Source: a virus
Lineage: Duplodnaviria > Caudoviricetes
Reading direction: 5' to 3' (one strand)
IMG/VR virus record: IMGVR_UViG_3300030098_001117
Span: 1 to 52,873 of that record
DNA: 52,873 bases
Shown: positions 1-52,873 of the stretch, in pieces
Numbering within the stretch: position 1 is the stretch's first letter
Layout of the letters: each line of letters starts with the position of its first letter
Made by a program: the position numbers and the translations under genes
The notes under the pieces: generated by a model
The model's input: the letters and a program-made list of their open reading frames with translations, nothing else
What the model was told of the DNA's origin: nothing
The model's database searches: none

Positions 1-1081
1 GCTGATAGCTTATTCTTCCATGTGCTGTAGTGCCATCTGCATTGTTAAAAGCTAAATTTCCTTGATGTGTTGAACCTGATTGTATCGTTATTCCGTCATT
101 ATCATCACCATCACCTACTACTAATTTTTGTGCGAATACATAACCTGTTTGTGAGGTTTGACCTAAATGTACATCGCCCGCAGTATCCAAATATATACCT
201 GTAGTAGCTGCCCTGATTAGGATTGGATTATAAGCACTTGCACCATCGTCATATCCTATGATGTCTATTTGTCCATTTGTAACACTAGATATAACAACAC
301 CTTCACCTTGATGTCCTTCAAAAGAAGCTACATTAGCATCTGCTGAATTTACATGAAGTGTCCTTGCAGGACTCGCAGTTCCTATACCTATTCTGTCTGT
401 ACTAGCATCTACATAAAGAAGATTCTCCTCATTGTCCCCTTCTACTTGAAAATCTTGATTAATACCTTCTTGGTTAAAATGAATCTTTGAAGTATTAAAA
501 GCAGCTCTTGTGCTATTACCGACTACAATTCTAAAGTCATCTGCATTAGCAAATCTTAAATAGGTATCAGTATCGCCTGCGTGAATTATTTTTGAAGGTA
601 TTGTTAAATCACTACCTACTGATAACGTACTGTCCAACGTAGTAGCACCAGTTACATCAAAAGTTCCTACTATGTCTATGTTGTTGGCTAATTTTGCAGA
701 GGTTACTGCTAGATCAGCTAATAAGGCAGTGGATATATTGCCATCAGCAATCTTTGCTGTGGTTACGTTGTCATCTACTATGGAAGCTGTTACTACTGCA
801 CTTGCAGCTAATTGGTCTGCTCCTACGGCATCATCTGCTATTTTTGCCTGTGTTACTTGGTCATTTCCTATATGGGCAGTATCAATAGAACCATCTACAT
901 AGTGTTCTGAATCTATAGCATCATCGGCTATTTTTGCACCAGTTACAGCATCTGCGTTTATCTTTGCTGTGGTTACCGAGTTGCTAGCAAGTTCTGTGGC
1001 TACTATTGCACCATCAGCTATCTTGTCTGCTGTTATAGAACCATCTTCTATCTGTTCGCTTTTTACTGTTGTGTTAGCCAT
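1..1081 (-). CDS. Fibre/adhesin-like virion protein, N-terminal part (runs off the window start)
   Basis: Not in the ORF track. Manual translation from ATG at 1081 gives MANTTVKSEQIEDGSITADKIADGAIVATELASNSVTTAKINADAVTGAKIADDAIDSEH... with (I/V)TxAKIAD repeats and an IGIGTASP motif shared with the neighbouring fibre genes; the frame is open to position 1. Confidence 0.8.
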   Translation of the reverse strand, partial: MANTTVKSEQIEDGSITADKIADGAIVATELASNSVTTAKINADAVTGAKIADDAIDSEHYVDGSIDTAHIGNDQVTQAKIADDAVGADQLAASAVVTASIVDDNVTTAKIADGNISTALLADLAVTSAKLANNIDIVGTFDVTGATTLDSTLSVGSDLTIPSKIIHAGDTDTYLRFANADDFRIVVGNSTRAAFNTSKIHFNQEGINQDFQVEGDNEENLLYVDASTDRIGIGTASPARTLHVNSADANVASFEGHQGEGVVISSVTNGQIDIIGYDDGASAYNPILIRAATTGIYLDTAGDVHLGQTSQTGYVFAQKLVVGDGDDNDGITIQSGSTHQGNLAFNNADGTTAHGRISYQ

Positions 1082-1085
1082 TTTA

Positions 1086-1529
1086 TTACTCTATTGTTTT
1101 TCCACTGAACCAAACGCACAGTGAATTTCTTTTGCCTTTCTCTATAGCTGTTACTTCATGGTCTAAATTAGACCTAAATGCTATTAATGTTCCTTTTGTT
1201 CTTGGCATAGTTTCATCTTCTATTACTAAATCTCCGCCCTCGTATTCATTGCCATCTGTTAGCTGCAAGGTGGTAGATACTTTTCTTGCACTTGTGTAGT
1301 TAGGAAAAGGCGGTGTATCTTTATGCAATACAGCTTTATCTCCTTCTTCATACAAATGAAATCTATTGTCTTTTAACCCCATTAATTCAAACTTCCACTC
1401 TTTCTCATCACAAGCCATATCCACAAGGCTTTTTATTTTATCTTGCACCTCATCATTTATGCCACAGTTATTTATAATCTGTTCACATTCGTCAGATGTA
1501 AAAGCGTTTTCTCTTACCCAAGCTATCAT
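1086..1529 (-). CDS. 2OG-Fe(II) oxygenase (PKHD/prolyl-hydroxylase-like)
   Basis: HxD (LHKD), RKVSTTLQL, YEGGDL, distal His (DHEV) and RxS (RNSL) motifs. Start moved to ATG 1529, which overlaps the upstream stop as ATGA. Confidence 0.85.
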   Translation of the reverse strand: MIAWVRENAFTSDECEQIINNCGINDEVQDKIKSLVDMACDEKEWKFELMGLKDNRFHLYEEGDKAVLHKDTPPFPNYTSARKVSTTLQLTDGNEYEGGDLVIEDETMPRTKGTLIAFRSNLDHEVTAIEKGKRNSLCVWFSGKTIE

Positions 1530-1807
1530 GACGCCATATCTGCTTCTATTTTGGCTTTCCACGCAGTCTTAATTGCGTCTGTCCAAACAGCGTTACAAAC
1601 ACCTTGAACTTCAGCAGTTTCACCTGATATATCAGTATCAGCCCATGCTTCAGATGTCCAAACAGCAGGTGGTAAAACGTGTCTGTTAAAAGAGCGAGAC
1701 AATTCTTTCCCACCTTCTTTTATTACAGTCGCAGTTCTTACCTGAACGTGACTGTATTCACCAATCACTTCTATTTTGTCTACTTCTATTGTTTTTGTTA
1801 ATGCCAT
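1526..1807 (-). CDS. Small fibre-associated protein typical of marine phages
   Basis: 93 aa with AGGAG RBS, directly after a fibre gene; the VQVRTATVIKE..ELSRSF.RHVL pattern is familiar from marine phage fibre loci. Confidence 0.55.
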   Translation of the reverse strand: MALTKTIEVDKIEVIGEYSHVQVRTATVIKEGGKELSRSFNRHVLPPAVWTSEAWADTDISGETAEVQGVCNAVWTDAIKTAWKAKIEADMAS

Positions 1808-1822
1808 TATTTTCTCCTTCTA

Positions 1823-4105
1823 TTAAGTGTCTGTGTTATAGGTTACGCTGAAAGATATTCTTCCAACTTGATTCCAGTTTATTACTGCGTTAGACCCATT
1901 ATTCCCAGTACCAGTTTTATAAAGCCTTAATTGATTGGTGCTAGTACCAACATAACCATTAAAATTTCTATCTGTATCTGTAAAAGCCGTAGAAACATCC
2001 CAAGGGGTTACGCCTGCATACCAGTTGTCATCAGATGCCGTAAAAGGCAAAGTGAGAAACATATAAGAACCCTGCCAAGACCACATCTGAGAGTGCTGAA
2101 CATCTACCCAGCAATGAACTATATTCCCTATTTTAGTGTATTGACCATATTGATAAGTGTATGTTGTACCACCATCACCGCCACCTGATTGTCCAAAAAC
2201 AGGTGTCCAAGTACCTTCTTCATAGTCATCAAGTGCGTTAGCTGCTGCTGTGTCTCCATTGAAGGTTATACCATTAGCAGTAATACTTAGTCTTTCTGTG
2301 TCTGAAACTTGAAAATCTATTGTTTCTGCAGAGCCATCAAATATTTGTTTTTCATCTCCATTACCAATTTCTAATGAAGCATCTAGTGCAGCTATTTCTT
2401 TTATATAAGTTTTTCCATCATTATCAAATTTAGCGACATTTACTCTAGAGCTTCCATGACCAGTGTAAATTAATAAGTCATCTGATAAAGCTGAAATTAA
2501 TGGTGGTAATGTAGAACTTCCATTATCTTTTATTTCTATGCCTGAGTAAGCATCTGTTGATTCAACTCGTAGTGGTTGGTTATCAGCACTAGAAATATGT
2601 AAAGGTTTAGCTGGACTCGCAGTTCCTATACCAATCTTATCTGCACTACCATCTACAAAGAATAGATTTTGTTCTGTATCTCCTTCTATTCTAAAGTCTA
2701 CTGCTGCTCCACTATCATTAAATGTTTGTGCTGCATCTGCATTAAAAGCACTTGGAGTTTCCCAAGCTACACCACTTCCTGTTGAAGTTAATACTTGTCC
2801 GTCACTACCTTGTGCTCCACCGACTAAATAATTTGTTGCATTTACTGAACTATTAAATGTAGCTGCACCTGCTTCTGACATATCAAGGGTTAATGCTGTG
2901 ATCGTACTACCACCATCATTACCCCTGAGTATAATGTCTTTATCTGATATTTTAGTTTCTATATAAAGACTATTACTTGAGTTTTCAAAAGAAGCATAAT
3001 GGGTTCCACCATCATTTAATCCTATTGCACCACCATCAGCATCAAGAGTTATATTTGCACCAGAATCAATAGTAATATCACCAGAATCTGAAATAGTAGA
3101 ACCATCTATGGTTATATCGTCTACTGTAAGAGCAGGTGCAGTGACTTTATGTGAAAAATCAAATTCATCATTAGAAGCATCCCATAATAAAGTTGCGTCA
3201 TTAGAAGCATCTACTGCGTCTTGTATGGTTATACCTGCTCCATTTGCAGAACCTGATGTATCACCTGAGCCTTTGTTTAGTGTTATATTTTTATCTTCTA
3301 CGTCTAATGTAGCTGTATTTAATGTCGTTGTACTGCCACTTACTGTGAGGTCTCCTCCTACTGTAACATTGCCTGTAGTTGTTAATGTAGTTGAATCAAT
3401 ATGACCTGTTACATCTATACCATCTGAAGATGTAGCCAATCTTTCTGTGTTGTCGTGATATAAAGTAACTGCACCATCTGCTAGAGCATTTATCAAAGTT
3501 TCTGATCCAGCTAAATTTTTAACTCTCCAAGTATTTGAACTATGTTCTACAGTTGTTCCGCTTAGATAAGTAACGCCGTTTGAATGATGACGAATATTAT
3601 AGTCTTTACTATCTCCAAATGAGAGATAAGCTAAATCTGGAAATCTTGTATATGTCGCTGTTGTACTACTACCATCGTGTGCAGCTTCACTACCATCTAG
3701 GTAGAAATATGTTGTTATTCCACCAGCTCCATCATCTGACCTGAATAAAATATCTTTATCGTCAACATGAGATGCAATAACAAAATCACTACTTGAATCA
3801 GTTAAAGCACCTATAGTAGTTCCTGCGTGTTTAAAATATATGTTCCCACCATCAGCATCAAGTGTAATATCACTAACTACATCTATAGTCATACCTCCAC
3901 CAGTAGTTATCCACGAATTTCCGTCTATGGTTGTATTATCAACTACCACACCTGCGTTGGCTGTAAGTGCACCTGTTGATGTTAGAGTACCTGCTACTGT
4001 TATATTGGTATCTAGTTTGGCACTGGTAACTGCATCGTCAGCTATATTTGCAGTTAATACTGCGTCATTTGCCAAGACCCTTGATGTTATTTTAGTGTTT
4101 GCCAT
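1823..4105 (-). CDS. Fibre protein, 760 aa
   Basis: G/T/S/D-rich beta repeats, ITALTLDMS and IGIGTASP motifs, and a C-terminal ALDDYEEGTWTP...YTKIGNIVH receptor-binding-type tip. Confidence 0.8.
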   Translation of the reverse strand: MANTKITSRVLANDAVLTANIADDAVTSAKLDTNITVAGTLTSTGALTANAGVVVDNTTIDGNSWITTGGGMTIDVVSDITLDADGGNIYFKHAGTTIGALTDSSSDFVIASHVDDKDILFRSDDGAGGITTYFYLDGSEAAHDGSSTTATYTRFPDLAYLSFGDSKDYNIRHHSNGVTYLSGTTVEHSSNTWRVKNLAGSETLINALADGAVTLYHDNTERLATSSDGIDVTGHIDSTTLTTTGNVTVGGDLTVSGSTTTLNTATLDVEDKNITLNKGSGDTSGSANGAGITIQDAVDASNDATLLWDASNDEFDFSHKVTAPALTVDDITIDGSTISDSGDITIDSGANITLDADGGAIGLNDGGTHYASFENSSNSLYIETKISDKDIILRGNDGGSTITALTLDMSEAGAATFNSSVNATNYLVGGAQGSDGQVLTSTGSGVAWETPSAFNADAAQTFNDSGAAVDFRIEGDTEQNLFFVDGSADKIGIGTASPAKPLHISSADNQPLRVESTDAYSGIEIKDNGSSTLPPLISALSDDLLIYTGHGSSRVNVAKFDNDGKTYIKEIAALDASLEIGNGDEKQIFDGSAETIDFQVSDTERLSITANGITFNGDTAAANALDDYEEGTWTPVFGQSGGGDGGTTYTYQYGQYTKIGNIVHCWVDVQHSQMWSWQGSYMFLTLPFTASDDNWYAGVTPWDVSTAFTDTDRNFNGYVGTSTNQLRLYKTGTGNNGSNAVINWNQVGRISFSVTYNTDT

Positions 4106-4106
4106 A

Positions 4107-7100
4107 TTATCCCTCTAGAGTTTCTATTCTAGATTTTAAATCATCTATTATTGTTTGTTGTTCTTGAATTGCTTTTAACAACACAGGTATTGTTTCTGTA
4201 TATTTGATTGAGTAATATTCTTCTTCCTCATCATCTTTTAACTTGGACTTATCTAATACTTGGTCAAACTTACCTACAAAATCTTGTGCTATAAAACCTA
4301 TAGTTTGATGTGAACCTTCAATATCTTTTCTGTTATAAGTTACACATCTTATGTCTTTAATTTTATCTGTGACAGAACCAATATCTTGTATATTTTCTTT
4401 TAATCTTTCATCAGAAAAAGTTCCCCATGATGTGGCATCTGCTGCCAAATTAACACCTGCTGTATTGCCAGATGAATACATTCTTAAAACCCTATTTCCA
4501 GAATTTTGACCAATATAATATGCTGTTCCATCTAACCATTGAAAAGCAGAATATCCACTCCCCTCAATTCTTACATGAGCATCTCCTTCAGAGTTATTAG
4601 CTGCTTCTTTAACGTGAAGTTTTGCAGTAGTACTTGTAGTTCCTATGCCTACGTCTCCTGAATTCGTTATCTGGACTCTTTCTGTATTATTGGTGGCAAA
4701 AACTACAGGTAAATTACTAACAGTACCAAATACCATAGCGTTTTCTGTGTTGCCACTAAACAAGGTACTGCTGTTGTTGTTATCCATACCTGCAATACCT
4801 TCTTGGGTTTTGCCATCAGTATAAAATCTTATGAAGCAATCTTCTTGACCGCTATTATCTGAGTCGGCTTCTAGTCTTAATTCTATGCTTCCTGTATCTT
4901 TAAGATTAAGTTTTGTATCAGGACTCGTAGTTCCTATGCCTACGTTGCCATTAATATAAGCACTACCTCCTAAACGTAAATCCTTGAACCTATAAGAAGG
5001 ATCACCTAAATCGGCATCGTTATCAACTATAGCTCCTGCATTGTCGGTTGGTAATATTCCATTAGCATGAAATCTCAATCCATTATGTCCTGCTGTGCTA
5101 CTATAAATTGTAAGGTCGTTAGCCACATTTGCTAATTGACCAATAGTTGCTATGTCAACTTTGTGATTAAATAATGCTGTTCCAGCGTCTGACATATCAA
5201 GTGTAAGGGCAGTAATATTTGATGAATTATCTACACCTTTGAATACTAAGTCTTGGTCGTTTATTTCTGATTTAATTACAAAATCATTACTACTATTAAA
5301 GAATTGACCTATAGTTGTTCCTGCATCTTTAACATATACATTACCACCATCAGCATCTAAGCTAATATCGCCTGCTACATCTAATGTGAAGTCACCTGAA
5401 GAATTTGCAATACTGCCTGTTACTGTTACACCTGATGATGATGTTGCTAATCTTGCAGTACCATCTTTATATAATGTAGCAGTTCCTGATGCTGCTGATA
5501 TTTGATTTGTACCATCAGACTCTCTAATGTAGATACTATCTCCATCAATTCTTAAATCACCTGTGCCTACTTCCGATATTACTGAATGTGAACCATTATG
5601 TTTTATTACTAAATCATTATCATTACCAATGTTTAATTCAACACTATCTCCCCATTTAGTAGTTTTATTAAATATAGTTTTAGTAGCACTTCCGTCTATA
5701 GTTATGTAAGACGCTGTTCCACCAGAACCATCATCACTCTGGAATATAATGTCTTTGTCATCAGCATTATTAAGTAGTATTAAATCACCAGTATTATTTT
5801 CTATGTATGAATGTGAGCCTGAGTGATAGATTTGTAAATCACTACTGTTACCAAAATCTGCTTTTATACTATCAGTATGTTTGGTATGTTTATCAAACTG
5901 GGTAAAACCTGCACTTCCATCTATAGTTATATACGCTGTATGTCCACCACTTCCATTGTCTGTTCTAAAAATAATATCTGAATCATCTGCGTAATTGGTA
6001 AGATAAAAATGACCAACTTGGTTTTCTATATGTGAAGATGCACTATCATGGTAAAGAGTAAGGTCAGCTAAATCACCTAGTTTTATTTTTTTGCTATCAG
6101 CTAAACTAACATCTGAAGCAAAGGTCACGTTTTCATTGCTATCAAAGGTCATAACCACTGCATCAGCAGAAGATGTTATGCCTACAGCCGTTTCCATGAT
6201 GTCTTTAACGTCTGCCTTTTTAAGTGCATTATCTGTAGCATCAAGAATCATTAAGTAATCACCTGATACTGGTGTTACTGCTGTTAAATTAGATATACCA
6301 CTTGCAGGGAAGGTATTAATGTCCGTTTGGGTAAATGTCATTACCTCTATAGCTGCACTGCTCGCAGGTGCTGCATCAAAGGTTAATGTAGTGCCTGATA
6401 CTGCGTAAGTGGATTTGTTTTGATAAACACCATCTATATAAACCTGTGTATTGTTCTCACTATCAGCAGATACCCCTAATGTGAAGGCAGTTGTGCTTCC
6501 ATTGCCTGTGAAACTGTTTTGCCAAACCCCAGTACCTGCTACTGCTGCAGTAACATGATAGACGACAATTTTCCTGCCATTGGGGGGGGCGGCATCTAGT
6601 GTAAGGGTAGTTCCACTTAACGTGAAATCGTTGGGGTTCATGAACACACCCTCAACAAACACTATAATATTATCTTCACTATCTGGGGCTTGGCTTAATG
6701 TAAATGCTGTTGTTGAACCATTTGCTGTATAAGTATTAACACTAAAGGTAGACGTACCACCACCGCCTATTTCTCCCCAAGAGTCTGTATATCCTTCAAA
6801 CTTACTAAGTGTTGAGTTATACCTAAATAATCCTGCTGCTCCTGAAGGTCTTTGTGCTGTTGTTCCTACTGGTACTTTTACTGCGTCAGTATTTGATATG
6901 TCTAAAGATACGCTTGGTGAGCCAGTTCCGATACCCACTTCACCAGTATCATCTATTGCGAATCTTGTGTATTGAGTACCGCCTTCACTTGCAGCTTCTT
7001 GTATTAAAAATCTTCCATTAGAATCAATACCTTGTTGCCATATTTGCCCTGTTCCTGTTCTGGATAATCTAAAATTAGGAGCAGTTGCATGAGAAACGTG

Positions 7101-10100
7101 TAAAGGGGCATTTACTGTACTTGCACCTATACCTAAGTTTCCACTCTTATCTACACTAATTAAAGGTGCATCAACATTTGCACCACCGATAACAAAATTA
7201 TCAGTAGCATCATCATGTCCTATTGTGTATTGAGCAGACCCATCATTAAAAAATTTGATTTCTGTATCACTACTTGCAGGTGCGTCTAATCTTATTCTTG
7301 CATCTCCTGAAGCTGACTGAATATCAAGCATTTCTACTGGAGCTATTCCAATACCAATTCTCCCAGAGCTACCAAGTAGTACATCATGGTTAAAAGTCGC
7401 AGTACCTGCATCGGACATATCAAGGGTCAGAGCAGTTATTATGCTTCCGCCATCATTCCCCCTAAATTGCATATCCTTATCTTGAACAGCAGCTTTTAAT
7501 TGAACGTCACTGCTACTGTTTATAATTGAAAATATATCTGTTCCTGCGTCTTGGAATTTGATGTCACCGCCATCTGCGTCAAGGGCAATATCTCCTGCAA
7601 CATCAAGTGTTAAATTACCTGTTCCAACATTAATTGTTCCGTGTGCTCCATTATGATAAACCTGCATATCATTATCATCACCAAGCTGTAATTGAGCAGA
7701 ATCAGAATCTAAATGTAGGCTGCCGTGAAATTCTCCGCCACTATTGAATATAGCATTACCTGCATTTGACATATCTAAGGTAAGAGCAGTAATTTCACTT
7801 CCACCATCATTACCTCTGAACAACATATCTTTATCAGAGACCCTAGACCTTATGTAAAAATCACCACTATTATTATTTAAGCTAAATGTTCCAACAATAG
7901 TTCCATCATCACTTAATATAATATCTCCACCTCCTGCATCTAGTGTGAGGTCTGCTCCTACATCTATACTTAAATCTGCAGCATCAGATATGGTTGAACC
8001 ATTAATAGTTATATCGTCTACAGTCAGAGTTGTTAATGTTCCTAAACTGGTAACATTAGTTTGTGCTGCAGTTGATAGAGTTCCTGCTAGTGTAGTTGCA
8101 GTTAGTGTTCCAGTTACTGTTGCACCTGTTGCTGAGGTTGCGAATTTTGCTGAGCTATCGTAGTAGAGAGTAACAGCACCATCTTCTGCTGCAAAAAGAT
8201 AGGATTCTCCATTAGCAGCCTGAAGATTCAAATTAGTTCCCTTAAGAATTAAGTGACCTGTACCCCCATCAGAAATATAAGAATTAGAACCATCATGGTA
8301 TATTTCTAAATCACCACCAGTACCGAATATAGCTTTGGCACTATCAGCAAACTCTAAAGCATCGTCTGATTTATCCCATACAACATTATTGTTAGCACCT
8401 GTAAACGTAACATCTCCATCGTGGGTTGCTCCATCATCAGTTACCGTTCCTGTTACATTTATACCGCCAGAAGCTGTTGCTAGTGTTGCCGTGTTATCGT
8501 AATAAAGAGTAACAGCACCATTAGTAATACAGTCTATAAAATTTTCTGTGCCAGCCTCTCGTTGCAAAAACAAGTTACTTGCTTCAATGTATAAACTTCC
8601 TGCACCAGTTTCCTTTATGTAAGAAGCATTGCTACTACTATCGTGGTAAATTTGTAAATCATCACCTGCACCAAATACTGCTTTTCCATTATCTCCTAAT
8701 TTAATGTCATGGTTAAAAGATGCAGTACCTGCGTCTGACATATCCAGAGTTACGGCTGTTACTGTAGTTCCGCCATCATTACCTTGTAATAAAATATCAC
8801 CATCAGAAATTGAACTATAAATTCTTAGGTTATTACTGTTTTCAGATATTTTTCCAAATTCAGTTCCACCATCTTTTAAACGCAATATGCCATTAGCAGA
8901 ATCTAAAGATATATCCCCACCTATATCTATGGTGAAATTACCACTATCAGAAATAGTAGAGCCATCTATAGTAATGTCATCTACTGTTAGTGTGGTTAGA
9001 GTACCGAGACTTGTAATAGCCGATTGTGCTGCCCCTGTTACTGTAGCTGCCGTTCCTGATACATTACCTGTTACATCACCAGTTATATTTCCTACAAAAG
9101 AAGAAGCTGCAAATGCTTTATTGGCACTTAATCTTGAATTGCCATTATCCCAAGTAATGGTTGGTTTAGAACTTGAACCACCAAACTCTATACCTGCACC
9201 GTCCGTGTTAGCTAATGAAGTAGCACCTTTGCCTACTCTTATAGTTAAATCTTCTACTGTTAATGTTGATGTATTAAGGGTTACTGTATCTCCGTTTACA
9301 GTTAGATCACCTGTTACTGTTAAATCATTGCCTATGGTTACGTCATCAGGTAAAGCTATAGTAATTGCATTGTTAGATACAGTAGTTGTTATCTCGTTTG
9401 TTGTTCCACTTATGGTTAAAGTTTCACCAGTGTTGAATGTATCGTTTGAGCCACTGTCTGCTGATAAAGTAAAAGATGTACTTAGTGATGCTGTGGTTGC
9501 AGATGTTACCCTGCCTTTTGCGTCTATAGTAACTACAGGAATAGCCGTAGAACTTCCATAACTGGCTGCTGTTACACCAGAAGTACCTAATGATACTGCA
9601 CCACTACTAACGCTAAAATCACTCGTAAATGAAGCCACACCTTTATTGGAAGAAGTAGCGTCCTCTGCTGAAAAAGTGACTGTGCCTGAACTTTCTGCGA
9701 CATCTAACCCTTCACCTGCTGCAAATGTAATAGTTCCACCTAAAGCAGTGGCAGTTGTATTAGAACCATCACTGACAGTGATAGTGGAGTTGGCTAACAT
9801 GGCATTAGTAACTACTCCACTTCCAATTATTAAATCTATAGTGCCATCGCCATCTTCATAAGTAGCTGCTATACCAGTTTCAGTATTACTACTAAACATT
9901 GCTCCAACAATGTCTTGAACTCTCTCTGCGTTGACTGTAACTGCACCAGATGAAACTGAGAAATCAGTTGAGTCAAAACTTGCTACCCCTTTGTTACTTG
10001 CAGTTGCATCTTCAGCACTAAATGTTACTGTTCCACTTGATTCTGCTACGTCTAAGCCTTCTCCTGCTGCATAAGTTACTGTTCCGCCTAATGCTATAGC

Positions 10101-11216
10101 TGTGGTGTTGCTTCCGTCTGAAACTGTGATTGATGAATTGGCTAGTTTGGCATTTGCTATAGAGCCTGCCAACATTGCATTAGTTATAACCCCTGAACCT
10201 ATAACTAAGTCAACTGTTCCGTCTCCATCCTCGTATGTAGCTGCAATACCTGTTTCTGTATTGCTTGAGAACATAGCACCTACTATATCCTGTACTCTTT
10301 CAGCGTTTACAGTTACGGCTCCTGAAGAAACAGTAAAGTCCGTGCTATCAAATGATGCTACACCTTTATTGCTACTGGTAGCTTCTTCTGCTGCTATGGT
10401 TATCGTATTAGAAGTGGCAGAAGTATCTATACCTTCTCCACCTGCAACAGTTAGAGTTTCGCTGTCTAAATCTATAGCTATTGTTCCACTATCCGTAGTG
10501 GCATCTAAATCTTGTGCTGTAACTTGTGCATCTACATAGGCTTTAATGGATTGCTGTGTAGCCAGTTTAGTAGCACTATCTGAGGATAAATCATCTTCAT
10601 CTAATACTGCTGAACCTGAAACACCTGTATTGAATACTGGTGAGGTTAATGTTTTGTTCGTTAATGTCTGTGAGCCAGTTAATGTGGCTACTGTGCTATC
10701 TATTGCAAATGTAACTGCATTTCCACTTCCTGTAGTATCTATTCCAGTTCCACCTGTAAATGTTAATGCTTCTGAATCTAGGTCTATGGATAAAGCACCA
10801 CCTGAATCTCCTTGAAAGTCTAAGTCTTGTGCCGTTACTTGTGCATCAACGTAAGCCTTAATGCTTTGTTGTGTGGCTAATTTGGTATTGCTGTTAGTTC
10901 CTAAGTTATCTTCATCTAGGACACCAGTTACTGATGCTCCACCTGCAGTAAAGGTCAATCCAACTAATTTAGTGGTTAGAGAACTGGCATTACTGGAAGT
11001 TGTTGCCAACCATCTTGTATTAGCGTGGTCATATATTACTGTTGAGCCTATATCACTAGAACCTACGGATTCGTCTGCTGTAGTTGCTCCTAATAATGTT
11101 TGTGCTCCTGCTAAACCTTGTGTTCCGACTGTTATTACGCTGATAGCGTCTGCGTCAGTAACAGTTACTTTATTTATAGTATTGGTATTAGTTGTTGATA
11201 CCTTTGATATAGCCAT
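4107..11216 (-). CDS. Giant fibre protein (2369 aa) with C-terminal intramolecular chaperone (peptidase S74-like)
   Basis: Long internal repeats; C-terminal SDERLKENI...IGFIAQD...[16 protein letters not shown] coiled coil typical of auto-cleaving S74 chaperones. Confidence 0.85.
9590..10925 (-). repeat. Tandem internal duplications in the giant fibre gene
   Basis: [28 protein letters not shown] occurs twice (about 10818-10925 and 10503-10610). AE(E/D)[54 protein letters not shown] occurs twice, plus a partial third copy. Confidence 0.85.
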
Positions 11217-11569
11217 TATCTACTTATGTTCCTTCTTACTGTGTAAGTTCCTTCAAGTATTCTGTAAACACCTGATGAACCATCCACTACTTCTAAATCA
11301 TACACCCCATCACCTGCAGTTAAATTAGCTGTATCGGCAGCAGATATGCTCAACGTAACAGTCCCTGCAGCACCCCCTAAAGAGATTCTGCTATTTGCTG
11401 TTGTGAGTGTTATTACTGGTGAAGAACTTTCAGGAGTCTCCCTCAAGTCCATTTCTGCTGATGCGTAACCAGATAAATTGATTACGGTGTCGCTTGAATC
11501 TTTAAGCGTTAGGGTCTGACCAAATGTTGCCCCTTGTTCTATTATAAAATGATGATAACCTGCACTCAT
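11216..11569 (-). CDS. Fibre adaptor/attachment protein (BppU-N/Ig-like)
   Basis: IEQGATF...INLSGY.A.M.LR...[14 protein letters not shown]...GVYDLEV...RILEG pattern; translationally coupled to the giant fibre. Confidence 0.6.
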
Positions 11570-11677
11570 ACCTTTTTCCTATATCTAGTATGGTATCTAC
11601 CATCATAAGCGTCTGCTTCGTTAATCTTATCACTATGTACCTAAGATACAATAATGAAATATCAGTAGAGTTATAGG

Positions 11678-12031
11678 TTAAGAACTTTTCTTCTTAGTAG
11701 TTCTCTTTTTAGTAGTCTTTTTAGCAGTAGACTTCTTCTTAGGAGCCTTACCACCTTCCCATGCTTCATTCACATCAGGTGTATCAGGGTCGTCTCCTTT
11801 AAGTGTTCCATCTTCATTTCTTGCCCTTACAGGCTCGCTTGTTTCTTCTGCCCCAGTCTCTGCTTTGACTTCCATTGCCCAACCATTCTCTACAAAAGTG
11901 TTCATTACGTCTTGTTGCCAATCCTCTTTAGCTTCTACTAATTCATCAGCAACATACAGTTTTGTATCTGTGCCTAATTCATTAGCTGCAGCAGGTTTGG
12001 GAACAATGATTTTAAATGTCTTTTTTGCCAT
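11678..12031 (-). CDS. Hypothetical head-associated protein with Lys-rich tail
   Basis: Start moved to MAKKTF (AAGGA RBS); RARNEDGTLKGDDPDTPDVNEAW motif and a basic C-terminus. Confidence 0.55.
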   Translation of the reverse strand: MAKKTFKIIVPKPAAANELGTDTKLYVADELVEAKEDWQQDVMNTFVENGWAMEVKAETGAEETSEPVRARNEDGTLKGDDPDTPDVNEAWEGGKAPKKKSTAKKTTKKRTTKKKSS

Positions 12032-12053
12032 GTCTTTTTCCTTGTTAAAGGTA

Positions 12054-12073
12054 GTGGGGGCATACACCCCCAC
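12054..12073 (-). terminator. GC-rich stem-loop after capsid/decoration genes (attenuator or mRNA stabiliser)
   Basis: Perfect 7-bp stem GTGGGGG-CATACA-CCCCCAC with only a weak U-tract. Confidence 0.5.
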
Positions 12074-12085
12074 ATCCTATTCTCC

Positions 12086-12550
12086 TTACGAGTTATGTGC
12101 TGTAAAAGCGTTGTCTGTGCTATGTCTAGCACTTCCTCTCACAATCATCGCACCAATAGGTGTTCCGTTTGAGTGAGTTCCAGTCTTAGCTAGTACAACT
12201 CTGATATACCTCTTGTTGCCTACATAGCCGATTCTAAAGATACCACCTGCTGTGTCAGGGTTACCATTAGCAGTACCATCTAGTTTCAGGAATATTCCAC
12301 CTGAATCAATAGTACCATCTACTACACTGGCTTGGGCACAATCAGTGTAAGTTGAGTCGTCATCAGATTCCTCTAAAGAAACCTCAAAATAAACAGAACT
12401 AGAAAGAGTATCTCCTTCTGCTCCAACATCAACTAATACAGTTGCACTTTCATAACCTTGTAAATCAACGCCAGTTCCATTACCTGCTGCAGTTTTAACC
12501 GCATTGATAATAGAAACAGCAGGAGATATGTTATTAGATAAGTCTTTCAT
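12086..12550 (-). CDS. Capsid decoration/cement protein
   Basis: Directly after the capsid gene; NGTGVDLQGYES...LEESDD...IGYVGNKRYIRV beta-sandwich pattern. Confidence 0.65.
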   Translation of the reverse strand: MKDLSNNISPAVSIINAVKTAAGNGTGVDLQGYESATVLVDVGAEGDTLSSSVYFEVSLEESDDDSTYTDCAQASVVDGTIDSGGIFLKLDGTANGNPDTAGGIFRIGYVGNKRYIRVVLAKTGTHSNGTPIGAMIVRGSARHSTDNAFTAHNS

Positions 12551-12564
12551 AATTACCCCCCAGC

Positions 12565-13782
12565 TTACGCTGATACTTTTTGTTTAACAACTGCTTCAGC
12601 CTGTATGACCTGTCCACCAACCCTTCTTCTAGCAACGTATCTTACGTTACCTGAAGTAGCTTGTGTGAATGGATCTCTGCTTACAGACAAAGCAACCCTG
12701 TCTACAATCATGTATGCTCTTCTGAAGTCACCAAATAGCACAGGGTAAGCATTAGCTGCTACGTCTGGCATATCAGTAGCTTCTACATAAGGATAACCTA
12801 ATATAGTATTAGGAACTCCTGCTTGTAGAGACATACCTGTTTGGAACACATACTGTCCTGCAGTATCTTTAAGTTTTCTTATAGCAGAAAGTGTGCTTCT
12901 GTTAAAAACAAAAGTACCATTTCTTCCATAGTCAGACTTAATGCTGTGAACTAATGTGATCAGACCATCAGCTAGTAATGTACTAGCGTGACCTGAATTA
13001 GATTCACCAACATCGCCATTAGTTAATAAACCTTCAGGCTTACCAACAGCGTTACCACTGACAAATGCAGTTCCTTCAGCCTTCGCAAATTGCTCTGCGA
13101 ATTCTGATTGCATTTCCGCTTCAAGATCAAAGACTGAATCTTCTAAGTTTTGCTCAGAAATATCAACTAAGGCATACAACTCATGTGCAGGCAATTCTTC
13201 TAAAGCCACATTATAACCTGTGGTTTCAGACCTTGTTCCTGCTTCTGCTACCCATGAGGCAGAGAATTGTGCTGAACGCTTAGGCACTTGGATTGATCTT
13301 TGTCCAGTGCTTCTCACTCTTGCTATTGAACGAATAGGCGAGATTTCTGTTACTGTTTTCAGTAACTCTCTCACATACTCAGGTGGTGCAAGATAACCAC
13401 CAGTGCTGTCATTGCTGACAGTTAACGCTTTCTTTTCATCAGGCTCTAATCCTTCTAGACCTTTTCTGATAAATTTAGAGAACGATTCACAAGTGTCGTC
13501 AATTTGCTTAACGTCATAGCCTGAGTTTGGTCTTTTCATGACCGTTTCAAGCTGTTCCATTTGCTCTTTGATTCCGTCTTGTGCAAGTTTGGCTTGGGTC
13601 ACCTCTTGGTTGATTACTTCTAAGCCGTCAAGTTTGCTCTCAATGTTAGCAATCTTGTCGTCTAAAAGCGTATCATGACCCTTGCCTGATTCAAGTGCTT
13701 CTAACTTTTCGTCATTAGCTTTTTTAAATTCTTCAAAAGCTTGACCCAACTCAGAAACAACTTCTTTTATATCATCAGACAT
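12565..13782 (-). CDS. Major capsid protein, HK97 family
   Basis: Coiled-coil delta domain, GGYLAPPEY, FVSGNAVGKPEGLL, ILGYPYVE, FGDFRRAYMIVDR, RRVGG. Confidence 0.95.
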   Translation of the reverse strand: MSDDIKEVVSELGQAFEEFKKANDEKLEALESGKGHDTLLDDKIANIESKLDGLEVINQEVTQAKLAQDGIKEQMEQLETVMKRPNSGYDVKQIDDTCESFSKFIRKGLEGLEPDEKKALTVSNDSTGGYLAPPEYVRELLKTVTEISPIRSIARVRSTGQRSIQVPKRSAQFSASWVAEAGTRSETTGYNVALEELPAHELYALVDISEQNLEDSVFDLEAEMQSEFAEQFAKAEGTAFVSGNAVGKPEGLLTNGDVGESNSGHASTLLADGLITLVHSIKSDYGRNGTFVFNRSTLSAIRKLKDTAGQYVFQTGMSLQAGVPNTILGYPYVEATDMPDVAANAYPVLFGDFRRAYMIVDRVALSVSRDPFTQATSGNVRYVARRRVGGQVIQAEAVVKQKVSA

Positions 13783-13792
13783 AATTTGCTCC

Positions 13793-14581
13793 TTACAACT
13801 TATTTATGGTTAATGTTAAATGTTTAATGGCATCTACCAGTTCAGCACCATCATCAACCTCTCGCTGAATAAATGCTTGATTGACAGCCTTTGCTGCAAC
13901 CTTAGATTCAGAACGAGATAAATTGAAAGCATCACGCAGTCCGTTCTCCCATTCTCTAATAGAAATCTCCTCACCCTTCACCTGCCTTACAGTAGCTTTA
14001 GGGTTCATAGGAAAAGTCACAAGACTAATTTCCATTAGGTCTACTTCTTTGATAATGCGTTGATTTTTACGCTTATCATAAGAAACCGATTTTGGGTTTA
14101 CTCTAAAGCCTATGCTGAGACCATCTAGAGCACCCATTTTTAATAATTCATAGGCATCTTTGCCTGCTTGTGTTTTGAGAGCCAACCTCCCCTTAACATA
14201 AAGACCGTGAGAATCTTCCCTTATTTCGTCAAACACCCCTATAGGCATATCAGATTTATGTTGATAGAGAAGCTTGACTCCCTTCTCCCCCCTCTGGTCT
14301 AAACTTTTTTGGAAAGCACCTTTCTTAATGATGTCATTGCCCAAATCCGTGTTGTTGAATACCGAACCATAACCTTCAAAAGTTCCATCATCTGATTCAG
14401 CTTTTATTTCTGATTTAATTTCTATGAAGGATTTTTCTTCATAATCAGCTTCAGTAGTTACTTCTTTATCTTCTACTACTTCAAGATGTTCTTTGTCATT
14501 CTCGTTGGAATCTTCAGGCGAATCGTACTGATCTGTACTGACAGCTTGTTCAGGTTCATTAGTTATTAACTCACTGCTCAT
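13793..14581 (-). CDS. Prohead maturation protease, HK97 family
   Basis: FEGYGSVFNNTD, LLYQH, GLSIGF, LMEISLVTFPMN motifs; acidic N-terminal extension. Confidence 0.95.
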   Translation of the reverse strand: MSSELITNEPEQAVSTDQYDSPEDSNENDKEHLEVVEDKEVTTEADYEEKSFIEIKSEIKAESDDGTFEGYGSVFNNTDLGNDIIKKGAFQKSLDQRGEKGVKLLYQHKSDMPIGVFDEIREDSHGLYVKGRLALKTQAGKDAYELLKMGALDGLSIGFRVNPKSVSYDKRKNQRIIKEVDLMEISLVTFPMNPKATVRQVKGEEISIREWENGLRDAFNLSRSESKVAAKAVNQAFIQREVDDGAELVDAIKHLTLTINKL

Positions 14582-14624
14582 AGTGCTATCTCCAAATTTA
14601 TACCTATATATAGTATCTGAATCA

Positions 14625-15446
14625 TTAATCTAACACAACATCTTGTTCATCTGCATAAATAATGACACATCTACAGTTAATTACATTTCTAGCACCGCCT
14701 TTTGGGTCACCTGCGTAACCCATAGGAGTACCACCTATATTAAAATCTTCTTCCATACTTCTTTTTTGTCCGTTAGCTGCTGCATGAGATGACCTAGTTC
14801 TAAGGTCCCCTGTTGACACCCACTGCTTAACTACTGACATACCCAAATTACTTTGTGCTGCTAAATAATAACTATGGTTAGCAAAACTTGCAGCATTATG
14901 TGTTTCTGTTCTAGCTATAGTTGCTGCCCTACCTCTAGTTATAGGCAATACTACATCTGAAATATTTTTGGATATTTGTGCAAGAGTTAAATTATTTTCT
15001 CTGCCCTCTATAATTATCCTATTTACTCTGTTTGCCATTCTTTGAGTTATGCCTGATAACACCAATGCCCTTCCTGAATAATAACTGGCAATTACGGCTT
15101 CAAAATCTATACTTCTTCCCATTACAAAAACTTCTTCTTCCTTTTTGCCCCTATCATGCAATTCGTTGGCGTTTTGATATACGGCTCTAAATATTTTCCT
15201 GTAATGTTGAGACATAGTTGGAAGTAGTTCTTCATTAAGGTCTTGTATAGATGAATTAAGGTCAAAGACTCCGTACTCTTTTATTAAATGTGCCCTAGTG
15301 AGTACAAATTTACGAAACAAAGAAGTTAATCTTCTATATAACTGCCTTTCTAAATTATTTCTTAATCGTTGTTGTCTCCGTACTTCCCTTAGAGCACTTA
15401 TTCTGCCCCTTCGTATATTACGGAACTCTTTTTTAGCTAATGACAT
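14625..15446 (-). CDS. Minor head/morphogenesis protein (Mu gpF / SPP1 gp7 family)
   Basis: RAATIARTETH, KQWVSTGDLRTRSSH, C-terminal INCRC. Confidence 0.9.
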   Translation of the reverse strand: MSLAKKEFRNIRRGRISALREVRRQQRLRNNLERQLYRRLTSLFRKFVLTRAHLIKEYGVFDLNSSIQDLNEELLPTMSQHYRKIFRAVYQNANELHDRGKKEEEVFVMGRSIDFEAVIASYYSGRALVLSGITQRMANRVNRIIIEGRENNLTLAQISKNISDVVLPITRGRAATIARTETHNAASFANHSYYLAAQSNLGMSVVKQWVSTGDLRTRSSHAAANGQKRSMEEDFNIGGTPMGYAGDPKGGARNVINCRCVIIYADEQDVVLD

Positions 15447-16797
15447 TCTTAATGTCTAATACTGCTTTTTCATCTTCATCAAATGGTAATTCTTCAGTTA
15501 CATCATAGTCATCTATTTCTTCTTCAGCTATAGGGTCTTGTACTTGTGGTGTTTGTTCTTCACCTATAGGGAATAAATTTGCTGATATGTATAATTCATC
15601 TGCACCATCTATAGGTGTTAATCCTATTTTTTCTCTGGCTTCGTTTCTAGTCATTATTCCTTCTCTAACAGCACTTGTGATATTTTCATAAGTTTTTTTA
15701 GTGCGTTCTGCTAAAGCAGGTATTTGGTCTATATCAAAACAAAAATATAAATCTTCTCCGAACATAGGAACCAACCACTCATTTATATCTGATTCTATTT
15801 TTCTAAGATGAGGAATAATAGTTTCTTCATATAAAGCAAGTCTTGCTTCCGCTACGTTAGCGTAAGTCTGTGCATCTGGAACTCCTACTAATTGACTAGG
15901 CACTCCAAAACATAATGCTATATCTGTTGCTGCCATGTGCTTCAGGTTTATAAAGTCCATGTCTCTTGGAGACAACCCCATTTCTTTCCAATCAAAGTCT
16001 CCTTCAAGAAGCATAGGTCTACCTGCATTAGAAGTACCACTGAACCTGTTATTCATATCAGATAGAAGTTGTTGTCTTTGTGATTCAGTTAAATTAACAC
16101 TCAAGCCTGCATCGTCTTGTGGTTTAAATACAACTGCTCCACTAGGTCTTGCACCATTACTTAATAAATTGACGTTATGCTTTCCTGACATATTATGTTG
16201 GTCAACTTCTATAGAAGCTGCAGACATAGGGGATAGACCATAATAATCATCTAAAGGGTTCCATAATTTGATGTGCTTTACTTCACTGAACCCAGTTGTG
16301 TCATCTACTGGGTAACTTGCTTGTACCTTGCCATTAATAACGTAATCATAACTATCAGGTATTGGTCTTGAGCCACCTTTAATAACCATTCTATCTGGTC
16401 TTAATAAATGCAGTTCTTTAGGAGCACCAAGTTCTGAGCCTACTCTTAATACATAAGCATTACCGCTTAACAATAAGAATCCAAATACACTATTAAAGAA
16501 CTCACTGTGAGACTGCAGGGGATTAGGACGAGACAATAGAGATATTATTGGGTGACTCTCTAACACCTGATCCCCTGACTTGACCATGAAAGGTACTGCA
16601 CTTGCACCTTTAGCTATTTCGTTTACACAGCGATACACGATACTGTTTTTCATGTAGCCTTCTTCAGCTAAATCTTCATATCTGTAATTTCTTGATTTAG
16701 ATGTTCCAACTCCAAAGTAACCAACCATGTTACCTGTCATTTTTCTTTCTGTTGTATTTCTAGTAAATACGTTTTTTATATTATCCAGTATAGCCAT
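15433..16797 (-). CDS. Portal protein, HK97 family
   Basis: VYRCVNEIA, LLLSGNAY, YYGLSPM, NGARPSG, FGVPSQLVG, MTRNEARE. Start taken at MAILDN, coupled to the TerL stop. Confidence 0.93.
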   Translation of the reverse strand: MAILDNIKNVFTRNTTERKMTGNMVGYFGVGTSKSRNYRYEDLAEEGYMKNSIVYRCVNEIAKGASAVPFMVKSGDQVLESHPIISLLSRPNPLQSHSEFFNSVFGFLLLSGNAYVLRVGSELGAPKELHLLRPDRMVIKGGSRPIPDSYDYVINGKVQASYPVDDTTGFSEVKHIKLWNPLDDYYGLSPMSAASIEVDQHNMSGKHNVNLLSNGARPSGAVVFKPQDDAGLSVNLTESQRQQLLSDMNNRFSGTSNAGRPMLLEGDFDWKEMGLSPRDMDFINLKHMAATDIALCFGVPSQLVGVPDAQTYANVAEARLALYEETIIPHLRKIESDINEWLVPMFGEDLYFCFDIDQIPALAERTKKTYENITSAVREGIMTRNEAREKIGLTPIDGADELYISANLFPIGEEQTPQVQDPIAEEEIDDYDVTEELPFDEDEKAVLDIKNVIS

Positions 16798-18101
16798 TAG
16801 CTTATTCTCCAATTTACTTCGCCCCTTGACCTGCTTATTTCGGATAATCCCCATACTAAAGCATCTAGTCTGTCAGGACTTGGTTTAAGTCTTTCACCTG
16901 TGTAGGTTGTCATTTGTGATTCTAGTTCAGGGAAAACGCCCATGTGGTGAACACGCCTTTGTTCATATAGGGCACTAACAGGCTCCGCCCTAACCAACTT
17001 TCCACGAGTAGCATGAACACTTCTATAACTTGCGTTGGGGTCTATACCTCTTATAAGTCTTTCCACTAAATCACCGCCATTGTTTACCTCTGCAACTATT
17101 CTATCAGCTTCCCACTCGTAGAAAAGATTAATGGCTATTCTTCCCCATTTATCCGCAGAATACTTTCCGCTCTGGTCTTCTAGTACATAATACTCATTAT
17201 TTGCGTCTTTGCCTACTACTACGATGCCTGTCTCATCTGAATCTTCCCCTGATGTAACTGCAGGGTCTATAGCCACAATTATCTTAGTGAGCTCTCTTTC
17301 TTCATTTTCAGGCAGCCTTGTTTCTTCAATCATAGCATTGCTCCACAATGCCCCTTCTACGCTATCTACTATTTCTGCATATAGTTCTTGCCTACCTAAA
17401 TTAGTTCCTTCATACCTTTCTTTAAGCATAGCCAATGCTGAAGGTGCTAGGTTGGCTTCATTTTCAAATGTGCTTCCTGACGTAACTATTACATCTTCTC
17501 TTTCTATAAGTTGTTTAATTAGCGGTGTGGGTTTTGGAGTAGTAGTAATAACGCATTGTGGGTTGTCGCCTAACCTCAAACCAAACATTAATTGGTCAAA
17601 TGTTTCTGGGTATCTCCATGCAGCTAATTCATCACACCATGCTCTATGAAACTGTGGACCCCTAAGCCTGTCAGGTTCAATAGCAGCGTAACCAATAATT
17701 TTGCTGCCATTATCTAATCTTATCTCTGCTGTGGTCTCTGAATAAGACTTCCTTCCTCTTGATGTATAAAAGCAATCATCAGGAATGATAGATAACAATC
17801 CACTAGGACCACCAAAACAAACTCTTTTTAGATCTCCAAAAGTAGGTGCTATAACTGCACAAATACTGTCTGGATTGCGTAAAGCGTATAAGGCTATGTC
17901 TTGTGCACCTGTTCTAGTCTTACCCCAACCACGACCTGCCAAGATTAACCAGATGTGGTGTTCTTCTTGCGGACTTAGTTGCTTGGCTCTAGCTTTAGTA
18001 AGCCAATCAGTGTACAGACTTAGAGTCGCCTTTTCTGCGTTGCTCGGCAATGTTGTCCAACAATCCCAAAGCCTCTCTGAATGTTTCGCTGTCTTTTCCA
18101 T
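16797..18101 (-). CDS. terL: Terminase large subunit
   Basis: Walker A AGRGWGKT, RLRGPQF, Walker B WCDE, motif III ITTTP, nuclease IDPA...DETG...SPDRLDA. The start codon is uncertain. Confidence 0.95.
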   Translation of the reverse strand: MEKTAKHSERLWDCWTTLPSNAEKATLSLYTDWLTKARAKQLSPQEEHHIWLILAGRGWGKTRTGAQDIALYALRNPDSICAVIAPTFGDLKRVCFGGPSGLLSIIPDDCFYTSRGRKSYSETTAEIRLDNGSKIIGYAAIEPDRLRGPQFHRAWCDELAAWRYPETFDQLMFGLRLGDNPQCVITTTPKPTPLIKQLIEREDVIVTSGSTFENEANLAPSALAMLKERYEGTNLGRQELYAEIVDSVEGALWSNAMIEETRLPENEERELTKIIVAIDPAVTSGEDSDETGIVVVGKDANNEYYVLEDQSGKYSADKWGRIAINLFYEWEADRIVAEVNNGGDLVERLIRGIDPNASYRSVHATRGKLVRAEPVSALYEQRRVHHMGVFPELESQMTTYTGERLKPSPDRLDALVWGLSEISRSRGEVNWRIS

Positions 18102-18561
18102 TTGTTTCTAGGTTTACATTATCTGTAGCTTGCCCTAACGCCAACTTTCCGACCTTCTGCACCTGACCCAATGCTTGACTAAGACTGTTTAAAACCTGAG
18201 GTTTAATTTTATCATCTTCAGTGTTTTGTCTTAGGCTTTGTGCTATCTGACCCATTAAGCCTTTAGCCAACTGTAAACTGGTCTTATCAAATTGAACGGC
18301 TTCTTGTATAAGTTCCTTCCTTCGTCTTTCATCTAGTTCAATTAAATACTTATCTTGAAACCTTTTTTGTTGAAAAGTCCAATCCTCTCTCTGTGCAGTT
18401 TTATATAAAGTGGGTTTAGGAATCCCATAATCAGCAGCTAGTTCATCTATAGAATATAGTTTTCTACCGCCTTTGTTATCTTCTATACCTTGTACAAACT
18501 TGTTTCTAATTTCCTCTTTTTTGGTAAGAGTTAGTTTTTTATTTATCTTTTTTTTAACCAT
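18007..18561 (-). CDS. Probable terminase small subunit (N-terminal HTH)
   Basis: Immediately upstream of and overlapping terL; HTH-like SIDELAADYGIPKPTLYK followed by a helical region. Confidence 0.7.
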   Translation of the reverse strand: MVKKKINKKLTLTKKEEIRNKFVQGIEDNKGGRKLYSIDELAADYGIPKPTLYKTAQREDWTFQQKRFQDKYLIELDERRRKELIQEAVQFDKTSLQLAKGLMGQIAQSLRQNTEDDKIKPQVLNSLSQALGQVQKVGKLALGQATDNVNLETNGKDSETFREALGLLDNIAEQRRKGDSKSVH

Positions 18562-18592
18562 AAATTATCACTTTTTATAAAAGGCTAATGAC

Positions 18593-18622
18593 ATTCTAAA
18601 GTCATATATCTATATGTGTCAA
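18593..18622 (-). promoter_or_regulatory. Sigma70-like promoter for the packaging/late operon
   Basis: Minus strand TTGACA-N18-TAGAAT, about 30 nt upstream of the terS ATG; an ATGAC-N8-GTCAT inverted repeat brackets the -10. Confidence 0.6.
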
Positions 18623-18650
18623 AAAAATAAGTACATTTTGTGCAAATAGG

Positions 18651-18681
18651 TGTTTACATTTGTAAACATTTCATCTATAAT
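18651..18681 (+). promoter_or_regulatory. Strong sigma70-like promoter with operator-like palindrome
   Basis: TTTACA-N17-TATAAT; perfect inverted repeat TGTTTACA-TT-TGTAAACA (18651-18668) over the -35; AGGAG RBS downstream. Confidence 0.75.
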
Positions 18682-18720
18682 CTACATATTAAGTTAATAA
18701 ATTGAATAGGAGTAAATTGA

Positions 18721-19758
18721 ATGAATAACTTACCAACCATAACAGACAGAACATTTGGAATAGAAATGGAGTTTGAAGGTGCTGATATTAGAGAAGTAGC
18801 CAGAACTCTTAACCAAGTTGTTGAATGTCATTTTGAAGGATACACGCACACAGTATTAGATTACTGGAAAATAGTTACAGATGGTAGCTTGCCTAATTAT
18901 GATACTTGCGGTGAGATTGTTAGTCCTATACTTAAAGGACAAGAAGGAATAGAACAACTTGCTAAAGTATGTGAAGCCTTAGACACAATAGAAGGAATTC
19001 ATGTTACTAGAAGATGTGGATTACACATTCATTTAGGAGTTGAAGATTTAACTGTCGGACAGATACAGACTGTATATGAGAGATACGCAGACTACGAAAG
19101 TCAAATAGACCTAGTAATGCCAAGAAGCAGAAGAAGAAGCAATGCTCATTGGTGCGGAAGTATTACTGGCAGTAAGAATAGAGTTAAAAGAGCAACTACT
19201 AAAAGACGTCTTGCAGGAAGTGCAGGAACTAGATATTTAAAAGTTAATTTAGAATCTTTGGCTAGATACGGAACTATAGAGTTCAGACAACATAGCGGAA
19301 CTTTAAATTTCACAAAGATTGTTAACTGGTTAAGTTTCTTGATGGCTTTTGTTGAAAAGAGTGTTGCTTTAACACCTGCTAACAGAAGAAGAAGTGTCAG
19401 TAAGAACAGACCTTACAATTTAACTAGAACTCTTATAGAGAACAATGGGTATGAAATTGAATACTCTAGACAATACAATGGTTGGATAGTTACAGGTGAT
19501 GGAATTTCTACTGCCCTTGAGGTCTTATTATTTAATTGTGATTTGAATACCTTTTATGATACTGCAAGAGAAAACAGTTTAGATAGGGTTTCATTAGTTG
19601 CATGGTTGGAAAGAAAAGGATTAAACATAACCTTTGTTGATTTTGAAAACATAACAACAGAAGAAGAAACAGTTTCTGAAACGGATAGCGGATGGCTTGA
19701 TGGTGTAGACCTAAAAGTCAAAAGTTACTTTGAAGAAAGGGAAGATGAACTTAACTAA
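18721..19758 (+). CDS. Putative amidoligase (COOH-NH2 ligase, Amidoligase_2-like)
   Basis: RTFGIEMEF, WKIVTDGSL, EIVSPIL, CGLHIH, RYLKVN, GTIEFRQHSGT. Confidence 0.88.
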   Translation: MNNLPTITDRTFGIEMEFEGADIREVARTLNQVVECHFEGYTHTVLDYWKIVTDGSLPNYDTCGEIVSPILKGQEGIEQLAKVCEALDTIEGIHVTRRCGLHIHLGVEDLTVGQIQTVYERYADYESQIDLVMPRSRRRSNAHWCGSITGSKNRVKRATTKRRLAGSAGTRYLKVNLESLARYGTIEFRQHSGTLNFTKIVNWLSFLMAFVEKSVALTPANRRRSVSKNRPYNLTRTLIENNGYEIEYSRQYNGWIVTGDGISTALEVLLFNCDLNTFYDTARENSLDRVSLVAWLERKGLNITFVDFENITTEEETVSETDSGWLDGVDLKVKSYFEEREDELN

Positions 19759-19774
19759 ATATAAGGAGAAAAAA

Positions 19775-20269
19775 ATGAAATATAAATCTTACCTGTATGG
19801 TGCTTATGGAAGCAATCTGAATGTGAACCAAATGAAAATGAGGTGTCCTAATGCTGAACCAGTCGGTAGCTTAATGCTGCATGGTTGGGAACTTAAATTC
19901 AGAGGGGTTGCTGACGTAGAAGAAGTAGATAATGCCAAAGTTCCACTCGGTTTGTGGAGAATTACGCAGACCTGTGAATCTGCATTAGATACTTATGAAG
20001 GTTACCCTCACCTTTACACCAAAAAATTATGCACTGTAAAAGGCATAGAAGAAAAATTGGGTAGTGAAGAAGTTATGCTCTATATAATGAACAGCAAGGG
20101 AATTACTCCCCCTAGTATGCCTTATCTAGATTGCATAATAAAAGGCTACAAAGACTTTGGACTTGATGAAGACTATCTCAAGTTTGCATTGAAAGATGCT
20201 TACGCAAGAGAAACATTTGTGGATTCATATACTCCCAAGCCAAAGAGAAACTTTAGATTAATTAAATAA
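19775..20269 (+). CDS. Gamma-glutamylcyclotransferase (AIG2-like)
   Basis: YGAYGSNLN..QM..RCP, LDTYEGYP, YIMN, P...YL..I..GY. Start at ATG 19775 after AAGGAG. Confidence 0.9.
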   Translation: MKYKSYLYGAYGSNLNVNQMKMRCPNAEPVGSLMLHGWELKFRGVADVEEVDNAKVPLGLWRITQTCESALDTYEGYPHLYTKKLCTVKGIEEKLGSEEVMLYIMNSKGITPPSMPYLDCIIKGYKDFGLDEDYLKFALKDAYARETFVDSYTPKPKRNFRLIK

Positions 20270-20280
20270 TCATAAGTTAT

Positions 20281-20307
20281 AGAGCCCTTTAACGAGGGCT
20301 CTTTTTT
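20281..20307 (+). terminator. Rho-independent terminator
   Basis: AGAGCCCTT-TAAC-GAGGGCTCT followed by a T-run, right after the GGCT gene. Confidence 0.85.
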
Positions 20308-20424
20308 ATTTCAACGACCTAAAAGCCGCATGATTAGGGGTATGCTATACCATTACTTGATGCCTTTTTGTTGCTTAAAACGCATTTCTCGCAGCCTAAT
20401 TTAGTATTTTTAGACTACTTTTGG

Positions 20425-21234
20425 CTAGTTTTTAGATTTACACAATTCTAAAAGCATTTCTGCAGGCTTATCTCCGAGCACCGATTTGACCACATCTGCT
20501 TCGTCTCCACTAAAGACTAGATTCAGTCTATAGAAGTTGGCTGCTTGAACTGCCATGCTTCTTTCTTCTTCTGTTTTTGCTTCTGCTACTTTTCTTTCAA
20601 CTTCTCTTTGAGCATTTAACGCTTCTGGAGTAAGAGCCTTAATCATAGTTCCATCTGCGGTTTTGTGTTCAGTGCCTGTTACACTATCTTCTGATGTGTC
20701 GCTATCAGTAGGAATCCAAGCCGTTCCAAAATCTTCATCAGCCATAGCTTCAGGAGCAGGTATATCTTCAATCATTCTTTGAAGTTCTAAGTCGTCCATC
20801 ATCAGACTGTCTTGTGCCCAATCTAAGGCTCCTAGTTTTTCTAAGTCCCTCAAAACTTCAGATGTTAATTCAATATCTTCAGAACCCCTTGCTCTGTTGT
20901 GCCTTAGAGTAGCTATTCTTGCTTGTTCATAAGTCATCGGAGTAACTACTATAGGTATTTCTGTATACCCTAGAGCCTTTGAACATCTCCATCTGTGTTC
21001 ACCATCTACTATTCTGAACATACTTTCATCATCTTCGTGCTTTACACACACTATAGGCTGAGTAAATCCATCTTCAGTCATTGACCTTTTTAGCAATTCA
21101 AATTCATCATCTGATTGCCTGTTGGGATTATAGGTATTAGGTACAATTTTATCGTGAGTAACGTATTGAATATTTAAAGCCTCTAATACTTTATTCTTCT
21201 TTTCTACTTCTGCCTTACCTTTAGTTCTAGCCAT
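20425..21234 (-). CDS. ParB/sulfiredoxin-domain protein (IbrB-like)
   Basis: PNTYNPN, GFTQPIV, IVDGEHRW, ATLRHNRARGS. Confidence 0.85.
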   Translation of the reverse strand: MARTKGKAEVEKKNKVLEALNIQYVTHDKIVPNTYNPNRQSDDEFELLKRSMTEDGFTQPIVCVKHEDDESMFRIVDGEHRWRCSKALGYTEIPIVVTPMTYEQARIATLRHNRARGSEDIELTSEVLRDLEKLGALDWAQDSLMMDDLELQRMIEDIPAPEAMADEDFGTAWIPTDSDTSEDSVTGTEHKTADGTMIKALTPEALNAQREVERKVAEAKTEEERSMAVQAANFYRLNLVFSGDEADVVKSVLGDKPAEMLLELCKSKN

Positions 21235-21258
21235 GTTTTCTCCTGTTATTTTGATTAT

Positions 21259-22395
21259 TTAAAAAGTTGGTTTTCCGCCCCAAGTACCAGAACCTTCTCT
21301 AAAGTATTCTGGCTCCATATAGGGAAGCGTTCCTTGTTTCAAAGAAAAGGGGTCTCCGTTGTATAGGTTTATTGCTAATTTTTTCCATGAACCATTCGGA
21401 TTTGCTCTTATAGAATTTACCTGCGGAAAATCCATAGCAGAACCGTTTTGTTTGTTGAACTTTCTTAGTTCAGATTCCATAACTTTCACTGCCCTTTCTG
21501 CTATCCAATCTGGTGCTTCTTCTATACATTCTCTTTTAAAACATTCTTCCCACGTTTCTCCTGACTTTCTTATAGGTTGACATGATATTTTTCCGAATTG
21601 AGCAGCGGTCCTAATGCCGTCTAATCTATGACATACTGAATCAAACCATCTTGGAAATGCTTTCTGACCTAATTGTAAATCAGGGATTCCTGCAGTCGTC
21701 ATTGTTAAAGGTGCAATTCTGAGTTTATTTTTTGACCTTCCATGTTTTACCATTACATCGTAAGCATGATTGTAGTCCCATTTAAAATCTCCTATTGCTT
21801 TCCAAATATCTCCATCTGTCCAATCATATATTGGTCTTAGATACTTTACTCCTATTTCATTGCCTTTAGTTATGTGACCTTTGCTTGAAAACAACCCCAT
21901 ACGTCTATTAGGACTCTCTTGTACTCTCAGTCCGATACAAGCCATTAGGTCCTTGCCTTCTTCAACAGGAAACCTTTCTGGTGTAACTAACGCAGTTATA
22001 TTCTGTTCTTCAATCTTATACGCATAAGGTGGTGGCTTCCTTACCCAATCATCAGGGTTAACTGCTTCATCAAAAATCCACCAATAAGGTAAATTTCTAT
22101 TGAATACATTTATAACAGGTTGACCTGCGTAAACATGATGCATATTTACTTCAGGTCTTTGGGCAACTCTATCTAAGTATTCGTATGTATTCGGAAACAA
22201 TATTTCTTCATCACGATGTATAACATTTATTGGAAGCTTACCTGCTGCATCAGCAGCCATTATCGCAAGTTCCATGCAGACCGTGCTGTCTTTGCCTCCG
22301 CTTTGGGAAATTACTATCGTGTGCCCTTGCTCGTAAACTTCTTGGAGTCTATTTAAAGCTGCATCAAATACGTTTAGGTTTAAATTTAGCTTCAT
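21259..22395 (-). CDS. PAPS-reductase/PP-loop family protein (IbrA-like)
   Basis: NVFDAALNRL, PP-loop SGGKDS, IGLRVQESPNR, PIYDWTDGDIW, YNHAYDVM. Confidence 0.85.
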   Translation of the reverse strand: MKLNLNLNVFDAALNRLQEVYEQGHTIVISQSGGKDSTVCMELAIMAADAAGKLPINVIHRDEEILFPNTYEYLDRVAQRPEVNMHHVYAGQPVINVFNRNLPYWWIFDEAVNPDDWVRKPPPYAYKIEEQNITALVTPERFPVEEGKDLMACIGLRVQESPNRRMGLFSSKGHITKGNEIGVKYLRPIYDWTDGDIWKAIGDFKWDYNHAYDVMVKHGRSKNKLRIAPLTMTTAGIPDLQLGQKAFPRWFDSVCHRLDGIRTAAQFGKISCQPIRKSGETWEECFKRECIEEAPDWIAERAVKVMESELRKFNKQNGSAMDFPQVNSIRANPNGSWKKLAINLYNGDPFSLKQGTLPYMEPEYFREGSGTWGGKPTF

Positions 22396-23075
22396 AACTG
22401 TAATATCAATAAATAGTATTTACACTTAGAAAGGTTGTGAATGTTTTTGTTCATACTTCTGTATATATCTTTTAATGTCTCACTTTTATTGTCATATTCT
22501 ATACTAGAAAGACCCAATGTGTACGACCAATCATAATCTATATTATCTAATAAGTCTTGTATTTGTTTATAAGTAAACCTGTAAGGGTCAATAGTCTCTC
22601 CCCCTTCATGGCTGACAACTTCATAATCAACAGAACTATTTAAAAAAGTTACATATAGGAATCCACCTTTCTTTATATAATCAAAAAGTTTTATAAACCC
22701 TTCTTCCCCACAATAATCCGTTATAGAAAAAAGGCTTGTAACTAAATCATATTTATTTTCATCAGAATAACTCATAAAATCTTTATGAAGGAATTTATAC
22801 TGTTTGTGTTTTGCCTTTGCTTGTGAAAGCATCTTTTCACTTATATCTAAACCTAAATAGTTATAGGGTTTAATTTCTTCTCTGAACAAATCTAAAAACA
22901 ACCCTGTTCCTGCCCCACAATCTAATACAGTCTTATTTTGTGCATAAGCTGCAGGAGGCAAACAATCAATTAGAACCTTGTTTTCAGCTTTTATTATTTT
23001 GTGATTTTCTTTACTGTTATATATATCGTCATATCTAGAAGCAGCCGCATCATATAATTCTTGTATGTTTTTCAA
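22392..23075 (-). CDS. Class I SAM-dependent methyltransferase
   Basis: YDAAASRYD, motif I VLDCGAGTG, GLDISEKML, YDLVTSLF, KKGG. Confidence 0.88.
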   Translation of the reverse strand: MKNIQELYDAAASRYDDIYNSKENHKIIKAENKVLIDCLPPAAYAQNKTVLDCGAGTGLFLDLFREEIKPYNYLGLDISEKMLSQAKAKHKQYKFLHKDFMSYSDENKYDLVTSLFSITDYCGEEGFIKLFDYIKKGGFLYVTFLNSSVDYEVVSHEGGETIDPYRFTYKQIQDLLDNIDYDWSYTLGLSSIEYDNKSETLKDIYRSMNKNIHNLSKCKYYLLILQL

Positions 23076-23085
23076 TGGGATGCTC

Positions 23086-24786
23086 CTAAACTGTCCAGTT
23101 TTCTTGGATTTCTACTGCTCTTTCCTCAAAAACTCTTTTTTTGTGATTATAAAATAATTTGCATTCCCCAATCTGACCATATAATCCCTGCTCTCTAATC
23201 TTTCTTGTGATTATATTTATAGAGTCATCATCAAAGTCTCTGTGTACTGTAATTACAGCATCACTTTGATTGTGCCAATGAGAAGCACCTGCTATGTCAT
23301 AAGCGGTTGGTGGTGCATAACCGCCATCGTTTTCTTTTTGCATCTTGGTAGGATGTGCTACTACCCAAACAGTGCAATCATGAACCCTTGCAAACTTTTT
23401 ACAGTTAGAAATAAAATCCCTTATGTGTTCATCTTCTCTATAGTTGCCCCTTCTTCTAGCATCTACTTCATTGTAAGGGTCTATGACCAACCCATTAATT
23501 CCGAACTTTAATACGCTTTGTTTGGCTATATCTAATATCTTCTCAATGTTGGGTATGTGTTCCCTTGTCTCAATAAAATAAAAATGCTCATTTACCCAAT
23601 CTAGAGCATTGTGCAACTCATCAGTGCTCATTCTTCCTTCTATGCTTTTATCAAAAGGTTTTTCTGAAACTATTTGTGCAAGCCTTCTTATGTGCATACT
23701 GGTAGAGTGCTCTGGACTAAACATAGCAAACTTCCATCCATGCTTTCTAGCTATGTTAACTAGAAACTGGTCTAGAACTGTGCTTTTTCCATGATTAGGT
23801 ATGCCAGTCCAAACATGAAATGTTCCTTTTAACACTTTGTATATCCTATCTATAGAAGGAAACCCTATCTCAATAGGCTTTGTATAATTGCCATTAAATA
23901 AATCTATGACTTGGCTAGTATAATTGTTAACAGTATATAAACCATCCACTGGATAAGGCTTTGCCTTTTCTACTATTTTTTTTAAAGTGGCAGCACCATG
24001 CTTAACCAAAACATCATTAGCATCTTTACAATCTTTAGGAACTTCTACATACCAACACCTGTCTTTTCCAAACCTATGAAGCAACTCCTTATTTAAGTTT
24101 TCTCCTGCCCCATCATTATCTACAAAAATAATTATTTTTTTTGCTTTTAATGGATATGCCTGCAAACAACTAAACCTTTTATCATTTTCTTTGAAGTTTG
24201 CCTGTGCAGGAGCTCCATCAGGTAGAGTTGTTGCATTACGAAACCCTACTTCCCACAAACTTAAAACATCTATTTCACCCTCTACAAATATAACCGTATC
24301 TGAATCTTTTACTGCCTTATAGTTATATAAAGATTTTTTAGCATTAGGAGTTTGCTTAAATTGTTTGTCTACAGTTCTGAACTTTATATTGTCGCATCGG
24401 TTATTGTGTGGATTGTAGGGCATAGCTATCCACTTACTATCTTTAGTATGAACACAATGGTATTCGTATGTCTCTCTGCTTATTGAACGAGAAATAAAAT
24501 AGTCATCAAGAAACTTTGTGTGCTTTGTGTTTTCTATAGTTATTGGTTCTGCAGCCTTTGGCTTATTAACACTTTTAGTTATTGGTGTTGTTTTATCGTA
24601 TACAGAGCCAGTGTCTTCACAGTGATGACAAAACCATACAGCACTATCTATATCAATAGTTACAGAAAGAGGTCTATCTGAAGCTTTGTGTGGTGGTTGA
24701 CACTTTGGACATTTTGTTTTGTGTGTTCCTTCTGTGTAATTTTTTAATCTTATATTGTTTTCTAGTAGCTTATCCTGCAAGTGCAT
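23086..24786 (-). CDS. Bifunctional primase-helicase (T7 gp4/Twinkle-like)
   Basis: Zn finger CPKC..CHHC, TOPRIM VEGEID and DND, KDAND, Walker A GIPNHGKS, VIDPYN, VAHPTK, DIAGAS. Confidence 0.92.
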   Translation of the reverse strand: MHLQDKLLENNIRLKNYTEGTHKTKCPKCQPPHKASDRPLSVTIDIDSAVWFCHHCEDTGSVYDKTTPITKSVNKPKAAEPITIENTKHTKFLDDYFISRSISRETYEYHCVHTKDSKWIAMPYNPHNNRCDNIKFRTVDKQFKQTPNAKKSLYNYKAVKDSDTVIFVEGEIDVLSLWEVGFRNATTLPDGAPAQANFKENDKRFSCLQAYPLKAKKIIIFVDNDGAGENLNKELLHRFGKDRCWYVEVPKDCKDANDVLVKHGAATLKKIVEKAKPYPVDGLYTVNNYTSQVIDLFNGNYTKPIEIGFPSIDRIYKVLKGTFHVWTGIPNHGKSTVLDQFLVNIARKHGWKFAMFSPEHSTSMHIRRLAQIVSEKPFDKSIEGRMSTDELHNALDWVNEHFYFIETREHIPNIEKILDIAKQSVLKFGINGLVIDPYNEVDARRRGNYREDEHIRDFISNCKKFARVHDCTVWVVAHPTKMQKENDGGYAPPTAYDIAGASHWHNQSDAVITVHRDFDDDSINIITRKIREQGLYGQIGECKLFYNHKKRVFEERAVEIQENWTV

Positions 24787-25114
24787 TTTTACCCCCTTTC
24801 TTAGTTTTTAGTTTGTCTTTAGTATAGGCGGTAGTGGGTGTCCTAAGAGTAAGGACATGGGCGTCCACACTCAAAAAATACCTGTTTGAAGTACCAGAAC
24901 GCATTTCCTTCCTTATTAAATTATTTTGCTCTAACCAAGCTAAACACCTTCTTACTTGTCTATCTGAAATACCGCAAATACTAGCTATATGCTTTTCACT
25001 AGGATAGCAAGAGTGCTCTTGGTCTGCGTAGTTTGATAGAATAAAAAGGACTAATTTAGTTGAAGGGGTATTACATTTTTGGCGTTTACACCAACCTATT
25101 GCTTCTATAGACAT
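24770..25114 (-). CDS. HTH replication-initiator-like protein (short)
   Basis: KLVLFILSNYAD...CYPSEKHIASICGISDRQVRRCLAWLE winged HTH typical of phage replication initiators; upstream of the helicase. Confidence 0.7.
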   Translation of the reverse strand: MSIEAIGWCKRQKCNTPSTKLVLFILSNYADQEHSCYPSEKHIASICGISDRQVRRCLAWLEQNNLIRKEMRSGTSNRYFLSVDAHVLTLRTPTTAYTKDKLKTKKGGKNALAG

Positions 25115-25130
25115 AGTAACCCATTATGTA

Positions 25131-25358
25131 CTAGATAGATTTATCTGGCAAGACATTAAAATCATAAAAGTCATTTGCCGTTACTAGACCCCCTGTAACT
25201 TCATAAATAATTTGCATTTCTTCTTTTCTGGGAATTCTTTTATCCTGACACCATTTAGAAATTGCGTGTTTAGAAAATGTACCACCAAGCCTTTTAGACT
25301 CATCTAAAAATTTATCTTGGGTAATTTTATGTTTACTCAAATAATCAGATAATTTCAT
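25131..25358 (-). CDS. Cro/CI-like HTH transcriptional regulator
   Basis: MKLSDYL...ITQ..F...AISKWCQDKRIPR...IYEVTGGLVTANDFY. Confidence 0.8.
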   Translation of the reverse strand: MKLSDYLSKHKITQDKFLDESKRLGGTFSKHAISKWCQDKRIPRKEEMQIIYEVTGGLVTANDFYDFNVLPDKSI

Positions 25359-25383
25359 GATGGCTAGAATACATCATTTGTTC

Positions 25384-25412
25384 TTGTAAATCCACCCATA
25401 TTGTACTAAAAT
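25384..25412 (+). promoter_or_regulatory. Sigma70-like promoter for the recombination operon
   Basis: TTGTAA-N17-TAAAAT in the divergent intergenic gap. Confidence 0.55.
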
Positions 25413-25450
25413 AGCACATCTAAATTGATATTAACCTGAAAACACATAAT

Positions 25451-26233
25451 ATGAATACAAATAATCCTTTTGAACAACATAATGTTGACCACCTTTCCCC
25501 CTCATCTATAAACGAATTTATAAACAACCCTACACACTGGCTATTAAAAGTTAGTGGATATAAAGAAAATTTTGGCATTCCTGCTTTTTGGAGGGGTACT
25601 GCAATAGACAACACTATAGAAAAGTCTTTGTTTGATATGAGGTTATCAGAAAAAAGCCTTGTAACTTATGCACTAGATGTTTTTGACCAACGTGAATATG
25701 ATGCCATGCAGGGCGGTCTTGCTTATAACAAGGCAAAAGCACAGACTGAAAGAAACGTATTAGTGGACTATATAAAAATTGCGATACCTTTTTTTAGACA
25801 GTTAGGAAAGCCAATAAAGTCTCAAGGGAAAATAAAACTAGAATATGAAGAAATTCCCATTCCAATAATCGGCTATTATGACCTCTATTATGAAGGCATA
25901 GTGCGTGATATAAAAACCACGAATAGAATGCCGAGTGTATTACCGAATTCTTATAGCAGGCAGTTATCTATATATGCTACTGCTTTAGAAGCCGTTCCTT
26001 TAGTTGATTATGTATATGCCACAAAGACTACACAAGAAGTCCGAACTGTGCCTGTACCTGATGTAGAGGAGCACATGAAAGTTGTTAGGAAAGCCTGTGG
26101 TTCTATGATGAACTTACTGTCTTATTCTGATGACATTAAACAGGTGGCTAGTTTATTAGTACCAGACTTTGACGACTGGCGGTGGTCAAATAAAGAGAAA
26201 ATAGCTGCTGCTGAACTTTTTAACTTGAAATAG
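25451..26233 (+). CDS. PD-(D/E)XK exonuclease
   Basis: HLSPSSINEF, RGTAID, IIGYYDL...VRDIKTT, QLSIYA; adjacent to ERF. Confidence 0.8.
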   Translation: MNTNNPFEQHNVDHLSPSSINEFINNPTHWLLKVSGYKENFGIPAFWRGTAIDNTIEKSLFDMRLSEKSLVTYALDVFDQREYDAMQGGLAYNKAKAQTERNVLVDYIKIAIPFFRQLGKPIKSQGKIKLEYEEIPIPIIGYYDLYYEGIVRDIKTTNRMPSVLPNSYSRQLSIYATALEAVPLVDYVYATKTTQEVRTVPVPDVEEHMKVVRKACGSMMNLLSYSDDIKQVASLLVPDFDDWRWSNKEKIAAAELFNLK

Positions 26234-26241
26234 AGGTAAAT

Positions 26242-26940
26242 ATGGATAAATTGATAAGTGCAATAGTTGAAGCACAAAAAAAAATCAACGATGCAAATAG
26301 GTCTGCAATAAATGAGTTCTTTAAAAACAAAAGAAACACATCAGGTAGTCCTTACGCAACATTAGAAGATGTTATACAGGCGGTAAAAGAGCCTTTACTA
26401 GAGCAAGGTGTTTTGTATCAACAAATATCTGAGCAAGTAGAGGGTGGAGTTTGTATAGAGACTGTGTTCATAGGACATGGCTCTAGGCTAGAAACAGGAA
26501 AAATATTTGTTCCTGCTGATAAGCAGACACCACACGGCTACGGCTCTGCACTGACGTATGCTCGCAGGTACTCATTATCTTTAGCTTGCGGTATTGGTGC
26601 TGCTGATGATGATGCTAATAAAGCAGAAGAAACAGTCAAAAAGGTCGCAAAAGTAAAGCCTTTACCTAAGACTGCATCTAAGCATGAACCTGCCATGAAA
26701 GAAGATGCTAAATATCATATAGTTAATTCAGATGGTAACATGATTGCATCAGCAGATGACGAAGGAAAGTTCTTAGAACTATGCAGAAGTTTTTTAAAGA
26801 ATCCTGAAAAAGCTGCTTGCCAAGAAATATATAAGTCAAACGAGAATACCATCAAGAAGGCTTTAATAGCTTCTTCTAATGACACTAAGAAAGCATTAGA
26901 AAATCTTATATCTTTATATGAAAACAAGGGAGAAAAATAA
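26242..26940 (+). CDS. erf: ERF-family single-strand annealing protein
   Basis: YATLEDVI..VKEPL...G, hallmark GSALTYARRYSL...GI..DDDAN. Confidence 0.9.
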   Translation: MDKLISAIVEAQKKINDANRSAINEFFKNKRNTSGSPYATLEDVIQAVKEPLLEQGVLYQQISEQVEGGVCIETVFIGHGSRLETGKIFVPADKQTPHGYGSALTYARRYSLSLACGIGAADDDANKAEETVKKVAKVKPLPKTASKHEPAMKEDAKYHIVNSDGNMIASADDEGKFLELCRSFLKNPEKAACQEIYKSNENTIKKALIASSNDTKKALENLISLYENKGEK

Positions 26941-26941
26941 A

Positions 26942-27274
26942 ATGAATCTAAATAAAATAGATGCAGAAATAGTGCACATGAAACCCAAAAGCAAAGCAAC
27001 GCACAAACAAGACCTTAACTGGTGCGTATGGCGATGTATGTCAGATGGACGTTGGTGGACTTTTTGGGAATTACAAGACGCTATACAAAGAAACACAGGA
27101 AAGTTCTATGGTGAGCCAACTATAAGTGCTGCCATACGGAATATGCGTAAGTATGAATGTCGTGTAAGATTTGGATTGCCATTAGATATGGGTGTGGAAA
27201 TAATTACCAAGAAGCGTATATCTGGGGGCAAAGGTTATAAATATAGAATGTTAGAGGTATCTAATTATGGATAA
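26942..27274 (+). CDS. Winged-HTH hypothetical protein
   Basis: MSDGRWWTFWELQ..I...YGEPTISAAIRNMRK; start after a GGAG RBS. Confidence 0.6.
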   Translation: MNLNKIDAEIVHMKPKSKATHKQDLNWCVWRCMSDGRWWTFWELQDAIQRNTGKFYGEPTISAAIRNMRKYECRVRFGLPLDMGVEIITKKRISGGKGYKYRMLEVSNYG

Positions 27275-27620
27275 ACAATTTGATGATGAATTAAAAGGTG
27301 TCTTTTTTAAAGAGAACCAAGCAGAAGTTATGTGGACAGGAAACATGACTAAAGGCGGAGAAAAAGGTTACTACAGAATAGTTCAAAGTGAAAACCGCGA
27401 TGGTAAAAAGAAACTAGAACTTATGAAATCTGTAGGTCTTATTTATGCAACCTCAGAAGAAGAAAAAACCAGTCCCAATAGTCCAGACTTTGGCGGAAGG
27501 GTTACTGTAGATAAAGATAAGCTAAAGTTTGGAAGTTGGCTAAAACTATCTGCAAGCGGTATTGATTATCTGAGTGCATCTTTTAAAAAGATTGACGAAG
27601 AAGATGAAGCACCATTTTAA
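27267..27620 (+). CDS. Putative single-stranded DNA-binding protein
   Basis: SPDFGG, GSWLK and an acidic C-terminus EEDEAPF, within a recombination operon. Confidence 0.55.
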   Translation: MDKQFDDELKGVFFKENQAEVMWTGNMTKGGEKGYYRIVQSENRDGKKKLELMKSVGLIYATSEEEKTSPNSPDFGGRVTVDKDKLKFGSWLKLSASGIDYLSASFKKIDEEDEAPF

Positions 27621-27625
27621 GTTCA

Positions 27626-27964
27626 ATGGAAGAACAAAATGAACTGTGGATTCACAGAATAAGAAAGTTAGCCAAACCCATCAGAAAAGCTGAGTATGAA
27701 ATACTAAAAAGCGATGCAGATATAAAAAGACTGCTCGCCAAATTAAAAACTATAGCTATGGCGGAAGGGCACAAAACAGTAGCATCCCAAGAGGTATTTG
27801 CTGAAAATAATCCTGAACTATATAGAATAAGGTTGCAGCTTGCGGTTAATAAAGCAAACCTTTCTAGTTTGAAAGTAGAACTCAAAGCACTTGAAGTAGG
27901 TTTTGAGGAATGGCGAACAAAAATGGTAAATGCAAGAGAAGAAGCAAAAAGATACGGAGCATAA
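27626..27964 (+). CDS. Hypothetical coiled-coil protein
   Basis: 112 aa helical ORF, co-directional with the operon. Confidence 0.5.
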   Translation: MEEQNELWIHRIRKLAKPIRKAEYEILKSDADIKRLLAKLKTIAMAEGHKTVASQEVFAENNPELYRIRLQLAVNKANLSSLKVELKALEVGFEEWRTKMVNAREEAKRYGA

Positions 27965-28172
27965 ATTTTCAGATGATTTGCTTATTATTATTTCAGCTTT
28001 TATTGAATCAATAAAAACAGTTAAAGGACTTGAGAAATATTGGTTGTCTAATAAAAAAGCAATCAAAACAATGCGTGATTTCAATGAGCAAAATTATCAT
28101 AAATTAATTGAAAACTTTAAATCAGCTAAAGCTATCATAATAGAGGGAGAAAAAAATGAAGAAAACACTTGA
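27930..28172 (+). CDS. Hypothetical protein
   Basis: 80 aa ORF, co-directional; the start is uncertain. Confidence 0.4.
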   Translation: MQEKKQKDTEHKFSDDLLIIISAFIESIKTVKGLEKYWLSNKKAIKTMRDFNEQNYHKLIENFKSAKAIIIEGEKNEENT

Positions 28173-28287
28173 GGAAATTCTAAAAGAAAAGTTAAAGAAA
28201 GAAGGGGTAAGTGATAAATGGATGCAGGAACATCTTATTGTCATAGATGGCAGGGAAGATAAAAAAGATAAGCCTAATGAAAGGTAG
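28156..28287 (+). CDS. Small hypothetical protein (43 aa)
   Basis: Manual: GGGAG RBS then MKKTLEEILKEKLKKEGVSDKWMQEHLIVIDGREDKKDKPNER. Confidence 0.5.
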   Translation: MKKTLEEILKEKLKKEGVSDKWMQEHLIVIDGREDKKDKPNER

Positions 28288-28594
28288 AAGTCCAACTTCT
28301 AAAGAAAAGGAGCACATGGCAAAAGTACGAGAACTTGGCTGCATCGTATGTCGTAAAAAGGGTTTTTATTATGTGCCTAGCGAAATACATCATATAGAAG
28401 GAAAAACGAAGGAAGGTGCTCATTTTTTAGTCTTGCCTTTATGTTTTGAACACCACCGAAGGGGCGGCGATAAAGAACCAATAAGCAGACACCCATATAA
28501 AAGAAAGTTCGTTGAAGCCTACGGCTCTGAATATGAACTTTTAGAAGAAGTAAATTCATTAATAGTAGAAGATATAGACCACTTACCTTTTTAA
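28277..28594 (+). CDS. Ref-like (recombination enhancement) HNH/Zn nuclease
   Basis: HMAKVRELGCIVC...EIHH...VLPLCFEHHR...F...YGSE.ELL. Confidence 0.75.
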   Translation: MKGRSPTSKEKEHMAKVRELGCIVCRKKGFYYVPSEIHHIEGKTKEGAHFLVLPLCFEHHRRGGDKEPISRHPYKRKFVEAYGSEYELLEEVNSLIVEDIDHLPF

Positions 28595-28599
28595 ATTAG

Positions 28600-28676
28600 G
28601 TACATTTTGTACTTGTTTATTTATGTAAACATTGTTATACTATCACCATGTTAAATAATAAATTGAGCCGAAAGGC
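28600..28676 (+). promoter_or_regulatory. Early promoter (extended -10) plus GNRA hairpin
   Basis: TTGTTT-N17-TATACT with TG extension; GCC-GAAA-GGC hairpin at 28667-28676 just before AGGAG; shares motifs with the 18651 promoter. Confidence 0.65.
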
Positions 28677-28687
28677 AGGAGAAAAAA

Positions 28688-28969
28688 ATGATTAGCATAA
28701 ATTTAAACTGTTTTGATTGTAATGAAATGTCTACAGATGAAATCGTTAATGCAGTGATACCTCAATTAGTTACTGCTATTAAAGAAAAAGCGTATGTAAA
28801 TGGATATAAAGCCACTGATGCAGAAGCTTTAGGTCTTGTAGTAAGTAAGTTTTGCAAATGGGATAGAGGAGACATCCTTAACGTAGCTTGTGAAGCTTTA
28901 GAAGATTCAAATTTCCATGATGACGTTGCAACTATTGAAAGCAAATTATTCATGAAGGAGCAATCATAA
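28688..28969 (+). CDS. Hypothetical early protein
   Basis: Strong RBS; first gene after the promoter. Confidence 0.55.
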   Translation: MISINLNCFDCNEMSTDEIVNAVIPQLVTAIKEKAYVNGYKATDAEALGLVVSKFCKWDRGDILNVACEALEDSNFHDDVATIESKLFMKEQS

Positions 28970-29205
28970 TGTTACAGGACAAAGATTACGAATTAATAAA
29001 TGACCTCTGGACATTAAGAGACAGAGAAGATTTAAAACATGATTGCATTAATTATGTAGAGTCTAACTTTCGCAAAAAGCCATTAGTTGTACTTGTGATA
29101 GATTTTTTGCAGTTAGCCGTTTCAATGAATGGTTTATCATCTAAAAATTTAGACATGATGTATGAAGATAGCCTTCAATTTGAGGAGTGTACCAATGAAT
29201 ACTAA
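28969..29205 (+). CDS. Hypothetical early protein
   Basis: AAGGAG RBS and TAATG coupling. Confidence 0.55.
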   Translation: MLQDKDYELINDLWTLRDREDLKHDCINYVESNFRKKPLVVLVIDFLQLAVSMNGLSSKNLDMMYEDSLQFEECTNEY

Positions 29206-29365
29206 TAAGAATTTAGAAGTGCTTTTAAATGATTTGAGCAATAAATATGATGTTGATTTATTTAATTTGCCGCTTGCTTCAGTTAAAGAAGTTTTAAATG
29301 ATAAGGACTGGAACGCTTTGCATCAAGTAATAAAGTACGGCAACTCTAAACAGAACAATGAATAA
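29195..29365 (+). CDS. Hypothetical early protein
   Basis: GAGGAG RBS before MNTNKN. Confidence 0.5.
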   Translation: MNTNKNLEVLLNDLSNKYDVDLFNLPLASVKEVLNDKDWNALHQVIKYGNSKQNNE

Positions 29366-30311
29366 TACAGTCTTACAGAAACTAATATATATGTACCAAG
29401 ACGTACATTATCTAAATGAAAGAGTTGGTATGCCACCGCATTTTAATCTAATGGTTGAACCTATACCTGAAAATGTAAGGCAAGAGTATTTCAAGGCTAT
29501 GAGCCAAGAGATACAACAGGCAGCAAAGTTCTACATAGACCAAAAAGATGAACACAACATATTAAGCGAACAGGAAGTAGAAAAAATTATTCCTGCTATG
29601 CCTGTATATGCACCCTACAAACTTTTATTCATACAGATAGAAACACCTGATGCAGTAATGAATGTGCTAGTGCGTGAATTGGACTATACTGCTGAGGAAA
29701 CAGACGAACCTATTTTCTTGATGTCTATGCTTATGTATGACAGAGAAAATGGATATTTTGTGCATGACTATTCTCAGTATGCGTTTACATTTCATAAAGG
29801 GGAAGTGTTCATTGAAGGGTTAGGCGAAAGTGGTAAAACACTTACGGCAGAGGATTATACATATTGGGTTCAAGGGCATTTTGTAGATTACATAATCACT
29901 GACCCTGATGAACAAGGGCAATATACAAATGTATCACTAAATATTTGGACTAAAATGGTATCAAGTGCGTTTATCACGTTGAACATTATGTTGAATTATC
30001 CTGAGATTACTCAGTCAAAAGATGTGCAAGGTAGACCAAACACAACCGATGGTCACACGAGGTTAAAAAAGTTTACGCATACTGTCTTGGCAGAGAGACC
30101 TAGCTATGAGCATAAAACTTTGAAGCTAGATATGTATGGAAACGATGAAGCAGGTGGTGGTTGTGGAAACAGTAGGTCAAGTGGTACTGCGTTCCATAGT
30201 GTGAGAAAACATATTAGAAAACTGGCTAATGGCAAAACAACTTTTGTGAAGGCACACTTCAGGGGTTCTAAAGATGTTGGTATCATAGATAAAGATTACG
30301 AGGTGAAATAA
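29358..30311 (+). CDS. Conserved phage hypothetical protein (317 aa)
   Basis: Acidic body with a basic C-terminal HSVRKHIRKL..GK...VKAHFRG motif. Confidence 0.6.
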   Translation: MNNTVLQKLIYMYQDVHYLNERVGMPPHFNLMVEPIPENVRQEYFKAMSQEIQQAAKFYIDQKDEHNILSEQEVEKIIPAMPVYAPYKLLFIQIETPDAVMNVLVRELDYTAEETDEPIFLMSMLMYDRENGYFVHDYSQYAFTFHKGEVFIEGLGESGKTLTAEDYTYWVQGHFVDYIITDPDEQGQYTNVSLNIWTKMVSSAFITLNIMLNYPEITQSKDVQGRPNTTDGHTRLKKFTHTVLAERPSYEHKTLKLDMYGNDEAGGGCGNSRSSGTAFHSVRKHIRKLANGKTTFVKAHFRGSKDVGIIDKDYEVK

Positions 30312-30517
30312 TGACAGGTGAAGAACTAAAAGAATTAAGAAAAGATACTAATACAACTCAATCTGAAATTGCAGATTATTTGGGTTACTACACAAATGGT
30401 ATACCAAATAGGTCAGTAATTTCTAGATGGGAAAAGGGCAGAACACCCATAAACCCTCGTATCAGTATGTTGCTAGCACAATTTTTTAAAAAAATAGAAG
30501 AAAAGGAGACAGTTTAG
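30311..30517 (+). CDS. XRE-family HTH protein
   Basis: MTGEELKELRK...TQSEIADYLG...ISRWEKG..PI. Confidence 0.85.
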   Translation: MTGEELKELRKDTNTTQSEIADYLGYYTNGIPNRSVISRWEKGRTPINPRISMLLAQFFKKIEEKETV

Positions 30518-30519
30518 TC

Positions 30520-30999
30520 ATGGATTATATATACACATTTTTTGTTGACCCCAAAGAAAGAATCATACAACATAAAAAAATAAGTCAAAAAGACTGGTAT
30601 GAAGAAATGAGAGCAGATATAGGTTGCAGGCTTATAGAAACTCAAGCAGTCATAGATGCACCTGCAACTCGTTGGTGGGGAGACGAAGAAGGTCTATTAA
30701 AAAGTGATGAAGAAAGATATTTTTTCAAATTTTCTACATTACAAAATATAGACAATGGCATCAGAGTTTATGACCACAGTAAAGCAACAAAGGATTATAT
30801 AAAAAACTTTGATTCTTTTTGGACTCCACCAATAGTTTGGGAGTTTTGTGGTCCATGTTTTTTTACTGGTGTAACAGAGACAGAGGAAGGGGAAGATTTA
30901 GCAAGCGTACAGTTGCCCCTTTGGCAATTTGCTCAGTGCATAGAGTTTATGCACGAAGGTTATCAAGTAGAACCTTCTATTGAATTTATTAGTATATGA
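30520..30999 (+). CDS. Hypothetical protein (DUF3846-like)
   Basis: IGCRLIE...DEEGLLK...G.CFFTG...GE pattern. Confidence 0.5.
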   Translation: MDYIYTFFVDPKERIIQHKKISQKDWYEEMRADIGCRLIETQAVIDAPATRWWGDEEGLLKSDEERYFFKFSTLQNIDNGIRVYDHSKATKDYIKNFDSFWTPPIVWEFCGPCFFTGVTETEEGEDLASVQLPLWQFAQCIEFMHEGYQVEPSIEFISI

Positions 31000-31154
31000 G
31001 AAAAGCAACACAAAATCATTTATTACGTCACGAACCTAAATGTGGTTCTAGGGGAAAGAAAACAAGTATAGGCAGAGGAAATGTTGGAACATCCACCATG
31101 AACAAACACAAAAAGCGTATGCGTAAAGCTAAATATAGGGGACAAGGCAAATGA
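30996..31154 (+). CDS. Small basic protein (52 aa)
   Basis: Manual: MRKATQNH...KKTSIGRG...STMNKHKKRMRKAKYRGQGK, with ATGA overlaps on both sides. Confidence 0.6.
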   Translation: MRKATQNHLLRHEPKCGSRGKKTSIGRGNVGTSTMNKHKKRMRKAKYRGQGK

Positions 31155-31408
31155 AAGACATTGAAGATTTTAAAGATGAATGGAGAAATGAGGTAAAGTC
31201 TGACGTAACATTTAAAGAAATTAATTTACCTAAAGATAAGTATTTGCAAGCAAAAAAAGATACAAGAATAACTGCTAGAGCCAATCAAGAATATCAAGAT
31301 AAATTAAAAGAAATGTCTAAAACTTATAATCTAGCAGAAGGAGTTTTACTTTCTTATATGATTGATTATTTTTATGAACACTTAATGGAGAAAACAAATG
31401 AAAGATAA
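31151..31408 (+). CDS. Hypothetical protein, possible ribbon-helix-helix
   Basis: DTRITARANQEYQDKLKEMSKTYNLAEGVLLSYMIDYF has strand-helix-helix spacing. Confidence 0.5.
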   Translation: MKDIEDFKDEWRNEVKSDVTFKEINLPKDKYLQAKKDTRITARANQEYQDKLKEMSKTYNLAEGVLLSYMIDYFYEHLMEKTNER

Positions 31409-31556
31409 TACTTATGGCGATTATTCTAAAGAAGAAGAATATGGACAAGCACCTACAGAGCCACATGATGAATATGGCAGACCTGTTAAAAAAAGGAAAA
31501 TGCCTAAGAACTGGGCAAAAAAAATAGCTGCTTACAACAACAATAGAAGAAATTAA
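31398..31556 (+). CDS. Small hypothetical protein (52 aa)
   Basis: Manual: GGAG RBS, MKDNTYGDYSKEEEYG...NNRRN. Confidence 0.45.
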   Translation: MKDNTYGDYSKEEEYGQAPTEPHDEYGRPVKKRKMPKNWAKKIAAYNNNRRN

Positions 31557-31706
31557 ATGACTAAATTTAGAGATATTCTATTTTATACAGTAATAGGTTT
31601 ATTGTTTGGGTGTTTTGTATTGGCATTAATGCTAATTTGTTTGCCTTATTATTTGGGCAGGGAACTATGGCATAGATTAGAAGATTGGCAAATGAATAGA
31701 AATTAA
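31557..31706 (+). CDS. Small membrane protein (49 aa)
   Basis: Manual: MTKFRDILFYTVIGLLFGCFVLALMLICLPYYLG..., one TM helix. Confidence 0.45.
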   Translation: MTKFRDILFYTVIGLLFGCFVLALMLICLPYYLGRELWHRLEDWQMNRN

Positions 31707-31725
31707 TAAAAAAATGGGGGAGAAA

Positions 31726-31890
31726 ATGTACGAAGTATTTAAGTACGATAAGAAGAATAGCTATTTCAATAACTTCTATAACTGGTGGGCATTAGACTGT
31801 GAGGAAAAAAGAGGATTCGGACAAAAGCCTTACACAGACGAAGAAGCTATAGCTAAATTTAACCAGTATTACGGTCATTACAATAAATAA
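31726..31890 (+). CDS. Small hypothetical protein (54 aa)
   Basis: Manual: GGGGGAG RBS, MYEVFKYDKKNSYFNNFYNWWALDCEEKR... Confidence 0.5.
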   Translation: MYEVFKYDKKNSYFNNFYNWWALDCEEKRGFGQKPYTDEEAIAKFNQYYGHYNK

Positions 31891-31919
31891 TTGTTCAAAT
31901 TTTAACCAGTTGGTAAAAT
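31891..31919 (+). promoter_or_regulatory. Sigma70-like promoter
   Basis: TTGTTC-N17-TAAAAT with extended -10 TG. Confidence 0.5.
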
Positions 31920-31931
31920 AGACCTTTAATC

Positions 31932-32135
31932 ATGGGGGGAAATGCAATGACGCAATATGATTATAAAGTTGATTCGGTTAGACAAAGATTGAAGGCTGAA
32001 GAATTGGATAGACAAATAGAATCTTACTATGCTGATTCTAAAATGGTCAGAACTAGATATAGGAGTGGACGTATTTTGATAAAATACAAAGACCCTAATC
32101 TACATTCAGTTGAAATATTTGAAGAACCTATATGA
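31932..32135 (+). CDS. Hypothetical protein
   Basis: 67 aa ORF; the true start may be the downstream MTQYDY after GGGGGA. Confidence 0.5.
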   Translation: MGGNAMTQYDYKVDSVRQRLKAEELDRQIESYYADSKMVRTRYRSGRILIKYKDPNLHSVEIFEEPI

Positions 32136-32692
32136 ATAGTTGGTGGTACGCTTGGGATGCAGAACTTTCTGAGTCTGCTTGTGATGAACTTCGTATGCTC
32201 ATTACCCAAGTTGACACCAAGCTAGGAGAAGTTGGTCACGACAATACCAGTCTTAACAAAAAGATAAGGTCATCTGAAATAGTAGGCATTGATTACAACA
32301 ATCCTTATTCAGACTTTATCAATAGCCTTGTCTACAAATATATAGTCATGGCTAATAGGGAAAGTTTTGGCTTTAACTTAAATGGAATGTATGAGTTCCA
32401 ATTAGGTAAATATAAATCAGGAGACTTTTACACTGAGCACATGGACTGTAACTTGTTAAATAATGCTTCTCAAAGAAAGCTAAGTGTTACTGTTCAGCTT
32501 AGTCACAGCAAGGAATATGAAGGTGGAGACTTTGTTTTTACTAAAGATATACCCACACCTGACCAAGAATTAATTAGGCAAAAGGGCACAGTTATCGTGT
32601 TTCCTTCTTTCTTATATCATCAAGTAATGCCTGTTACCAAAGGAACTAGATATTCTTTAGTGGGTTGGTATGAGGGTAATGATTGGATTTAG
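32132..32692 (+). CDS. 2OG-Fe(II) oxygenase (PKHD-type hydroxylase)
   Basis: IRSS, FYTEHMD, RKLSVTVQLS..EYEGG, FPSFLYHQV.PVTKGTRYSLVGW. Confidence 0.92.
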   Translation: MNSWWYAWDAELSESACDELRMLITQVDTKLGEVGHDNTSLNKKIRSSEIVGIDYNNPYSDFINSLVYKYIVMANRESFGFNLNGMYEFQLGKYKSGDFYTEHMDCNLLNNASQRKLSVTVQLSHSKEYEGGDFVFTKDIPTPDQELIRQKGTVIVFPSFLYHQVMPVTKGTRYSLVGWYEGNDWI

Positions 32693-32712
32693 AGAAGGGC
32701 AGAACGAATGTC

Positions 32713-32946
32713 CTACCCAGTATTCTCTCCACTTTTCTCACTTTGATACTTGATGTTCAACCCTGCTAGGGTACAAAGCCGATTTTTTTCATCAAGTCCT
32801 TTTGGAGTAATAGCAAAGCCTTCTTCTTCTTTGGCTACAAAGCCGTCGTTGACTACTTCTTCTAAATGTTCTTGTGGTGTTTCTTCTTTGAACATTACTG
32901 ACAGTATTGCCCCAAGTCTTTTGTTCTGTTTCTTTGACAGTGCCAT
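32713..32946 (-). CDS. Hypothetical protein, last gene of the late/lysis operon
   Basis: MALSKKQNKRLG...ITPKGLDEKNRLCTLAGL; TGATG coupling to the lysozyme. Confidence 0.55.
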   Translation of the reverse strand: MALSKKQNKRLGAILSVMFKEETPQEHLEEVVNDGFVAKEEEGFAITPKGLDEKNRLCTLAGLNIKYQSEKSGENTG

Positions 32947-33392
32947 CAGACAGCGTACCACTCTCCACCTTGAAACATAATAGCTTCCGCTTCTCTGCGT
33001 CTAACTAAACCATTTAATACTTCACCACCTGCTTTATTCCATCTTTTCATTTGTGCAGGAACTTCGTCATACTTACCTTCATTCAAAACTTTTAACATTG
33101 TGCTTTCTTGTAAGTTTCCTGAACCTAAGTTAAAGACCCAAGCAACCAATGCATCAAATTGACATTGCTTGAGAGGAACTTTGACCATCTTATTTATATA
33201 ATCTTCATATTCAGGCAGTTCTTCCTGTAATAAATGTTCTGCTTCATCTTGGTTAATCTTGTCGCCTTCCCTAACTCCTTTTATAGTTCCATATCCTATT
33301 GTCCAGATTCCTACGCTGTCCTGATACGCTTCTAACCTACAACCTTCAAACTTTTTAATTAACGAGATTCCTTCTTCGCTTATTATTTGCAT
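32946..33392 (-). CDS. Endolysin, phage lysozyme GH24
   Basis: EGISLIKKFEGCRLEAYQDSVGIWTIGYG (E-8x-D-5x-T triad), QFDALV..FNLG, GLVRRREAE. Start at MQIISEEG; no SAR domain. Confidence 0.95.
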   Translation of the reverse strand: MQIISEEGISLIKKFEGCRLEAYQDSVGIWTIGYGTIKGVREGDKINQDEAEHLLQEELPEYEDYINKMVKVPLKQCQFDALVAWVFNLGSGNLQESTMLKVLNEGKYDEVPAQMKRWNKAGGEVLNGLVRRREAEAIMFQGGEWYAV

Positions 33393-33393
33393 A

Positions 33394-33789
33394 TTATTCT
33401 CCCCAAGTTCCATCTTCTCGGACTTTGGCTTTCTTAGTACCACCCCAATATTCCACTGCATGACCTTCATCAATAAGCGTCTTACAAATGTCATTACCTT
33501 CTGCATCATAGGGTATTCCTAATATTCTTCCGTATTTGCCTTTTCCTAAAGATTTAACTTTAAATGTGCCTTCGCACAATTCTATTAATCTTTCTTTAGC
33601 TTTAAGACCTAATGCCTTTTCAGCTAAGTTCCTTGTTCTGCTCTCAGGGGTATCTATCCCTGCGAGCCTTACCCTTTGTTTGTGTAATTGAACATCAAAG
33701 CCTAAGTCCAACGTACAATCAAGGGTGTCCCCATCAACCACCCTGTCTAGAGTTGCTCTGTATACAAAAGCGTCAGGGGATTCACTCAT
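33394..33789 (-). CDS. Thermonuclease (SNase-like)
   Basis: RVVDGDT, RVRLAGIDTPE, GKYGRILG, LIDEGHAVEY. Confidence 0.9.
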   Translation of the reverse strand: MSESPDAFVYRATLDRVVDGDTLDCTLDLGFDVQLHKQRVRLAGIDTPESRTRNLAEKALGLKAKERLIELCEGTFKVKSLGKGKYGRILGIPYDAEGNDICKTLIDEGHAVEYWGGTKKAKVREDGTWGE

Positions 33790-33974
33790 TTCTTAGGTGC
33801 TACTTCTTTAGCCTTTCCCACGTTCAAGGCACACCAATCTAGGACTTTGTAAATCTTTCCTATGATTTGGTCGTCTTTAGGTGTTGGTGTTAAGGCACAC
33901 ACCAAAGATGCAGCCATAACAATAAAGGGAATAACTTGTGCTACTCTAACTAGCCACTCTATGATTTCTAACAT
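33786..33974 (-). CDS. Small membrane protein, holin candidate
   Basis: 62 aa with a hydrophobic N-terminal half, ALTPTPKDD...LALNVG-type pattern, AGGAGG RBS, in the lysis cassette. Confidence 0.55.
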   Translation of the reverse strand: MLEIIEWLVRVAQVIPFIVMAASLVCALTPTPKDDQIIGKIYKVLDWCALNVGKAKEVAPKK

Positions 33975-34018
33975 AATTACCTCCTACTATGTTTAGATAG
34001 GATTGATTCTATAACAGA

Positions 34019-34393
34019 TTATTCCTTTTTTGTATCATCTTCTTCTTTATCTAGACTTCTGTAATACTTAATGATGCTTAAAATATCTTTTGTATATCTG
34101 GTTATTTCAGCCATGTCCATGCTTAGATTTTCGTATTCTTTACTGGTTAAGGAGTAATAAGCACGCTTCGGAGCATCTCCATTTTCAAGATTTTTAAGAT
34201 ATTCTTCCATTCTTTCTGGGGTCATAACCTCCCAATCAACATCAGATAAACTCATGGGATATGGTAGAGGTGGGTGATAAATAGGTGGTCTTTCAGATAT
34301 TGTTTTGACCTGCACTGGTTTTACTTGCGGTTGCATTAGAGAACAACTCGCCATAAATATACTAAGACTAATTACTGCTAGGTGCTTCATCAA
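34019..34393 (-). CDS. Outer-membrane spanin (Rz1-like lipoprotein)
   Basis: Lipobox MASC after a hydrophobic signal, Pro-rich PPIYHPPLPYP; overlaps the upstream i-spanin candidate. Confidence 0.7.
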   Translation of the reverse strand: MMKHLAVISLSIFMASCSLMQPQVKPVQVKTISERPPIYHPPLPYPMSLSDVDWEVMTPERMEEYLKNLENGDAPKRAYYSLTSKEYENLSMDMAEITRYTKDILSIIKYYRSLDKEEDDTKKE

Positions 34394-34772
34394 ACTGGTT
34401 TGGATTACTTAACTTTTCAAGAGTTGCCATGACTCTTGCTGATGCTTTATTAATTCTATTCTGTAAATCTTCTGGGTTTGCTAACGCAGATTCATCTAAA
34501 TCTAAGTTGGAAAATGTTTTTCTTAGCCTATTAACATCTTTCATGGCTTGTCTATTTTCCTCAGCGAGATTATTCATCTGCTGTTGCTGTTGTTTTGCTT
34601 GTTCTAAATGCCTTTCTATGGCTTCGTTCTGTTCTTGTATTTGTGTCTCAAGGACTATTTGATTCCCTTTCAGGGTAGCTATCTGGTCGTTTAGATAATC
34701 AATGTAATACCAAGAACTTGCTAATGTTACTAATAACAATCCGCCTAGTATTAGTGATAATTTCATTCCCAT
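34368..34772 (-). CDS. Inner-membrane spanin (Rz-like)
   Basis: N-terminal TM helix plus a long coiled coil; precedes the lipoprotein. Confidence 0.7.
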   Translation of the reverse strand: MGMKLSLILGGLLLVTLASSWYYIDYLNDQIATLKGNQIVLETQIQEQNEAIERHLEQAKQQQQQMNNLAEENRQAMKDVNRLRKTFSNLDLDESALANPEDLQNRINKASARVMATLEKLSNPNQFDEAPSSN

Positions 34773-36535
34773 GTATACACTTGTAATGGTTTTTCTTTAC
34801 CTTTGACCTTCAAAGGCTCTAATTTTTTTAAATTATAGTCACTCTTTATAGCAGTATTGTAACCAATGAGCAAATCTACTCCTGCTTCTTTAGTGCCACT
34901 TTCTAACCTTGCACCTGTATTAACTGCATCACCTATTGCCGTATAGTCAAATCTTGATTCACTGCCCATATTTCCTATCACTGCATATCCAGTATTGATG
35001 CCTATGCCTATAGCAACAGGCGGTAAATCCTTTTCAGCTAGTTCTTCACTCAGCAATTCCATATTCTTTTTTATATCTAAAGCACAATCTATAGCCTTAT
35101 TTTCATGGAAATCTTGGTCTAAAGGAGCATTGAATATAGCCATCATTGCATCCCCTATGTATTTATCCACCATCCCCCCATGAGCCTGAACTGCTTTTTG
35201 TTGAGCAGTAAGTGCTTTATTCATAATATAAGTTACATCTTGGGGATCTAATTTTTCTGACATTGAGGTAAACCCACGAACATCAGTAAATAAAAATGAT
35301 GCATAGCGAGTTTCTCCGCCTAGCTTTAACAAATTTGGATTTTTTTGTAACTCTTTTACCTGTCTTGGGTCTAGGTAATGCTCAAATTGTTTTTTAATCT
35401 GCTGTCTTAATTTGTATTGCTCTCTAAATCTCATATAGAAAGCTACAGAACCAGTTATAAATTGAGATATTAATGCCCAAGTTACATCTATTAGTAATCC
35501 TTGTTGAATAGTCCAGAAGCCAAAATAAGCCGTTGTAAGCATTAAAGATATAAATAGGGTAATACCAAGCGTAATACCAAAAACGTGCAGGAGAAGCCAC
35601 GCAAATAGCACTGAGAGGGCAAATATACCTACCTCTAGTGCTAAAGCATAGTCAGGAACATAAGGACTGTTTTCAATAAGTATAGACTCTGCTAATGCAG
35701 CCTGAATCTTATGTGGTTCCAAAAGTTGATTATTAGGAACAGCTAATTGGGGCATTATTCCTTTTGCAGTAAAACCAACAAATACAAACTTATTTTCTAC
35801 ATCCATTTCTTTGAGGTCTGTCTGCGGAGTATCTACCCACGAAACCCATTTACGACCAAGAGCATCAGTTTTCACAGGCAGTAAACCTTTTACTCTTATT
35901 TCCTCTATTCCTAATTCATTAGTTTTGATAACGTATGTATCAGCACCAGTTAATATTTTTAATACTTCAGTACCATACGCAGGGACCCAACCATCAGGAG
36001 TTCTTAGCAATAAAGGTAATCTTCTTATCAATGAATCAACTTCTACTCTAGCAACTGCTATACCTTGATTGGCGTTCTCTTTAAGTATATCTATATTTTG
36101 AATAACCCCCTGTGCATCTATACCACCTTTGTCATCACCCATAATGACAGTTCCTGTTGTCGGTGGAAAATCTCCGTTATCATTTTCAAACATTGCCAAG
36201 ATACTTGGTGCGTAAGATAAGGCTTCAGAGAATTCTGCATCTCCGCCAAATCTATCTGGTTGAGGAAAGGCAACTACCCAACCGACACCTATTGCTCCAC
36301 TATTTAAAATTTCTACCTGTATTTCAGCGAGCCTTTGTCTACTCAGTGGGTAGCCACCCTCTCTAGTTATATCATCTTCTGTGATATTAAGTATAGTGAA
36401 ATATCCAGAAGGCTGTTGTTCTGGAACTAATACATCAAATGTTTTTAGTTTTAAGGTTTCACGTGGAACGTTTTCAAACACTAAAGGCATACCCAATAGA
36501 ACTAAAAGAACTATTGGTATTACCCTCTTAATCAT
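34763..36535 (-). CDS. CHASE2-domain class III adenylate cyclase
   Basis: Periplasmic CHASE2 (GGYPLSRQRLA, FPQPDRFGGD..F, D..IRRLPL, VFVG.TA, H.IQA), three TM helices, and a cyclase domain FTDVRGFT / DKYIGDA / GIGINTG / GNMGS..RFDYTAIGDAVNTGARLES. Confidence 0.92.
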   Translation of the reverse strand: MIKRVIPIVLLVLLGMPLVFENVPRETLKLKTFDVLVPEQQPSGYFTILNITEDDITREGGYPLSRQRLAEIQVEILNSGAIGVGWVVAFPQPDRFGGDAEFSEALSYAPSILAMFENDNGDFPPTTGTVIMGDDKGGIDAQGVIQNIDILKENANQGIAVARVEVDSLIRRLPLLLRTPDGWVPAYGTEVLKILTGADTYVIKTNELGIEEIRVKGLLPVKTDALGRKWVSWVDTPQTDLKEMDVENKFVFVGFTAKGIMPQLAVPNNQLLEPHKIQAALAESILIENSPYVPDYALALEVGIFALSVLFAWLLLHVFGITLGITLFISLMLTTAYFGFWTIQQGLLIDVTWALISQFITGSVAFYMRFREQYKLRQQIKKQFEHYLDPRQVKELQKNPNLLKLGGETRYASFLFTDVRGFTSMSEKLDPQDVTYIMNKALTAQQKAVQAHGGMVDKYIGDAMMAIFNAPLDQDFHENKAIDCALDIKKNMELLSEELAEKDLPPVAIGIGINTGYAVIGNMGSESRFDYTAIGDAVNTGARLESGTKEAGVDLLIGYNTAIKSDYNLKKLEPLKVKGKEKPLQVYTWE

Positions 36536-37322
36536 ATTGGGTAATTGTTAGAGTTTTATTGCAATTTGTTACGCAGTTATAGGTAGCTGTAAAAGATTTA
36601 TTTGTAGTTCCGCTTTGAGTTACTGATACGTTGTAATCGTCTTTATAGAAATTTAGCCTAGCAGTATGGTCTCCTGAGCCTGATTGATTTATAGACGCTG
36701 TTCCATCATCTGCGTCTGAATACCAAAACACATCTGCATCATGGTCTCCACTTCCTGATTGAGTTATGGTCGTTGTATTTCCATCAGCGTAGTTATAGTT
36801 GTATATATAAGCATTATGATGCCCTGTTCCAGATTGAGTTATAGTGCTAGTAGCATCATCTCCAAATGCCAATATCTTTGCGTACTTGTTGTTTCCAGTT
36901 TGCGATATTGAATAGGTAGTATCATCTCCTGCCATTAATATCTCTCCATGATTATCGTCTCCATTTTGAGTTATAGTTGCAGTATTGTCGTCTTGGTCTA
37001 AATCTAAATATCCGTAATTGTCATCACCTGTCTGGGTTATGGTGAAGTTATTATCTGTGTGATTAGACCATTGAGAATAGGCTTTAGTCGTATTTCCTGA
37101 GCCTGTAGTGGTTAAATTGATAGTTGCCCTAGTACAAGTATGGGTTTGGTAGACTCCGTTGCTTAAACCACAATAGACAGTGGCATTGTTTGTATATCCC
37201 ACCTGTTTAATATTGATAACAGAATCATTACCTTTCTGCTGTATGACAGTTGAATTGTTTCCTGCAAAAAGGGGAAAACTAATCAGACTGATTAATAATA
37301 ATCGTACCATCACCTCCACCAT
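36528..37322 (-). CDS. Curlin-repeat (CsgA/CsgB-like) secreted protein
   Basis: Signal peptide (..FPLFA) and roughly 22-25 aa repeats such as NxxTITQxGxxN/H. The start may be ATG 37310. Confidence 0.78.
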   Translation of the reverse strand: MVEVMVRLLLISLISFPLFAGNNSTVIQQKGNDSVINIKQVGYTNNATVYCGLSNGVYQTHTCTRATINLTTTGSGNTTKAYSQWSNHTDNNFTITQTGDDNYGYLDLDQDDNTATITQNGDDNHGEILMAGDDTTYSISQTGNNKYAKILAFGDDATSTITQSGTGHHNAYIYNYNYADGNTTTITQSGSGDHDADVFWYSDADDGTASINQSGSGDHTARLNFYKDDYNVSVTQSGTTNKSFTATYNCVTNCNKTLTITQYD

Positions 37323-38343
37323 TTACTGTTATATTTATAAATTTTCCACCTGCTAATATTTGAATGTTATAAGCACTCCTCTTTTCTATCTGTAAGTCTA
37401 TCGTATTTTCCACACTTCTGAAAAAATTTAGCATCTCACCTTCTACAAAACTATACACTTGTGCCTTTGGGTCATAACCTGCAATGATGCCCTCTAAGGT
37501 AACATCACCTATTTTTGAGACTTCATCTTCGCCTTCTATAAAAGCCAATAGGTCTATTAAGAAATCTACGTTTAATAAATCTATGGATAACCTGTCTATT
37601 TCAAGTTCATCTTCTTCTAATTCATCTTCATCAAAGTTTTCTTCTAAAAAGTCTACATCCAGAACATTAGTGCTTCTGGTGTTTTGTTCATCAACGGCTT
37701 CTTGTACTTCATCTGGTGGATTAACTATTAAAAGGTTATTAATGAAGTTTAAGGTCATATTTACTAAAGTGACTGGTTTGGTAGGGGGTGCTTCAGAAAC
37801 GCTTACCATAGTCGCCTGAAAGGGCTTATTTAGGATTTCTATACCTGCTGCAGTCTCTACTGTTATTTCCCCTGAACTTGTACCATCTTCATTCGGAAGC
37901 AATATCACCAGTGATCGCCCTATTTCGTCTACAGTCGTAGTAAAATCTGTACCACGAATAGATATGTCTGCACTTGGCGTCTTAATAGATATATTTTTTT
38001 TATCTATCTTTCCGAGTTTTCCAGTTATAAATCTTGCAGTACCACTAGCCATATTGAGAGCCAGTCTTGATTTACTTGGATTTGGGTCATAGATGTATTC
38101 ATCTACAACTATTTTAGAATGTTCTGTTAACTTAATAACTGAATCATCTAAAAACTGTATAGCCATACGACCATTGCCAGTACGCACATCATCATTACTG
38201 AGTATGCCTAAAGACAATTCAGCTAATAGTTTATCCCCATTGTTACTGCGTAAGACTTCTCCATTCCCACGCAGTTCAGAAATAGAACCTATATCTGCAT
38301 ATAAAGAACTAGATACTAACCCTATTAGCAACCAGTAGTGCAT
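37279..38343 (-). CDS. Secreted FecR-domain protein
   Basis: Signal peptide (SLYA/D), DDVRTGNG...F.DDS.IKLTEHS....DEYIYDP, GTARF..G, IKTPSA.ISIRGTDF, then a long acidic segment. Confidence 0.85.
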   Translation of the reverse strand: MHYWLLIGLVSSSLYADIGSISELRGNGEVLRSNNGDKLLAELSLGILSNDDVRTGNGRMAIQFLDDSVIKLTEHSKIVVDEYIYDPNPSKSRLALNMASGTARFITGKLGKIDKKNISIKTPSADISIRGTDFTTTVDEIGRSLVILLPNEDGTSSGEITVETAAGIEILNKPFQATMVSVSEAPPTKPVTLVNMTLNFINNLLIVNPPDEVQEAVDEQNTRSTNVLDVDFLEENFDEDELEEDELEIDRLSIDLLNVDFLIDLLAFIEGEDEVSKIGDVTLEGIIAGYDPKAQVYSFVEGEMLNFFRSVENTIDLQIEKRSAYNIQILAGGKFINITVNGGGDGTIIINQSD

Positions 38344-39011
38344 TGGTCAATGTTTATCGTACCGCTTGTTGAAGCTGCGACAATATTGATTGTGTCCGTT
38401 ACACCTGATGCACTTGTTGTTTGGTCAATGTCTATATCGTTACTATCCCCAGTAATACTGGCAGTTATACTTTTATCGTCTGTTCCAATTTGAGTCACGT
38501 CTATATCGTTGCTGTTGCCGTCAATTGTCCAATTATTGACTGCTCCTATAACCTCACTTCTGATGTTTAAATCATTAGAGTTACCAGTTATAACTGCATC
38601 AAAGTTTCCGCCTGTAGCAGCACTTGAACTACCTTGTAACCAAGTCAAAATGTTTTGGTTACCTGTTGCAGAATAGTCAAAGTCAGAACTCGTTACAGCA
38701 CCACTACCTCCTGCCGTGATTGTACTCGTATTGGAATCACCAATTTGGTACATAGTCCAACTAGAACTTGCAGCTTGACTGATAGCATTAGCCAAAGTAT
38801 TAGTATTACCTTGTTGCTTTATATCAGCAGTTATTGAAGCACCTGCAAAAGTAGACCTAGTGTTTGAAGTACCCACTTTATTTGTGTTTCCAATTTGATC
38901 AATCGTTAGGTTAAATGCCCCACCACCTGATTGAGTGATGTAAATATCATTGTCACCTGACCACAGATTAAACGTAGCTAGTATTAATAAAAGTTGTAAT
39001 AAATATTTCAT
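38325..39011 (-). CDS. Curlin-repeat (CsgB/CsgA-like) secreted protein
   Basis: Signal peptide, DNDIYITQSG, IDQIGNTN, IKQQGNTN, YQIGDSN, ITGNSN, IDGNSN, ITGDSN repeats. Confidence 0.75.
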   Translation of the reverse strand: MKYLLQLLLILATFNLWSGDNDIYITQSGGGAFNLTIDQIGNTNKVGTSNTRSTFAGASITADIKQQGNTNTLANAISQAASSSWTMYQIGDSNTSTITAGGSGAVTSSDFDYSATGNQNILTWLQGSSSAATGGNFDAVITGNSNDLNIRSEVIGAVNNWTIDGNSNDIDVTQIGTDDKSITASITGDSNDIDIDQTTSASGVTDTINIVAASTSGTINIDQCTTGC

Positions 39012-39856
39012 TATCCTCTTACTCCATCTATAGGGTCTGGAATCTCAATATAATTGTAATCCCATAACTCCTTTTGTAAGCCTTCCATTACTAACTCGTA
39101 GACTGCTGTTTCTATGGCAGACCTAACTGCATACCCTGTGGCTTCCGTCTGTGTATAGCCTGTTTCTATTTCTACTAATTCGGTATCACCTACTTCTGTA
39201 AATCTAAAAACATCTCTGCTTACACCTGCACTCAGTATTGTCTTGCTTACTGTTACATTCAATATAACTTCGCCAGTCTGTACGAGAACTGCCCTCATGG
39301 ACACAGTTACATCATCTATTCGGTATTGGTTTGTATTCCCAATGCCCAAATACCTTGCACCATTTCCACCAGTCCTTATATCAGACTCATAGGAAACTAT
39401 GCCACCTTCCAAGATTATACCTGCATATAGAATAGGTTTCAGTTTATTAGCACCTTTTCCATCATAGGTTTCCCTTGTAGATTTAATTAATTGTCTTTCT
39501 TTCGTTAAATTATTGAGTCCTTTTCTTTCTACTACTACAAACCACTCTCCATTTCCTACACTTTTTAAGGCTTGTATTAAATAGTTTTCTGCTCCCTGTG
39601 TTACAGCAGTTGAGAATAATGCCATTTTATTAGAGGGTTTACGCTGACCAGTTAAATCATCAAAGCTATAAACAGCTATAACTGCCTTTTGATTTGGTTT
39701 AGGTATATCTAATAATTTTTGTAAAGTTATTCTTTCTACCCTAGCATCTTCAGGGCAAGTTAATAGATCTATACAATTGTTATGTCCAACAGGTGCAAAA
39801 CTGGCACACCCTGTAATCATAAAACTGATTACTATATACCACAGTCTGCTGTACAT
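39011..39856 (-). CDS. csgG: Curli secretion channel lipoprotein CsgG
   Basis: Lipobox ITGC, AVYSFDDLTGQRKP, FSTAVTQGA, WFVVVERKGLNNLTKERQLI, EGGIVSYE, TGGNGARYLGIG, YRIDDVTVSMRAV..QTGEV, KTILS. Confidence 0.95.
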   Translation of the reverse strand: MYSRLWYIVISFMITGCASFAPVGHNNCIDLLTCPEDARVERITLQKLLDIPKPNQKAVIAVYSFDDLTGQRKPSNKMALFSTAVTQGAENYLIQALKSVGNGEWFVVVERKGLNNLTKERQLIKSTRETYDGKGANKLKPILYAGIILEGGIVSYESDIRTGGNGARYLGIGNTNQYRIDDVTVSMRAVLVQTGEVILNVTVSKTILSAGVSRDVFRFTEVGDTELVEIETGYTQTEATGYAVRSAIETAVYELVMEGLQKELWDYNYIEIPDPIDGVRG

Positions 39857-40332
39857 ATCCCAAATATTCCTATCGGTATTACAATTTCTGTTATAGAGCC
39901 ATCTTCTGCTATAACTGTTAAGGTAATGTATTCTCCATCATTAGAGAATGTTATCGTATTACCTTCTAATTCTATTGAACCCCCAGTTCCTCCATCTTCA
40001 TTAAATAACATATCTGATATGTCTCTGGATAGATTACTAAATATACGGCTTTGTAAATTGTTTAAGAATTTGTTGAGTGTGCTGTTTTCTATCTCTCTTT
40101 CTATTTCTTCTAATTCTGACTGTATCTTTTCAGCCAGTTCATCTCGTCTCTTTCTTTCCTGTTCATCAATGGTTAAATAATGAGCAGATGTTCCTGCTCC
40201 ACTGAAACTAGGATTTTTAAATTCGTGAACTATTGGTGAAGCATTAACATTAATAGCAACCACACTTAGTATTAAAACTAGACCTATTATGACTGCAACT
40301 TCGTTTCTATTTAATTTAGGTTTTTTTGACAT
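39832..40332 (-). CDS. csgF: Curli assembly protein CsgF
   Basis: Signal peptide then IVHEFKNPSFSG (CsgF F.NP.FGG-like N-terminal plug), F.NNLQSRI...LS, G.I.LEGNTI; upstream of csgG. Start at MSKKPK (AGGAG RBS). Confidence 0.85.
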   Translation of the reverse strand: MSKKPKLNRNEVAVIIGLVLILSVVAINVNASPIVHEFKNPSFSGAGTSAHYLTIDEQERKRRDELAEKIQSELEEIEREIENSTLNKFLNNLQSRIFSNLSRDISDMLFNEDGGTGGSIELEGNTITFSNDGEYITLTVIAEDGSITEIVIPIGIFGICTADCGI

Positions 40333-40407
40333 TAAGTTTCTCCTAACCAAATAGCAATATACATAACCAGTAAAGTTATAAGCATAGATGATAAAACCAA
40401 TATCTCG

Positions 40408-40680
40408 TCAGGTCTTTGGTTTGCTTTCCTCTGTACCCTTTTGTTTTTGTTCATCTTCTTTCAACTCCAAGACAGTGTTCACTTTCTGTTGTAATCGTAT
40501 CATATCTTGATCTAAAAGCCGTAATTGGTCGGTCAAACGAATAATCGTGGTTTTCATTTGATCTACTGCAGGGTCTATTTTGTTGGTTATCGTTTGCCAA
40601 ACAAAGTAGACGAAATAGCCAAGTCCAACCACCATGACTGTTGAGAAACCAAACTTGTCTATTAAAGCAACTATATCCAT
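40408..40680 (-). CDS. Single-TM coiled-coil membrane protein
   Basis: IDKFGFSTVMVVGLGYFVYFVW TM plus a coiled coil containing DMIR. Confidence 0.65.
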   Translation of the reverse strand: MDIVALIDKFGFSTVMVVGLGYFVYFVWQTITNKIDPAVDQMKTTIIRLTDQLRLLDQDMIRLQQKVNTVLELKEDEQKQKGTEESKPKT

Positions 40681-40973
40681 TAATCTCTGCGAGCATCTAT
40701 CTTCCCATCTTCTACAAAGTTTTCTGCTCTCGCTATCCTGTCTAGGTCTGGTGCTAAATTTAAAGCACTAGATACACTTGTATCAATGCGAATCATGTCG
40801 TTATTCATTATTGATGCTCTTGTTATGAGCATGGTTGTTATTCCCTGTACTGTTTTAATTTCAGCCACCAGTTGTCCCATAAGTTGCTTCATAATAAGAA
40901 ATATAAAATATCCCATTACTAGACCACCTGCTATGGGCAAACCAACATCTTCAATTAAGTTAAATACTTCCAC
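40680..40973 (-). CDS. Single-TM coiled-coil membrane protein (paralogue of 40408-40680)
   Basis: GTG start; IEDVGLPIAGGLVMGYFIFLIM TM plus DMIR. Confidence 0.65.
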   Translation of the reverse strand: MEVFNLIEDVGLPIAGGLVMGYFIFLIMKQLMGQLVAEIKTVQGITTMLITRASIMNNDMIRIDTSVSSALNLAPDLDRIARAENFVEDGKIDARRD

Positions 40974-41359
40974 TATTTATCTTCACCTTTGAAACTTTTA
41001 GATGCTCCTGAAGTGCCTGCGTATAAGCCAAACCAAGCTGCACCTGCTCCAACAATTACTGATATTAAGCCTGACTGTTCAAACGTAGGATTAGGTAAAT
41101 CCATAAACCAAACCACAGTGTAATAAAGCAATACTATATATACAGTTAAAAAGGCTCTTGGAAATATTCTCCAAGAATCTACTGCTTGTGCTAAAAATAT
41201 CCATTTCTGATGTGGGTTTCTCATACCTTCATCTTCCAACTCTCTGATTCTATCCTTTAAATCAGCCTTTTCCTGAAGCAGTTCCATGAATTTATTGAGG
41301 TCAATTTCCACCTCATTCCTATCCATGTCTCCACCAAATCTACCTGAACTTTCATTCAT
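40973..41359 (-). CDS. Two-TM membrane protein with N-terminal coiled coil (holin candidate)
   Basis: DSWRIFPRAFL..TM..PTFEQSGLISVIVGAGAAWFGLY. Confidence 0.6.
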   Translation of the reverse strand: MNESSGRFGGDMDRNEVEIDLNKFMELLQEKADLKDRIRELEDEGMRNPHQKWIFLAQAVDSWRIFPRAFLTVYIVLLYYTVVWFMDLPNPTFEQSGLISVIVGAGAAWFGLYAGTSGASKSFKGEDK

Positions 41360-41435
41360 AGCCTTCTCCTTTGTTAAGTATTAAAAAAATAATTTCCATA
41401 TCCTCAAAACCACAAGTATATCCAAATCCTTCCAT
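41352..41435 (-). CDS. Possible 27-aa microprotein
   Basis: Manual: TAGGAG RBS, MEGFGYTCGFEDMEIIFLILNKGEGYE; overlaps the next start and fills the intergenic gap. Confidence 0.4.
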   Translation of the reverse strand: MEGFGYTCGFEDMEIIFLILNKGEGYE

Positions 41436-41448
41436 TATTTTCTCCTAT

Positions 41449-42132
41449 TTAAACATCAATATACCTTTCCATTAAGAAAGTTGCATCTCTATCAGCCTGT
41501 TTATCTGATTGATTCATATACGCTATGTACTGGTCTTTAGTAAATTTGTTTTCTATATAGTCTACAGGGTCTATTCTATCCACACAGGTTTTGGCAACTG
41601 AAGCGTAAGGGTCTGAAACATAATAACTAGACTGCCCTCTAGGAGTAAAATGCACAGAAGATTCACCCCCACTGAATAAAAACCATGCCTTAGACGACAT
41701 TACTGCATAATCGTTGTGATAACCTTTCCCTCTTTTATCAGGATGAAAACAAGTCAGGATATGTTCTGAATTAGTCCCATCCATCCATGCTCTAGTAAAT
41801 CCTACAAAATCATTACTGGATTTCTCATATATCATCTCAGTTAAGTAGAATGGTTTAGGAAAAAATGATCTAGGCAGTATGGTGTTATTGCCTGTGGGTA
41901 TTCCTACTCTTTCTGCTTCTGCCTTAGTTAAATCGTTCATACCAGTATTTCTCCACGTCAGTTCCATCTCCTCTACCCACGTTGGAAATACCTTATCAAA
42001 TTGTTTGGTTGGCACGACACCATCTGCTCTCCAATCTGCTCTTGCCAATAGTATGTCGGCTTTATCTTCATCTCTATTCAACATAGGTTGAATGTAAATG
42101 TTATCACCTGTATATCTGTAAGAAGCTATCAT
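41449..42132 (-). CDS. GNAT-fold-like protein
   Basis: TGDNIYIQPM N-terminus, FVGF, and acetyl-CoA-loop-like FHPDKRGKGY. Confidence 0.5.
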   Translation of the reverse strand: MIASYRYTGDNIYIQPMLNRDEDKADILLARADWRADGVVPTKQFDKVFPTWVEEMELTWRNTGMNDLTKAEAERVGIPTGNNTILPRSFFPKPFYLTEMIYEKSSNDFVGFTRAWMDGTNSEHILTCFHPDKRGKGYHNDYAVMSSKAWFLFSGGESSVHFTPRGQSSYYVSDPYASVAKTCVDRIDPVDYIENKFTKDQYIAYMNQSDKQADRDATFLMERYIDV

Positions 42133-42133
42133 A

Positions 42134-42715
42134 TTAAGACCATGATAATGAATAAGCGTGTGCTTTATAAGCAGACTGGTTTGAATGGTTAATCCAAGTT
42201 GACCAATCTGAAGCAGAAATACTGCTCCATCTCCAAGTGCCTTGATTGAATATGGGTTCTTCTTTATCTGTTGCTGTATATAAAGTGTCTAGGTAATGAC
42301 CAGTGGTAGGTAGTTTCATAGCTGATTGTGTAGCTTCTAAGCCTTCATAATAAAATTTATGCCTTAAAATTCCTGCTTCCTTATAAAATCCATTACTTCT
42401 AGCTGAAGGAGTTATAGCAGTAAAAGCCAATTCTATTGCTTGGTTTAAATAGACCAACCTATGATAACCAATAATACTATCATCACTGTTTTTGCATATA
42501 CTCAATAACATAGAGCCATATCCTGTATTTGATTTTAAAGCTGAAGTAACTGCCAACCCATTAGCTTTATTTTCTCTATACCAATATGCCTTTTGTGAAT
42601 CAGAATCTGGTGTTACAGAACCTATACTGAAATTAGCAGCACTAGCCAATGTAGCCATATCTGACTCTTGTGCTTTTCTTAGGTAAATGTTTTGTCCTGT
42701 AATTTTAAATGCCAT
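42134..42715 (-). CDS. GNAT-fold-like protein
   Basis: RimJ/RimL-like ITGQNIYLRKAQESD, IIGY, ITPSARSNGFYKEA. Confidence 0.55.
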   Translation of the reverse strand: MAFKITGQNIYLRKAQESDMATLASAANFSIGSVTPDSDSQKAYWYRENKANGLAVTSALKSNTGYGSMLLSICKNSDDSIIGYHRLVYLNQAIELAFTAITPSARSNGFYKEAGILRHKFYYEGLEATQSAMKLPTTGHYLDTLYTATDKEEPIFNQGTWRWSSISASDWSTWINHSNQSAYKAHAYSLSWS

Positions 42716-42753
42716 TATTTCTACTCTCTTTCTGAGCCTTTTGGTCTGGGGGG

Positions 42754-45480
42754 CTACCCCGATTTAAAATCCCATCCTGAGCCATCAATTATTTGTGCTG
42801 ATAGCGAACAAACTATACTGTTTAATGTAACAGTGGTAACTTGAAAACTACCTGCACTGACTGCCCCTCCTAAACTTACAGTTGCACTTGCTCCATTGCT
42901 TTGAGTAGTCATTGCTAATAAAGAAGTATTATTTGATGTATTTACTGCAGCCCTTATGACTGTAGTCCCTAAAGATGTTCCTGCCCCATTTAACCAAGTT
43001 ACTGTCCAATCATAAGTAGTTGCAGCAGGTGTTAAGTTGTCTGACAGATTAGACCATATAACGACTTGTGCTTTATCTACAGTAAAGGTGGTTACATTAG
43101 TGTTCAATAAAGTGGCTGTACTGGTTAATCCTGTTCCACCAATACTGGCAGGCAAAGTTCCAAAAGCAAAAGTTCCACTGCTTACGGAAAGTGCTCCTGT
43201 TTTGCTTGATACATCTTCACCAAAGCCACCTCTTGCTTTGGCTAATGTTCCTGATGTCACATTGCCTATATCTCTCATATCAACATTTGGTACGTTACCT
43301 AAGCCTACATCTGAAGATGTGGTATTTGAGTTTAAAAGTGTAGATACGCTTGTTAACCCAGTTCCACCCCTTGCTGCTGCTAATGTTCCACCTGTAGCAT
43401 TATCCATATCTCTCATATCTACGTTAGGCACATTTCCTAAACCAACATCAGAAGAAGTAGTGTTGCTATTTAAGTGAGTTGAATTAGCAAAATTAGTTAT
43501 TCCAGTTCCCCCACTTCCTGCAGGTAATGTTCCTGTTCCATCAGTAGCATAATTAACAGTAGAGTTAGTTATAGCAGAAGCAGCTATAGCAGTTCCTCCT
43601 ACTGTATGATTAACAGTAGAACTCCATGTAGAAAAAGTTCCTATTGCTCCAACGTGCCTTATTCTGAAGTTATATTGAACACCCATTTCCATACCACCTG
43701 CTATATTTGCTTTAGCAACTCCTTTCCCTGCCGTTGAATGTGGAAAGAACGCAGACTGTCCATTTTTTTTGTATTGTACTTCTGTGCCAGTTACTAATGG
43801 AGATGCACTATTAGTCCAAGTGATAGTTACAGAGGTCATATTGAAAGCATCTACATCTAATGTATCAGTAGTTACAGCGAGGTTAGTAGGTGCTGCCATA
43901 GCAAAACCACCTATTGCTAAGTCGCTTCCCTGTGCTATAGCTGTTGCGTAATCACTGGTTGCAAATGTATAAAAAGCCGATTCAACTTCTTTTAAAACTA
44001 ATTCTGTTGCTAAGAATTGTGCATCTGCTTCTCCTCCTATTTCTAAATTAATTGATACCACCTCAAACACCTTAGCTGAATAACTAAGTCTGGTATTGGT
44101 TACATAAACCCAATCAGCAGGCTGTAATTGCATAAATTCCAAACCAACCAAACAGCTAATAGTCTGTGTTTTTCTTTGTGATTTAAGTGCTATTCTCCCA
44201 ATTCTTTGTGCCATTGTATGAGTGGTTGTGAATGGTAATCTAAGTTCCATTTGCTTTACATAGTTAGGCTTGTCATTAGCAACTCCATTTGGTGTATCTT
44301 CTGTTAAATATGTTGCATCTTGATACACAGGAGCATCTGCAGCTATGTAATTATTAGCTGCATCTATAAAGGTTGGCTTTACAGTATTGTAAAGTTCACC
44401 AGTATTAGATTTAGTGTCTACTGATATAGGGGCAAGTAAATTATCATCAGTTATAGTCAATGAAGGAGTTTGTGCTGCACCTGCAAAAAGATTAAATTTT
44501 CCATTCACATAAGTTATTTTTCCTGCCATTGAACTTAACATACCTTCTAAAACACTTGACCCACTAGCTGAAAAGTTTGTGAAACCATTTAAAGCGTATC
44601 TTTTTTCCGTAGAACTGCCATCAGCAAGAGTAACATTCTGGTCACAGATATTGGCTGCAGAAGCAAATCCTCCTGCGTTTGTTGTGTCATTAATTTCAGA
44701 ACTTAATGTTTTAAGACCATAAGTTGTATTGGCAATATAATCTCTTATACATAGAGCAGGGTTACTGCTAAAGGCTGTACTGCTATCTCTAGGATCATAT
44801 ACTTTTTTTCCTTTAACTTTAAAAGATGCTGCAGGCATACCGCCACCAAACTTTTCAGAGTCAAATACCATTTGTATATACACATAAGCACAATCTAAAA
44901 ATTTATCTGATGTTGTTATAGAAGATAGCTGTGCGTCCATCCAACCATTGACTGCTGTTTGTGAACCATCTTCAAATGTATATCTTATTAAGTTACCTGT
45001 ATTATTAAATTTATTTTCGTTTTCTGAATTAGTAAAATCAGCATTAGTAACTGTATAAACAGTAGAATCATTTATAGTGCTAGAAGTAGATGTTAAATCT
45101 ACATCATTTAACCTTACCCCCTCTAAACTTTGTATTTCATGTCCTGCTAAAACAACTACCATGTGTAATAAATAATTATCTACACCAGTGGTTTCCATGT
45201 GTACTATTGTTCCACCTACACGACATTCACCATAGACTAACTGTCTGGGTTCAGTTGGTGCTCTTGCTGCAAACTTTGCTCCATAATTTGCACCTACAGC
45301 TTCTATACCTTTTTGTGTAATTGAGCCAATAAATGCCATTGCTGCTACTGCTTTCCAACCTTTCGCAGCCTTCATAAAATTAGTCCAGAAGTTAGACATG
45401 CCACCTGTCGCAGTAGAAATAGCAGTAATAATTAGAAAACTAACTACTGCTTTTATGGCATTTTTTATATGTTTACCCAT
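42754..45480 (-). CDS. Tail tip / host-specificity protein (gpJ-like) with FN3 domain
   Basis: PRQLVYGECRVGG, VKGKKVYDPR, SNPALCIRDY, FN3 (APTNL...WT...YNFRIR), C-terminal GTL...GGTG fibre repeats. Confidence 0.85.
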   Translation of the reverse strand: MGKHIKNAIKAVVSFLIITAISTATGGMSNFWTNFMKAAKGWKAVAAMAFIGSITQKGIEAVGANYGAKFAARAPTEPRQLVYGECRVGGTIVHMETTGVDNYLLHMVVVLAGHEIQSLEGVRLNDVDLTSTSSTINDSTVYTVTNADFTNSENENKFNNTGNLIRYTFEDGSQTAVNGWMDAQLSSITTSDKFLDCAYVYIQMVFDSEKFGGGMPAASFKVKGKKVYDPRDSSTAFSSNPALCIRDYIANTTYGLKTLSSEINDTTNAGGFASAANICDQNVTLADGSSTEKRYALNGFTNFSASGSSVLEGMLSSMAGKITYVNGKFNLFAGAAQTPSLTITDDNLLAPISVDTKSNTGELYNTVKPTFIDAANNYIAADAPVYQDATYLTEDTPNGVANDKPNYVKQMELRLPFTTTHTMAQRIGRIALKSQRKTQTISCLVGLEFMQLQPADWVYVTNTRLSYSAKVFEVVSINLEIGGEADAQFLATELVLKEVESAFYTFATSDYATAIAQGSDLAIGGFAMAAPTNLAVTTDTLDVDAFNMTSVTITWTNSASPLVTGTEVQYKKNGQSAFFPHSTAGKGVAKANIAGGMEMGVQYNFRIRHVGAIGTFSTWSSTVNHTVGGTAIAASAITNSTVNYATDGTGTLPAGSGGTGITNFANSTHLNSNTTSSDVGLGNVPNVDMRDMDNATGGTLAAARGGTGLTSVSTLLNSNTTSSDVGLGNVPNVDMRDIGNVTSGTLAKARGGFGEDVSSKTGALSVSSGTFAFGTLPASIGGTGLTSTATLLNTNVTTFTVDKAQVVIWSNLSDNLTPAATTYDWTVTWLNGAGTSLGTTVIRAAVNTSNNTSLLAMTTQSNGASATVSLGGAVSAGSFQVTTVTLNSIVCSLSAQIIDGSGWDFKSG

Positions 45481-45898
45481 CTATTCTCCAAGCCTTAACT
45501 ACTTCCACATTGCTTTTTACTAACATTCCTTCATCATTAACACCTAAAGCGTTCATACCATCAAATACACAACTTAATTCGCTTTCTTCCTTATAAACTC
45601 CGAAATCACCTTTTTGTATAAAGTTGGGATTGACTTCTATTATGCCTGTGGTTTTCTTTATTGCATTGGCTATAGCATTAGCTAATCCCTTGCCTTTTCC
45701 ATATTCTTTTATTTTTTTTATGGCACTATCTTCGTCTTTCCATTTCCAGTTTTTAGGCAATAAACTTTCCTTAGTCATAACCTTTATAAAACCATTAGTG
45801 AAATGTATGCAGTCCCATTTACCCCACACAAAAGGCTTGGTTCTATTCTTTATAATGTATTCGTCAAATGCTATTTCCCAGTCAGGTAATTTTTTCAT
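45473..45898 (-). CDS. Tail assembly protein (NlpC/P60-like, DUF6950-type)
   Basis: PFVWGKWDCIHF, QKGD, AWRI; lies between the hub and gpJ-like genes. Confidence 0.75.
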   Translation of the reverse strand: MKKLPDWEIAFDEYIIKNRTKPFVWGKWDCIHFTNGFIKVMTKESLLPKNWKWKDEDSAIKKIKEYGKGKGLANAIANAIKKTTGIIEVNPNFIQKGDFGVYKEESELSCVFDGMNALGVNDEGMLVKSNVEVVKAWRIDG

Positions 45899-45905
45899 AA
45901 ATTAC

Positions 45906-46541
45906 CTATCGCAAAATTTGTCTAGGAACGTGCTTGTTGGTGTCATTTCTTCCACCTGCATTTGAATCAAAGTTTTGTTTCTGACCCCAAGATATTTGTT
46001 TGTCCTGTAATCCTTGTACTCTATTGAAACAAGTATCTCCATTATGTAGAAACTGTTGTGATTCTACAGTGTATCTAAGGTTAGAAGGTCTTTCCAAATC
46101 AACCAATCTGTTCTCACAATCAACATTTATCATTGCTCCTTCAGGTGAATCACTTATAGTTAAATTGACCATGCGACCCTTAAACATGGTAAGAGTTCCT
46201 GCAACTTCATTACTTCCACCCATTAAAAAACCCAGATATACAGTAATAGGTCTATTCTGATAATTTTCAGTAAGTGCGTAATTAAGTACAGTTGAATCCA
46301 TGCCTGATATTGCTATAGACATTCCTGAAGATTTTAATTCTGTGTTTTCTTCAGAACCACTAATTGTTAGTAGCGACCCTGCACCTGTATAGGTCTCTGA
46401 ACTAATTGTTAGATCATCTAAGCCAGTCCATAATCTTATGTCGTCTGTATCAAATTCTGCCTTAACCGCAACAAATAAATTTTGGTGTTCTGCACCAAGT
46501 CTTGTTGTTATTGCACTATCTAACCCTTGTCTCGTTGCCAT
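45906..46541 (-). CDS. Tail tip/hub protein
   Basis: RLWTG...YTGAGSLL.I...E, F.GRM, ENRL.DLERP...RYT..SQ...GD. Confidence 0.75.
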   Translation of the reverse strand: MATRQGLDSAITTRLGAEHQNLFVAVKAEFDTDDIRLWTGLDDLTISSETYTGAGSLLTISGSEENTELKSSGMSIAISGMDSTVLNYALTENYQNRPITVYLGFLMGGSNEVAGTLTMFKGRMVNLTISDSPEGAMINVDCENRLVDLERPSNLRYTVESQQFLHNGDTCFNRVQGLQDKQISWGQKQNFDSNAGGRNDTNKHVPRQILR

Positions 46542-47407
46542 TACACCACCTCAACACAAGAAAAACTTATTCCATATAAAGATGACTTGTCAGCATCCCA
46601 ATCCACCGAATTATCTACCAATCTGAACTTCCCTTTTGGGGCTTGAAATAAAACAAAATGCCCATTACTTAGAGTTGATCTTAGTTTAGGCTCTGTTTGT
46701 ACTGAGAATTGGTCAGGACTAGCATCAGTTACCACTGCATCTTCTACTGCCATAACTAATTGAACTGGGTCTGCTGTAGCTGAAGCTGCACCCAAAACTC
46801 CTAGATAATCTCCTTTTTTTATAGTTCCAGTATAACTACCTGATGTTTTGAGGTTTAAACCTGTTGAACCTTTAACATTCATTTGAACTTTACAACCACT
46901 GGTAGAACTTACATTGGTTAATGTGCTATCTACTTCTACTTCTGTTGCACTGTTTACTGCTGTTATTTCATGCGTTCCGTTATTTTCTTCATTAGCCATT
47001 CCAGTAACATGAATAAAGTCTCCGACTATTGCACTTCCAAATGTACTTGCTCCTGCTGTAAAAGTGTCAGTATTTGTAACTGTTAAGGCTACGTTGGTGT
47101 TAGACACCCTATTCTCGCCAATTAGGTGCGTGTGGTTGAAAGTTCCTGTGTTGGTTAGGGCATCAGGGTCACAGAACTTAAAATAGTTCGTAGTGCCCTT
47201 TAATTTCAATAAGAAAGATTGCCACTCTACAGCTTGTGATCTGTTCATGGCAGGCAAAGTTACGTCTGCTTGCCAATATACTGCATCAAATTCTTGGGTT
47301 AGTTGTTTACCAGTAAAAGGTGATGCTGTCTGTCCGATTGCTCGGAACAAACTAAAATTACTTCTAACAAAGTTAGGAGTATTAGGCATAGCTATTAACT
47401 TAGCCAC
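46541..47407 (-). CDS. Distal tail protein (Dit-like) with inserted domain
   Basis: SPFTGKQ...WQADVTLP.M...W..FL..LKG, KGDY, P.G.FRL, YGISFSCVE. Start taken at GTG 47407. Confidence 0.7.
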   Translation of the reverse strand: MAKLIAMPNTPNFVRSNFSLFRAIGQTASPFTGKQLTQEFDAVYWQADVTLPAMNRSQAVEWQSFLLKLKGTTNYFKFCDPDALTNTGTFNHTHLIGENRVSNTNVALTVTNTDTFTAGASTFGSAIVGDFIHVTGMANEENNGTHEITAVNSATEVEVDSTLTNVSSTSGCKVQMNVKGSTGLNLKTSGSYTGTIKKGDYLGVLGAASATADPVQLVMAVEDAVVTDASPDQFSVQTEPKLRSTLSNGHFVLFQAPKGKFRLVDNSVDWDADKSSLYGISFSCVEVV

Positions 47408-49109
47408 CTTGTAATCCCCTTCTGTATGAACCTCCACGCATTGCAGCTTCTAATACTGCTCCCTTAGTTACATCTGATATTTGAGGTAACATCTTTGTAA
47501 CTTCTGCTCTAACTGTTGGCACTACTCCTGTAGCAAAGTTTATAGATTGATTTACTATAACAGGAGAACCACCACCCATAGCATTTCTAGTATTCATGTT
47601 ATTCATTATTGTTCCACCAGTATTAGGGACAAATATTTCTGGTCCACGTTCTCCTACTATAGTTGGCTGACCACGTTGAGCTGCACCACCTCCTGCCAAT
47701 GTTGGTAATTCTTTAAAATCTTCTCCTCCTAACCCTAGTCCGCTTGTATGGAAAATAGCATTTAGTATTTTATTTATTACTGCCATTTGTAAAAATATAG
47801 CGATAATTTGACTTACTAATTTTCTTGCAAAATCCTTAAATGCGTCAAGTGCATTTTGTGAGTTCATTAAAGCATCAACAAAGTCCATAGCAAAAGCCTG
47901 TGAAGTAGACACTATCGCTTGAGTCATCATCTGTGCTGCCCCCTCAACATCATCTGCCTTATCTATCACTTCATTTATAGAATTTTTAAATTCTGTAAAG
48001 TCTAAATCTTTATCTATTTGTCCCATATCTTTCATTTTCTTAAAAAATGGCTCAATAGCAGCATCGCCTTCTTTCATTATTTGTTTTATTTCTTTTAAAG
48101 GGTCTTGTGATTTTCTGTAAATACCAAGCAGTTGAGTTCTTAAATTTAACTCCCTACCCATAAGTCTTATTCTTTCTATTTCTTCATCAGTAGGTTCAGG
48201 TGTCTCCATATTTCCTGTACCCCCACCATCTTGACCACCAAACCAAGTATAAATATTTACACCGCCTAGTTCTTTGTAATCTTTTATAGATTGCGTAATC
48301 CTATTAAGAAATCCAGTTAATTCGTCTGTTGTTTTCTTCAGGAAAGTATCAAGACCAGAACGATAGATTTCATCCATTAAACTTTTCCATGCAATTTCAA
48401 GATTAGAAGCCTTAATAGCTAATGTCTCCATCTGGTCAGCAACAGCACCACCGAATCTTTCTTGTAAGCCTGAAGTTAATGCTTTAACTAAAATTGCTGC
48501 ACCTTCAGCTGATTTACCGAAATCTGCTATGTCTTGCCTAGTTAAACCCAATCTATCTTGAAATATTGTGAATACGTCAACCCCTCTATCAGTTATCATA
48601 TTAAGTTCTTCTAAACCTAGACCACCACCTACAGACCTCTGTGTCATTTTGATTAAAGCCTCAAATGTACCTAATGTATCAGTAGCTACTGAAGCCGTAT
48701 CTGCAAATGTTTGTAATTGTGCTTCATTAGGCTCTATACCTGCTGATTTAAGAGCAATGAAAGCCTTTGTTACAGTTTCTATTTGGAAGGGGGTTGTTTG
48801 TGCAAAAGTAATTACCCTTTGCATGGCAATTTTGCCTTGCTCCATTCCTCCAAAAACTTTATTCAAAGAAACTGCTAAAGTTTCAAATTCCATTCCAACT
48901 TTAACGACATTTCTACCTAACAAGGCAGCAGCAGCACCCAAAGCTACAACGGCAACCCTAGCTTTTGAAAAAGCAGCAGCCATACTTGTACCTGCTTGCT
49001 TTGAATTTTTGCCTGTATTTTTTAATTGTTTATTTGTTTGATCAAGTTTTTTCCTAAGGTCTTTTGTATCAGCCTTAATTTCAACAATTAATTGATCTAC
49101 TGTAGCCAT
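47400..49109 (-). CDS. Tape measure protein (569 aa)
   Basis: ATVDQLIVEIKAD, FAQTTPFQIE tape-measure domain, C-terminal AGGG...VGERGPEIFVP. Confidence 0.9.
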   Translation of the reverse strand: MATVDQLIVEIKADTKDLRKKLDQTNKQLKNTGKNSKQAGTSMAAAFSKARVAVVALGAAAALLGRNVVKVGMEFETLAVSLNKVFGGMEQGKIAMQRVITFAQTTPFQIETVTKAFIALKSAGIEPNEAQLQTFADTASVATDTLGTFEALIKMTQRSVGGGLGLEELNMITDRGVDVFTIFQDRLGLTRQDIADFGKSAEGAAILVKALTSGLQERFGGAVADQMETLAIKASNLEIAWKSLMDEIYRSGLDTFLKKTTDELTGFLNRITQSIKDYKELGGVNIYTWFGGQDGGGTGNMETPEPTDEEIERIRLMGRELNLRTQLLGIYRKSQDPLKEIKQIMKEGDAAIEPFFKKMKDMGQIDKDLDFTEFKNSINEVIDKADDVEGAAQMMTQAIVSTSQAFAMDFVDALMNSQNALDAFKDFARKLVSQIIAIFLQMAVINKILNAIFHTSGLGLGGEDFKELPTLAGGGAAQRGQPTIVGERGPEIFVPNTGGTIMNNMNTRNAMGGGSPVIVNQSINFATGVVPTVRAEVTKMLPQISDVTKGAVLEAAMRGGSYRRGLQGG

Positions 49110-49324
49110 TATTCGTCAGGGTATAATTCCATTAAATTTTCCAATTCATCACTGGTCATGGGTTTTTCTTGTTCTGCAGCATGGAATTGTTTAAATCCTT
49201 TTATAGCTTCCCACATTTCTCTAGGAGACATATCCCAAAAATCTTTTGGTCGCATCATCATCATGCCTAAACAAATTTGCATATATAATTCCCATTCTAT
49301 TCTTGTATCTCCTGTGGCTTTTTT
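49109..49324 (-). CDS. Tail assembly chaperone, -1 frame (gpT-like) portion
   Basis: Not in the ORF track. The -1 frame KATGDTRIEWELYMQICLGMMMRPKDFWDMSPREMWEAIKG...LMELYPDE* is entered at the slippery site A-AAA-AAG. Confidence 0.8.
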   Translation of the reverse strand, partial: KKATGDTRIEWELYMQICLGMMMMRPKDFWDMSPREMWEAIKGFKQFHAAEQEKPMTSDELENLMELYPDE

Positions 49325-49656
49325 TCTTCACCACCTTCTTCAGCTGATTCTGGGTCAGTTAATGAATCTGCTAATAGCTGAGCTACTATAGTTGATGCTT
49401 CTAATAGAGTTGCTTTCTGTATAATATCTTTGATTTTTCTTTCATCAAAGTCATTACCACCACCTCTAAGAGCATACTTCAATACTATTATCAAAGTCTT
49501 AACTCTTACTTTAGCCTGTGATATATCGTTAGCTAATTCAAGAATTCCTTTATCAAGTTCATCTTCTATCTTAACCAGTGAATCTATGGTGAGCCTACAT
49601 TTGTAAGTTTCACCGCCCAAGTCTATCTCAATCTCGCCCTTTAGTGGGTTTGTCAT
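49297..49656 (-). CDS. Tail assembly chaperone (gpG-like)
   Basis: MTNPLKGEIEIDLGGETYKCRLT..L..IE; lies between the tail tube and TMP; AGGAG RBS. Confidence 0.8.
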   Translation of the reverse strand: MTNPLKGEIEIDLGGETYKCRLTIDSLVKIEDELDKGILELANDISQAKVRVKTLIIVLKYALRGGGNDFDERKIKDIIQKATLLEASTIVAQLLADSLTDPESAEEGGEEKKPQEIQE

Positions 49657-49873
49657 CTGACTTCTCCTGTTTTGTACTTGCCATTGCAAGTTTGATTAAA
49701 ATTATGTCGTCTCTTTCGTCAACCGAACTAGATAACACTTTATAGGTTTTACCATCTATTTTTACTTCAGATGGGTCCTTACCTAACTGGTTAGGCAGTT
49801 CAAGTTCATCGTCTTTTAACATTCCAACGATGTTACCTTTACTGCCTTTAACTTTTACCTGTTCCCAAGCCAT
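49628..49873 (-). CDS. Hypothetical tail-region protein
   Basis: 81 aa ORF between the tail tube and chaperone genes. Confidence 0.5.
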   Translation of the reverse strand: MAWEQVKVKGSKGNIVGMLKDDELELPNQLGKDPSEVKIDGKTYKVLSSSVDERDDIILIKLAMASTKQEKSDDKPTKGRD

Positions 49874-49875
49874 AA

Positions 49876-50289
49876 TTAGACTGTAGCGAATGTAATAGCA
49901 CCTGCACTTTCAAAAGATACACTGTAAGTGACCTCTCCGTTGTACTCACCTGCATATTCTAGGGAAGTAACTTGGAAAGCACCTGTGAATGTACCGAAAT
50001 CAGGAACTAAGAATTGGTAATTATTTTGCGTGTCTGCTAAAGCGTTAGTCTTTAGAGTTGTTTCACTTGCTCCATCAGTGAATACACCACTGCCTGAAAC
50101 ACTAATAGACTGAACCCCTGCGTCTGCTAATAAAGTTCTGTTATTAGAACTGTCCTTATTAGTAACGTCTACGGATTCATTATTAACTGTAAGACTTGTT
50201 GACCTTAGACCTGCTATTGTTGTGAAAGTTTCAGGAGAACCGCCATTCCCCACTTTCATTAGCATTGCACTACCTTTTTGTGCTGCCAT
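49876..50289 (-). CDS. Major tail tube protein (TP901-1/GTA-like)
   Basis: MAAQKG..L.KVG, GLRST.L..N.ESVDVTNKDS, SVSGSGVF, G.FQVTSLEYAGEYNGE.TY..SFESAG. Confidence 0.92.
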   Translation of the reverse strand: MAAQKGSAMLMKVGNGGSPETFTTIAGLRSTSLTVNNESVDVTNKDSSNNRTLLADAGVQSISVSGSGVFTDGASETTLKTNALADTQNNYQFLVPDFGTFTGAFQVTSLEYAGEYNGEVTYSVSFESAGAITFATV

Positions 50290-50376
50290 ATTTATACTCC
50301 AATTACGAAAGTATTAGTTAGATACTTTCTAATTAAAAAAGCCAACTGGCATCCAAAATTTATTAGTAACAGCTAG

Positions 50377-50784
50377 TTAAGAAGTTCCTAATATTATGGC
50401 TCGGAATCGCATGACACCGTGCCTTGTTATCCCATCTGGGTCTCTCATAATATCACTGTATTCAAATCTACTATTCACTAGATTATATCCAGTAACACTA
50501 AGATTGTAATCATGCAACAAATCATGGATTCTGTCCATTATTGTTTTTGTTTCTTTGCTCCCTTTGTACTGGGACCAAACATGAATATTAACTGTTAATT
50601 CTCCACCATCTACGTCTTTAGTGCTGTAATCTATGGCAGTTTCTTCACCTATAGTAACAAATGGATAGCTGTTGCCTTCTTGCACTTCATCATACACACC
50701 TGCTCCATGTGTATTGGTTAAAGTAGAGTCTGTATTTAATCTGCTATAAATAGCAGTCTGTAATGCAAATTGACCTATAGCCAT
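50377..50784 (-). CDS. Tail terminator/completion protein (DUF3168)
   Basis: LQTAIYSRL, VYDEV, YPFVTIGE, IHVWS, RDPDGITRHGVMRFRA. Confidence 0.9.
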   Translation of the reverse strand: MAIGQFALQTAIYSRLNTDSTLTNTHGAGVYDEVQEGNSYPFVTIGEETAIDYSTKDVDGGELTVNIHVWSQYKGSKETKTIMDRIHDLLHDYNLSVTGYNLVNSRFEYSDIMRDPDGITRHGVMRFRAIILGTS

Positions 50785-51227
50785 TATTTTAAATATCCCC
50801 CTTGCTTAAATATTCTCTTTATTTTAGGTTTATTTTTTTCTAATGCAGGAAACATGAAAGGTCTTGCTGACATTTGAGAAGTACCAAACTCTAGAGCCTT
50901 TGCGTAAGGTGCAGATGCCACAATTTGACCTATAACTTTAGTGCCTTCTGATTTAACTTGACTGGTTATGTTTTGTACTAAAAAACCAGTATCACTAGCA
51001 GGTGGCTCTCCTGCTGCTGAAGCAGTATGTGTTCTAGTGGGATTGTACTTTGTATAAGTTATGCCAGACTTATTTCCACTTACTATGCTCTGTTTGGCAG
51101 TGCCTTCTACTAATGTGGTACTTCTCTGAACCAAGCCTTTCAAATGTTTCTCAGGATTAGTTACGATTCTTTTTTTTAGTTTATTTTGAAAAGCCTTTAA
51201 ATCTTTTATTCCACTTTGTTTTGCCAT
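50784..51227 (-). CDS. HK97 gp10-like neck/tail completion protein
   Basis: ASAAGEPPASDTGFL, YAKALEFGTSQMSARPFMFPAL. Confidence 0.9.
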   Translation of the reverse strand: MAKQSGIKDLKAFQNKLKKRIVTNPEKHLKGLVQRSTTLVEGTAKQSIVSGNKSGITYTKYNPTRTHTASAAGEPPASDTGFLVQNITSQVKSEGTKVIGQIVASAPYAKALEFGTSQMSARPFMFPALEKNKPKIKRIFKQGGYLK

Positions 51228-51550
51228 TAGATTGCTACCCCCAACTCACATTCTAACTCTAAAAATCTATCTCTGTTGTCCACATTTTTAATGGTTTTTA
51301 TGTTGTAAGTATCACTATCGTACAGTATGCGGTAATTAGTGCCTATATCCCTGCGATAACGTATTGTGATTGCATGAGTTGTCTTTTCTTGTACTTGACC
51401 CTGCCTGTAAGTTTCCGTTCCTCTCAGGGGCTTTATGTCAGCCCAAAGATTAGCTAATGTGGACCATGCTTCCGTTAATCCACCACCTGTGTCTCTTGTA
51501 TTTGTAGGTTTTTGCAATTCAACCTCATATCGCATCTTACCTATACTCAT
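51227..51550 (-). CDS. Head closure protein (SPP1 gp16-like)
   Basis: IGKMR..V.LQ...DTGGG..W...WA.IKP..G.E, THAITIRYR. Confidence 0.9.
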   Translation of the reverse strand: MSIGKMRYEVELQKPTNTRDTGGGLTEAWSTLANLWADIKPLRGTETYRQGQVQEKTTHAITIRYRRDIGTNYRILYDSDTYNIKTIKNVDNRDRFLELECELGVAI

Positions 51551-52203
51551 TATCCAACTGCCATTAATGTACTTGACCCTAGACCACCATGTATCACATA
51601 AGGGGCATACAAAGACTTCATAAGACTAGGTGTTCCCTGTGCTTCATACATATCTCCTCTGTGTTCGTACATATAGGCTATGTGTTGCAACATACCCATT
51701 CTAATAGGCTCAGGTACTGTGTAGGCGTTTGTATATCCTGCTACATAAATAACTTCTATAGCATTAGCTACTCGTAAAGCAGTAGGGAAGTTTTCTCCTG
51801 TTCTTAAAACTATTCTCGCAGGCTCTCTAGCAGTATCTACATAGTATTTGCTTGCTGCCATAGTAGTCGCATTATCAGAATCGTCATAAGTTTTTAATGA
51901 GGTTACGCTTTGCACTGGACCTTTCGGAAGTACAACATAATTTTTGTAATAATTTATATCAGGAGCTGTCCTCATTCCTTCCCATAAAGGATCTTCAGTA
52001 TCTAAAGCTGTATCTATAGTTAAAGTAAGTGTTTGTTGCATTAAGGCTCTATTCATGTGTGATTCTGCATATTGCCTTGCTGCTAATATCAAAGGTTGTA
52101 CTATTCTTTCATCTGTTGAATCTTCAACCCTTAAATATTCTTTTACCTCTTGTAAAGATAAAGGTTCTGCTGTTGGTTCTGTGCTTACTGTTAGACCTGC
52201 CAT
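51550..52203 (-). CDS. Head-tail connector (gp6/phiE125 gp8-like)
   Basis: EPLSLQEVKEYLRV, AARQYAE....RAL..QT, Y.AGY, VPEPIR..ML..IAYMYEHRG. Confidence 0.9.
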   Translation of the reverse strand: MAGLTVSTEPTAEPLSLQEVKEYLRVEDSTDERIVQPLILAARQYAESHMNRALMQQTLTLTIDTALDTEDPLWEGMRTAPDINYYKNYVVLPKGPVQSVTSLKTYDDSDNATTMAASKYYVDTAREPARIVLRTGENFPTALRVANAIEVIYVAGYTNAYTVPEPIRMGMLQHIAYMYEHRGDMYEAQGTPSLMKSLYAPYVIHGGLGSSTLMAVG

Positions 52204-52394
52204 TACATTACTGCTCCTAATATACCTGAAGTAATTAAGACACCATAAAGACCCCAGATTAGATATTCAATGCGTACAAATCTAGCAGAGCCTGATTCCA
52301 ACCTCTTTTCTAAATTCTCGTACCTAATAGCACATATTTGTTCGTGCAGTTCTAAAGCACTTACATCATTGCTTGGTTTCGCTATCTCCTGCAT
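52203..52394 (-). CDS. Small coiled-coil plus TM protein
   Basis: HEQICAIRYENLEKRL...RIEYLIWGLYGVLI. Confidence 0.55.
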   Translation of the reverse strand: MQEIAKPSNDVSALELHEQICAIRYENLEKRLESGSARFVRIEYLIWGLYGVLITSGILGAVM

Positions 52395-52686
52395 CTTCTT
52401 CTATTACCTCAACTTCATCTTCTTCAGGTTTGTTGATTTCGTTTTCCATTATCCAATCACGTCTGCGTTCAGTATTAGCTAAGTTATCTTGTATATCTAA
52501 CTGTAAATTAACTAACGCTTCATTCAGTTTTGTTAATTGAACTTGGTAATCCAATAGTCTTTTGAATTGAATTTTGCCTTCATCAGAAAAACTTTCATTC
52601 ACATCTATGTCTATTGTTTCACCATCTTTGTCATAACGAAATGTAGGTTTAGGGCTTTCATTTGAATTGTCTTTGGTATCTACCAT
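52366..52686 (-). CDS. Hypothetical coiled-coil protein after fibre gene
   Basis: AGGAG RBS; acidic, with a heptad-like centre. Confidence 0.55.
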   Translation of the reverse strand: MVDTKDNSNESPKPTFRYDKDGETIDIDVNESFSDEGKIQFKRLLDYQVQLTKLNEALVNLQLDIQDNLANTERRRDWIMENEINKPEEDEVEVIEEDAGDSETKQ

Positions 52687-52726
52687 GTCTTTCTCCTAAG
52701 TTAAAATTGTAGTTTAGCATCATATA

Positions 52727-52873
52727 TCAGCTATCTTCTAGTGTTTTAATTCTTGCTTCTAGTTCTTGTATTGTTTTGACTAACAATGGAACTAACTTAG
52801 CTTGGTCTATACCTTGATATACAGGGAATGTTTTTGATTCTACCCACGTTGAATCAGAAGGATATGTTCCGTC
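52727..52873 (-). CDS. C-terminus of a fibre protein with S74-like chaperone (partial)
   Basis: Manual: ...DGTYPSDSTWVESKTFPVYQGIDQAKLVPLLVKTIQELEARIKTLEDS*. Confidence 0.8.
   Translation of the reverse strand, partial: DGTYPSDSTWVESKTFPVYQGIDQAKLVPLLVKTIQELEARIKTLEDS

Follow-up and report, generated by a model that had tools for sequence, protein, structure and literature searches.

The 52,873-nt phage genome analysed here (the window) carries the viral type VIII secretion (curli) module known from marine phages, in a copy gene for gene orthologous to the modules of Pelagibacter phage HTVC008M and Methylophilales phage Melnitz. With a probability of roughly 60%, we read it as a curli module in a siphovirus-type phage, with fibres exported by CsgG-CsgF and a FecR/CHASE2 sensor pair that sets cAMP. 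What is new is the carrier, a siphovirus-type HK97 phage, which goes beyond the Podoviridae and Myoviridae named in the available parts of the published accounts (PMC7029224, PMC9599517, PMC9004378). Also new are the eight-gene extent of the block, its position in the lysis cassette in this clade, an enrichment of FecR-CHASE2 pairs in bacteria and a C-terminal strand common to the FecR protein and the curlins.

Gene content and order

The record is rated a 100% complete phage by CheckV. Its head and packaging genes (HK97-type major head protein, portal, TerL) and tail genes (tape measure, distal tail protein, J-like fibre, major tail protein, tail terminator, neck proteins) bear out the phage context proposed in a sequence-only reading of the same DNA. 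The gene set is siphovirus-type as judged from the genes found. The earlier reading had noted six co-directional, overlapping genes, and the ORF list agrees with it on common direction, lengths and an overlap at every junction (25, 1, 19, 44 and 8 nt). The order is csgF, csgG, curlin c1, FecR-fold gene, curlin c2 and CHASE2 cyclase, all on the minus strand. Because two small membrane proteins always precede csgF, the conserved block comprises eight genes in all, listed here after one upstream context gene.

40973..41359, minus strand: 128-aa multi-TM protein, context upstream of the block (phrog_10198, unknown function; hydrophobic segments from sequence)
40680..40973, minus strand: t97, small single-pass membrane protein with a helical tail, 97 aa, first gene of the block (HTVC008M orthology)
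40408..40680, minus strand: t90, small membrane protein paralogous to t97, 90 aa (alignment)
39832..40350, minus strand: CsgF-like protein, 172 aa from a TTG, with an in-frame ATG at 40332 (Pfam CsgF)
39011..39856, minus strand: CsgG outer-membrane channel lipoprotein, 281 aa (Pfam CsgG)
38325..39011, minus strand: secreted curlin-repeat protein c1, 228 aa (Pfam Curlin_rpt)
37279..38343, minus strand: secreted FecR-fold protein, 354 aa (Pfam FecR)
36528..37322, minus strand: secreted curlin-repeat protein c2, 264 aa (Pfam Curlin_rpt)
34763..36535, minus strand: receptor adenylate cyclase, 590 aa, with TM, periplasmic CHASE2, 3 TM and class III cyclase domain (Pfam)

The end of the block had been placed at 40332, the in-frame ATG of csgF; the ORF from the TTG reaches 40350.

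The gene identities proposed earlier held up, since CsgF, CsgG, Curlin_rpt, FecR, CHASE2 and Guanylate_cyc were all matched in Pfam and the matches in all six genes exceed the curated cut-offs. The CsgF match (1.3e-14, 54.9 bits against a cut-off of 25.8) covers profile positions 6-132 of 132; the protein is 37% identical to HTVC008M CsgF (E 2e-36) and begins, by sequence reading, with a hydrophobic leader. CsgG matches its family at 2.4e-53 (181 bits), is 50% identical to HTVC008M CsgG and reads as having an I-T-G-C lipobox; residues 44-267 match the E. coli CsgG chains 3x2r/4uv3/6l7a (E 4e-47). The ortholog of t97 is a small HTVC008M ORF, L002:7487-7768 (alignment; tblastn, 45% identity), and t90 aligns both with t97 and with L002:7206-7487 (38% identity). 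No Pfam family was found for t97, whose ESM Atlas family has viral members only, and t90 gave only insignificant Pfam matches. The 128-aa protein, also found upstream of t97 in some relatives, is a possible candidate holin.

Relation to known curli modules

HTVC008M has orthologs of all eight window genes in synteny and in the same order, the six from csgF to the cyclase at pairwise identities of 27% to 50%. The GenBank record of Melnitz (MZ577097) annotates the same six genes one by one. The available part of PMC9599517 (Wittmers et al. 2022) gives the order HK - CsgF - CsgG - CsgA/B - FecR - second CsgA/B - adenylate cyclase for pelagiphages of the Podoviridae and Myoviridae. The earlier statement that no such set had been described thus does not stand, while its mention of csgF/csgG in marine myophages is correct. 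The term "CHASE2" has 0 occurrences in PMC9599517, and in the part available "Siphoviridae" appears for other genes only. As far as the available parts of the accounts go (Zaragoza-Solas et al. 2020, PMC7029224; PMC9599517; PMC9004378), the pelagiphage/Melnitz module shares the window's genes, order, absence of CsgE and one or two small proteins upstream, which are probably what PMC9599517 calls "HK"; unlike an "HK", those of the window are 90-97 aa and have no kinase domain.

Compared with csgBAC-csgDEFG of E. coli and Salmonella, the phage block also encodes CsgG and CsgF homologs and secreted curlin-repeat proteins with predicted strand-turn-strand stacks, but it has FecR-fold, cyclase and small membrane proteins as extras and no CsgE, CsgC or CsgD. 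The phage curlins, at 228-264 aa, have about twice the repeats of the roughly 150-position CsgA model. The constriction loop differs as well: at two of the three positions aligned to Tyr51, Asn55 and Phe56, which we take to be the constriction residues of E. coli CsgG, the phage protein has Arg and Leu. Given these changes, the phage channel may handle curlins otherwise than the E. coli channel does.

The whole 52.9-kb record gave no match at E<=1 to CsgE, CsgC, GerE (CsgD-type), cNMP_binding or HATPase_c, in line with the absence of csgD, csgE and csgC noted before. A CsgG pore left ungated by the missing CsgE could admit nutrients or cofactors, with curlins and FecR as accessories, an idea raised in the available parts of PMC7029224 and PMC9599517. 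We hold this to be very improbable, as it leaves the strict retention of two curlins, CsgF, FecR-fold protein and cyclase unexplained, and an outer-membrane pore by itself does not cross the inner membrane.

Linkage and mobility

Linkage was counted over 81 viral loci, the best 80 of 249 hits plus one earlier locus, with loci that have enough flanking sequence (informative loci) as denominators. Within this set, csgG was accompanied by CsgF in 76/76 informative loci, c1 in 65/69 and c2 in 53/56, and t90 or t97 lay upstream of csgF in all 66. If the proposed coupling of FecR and cyclase to the csg genes were wrong, co-occurrence would be expected to fail; in the same best 80 of 249 hits plus one, synteny gave FecR with csgG in 61/61 informative loci and the cyclase in 48/51. 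Tight coupling of both to csgFG is thus strongly supported, as far as gene order can tell. The cyclase is missing from three loci (L057, L063, L064), and therefore the type VIII secretion part can stand alone.

The block moves as a unit among unrelated phage backbones. The window's capsid and tail-tube proteins were present in only one of five module-carrying viral records; one other such record, 97% complete, has module proteins 81-96% identical to those of the window. In bacterial MAG collections, 14/14 hits carry the block and fall in bins of at least eight unrelated taxa, and on one 60.8-kb MAG contig the block spans both contig ends. This pattern fits phage contigs binned with bacteria.

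The MAG hits could be misread as a bacterial origin, with the block as a chimeric assembly or a host fragment misjoined to a phage contig. No real support for this was found, and its probability is negligible. The junctions from tail fibre through block and spanins to lysozyme recur on independent IMG/VR contigs (e.g. L004, L006, L007, L026, L042), which speaks against the chimera that the earlier reading had named as a possible refutation. The GC content of the block (0.35-0.38) is in line with that of its flanks, two cultured phages carry the block, and DNA runs from other studies contain relatives covering the stretch from end to end. For practical purposes, a chimeric host insert was rejected.

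Curlins and FecR-fold protein

Both curlins exceed the Curlin_rpt cut-off of 20.7 bits, c1 with 33.1 bits and c2 with 54.2 bits over 4 stretches, and hhalign places them as homologs (probability 99.4%, E 1e-21). In synteny, c1 takes the position of the HTVC008M "curlin-associated protein". The NCBIfam CsgA match of c2 (7.6e-17) is under the equivalog cut-off. Its AF2 model (pLDDT 83.3, pTM 0.84) has 20 evenly spaced strands in a regular two-strand repeat.

The FecR-fold protein (Pfam FecR, 47.7 bits against a cut-off of 24) aligns along its whole length with an HTVC008M "hypothetical protein" at 37% identity. It is laid out as an N-terminal beta domain, an acidic low-confidence linker and a small C-terminal beta domain ending in I-x-I-x-Q (AF2 model, pLDDT 73.7; residues 224-273 below 50). 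The N-domain matches the PupR cell-surface signalling domain 6ovm_R over 137 residues (Z 15.6, rmsd 2.4), followed by 4m0h (Z 13.1) and the 5ix9 anchoring domain (Z 6.6). The modelled C-terminal domain resembles a small sandwich, with weak matches (Z<=3.5) and no solenoid. The fold is that of the periplasmic domain of the FecR/PupR anti-sigma regulators of TonB-dependent cell-surface signalling (6ovk/6ovm), but unlike them the phage protein has a signal peptide alone, with neither a cytoplasmic anti-sigma domain nor a membrane anchor. It therefore does not act like FecR of the ferric citrate type. The neighbourhood of the gene shows neither a sigma factor nor a TonB-dependent transducer, and membership in the FecR/PupR regulator family was ruled out for want of anti-sigma domain, anchor and partners.

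A C-terminal Φ-x-Φ-x-Q strand is found in the FecR protein and in both curlins. It falls in the last 8 residues of 33/33 distinct FecR C-termini, 32/35 of c2 and 5/33 of c1 (30/33 of c1 within the last 11), against a background of 33/1162 other ORFs and none for cyclase, CsgF, CsgG and t97. Across 15 sequences, I348, I350 and Q352 of the FecR-fold protein do not vary. When the FecR protein was compared by profile with c1 and c2, neither match was significant (E 0.22 and 0.03, probability <2%), and so the "curlin-like" FecR C-terminus amounts to a five-residue motif.

Proposed function and the lysis neighbourhood

Late in infection, Sec-exported parts would assemble into a channel of CsgG and CsgF in the outer membrane of the host; the two curlins would be exported and then stack as beta-solenoid fibres. 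A periplasm-to-cytoplasm sensor pair, made up of the FecR-fold protein and the CHASE2 cyclase, would set cAMP in the infected cell. Since it has the curlins' Φ-x-Φ-x-Q strand, the FecR-fold protein is probably tied physically to the fibre or its export route, and such a tie would connect the cyclase with the state of the fibre or the envelope. The infected cell might gain by aggregation, by superinfection exclusion or through lysis timing; in the available part of Buchholz et al. 2022 (PMC9004378), no clumping was seen in Melnitz-infected cells.

The block is best explained as transcribed at the end of the phage late operon, between the tail-fibre and the spanin/lysozyme genes of the adjacent cassette:

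32946..34772, minus strand: lysis cassette, five genes (PHROG and Pfam)
34368-34772, minus strand: Rz-like spanin (PHROG)
34019-34393, minus strand: Rz1-like spanin (PHROG)
33786-33974, minus strand: 62-aa membrane protein (lysis cassette member)
33394-33789, minus strand: SNase-like nuclease (Pfam SNase)
32946-33509, minus strand: lysozyme (PHROG endolysin; Pfam Phage_lysozyme)

Overlapping genes, a 10-nt overlap of the cyclase stop with the Rz-like spanin gene, and promoter and terminator matches within the block in no excess over chance suggest late co-expression. Short RNA-library contigs that match stretches of the FecR, c1 and SNase genes letter for letter are a weak hint of expression of block genes, as such libraries may contain DNA.

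This neighbourhood could also mean that the lysis programme makes use of the CsgG/CsgF channel, whether or not fibres are formed, for example as a gated pore or envelope-state sensor tuning holin, spanin and lysozyme timing. The window block is flanked by small membrane proteins and leads directly into Rz/Rz1, 62-aa protein, SNase and lysozyme. A lysis gene of the window's type starts within 2 kb of the module end in 27/44 informative loci, and lysozyme follows c2 in the three cyclase-less loci. In other loci the SNase or 62-aa protein lies upstream of the block, which is therefore inserted within the lysis cassette. Buchholz et al. speculate on lysis timing for Melnitz in the available part of PMC9004378, and a lysis device would carry their idea further. 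We nevertheless consider a lysis device unlikely. In HTVC008M and Melnitz, unlike the window with its block inside the lysis cassette, the block adjoins replication genes (ssDNA-binding protein, thyX), and 17/44 informative loci have no window-type lysis gene nearby, though diverged ones would be missed. Morons frequently insert at the ends of late operons, which makes position by itself weak support for a lysis role. A pore role also leaves two conserved curlins unexplained.

The cyclase and FecR-CHASE2 pairs in bacteria

The cyclase contains CHASE2 (residues 16-313, 71.5 bits) and Guanylate_cyc (412-583, 68.9 bits), matches P. aeruginosa CyaB (3r5g, E 2e-30) and aligns along its whole length with the HTVC008M "adenylate/guanylyl cyclase" at 33% identity. 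D418, K458, D462, R543 and E545 are invariant among 15 phage sequences. With the class III roles that we take these residues to have (metal-binding Asp pair, Lys, Asn, Arg), the predicted catalytic set is complete and intact. As no cNMP-binding protein is encoded by the phage, cAMP would have to act on a protein of the host.

The intact, conserved catalytic set and the need for a host target would also suit host take-over, in which the cyclase raises cAMP to reprogramme CRP-type regulation or drive secretion genes and FecR is an iron or regulatory input, as suggested in the available part of PMC9599517, which discusses regulatory roles. In S. meliloti, the FecR-domain gene smc02177 beside the CHASE2 cyclase gene cyaD1 is itself a cAMP-Clr target (PMC5498481). 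We find take-over improbable: with overlapping genes in one late operon and an internal promoter signal not above chance, the block is unlikely to be transcribed under cAMP control. Unlike ferric citrate FecR, the FecR-fold protein has no anti-sigma domain or anchor, and no link to iron was found.

For the preferred reading, a curli module with a sensor pair, bacteria offer parallels. Among the matches listed for 151 genomes, a sample from one bacterial class, a phage-type FecR-like match lay within 5 kb of CHASE2 in 31/148 cases, against a crude chance expectation of about 0.5 of 148; this enrichment comes from a phage-derived profile, a hand cross-tabulation of the matches listed and an assumed mean genome size. 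Pfam FecR was present in 4/4 hand-picked CHASE2 neighbours. As in the phage, these pairs have a secreted FecR-domain protein encoded beside a CHASE2 receptor, and in S. meliloti the output is likewise a class III cyclase; a Burkholderia "BiofilmReg" operon has the order RR / LysM-FecR / CHASE2-kinase (PMC5192318). Since smc02177 is dispensable for perceiving the known plant signal and is a cAMP-Clr target (PMC5498481), a simple order in which FecR senses and CHASE2 relays is argued against.

Unlike in the phage, no CsgG-like ORF was near bacterial CHASE2 in the 40 loci fetched (0/40). Bacteria lacking curli genes have the FecR-CHASE2 pair too, and many of their FecR-like domains sit at the head of giant adhesin-like proteins of 900-4000 aa; in the phage the domain is followed by a short acidic linker and a C-domain of ~80 aa. 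Two of the four hand-picked neighbours are 1903-2107 aa long and carry Ig/cadherin/laminin-G repeats.

Gene content of the block

Six open reading frames (ORFs) run along the minus strand from 40350 to 34763; each overlaps the next and has a Pfam match above its curated cut-off. The sequence-only reading had named six overlapping, co-directional genes, and the identities that it gave them hold. With two small membrane proteins upstream, t97 and t90, the block reads as follows:

40680-40973, minus strand: t97, 97 aa
40408-40680, minus strand: t90, 90 aa
CsgF, minus strand: 172 aa from a TTG start (the in-frame ATG is at 40332), Pfam PF10614
CsgG, minus strand: 281 aa, Pfam PF03783
c1, curlin-repeat protein, minus strand: 228 aa, Pfam PF07012
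FecR-domain protein, minus strand: 354 aa, Pfam FecR
c2, second curlin-repeat protein, minus strand: 264 aa, Pfam PF07012
Cyclase, minus strand: 590 aa, CHASE2 at residues 16-313 (Pfam PF05226) and a class III cyclase domain at residues 412-583 (Pfam PF00211)

NCBIfam agrees with Pfam at the family level, and none of its E. coli equivalog cut-offs was reached. CsgG scores 181 bits against a Pfam cut-off of 20.8, and its residues 44-267 match the solved structures 3x2r/4uv3 (E 4e-47). A lipobox, I-T-G-C, was found by eye at residues 14-17, and its G16 and C17 are invariant in the CsgG alignment (A2). Hydrophobic leaders, also seen by eye, start the other four extracytoplasmic proteins. The constriction loop of E. 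coli CsgG, whose residues we take to be Tyr51, Asn55 and Phe56, aligns with Arg, Leu and Phe in the phage protein, with Phe alone retained; this loop is conserved across the four phage CsgG sequences of A2. CsgF scores 54.9 bits against 25.8 and covers profile positions 6-132 of 132, including the N-terminal segment. It had no sequence match among the solved CsgF chains at E<=1.

Curlin repeats were found in four stretches of c2 (54.2 bits) and two of c1 (33.1 bits; Pfam cut-off 20.7), and the two proteins are homologous to each other (hhalign, 99.4%). Since they stay below the NCBIfam equivalog cut-offs for CsgA and CsgB (61.6 versus 160), they are not CsgA or CsgB orthologs. The AlphaFold2 (AF2) model of c2 shows 20 stacked strands with regular spacing (pLDDT 83.3, pTM 0.84). 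A Foldseek search of this model against the PDB gave no match at E<=1e-3 and only weak beta-helix rows, and solved curlin chains were absent among the results.

In the cyclase, CHASE2 (71.5 bits versus a Pfam cut-off of 26.3) is flanked, as judged by eye, by hydrophobic segments at about residues 5-20 and 296-370, and the guanylate cyclase domain scores 68.9 bits in Pfam. The protein can be aligned to CyaB of P. aeruginosa (3r5g, E 2e-30) and to cyanobacterial cyclases. D418, K458, D462, R543 and E545 are invariant across 15 phage homologs (alignment A4), while the conserved Asn is Ser in three of the 15 sequences and the second substrate position is Thr in the window. From the class III literature, these positions are presumably the metal-binding Asp pair, an adenine-specifying/substrate Lys and the transition-state Asn/Arg. 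Given the CyaB alignment and the invariant catalytic residues, the cyclase looks intact. Three relatives (L061, L072 and L083) have an extra C-terminal extension of about 70 aa, Ser at the conserved Asn and Asp at the second substrate position.

At E<=1, the whole record has no match for CsgE, CsgC, a GerE-type regulator, a cNMP-binding domain or HATPase_c, which agrees with the earlier remark that csgD, csgE and csgC/H are lacking. With no cyclic-nucleotide receptor encoded by the phage, any cAMP output must act on host proteins. Neither t90 nor t97 has a significant Pfam match. In the ESM Atlas, t97 falls with viral clusters that have no Pfam family; clusters of YvrJ and of the BhlA holin score below 0.9 and are leads only.

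A module known from pelagiphages

The gene order of the window, which is small upstream protein(s), CsgF, CsgG, CsgA/B-like, FecR, second CsgA/B-like and adenylate cyclase, is matched in the Pelagibacter phage HTVC008M, the Methylophilales phage Melnitz and viral loci. HTVC008M has the six genes in identical order, two of them annotated only as hypothetical. All six window proteins are homologous over their length to their HTVC008M counterparts (BLASTP E values: cyclase 2e-100, CsgG 4e-82, FecR 9e-72, CsgF 2e-36, c1 4e-15, c2 6e-12). HTVC008M also shares t97 and t90, which are conserved pairwise, so the unit comprises eight genes. The GenBank annotation of Melnitz lists, in order, CsgF, CsgG, curlin repeat, FecR domain, curlin repeat and adenylate/guanylate cyclase. 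Within the deposited phage collection, this FecR protein occurs only in HTVC008M (two records) and in four Melnitz records.

The csgF/csgG cluster was first reported in pelagimyophages, in a paper that proposed 'sibling capture' (PMC7029224). The full set is described in nine HTVC023P-type Podoviridae genomes and in Myoviridae as one or two 'histidine kinases', CsgF, CsgG, CsgA/B, FecR, often a second CsgA/B, and adenylate cyclase, with CsgE lacking (PMC9599517). From their position, t90 and t97 appear to be the 'HK' genes of that text. The histidine kinase label was rejected here, with HATPase_c absent from the whole record and no significant Pfam match in either protein. The pelagiphage set is reported at all 65 GOV2.0 stations, with metatranscriptome hits (PMC9599517), which makes the block abundant in ocean viromes; it gives infected cells a predicted secretion system lacking in the known hosts.

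The six-gene set was already published: it stands in PMC9599517, is annotated in Melnitz and is present in HTVC008M. The sequence-only reading knew of no description of such a set in a small HK97-type siphovirus. New here are the siphovirus-type carrier and the placement within a lysis cassette. No paper found at main-text and abstract level places the block in a siphovirus. The word CHASE2 is absent from PMC9599517, which names 'Siphoviridae' only for other genes, and PMC7198788 has curli genes in a T4-like virus only.

The carrier phage

The window is a whole virus record, rated 100% complete by CheckV. PHROG matches include an HK97-type major head protein, protease, portal, large terminase, neck and adaptor proteins, major tail protein, tail terminator, tape measure, distal tail protein (Dit), tail protein and a J-like fibre, and by these matches its gene set is siphovirus-type. 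The nearest database relatives of the capsid and portal proteins are less than 50% identical, and no pelagiphage is among the matches listed. The published carriers of the pelagiphage module are HTVC023P-type podoviruses or T4-like myoviruses of SAR11/OM43, whereas the carrier here is siphovirus-type, so that the block has reached a long-tailed phage lineage too. This difference touches the carrier only, not the module. A tRNA scan of the window found none and thereby gave no host clue.

Linkage and mobility across viral loci

An IMG/VR scan with a CsgG alignment gave 249 relatives. The 80 best-scoring ones and one locus from a prior scan make up 81 loci, which were mapped by tblastn with the window and HTVC008M proteins, and a gene was counted only where the flanking sequence was sufficient. 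As the best-scoring third of the hits, this sample leans towards relatives of the query.

Presence of each block gene in informative loci (best 80 of 249 relatives plus one)
CsgF: 76/76
t90 or t97: 66/66
c1: 65/69
FecR: 61/61
c2: 53/56
Cyclase: 48/51; 35/35 with at least 8 kb downstream

FecR and cyclase genes therefore accompany the csg genes in relatives, as the sequence-only reading would lead one to expect. The window's capsid and tail-tube proteins occur in only one of five module-carrying viral records, and in another record, of 63.6 kb (97% complete), the module proteins share 81-96% identity with those of the window. By this comparison of sequences, the block can be seen to travel as an eight-gene unit between unrelated backbones. 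Chimeric assembly was excluded as the source of the block.

Where the cyclase is lacking, at three loci, c2 is followed by a lysozyme gene. Among close relatives, no part of the block diverges more than the cyclase. One rival reading is a host take-over with the cyclase acting first. It would draw on the intact look of the enzyme and on host proteins as the place where its cAMP would act, and we consider it unlikely. Another is an uptake pore, an idea raised in PMC7029224 and PMC9599517. It would have to accommodate the CsgF and curlin genes found with CsgG in nearly all informative loci of the best 80 plus one, and it seems to us very improbable.

At four loci (L015, L018, L019 and L020), the cyclase is 55% identical to the window's, compared with 86-90% for FecR and c2. 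This cyclase allele seems to have been swapped by recombination with its position kept.

The block lies within a lysis cassette

The block lies at the end of a long late operon. Its csg genes are preceded by a tail fibre, two genes of unknown function and three small membrane proteins. The lysis cassette (32946-34772) follows immediately, with Rz-like and Rz1-like spanins, a membrane protein of 62 aa, an SNase-like nuclease and a lysozyme. The SNase-like gene (33394-33789, minus strand) overlaps the lysozyme gene, and many relatives keep it in this place or ahead of the curli block.

In 44 loci, the block can be followed to its 3' end and has 2 kb or more of sequence beyond it. A window-type spanin, lysozyme, SNase or 62-aa homolog starts within 2 kb past the block in 27 of these, and the downstream lysis gene often overlaps the cyclase stop. 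Several loci instead have the SNase or 62-aa gene ahead of the block, so the block was inserted within the cassette. The other 17 of the 44 are mostly distant (CsgG <=54% identity) and include myovirus-like copies. In HTVC008M and Melnitz, the block neighbours are replication genes.

A lysis-timing device is one possible explanation for this arrangement. A pore or lysis-timing role was discussed for Melnitz, where clumping was not seen (PMC9004378). For a role related to lysis, the cassette placement is stronger synteny evidence than the Melnitz argument. The replication-gene neighbours in the two cultured phages, and the 17 loci without a lysis neighbour, do not share this placement, and we regard a timing device as doubtful.

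Promoter-like and terminator-like sites were no more frequent in the window than in shuffles. The stretch or its close relatives are present in marine metagenome runs from several studies. One sample's RNA library contains a few short contigs identical to stretches of the FecR, c1 and SNase genes, a weak hint that the block region is expressed.

The FecR-fold protein and its C-terminal strand

The FecR match scores 47.7 bits against a Pfam cut-off of 24. The protein has a cleavable-looking leader followed by the FecR domain from about residue 19, with nothing further upstream. FecR-type anti-sigma regulators have the periplasmic FecR fold in common with it; their cytoplasmic anti-sigma domain and membrane anchor are missing in the phage protein. 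It is therefore called a FecR-domain protein here and not a FecR regulator.

The AF2 model, built from a 15-sequence alignment (pLDDT 73.7), has a beta-rich N-domain predicted with confidence (about residues 19-180), then an acidic segment where confidence is very low (224-273), and a small beta C-domain (275-352). The N-domain matches the C-terminal cell-surface signalling domain of PupR (6ovm_R; Z 15.6, rmsd 2.4, 137 residues) and an anti-sigma factor from Bacteroidales (4m0h; Z 13.1). The first half of the N-domain also matches a 'cell surface anchoring domain' (5ix9; Z 6.6, 74 of 76 residues, 24% identity). With VIA-align, the C-domain gave only weak FHA-like rows (Z<=3.5).

The protein ends in I-x-I-x-Q, which is invariant in 15 diverse FecR sequences. 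The more general motif, Φ-x-Φ-x-Q, also closes c2, and in c1 it stands a few residues before the end.

Φ-x-Φ-x-Q in the last 8 residues, counted over distinct C-termini of all ORFs of viral and MAG loci
FecR: 33/33
c2: 32/35
c1: 5/33 (30/33 within the last 11 residues)
Other ORFs: 33/1162
Cyclase, CsgF, CsgG, t97: 0

Homology of the C-domain to the curlins was also considered; hhalign was not significant, and the claim was cut to the motif. At the sequence level, nothing but this shared C-terminal strand hints at a physical tie between the FecR-fold protein and the fibres or their export.

FecR-domain proteins next to CHASE2 cyclases in bacteria

A profile search of genome contigs with the FecR alignment found the phage-type block at all 14 loci, in MAG bins of unrelated taxa, and we read these as binned phage contigs. 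At two of the MAG loci (L085 and L094), the block is split over both ends of contig PBPT01000002.1 (60,834 bp), binned as Neomarinimicrobiota; this contig is probably a circular phage genome, complete, that was binned with bacteria. Contigs of 121 kb and 142 kb from a Sphingobacteriales MAG (L091 and L093) also carry the block.

A sample of 151 genomes was taken from the class to which one such MAG belongs; 67 of them have CHASE2, and 58 have a match to the phage FecR profile. A FecR-like match lies within 3 kb of 28 of the 148 CHASE2 matches listed, and within 5 kb of 31; a crude chance expectation, assuming a mean genome size of 3.3 Mb, is about 0.5. When 40 fetched CHASE2 loci were scanned locally with HMMs, 10 had FecR-like ORFs. 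This is an undercount in that ORFs running off the stretch were unscanned, and the coordinate cross-tabulation of the 148 listed matches is the better figure. None of the 40 fetched loci has a CsgG-like ORF.

Many of the FecR-like matches stand at the start of very long open frames. Four neighbours picked for their length all have Pfam FecR, and two of them have Ig-like, cadherin-like and laminin-G domains; at one locus, a 729-aa CHASE2 cyclase is directly next. At another locus (G059:C1:518401-528280), one CHASE2 cyclase is preceded by three tandem ORFs of about 970 aa whose FecR-like domains are nearly identical.

Two published pairs fit the pattern of the sampled genomes. A Burkholderia operon joins a LysM-FecR protein with a CHASE2 kinase, and the factors recognised by CHASE2 domains are described as not known (PMC5192318). 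In S. meliloti clr-cyaD1-smc02177, the FecR-domain gene is a cAMP-Clr target; the smc02177 mutant has a phenotype equal to that of the cyclases, and the gene is dispensable for perceiving the known plant signal (PMC5498481). A functional linkage of FecR and CHASE2 is supported, but an order of events is not. The association, often at the head of giant adhesin-like proteins, suggests a general input for CHASE2.

Interpretation of the block

The best-supported view is that two pre-existing units were joined in a late-expressed phage operon, namely a minimal type VIII secretion system with two curlins and a FecR-domain/CHASE2-cyclase pair. The sequence-only reading had proposed a surface-to-cytoplasm system in which FecR and CHASE2 turn contact sensed or caused by exported fibres into cAMP. 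This is supported in part, and it is not new, the kind of module being already published.

A more specific model, to which we give roughly one chance in ten, makes the FecR-fold protein a trans-envelope tether that would link surface-fibre contact to cAMP and lysis timing. Its N-domain, which shares its fold with the PupR signalling domain and the giant-adhesin anchoring domain of 5ix9, would stay periplasmic at the CsgG channel and touch the CHASE2 domain. The acidic linker of about 50 residues would thread the CsgG pore, and the C-terminal Φ-x-Φ-x-Q strand would dock onto the curlin fibre. Pull on the fibre or its loading, by cell-cell contact or adsorption of further phages, would then be turned into a cAMP signal that could adjust lysis timing, an output suggested by the position of the genes inside the lysis cassette. 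Complex prediction with CHASE2 residues 22-295 (A4) and FecR N-domain residues 17-215 (alignment A3) scored 0.00 in both runs; these were run without controls, and the score is evidence neither way.

If true, the tether would be a contact-sensing analogue of lysis inhibition. Bacterial giant FecR-headed, adhesin-like proteins and CHASE2 cyclases would work likewise, providing the long-missing input class of CHASE2. The association of FecR heads with CHASE2 and the shared C-terminal strand are leads, and the strand is a concrete experimental handle.

Other features of the record

An unusually large fibre set for a 53-kb phage occupies 2-11216:

4107-11216, minus strand: 2369-aa protein between head and neck genes, with C-terminal Peptidase_S74 (endosialidase chaperone) and DUF4183
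1823-4105, minus strand: 760-aa protein
2-1081, minus strand: tail-fibre-like ORF running off the window start

The record is probably circularly permuted. On the strand opposite the structural genes, 18721-20269 (plus strand) holds an amidoligase-like gene (phrog_2443) and then an AIG2/gamma-glutamyl-cyclotransferase-like gene. Beside the primase/helicase, at 20425-23075 (minus strand), a ParB N-terminal domain protein, a PAPS-reductase-like protein (phrog_2302) and a SAM methyltransferase stand in a row that looks like a DNA-modification set.
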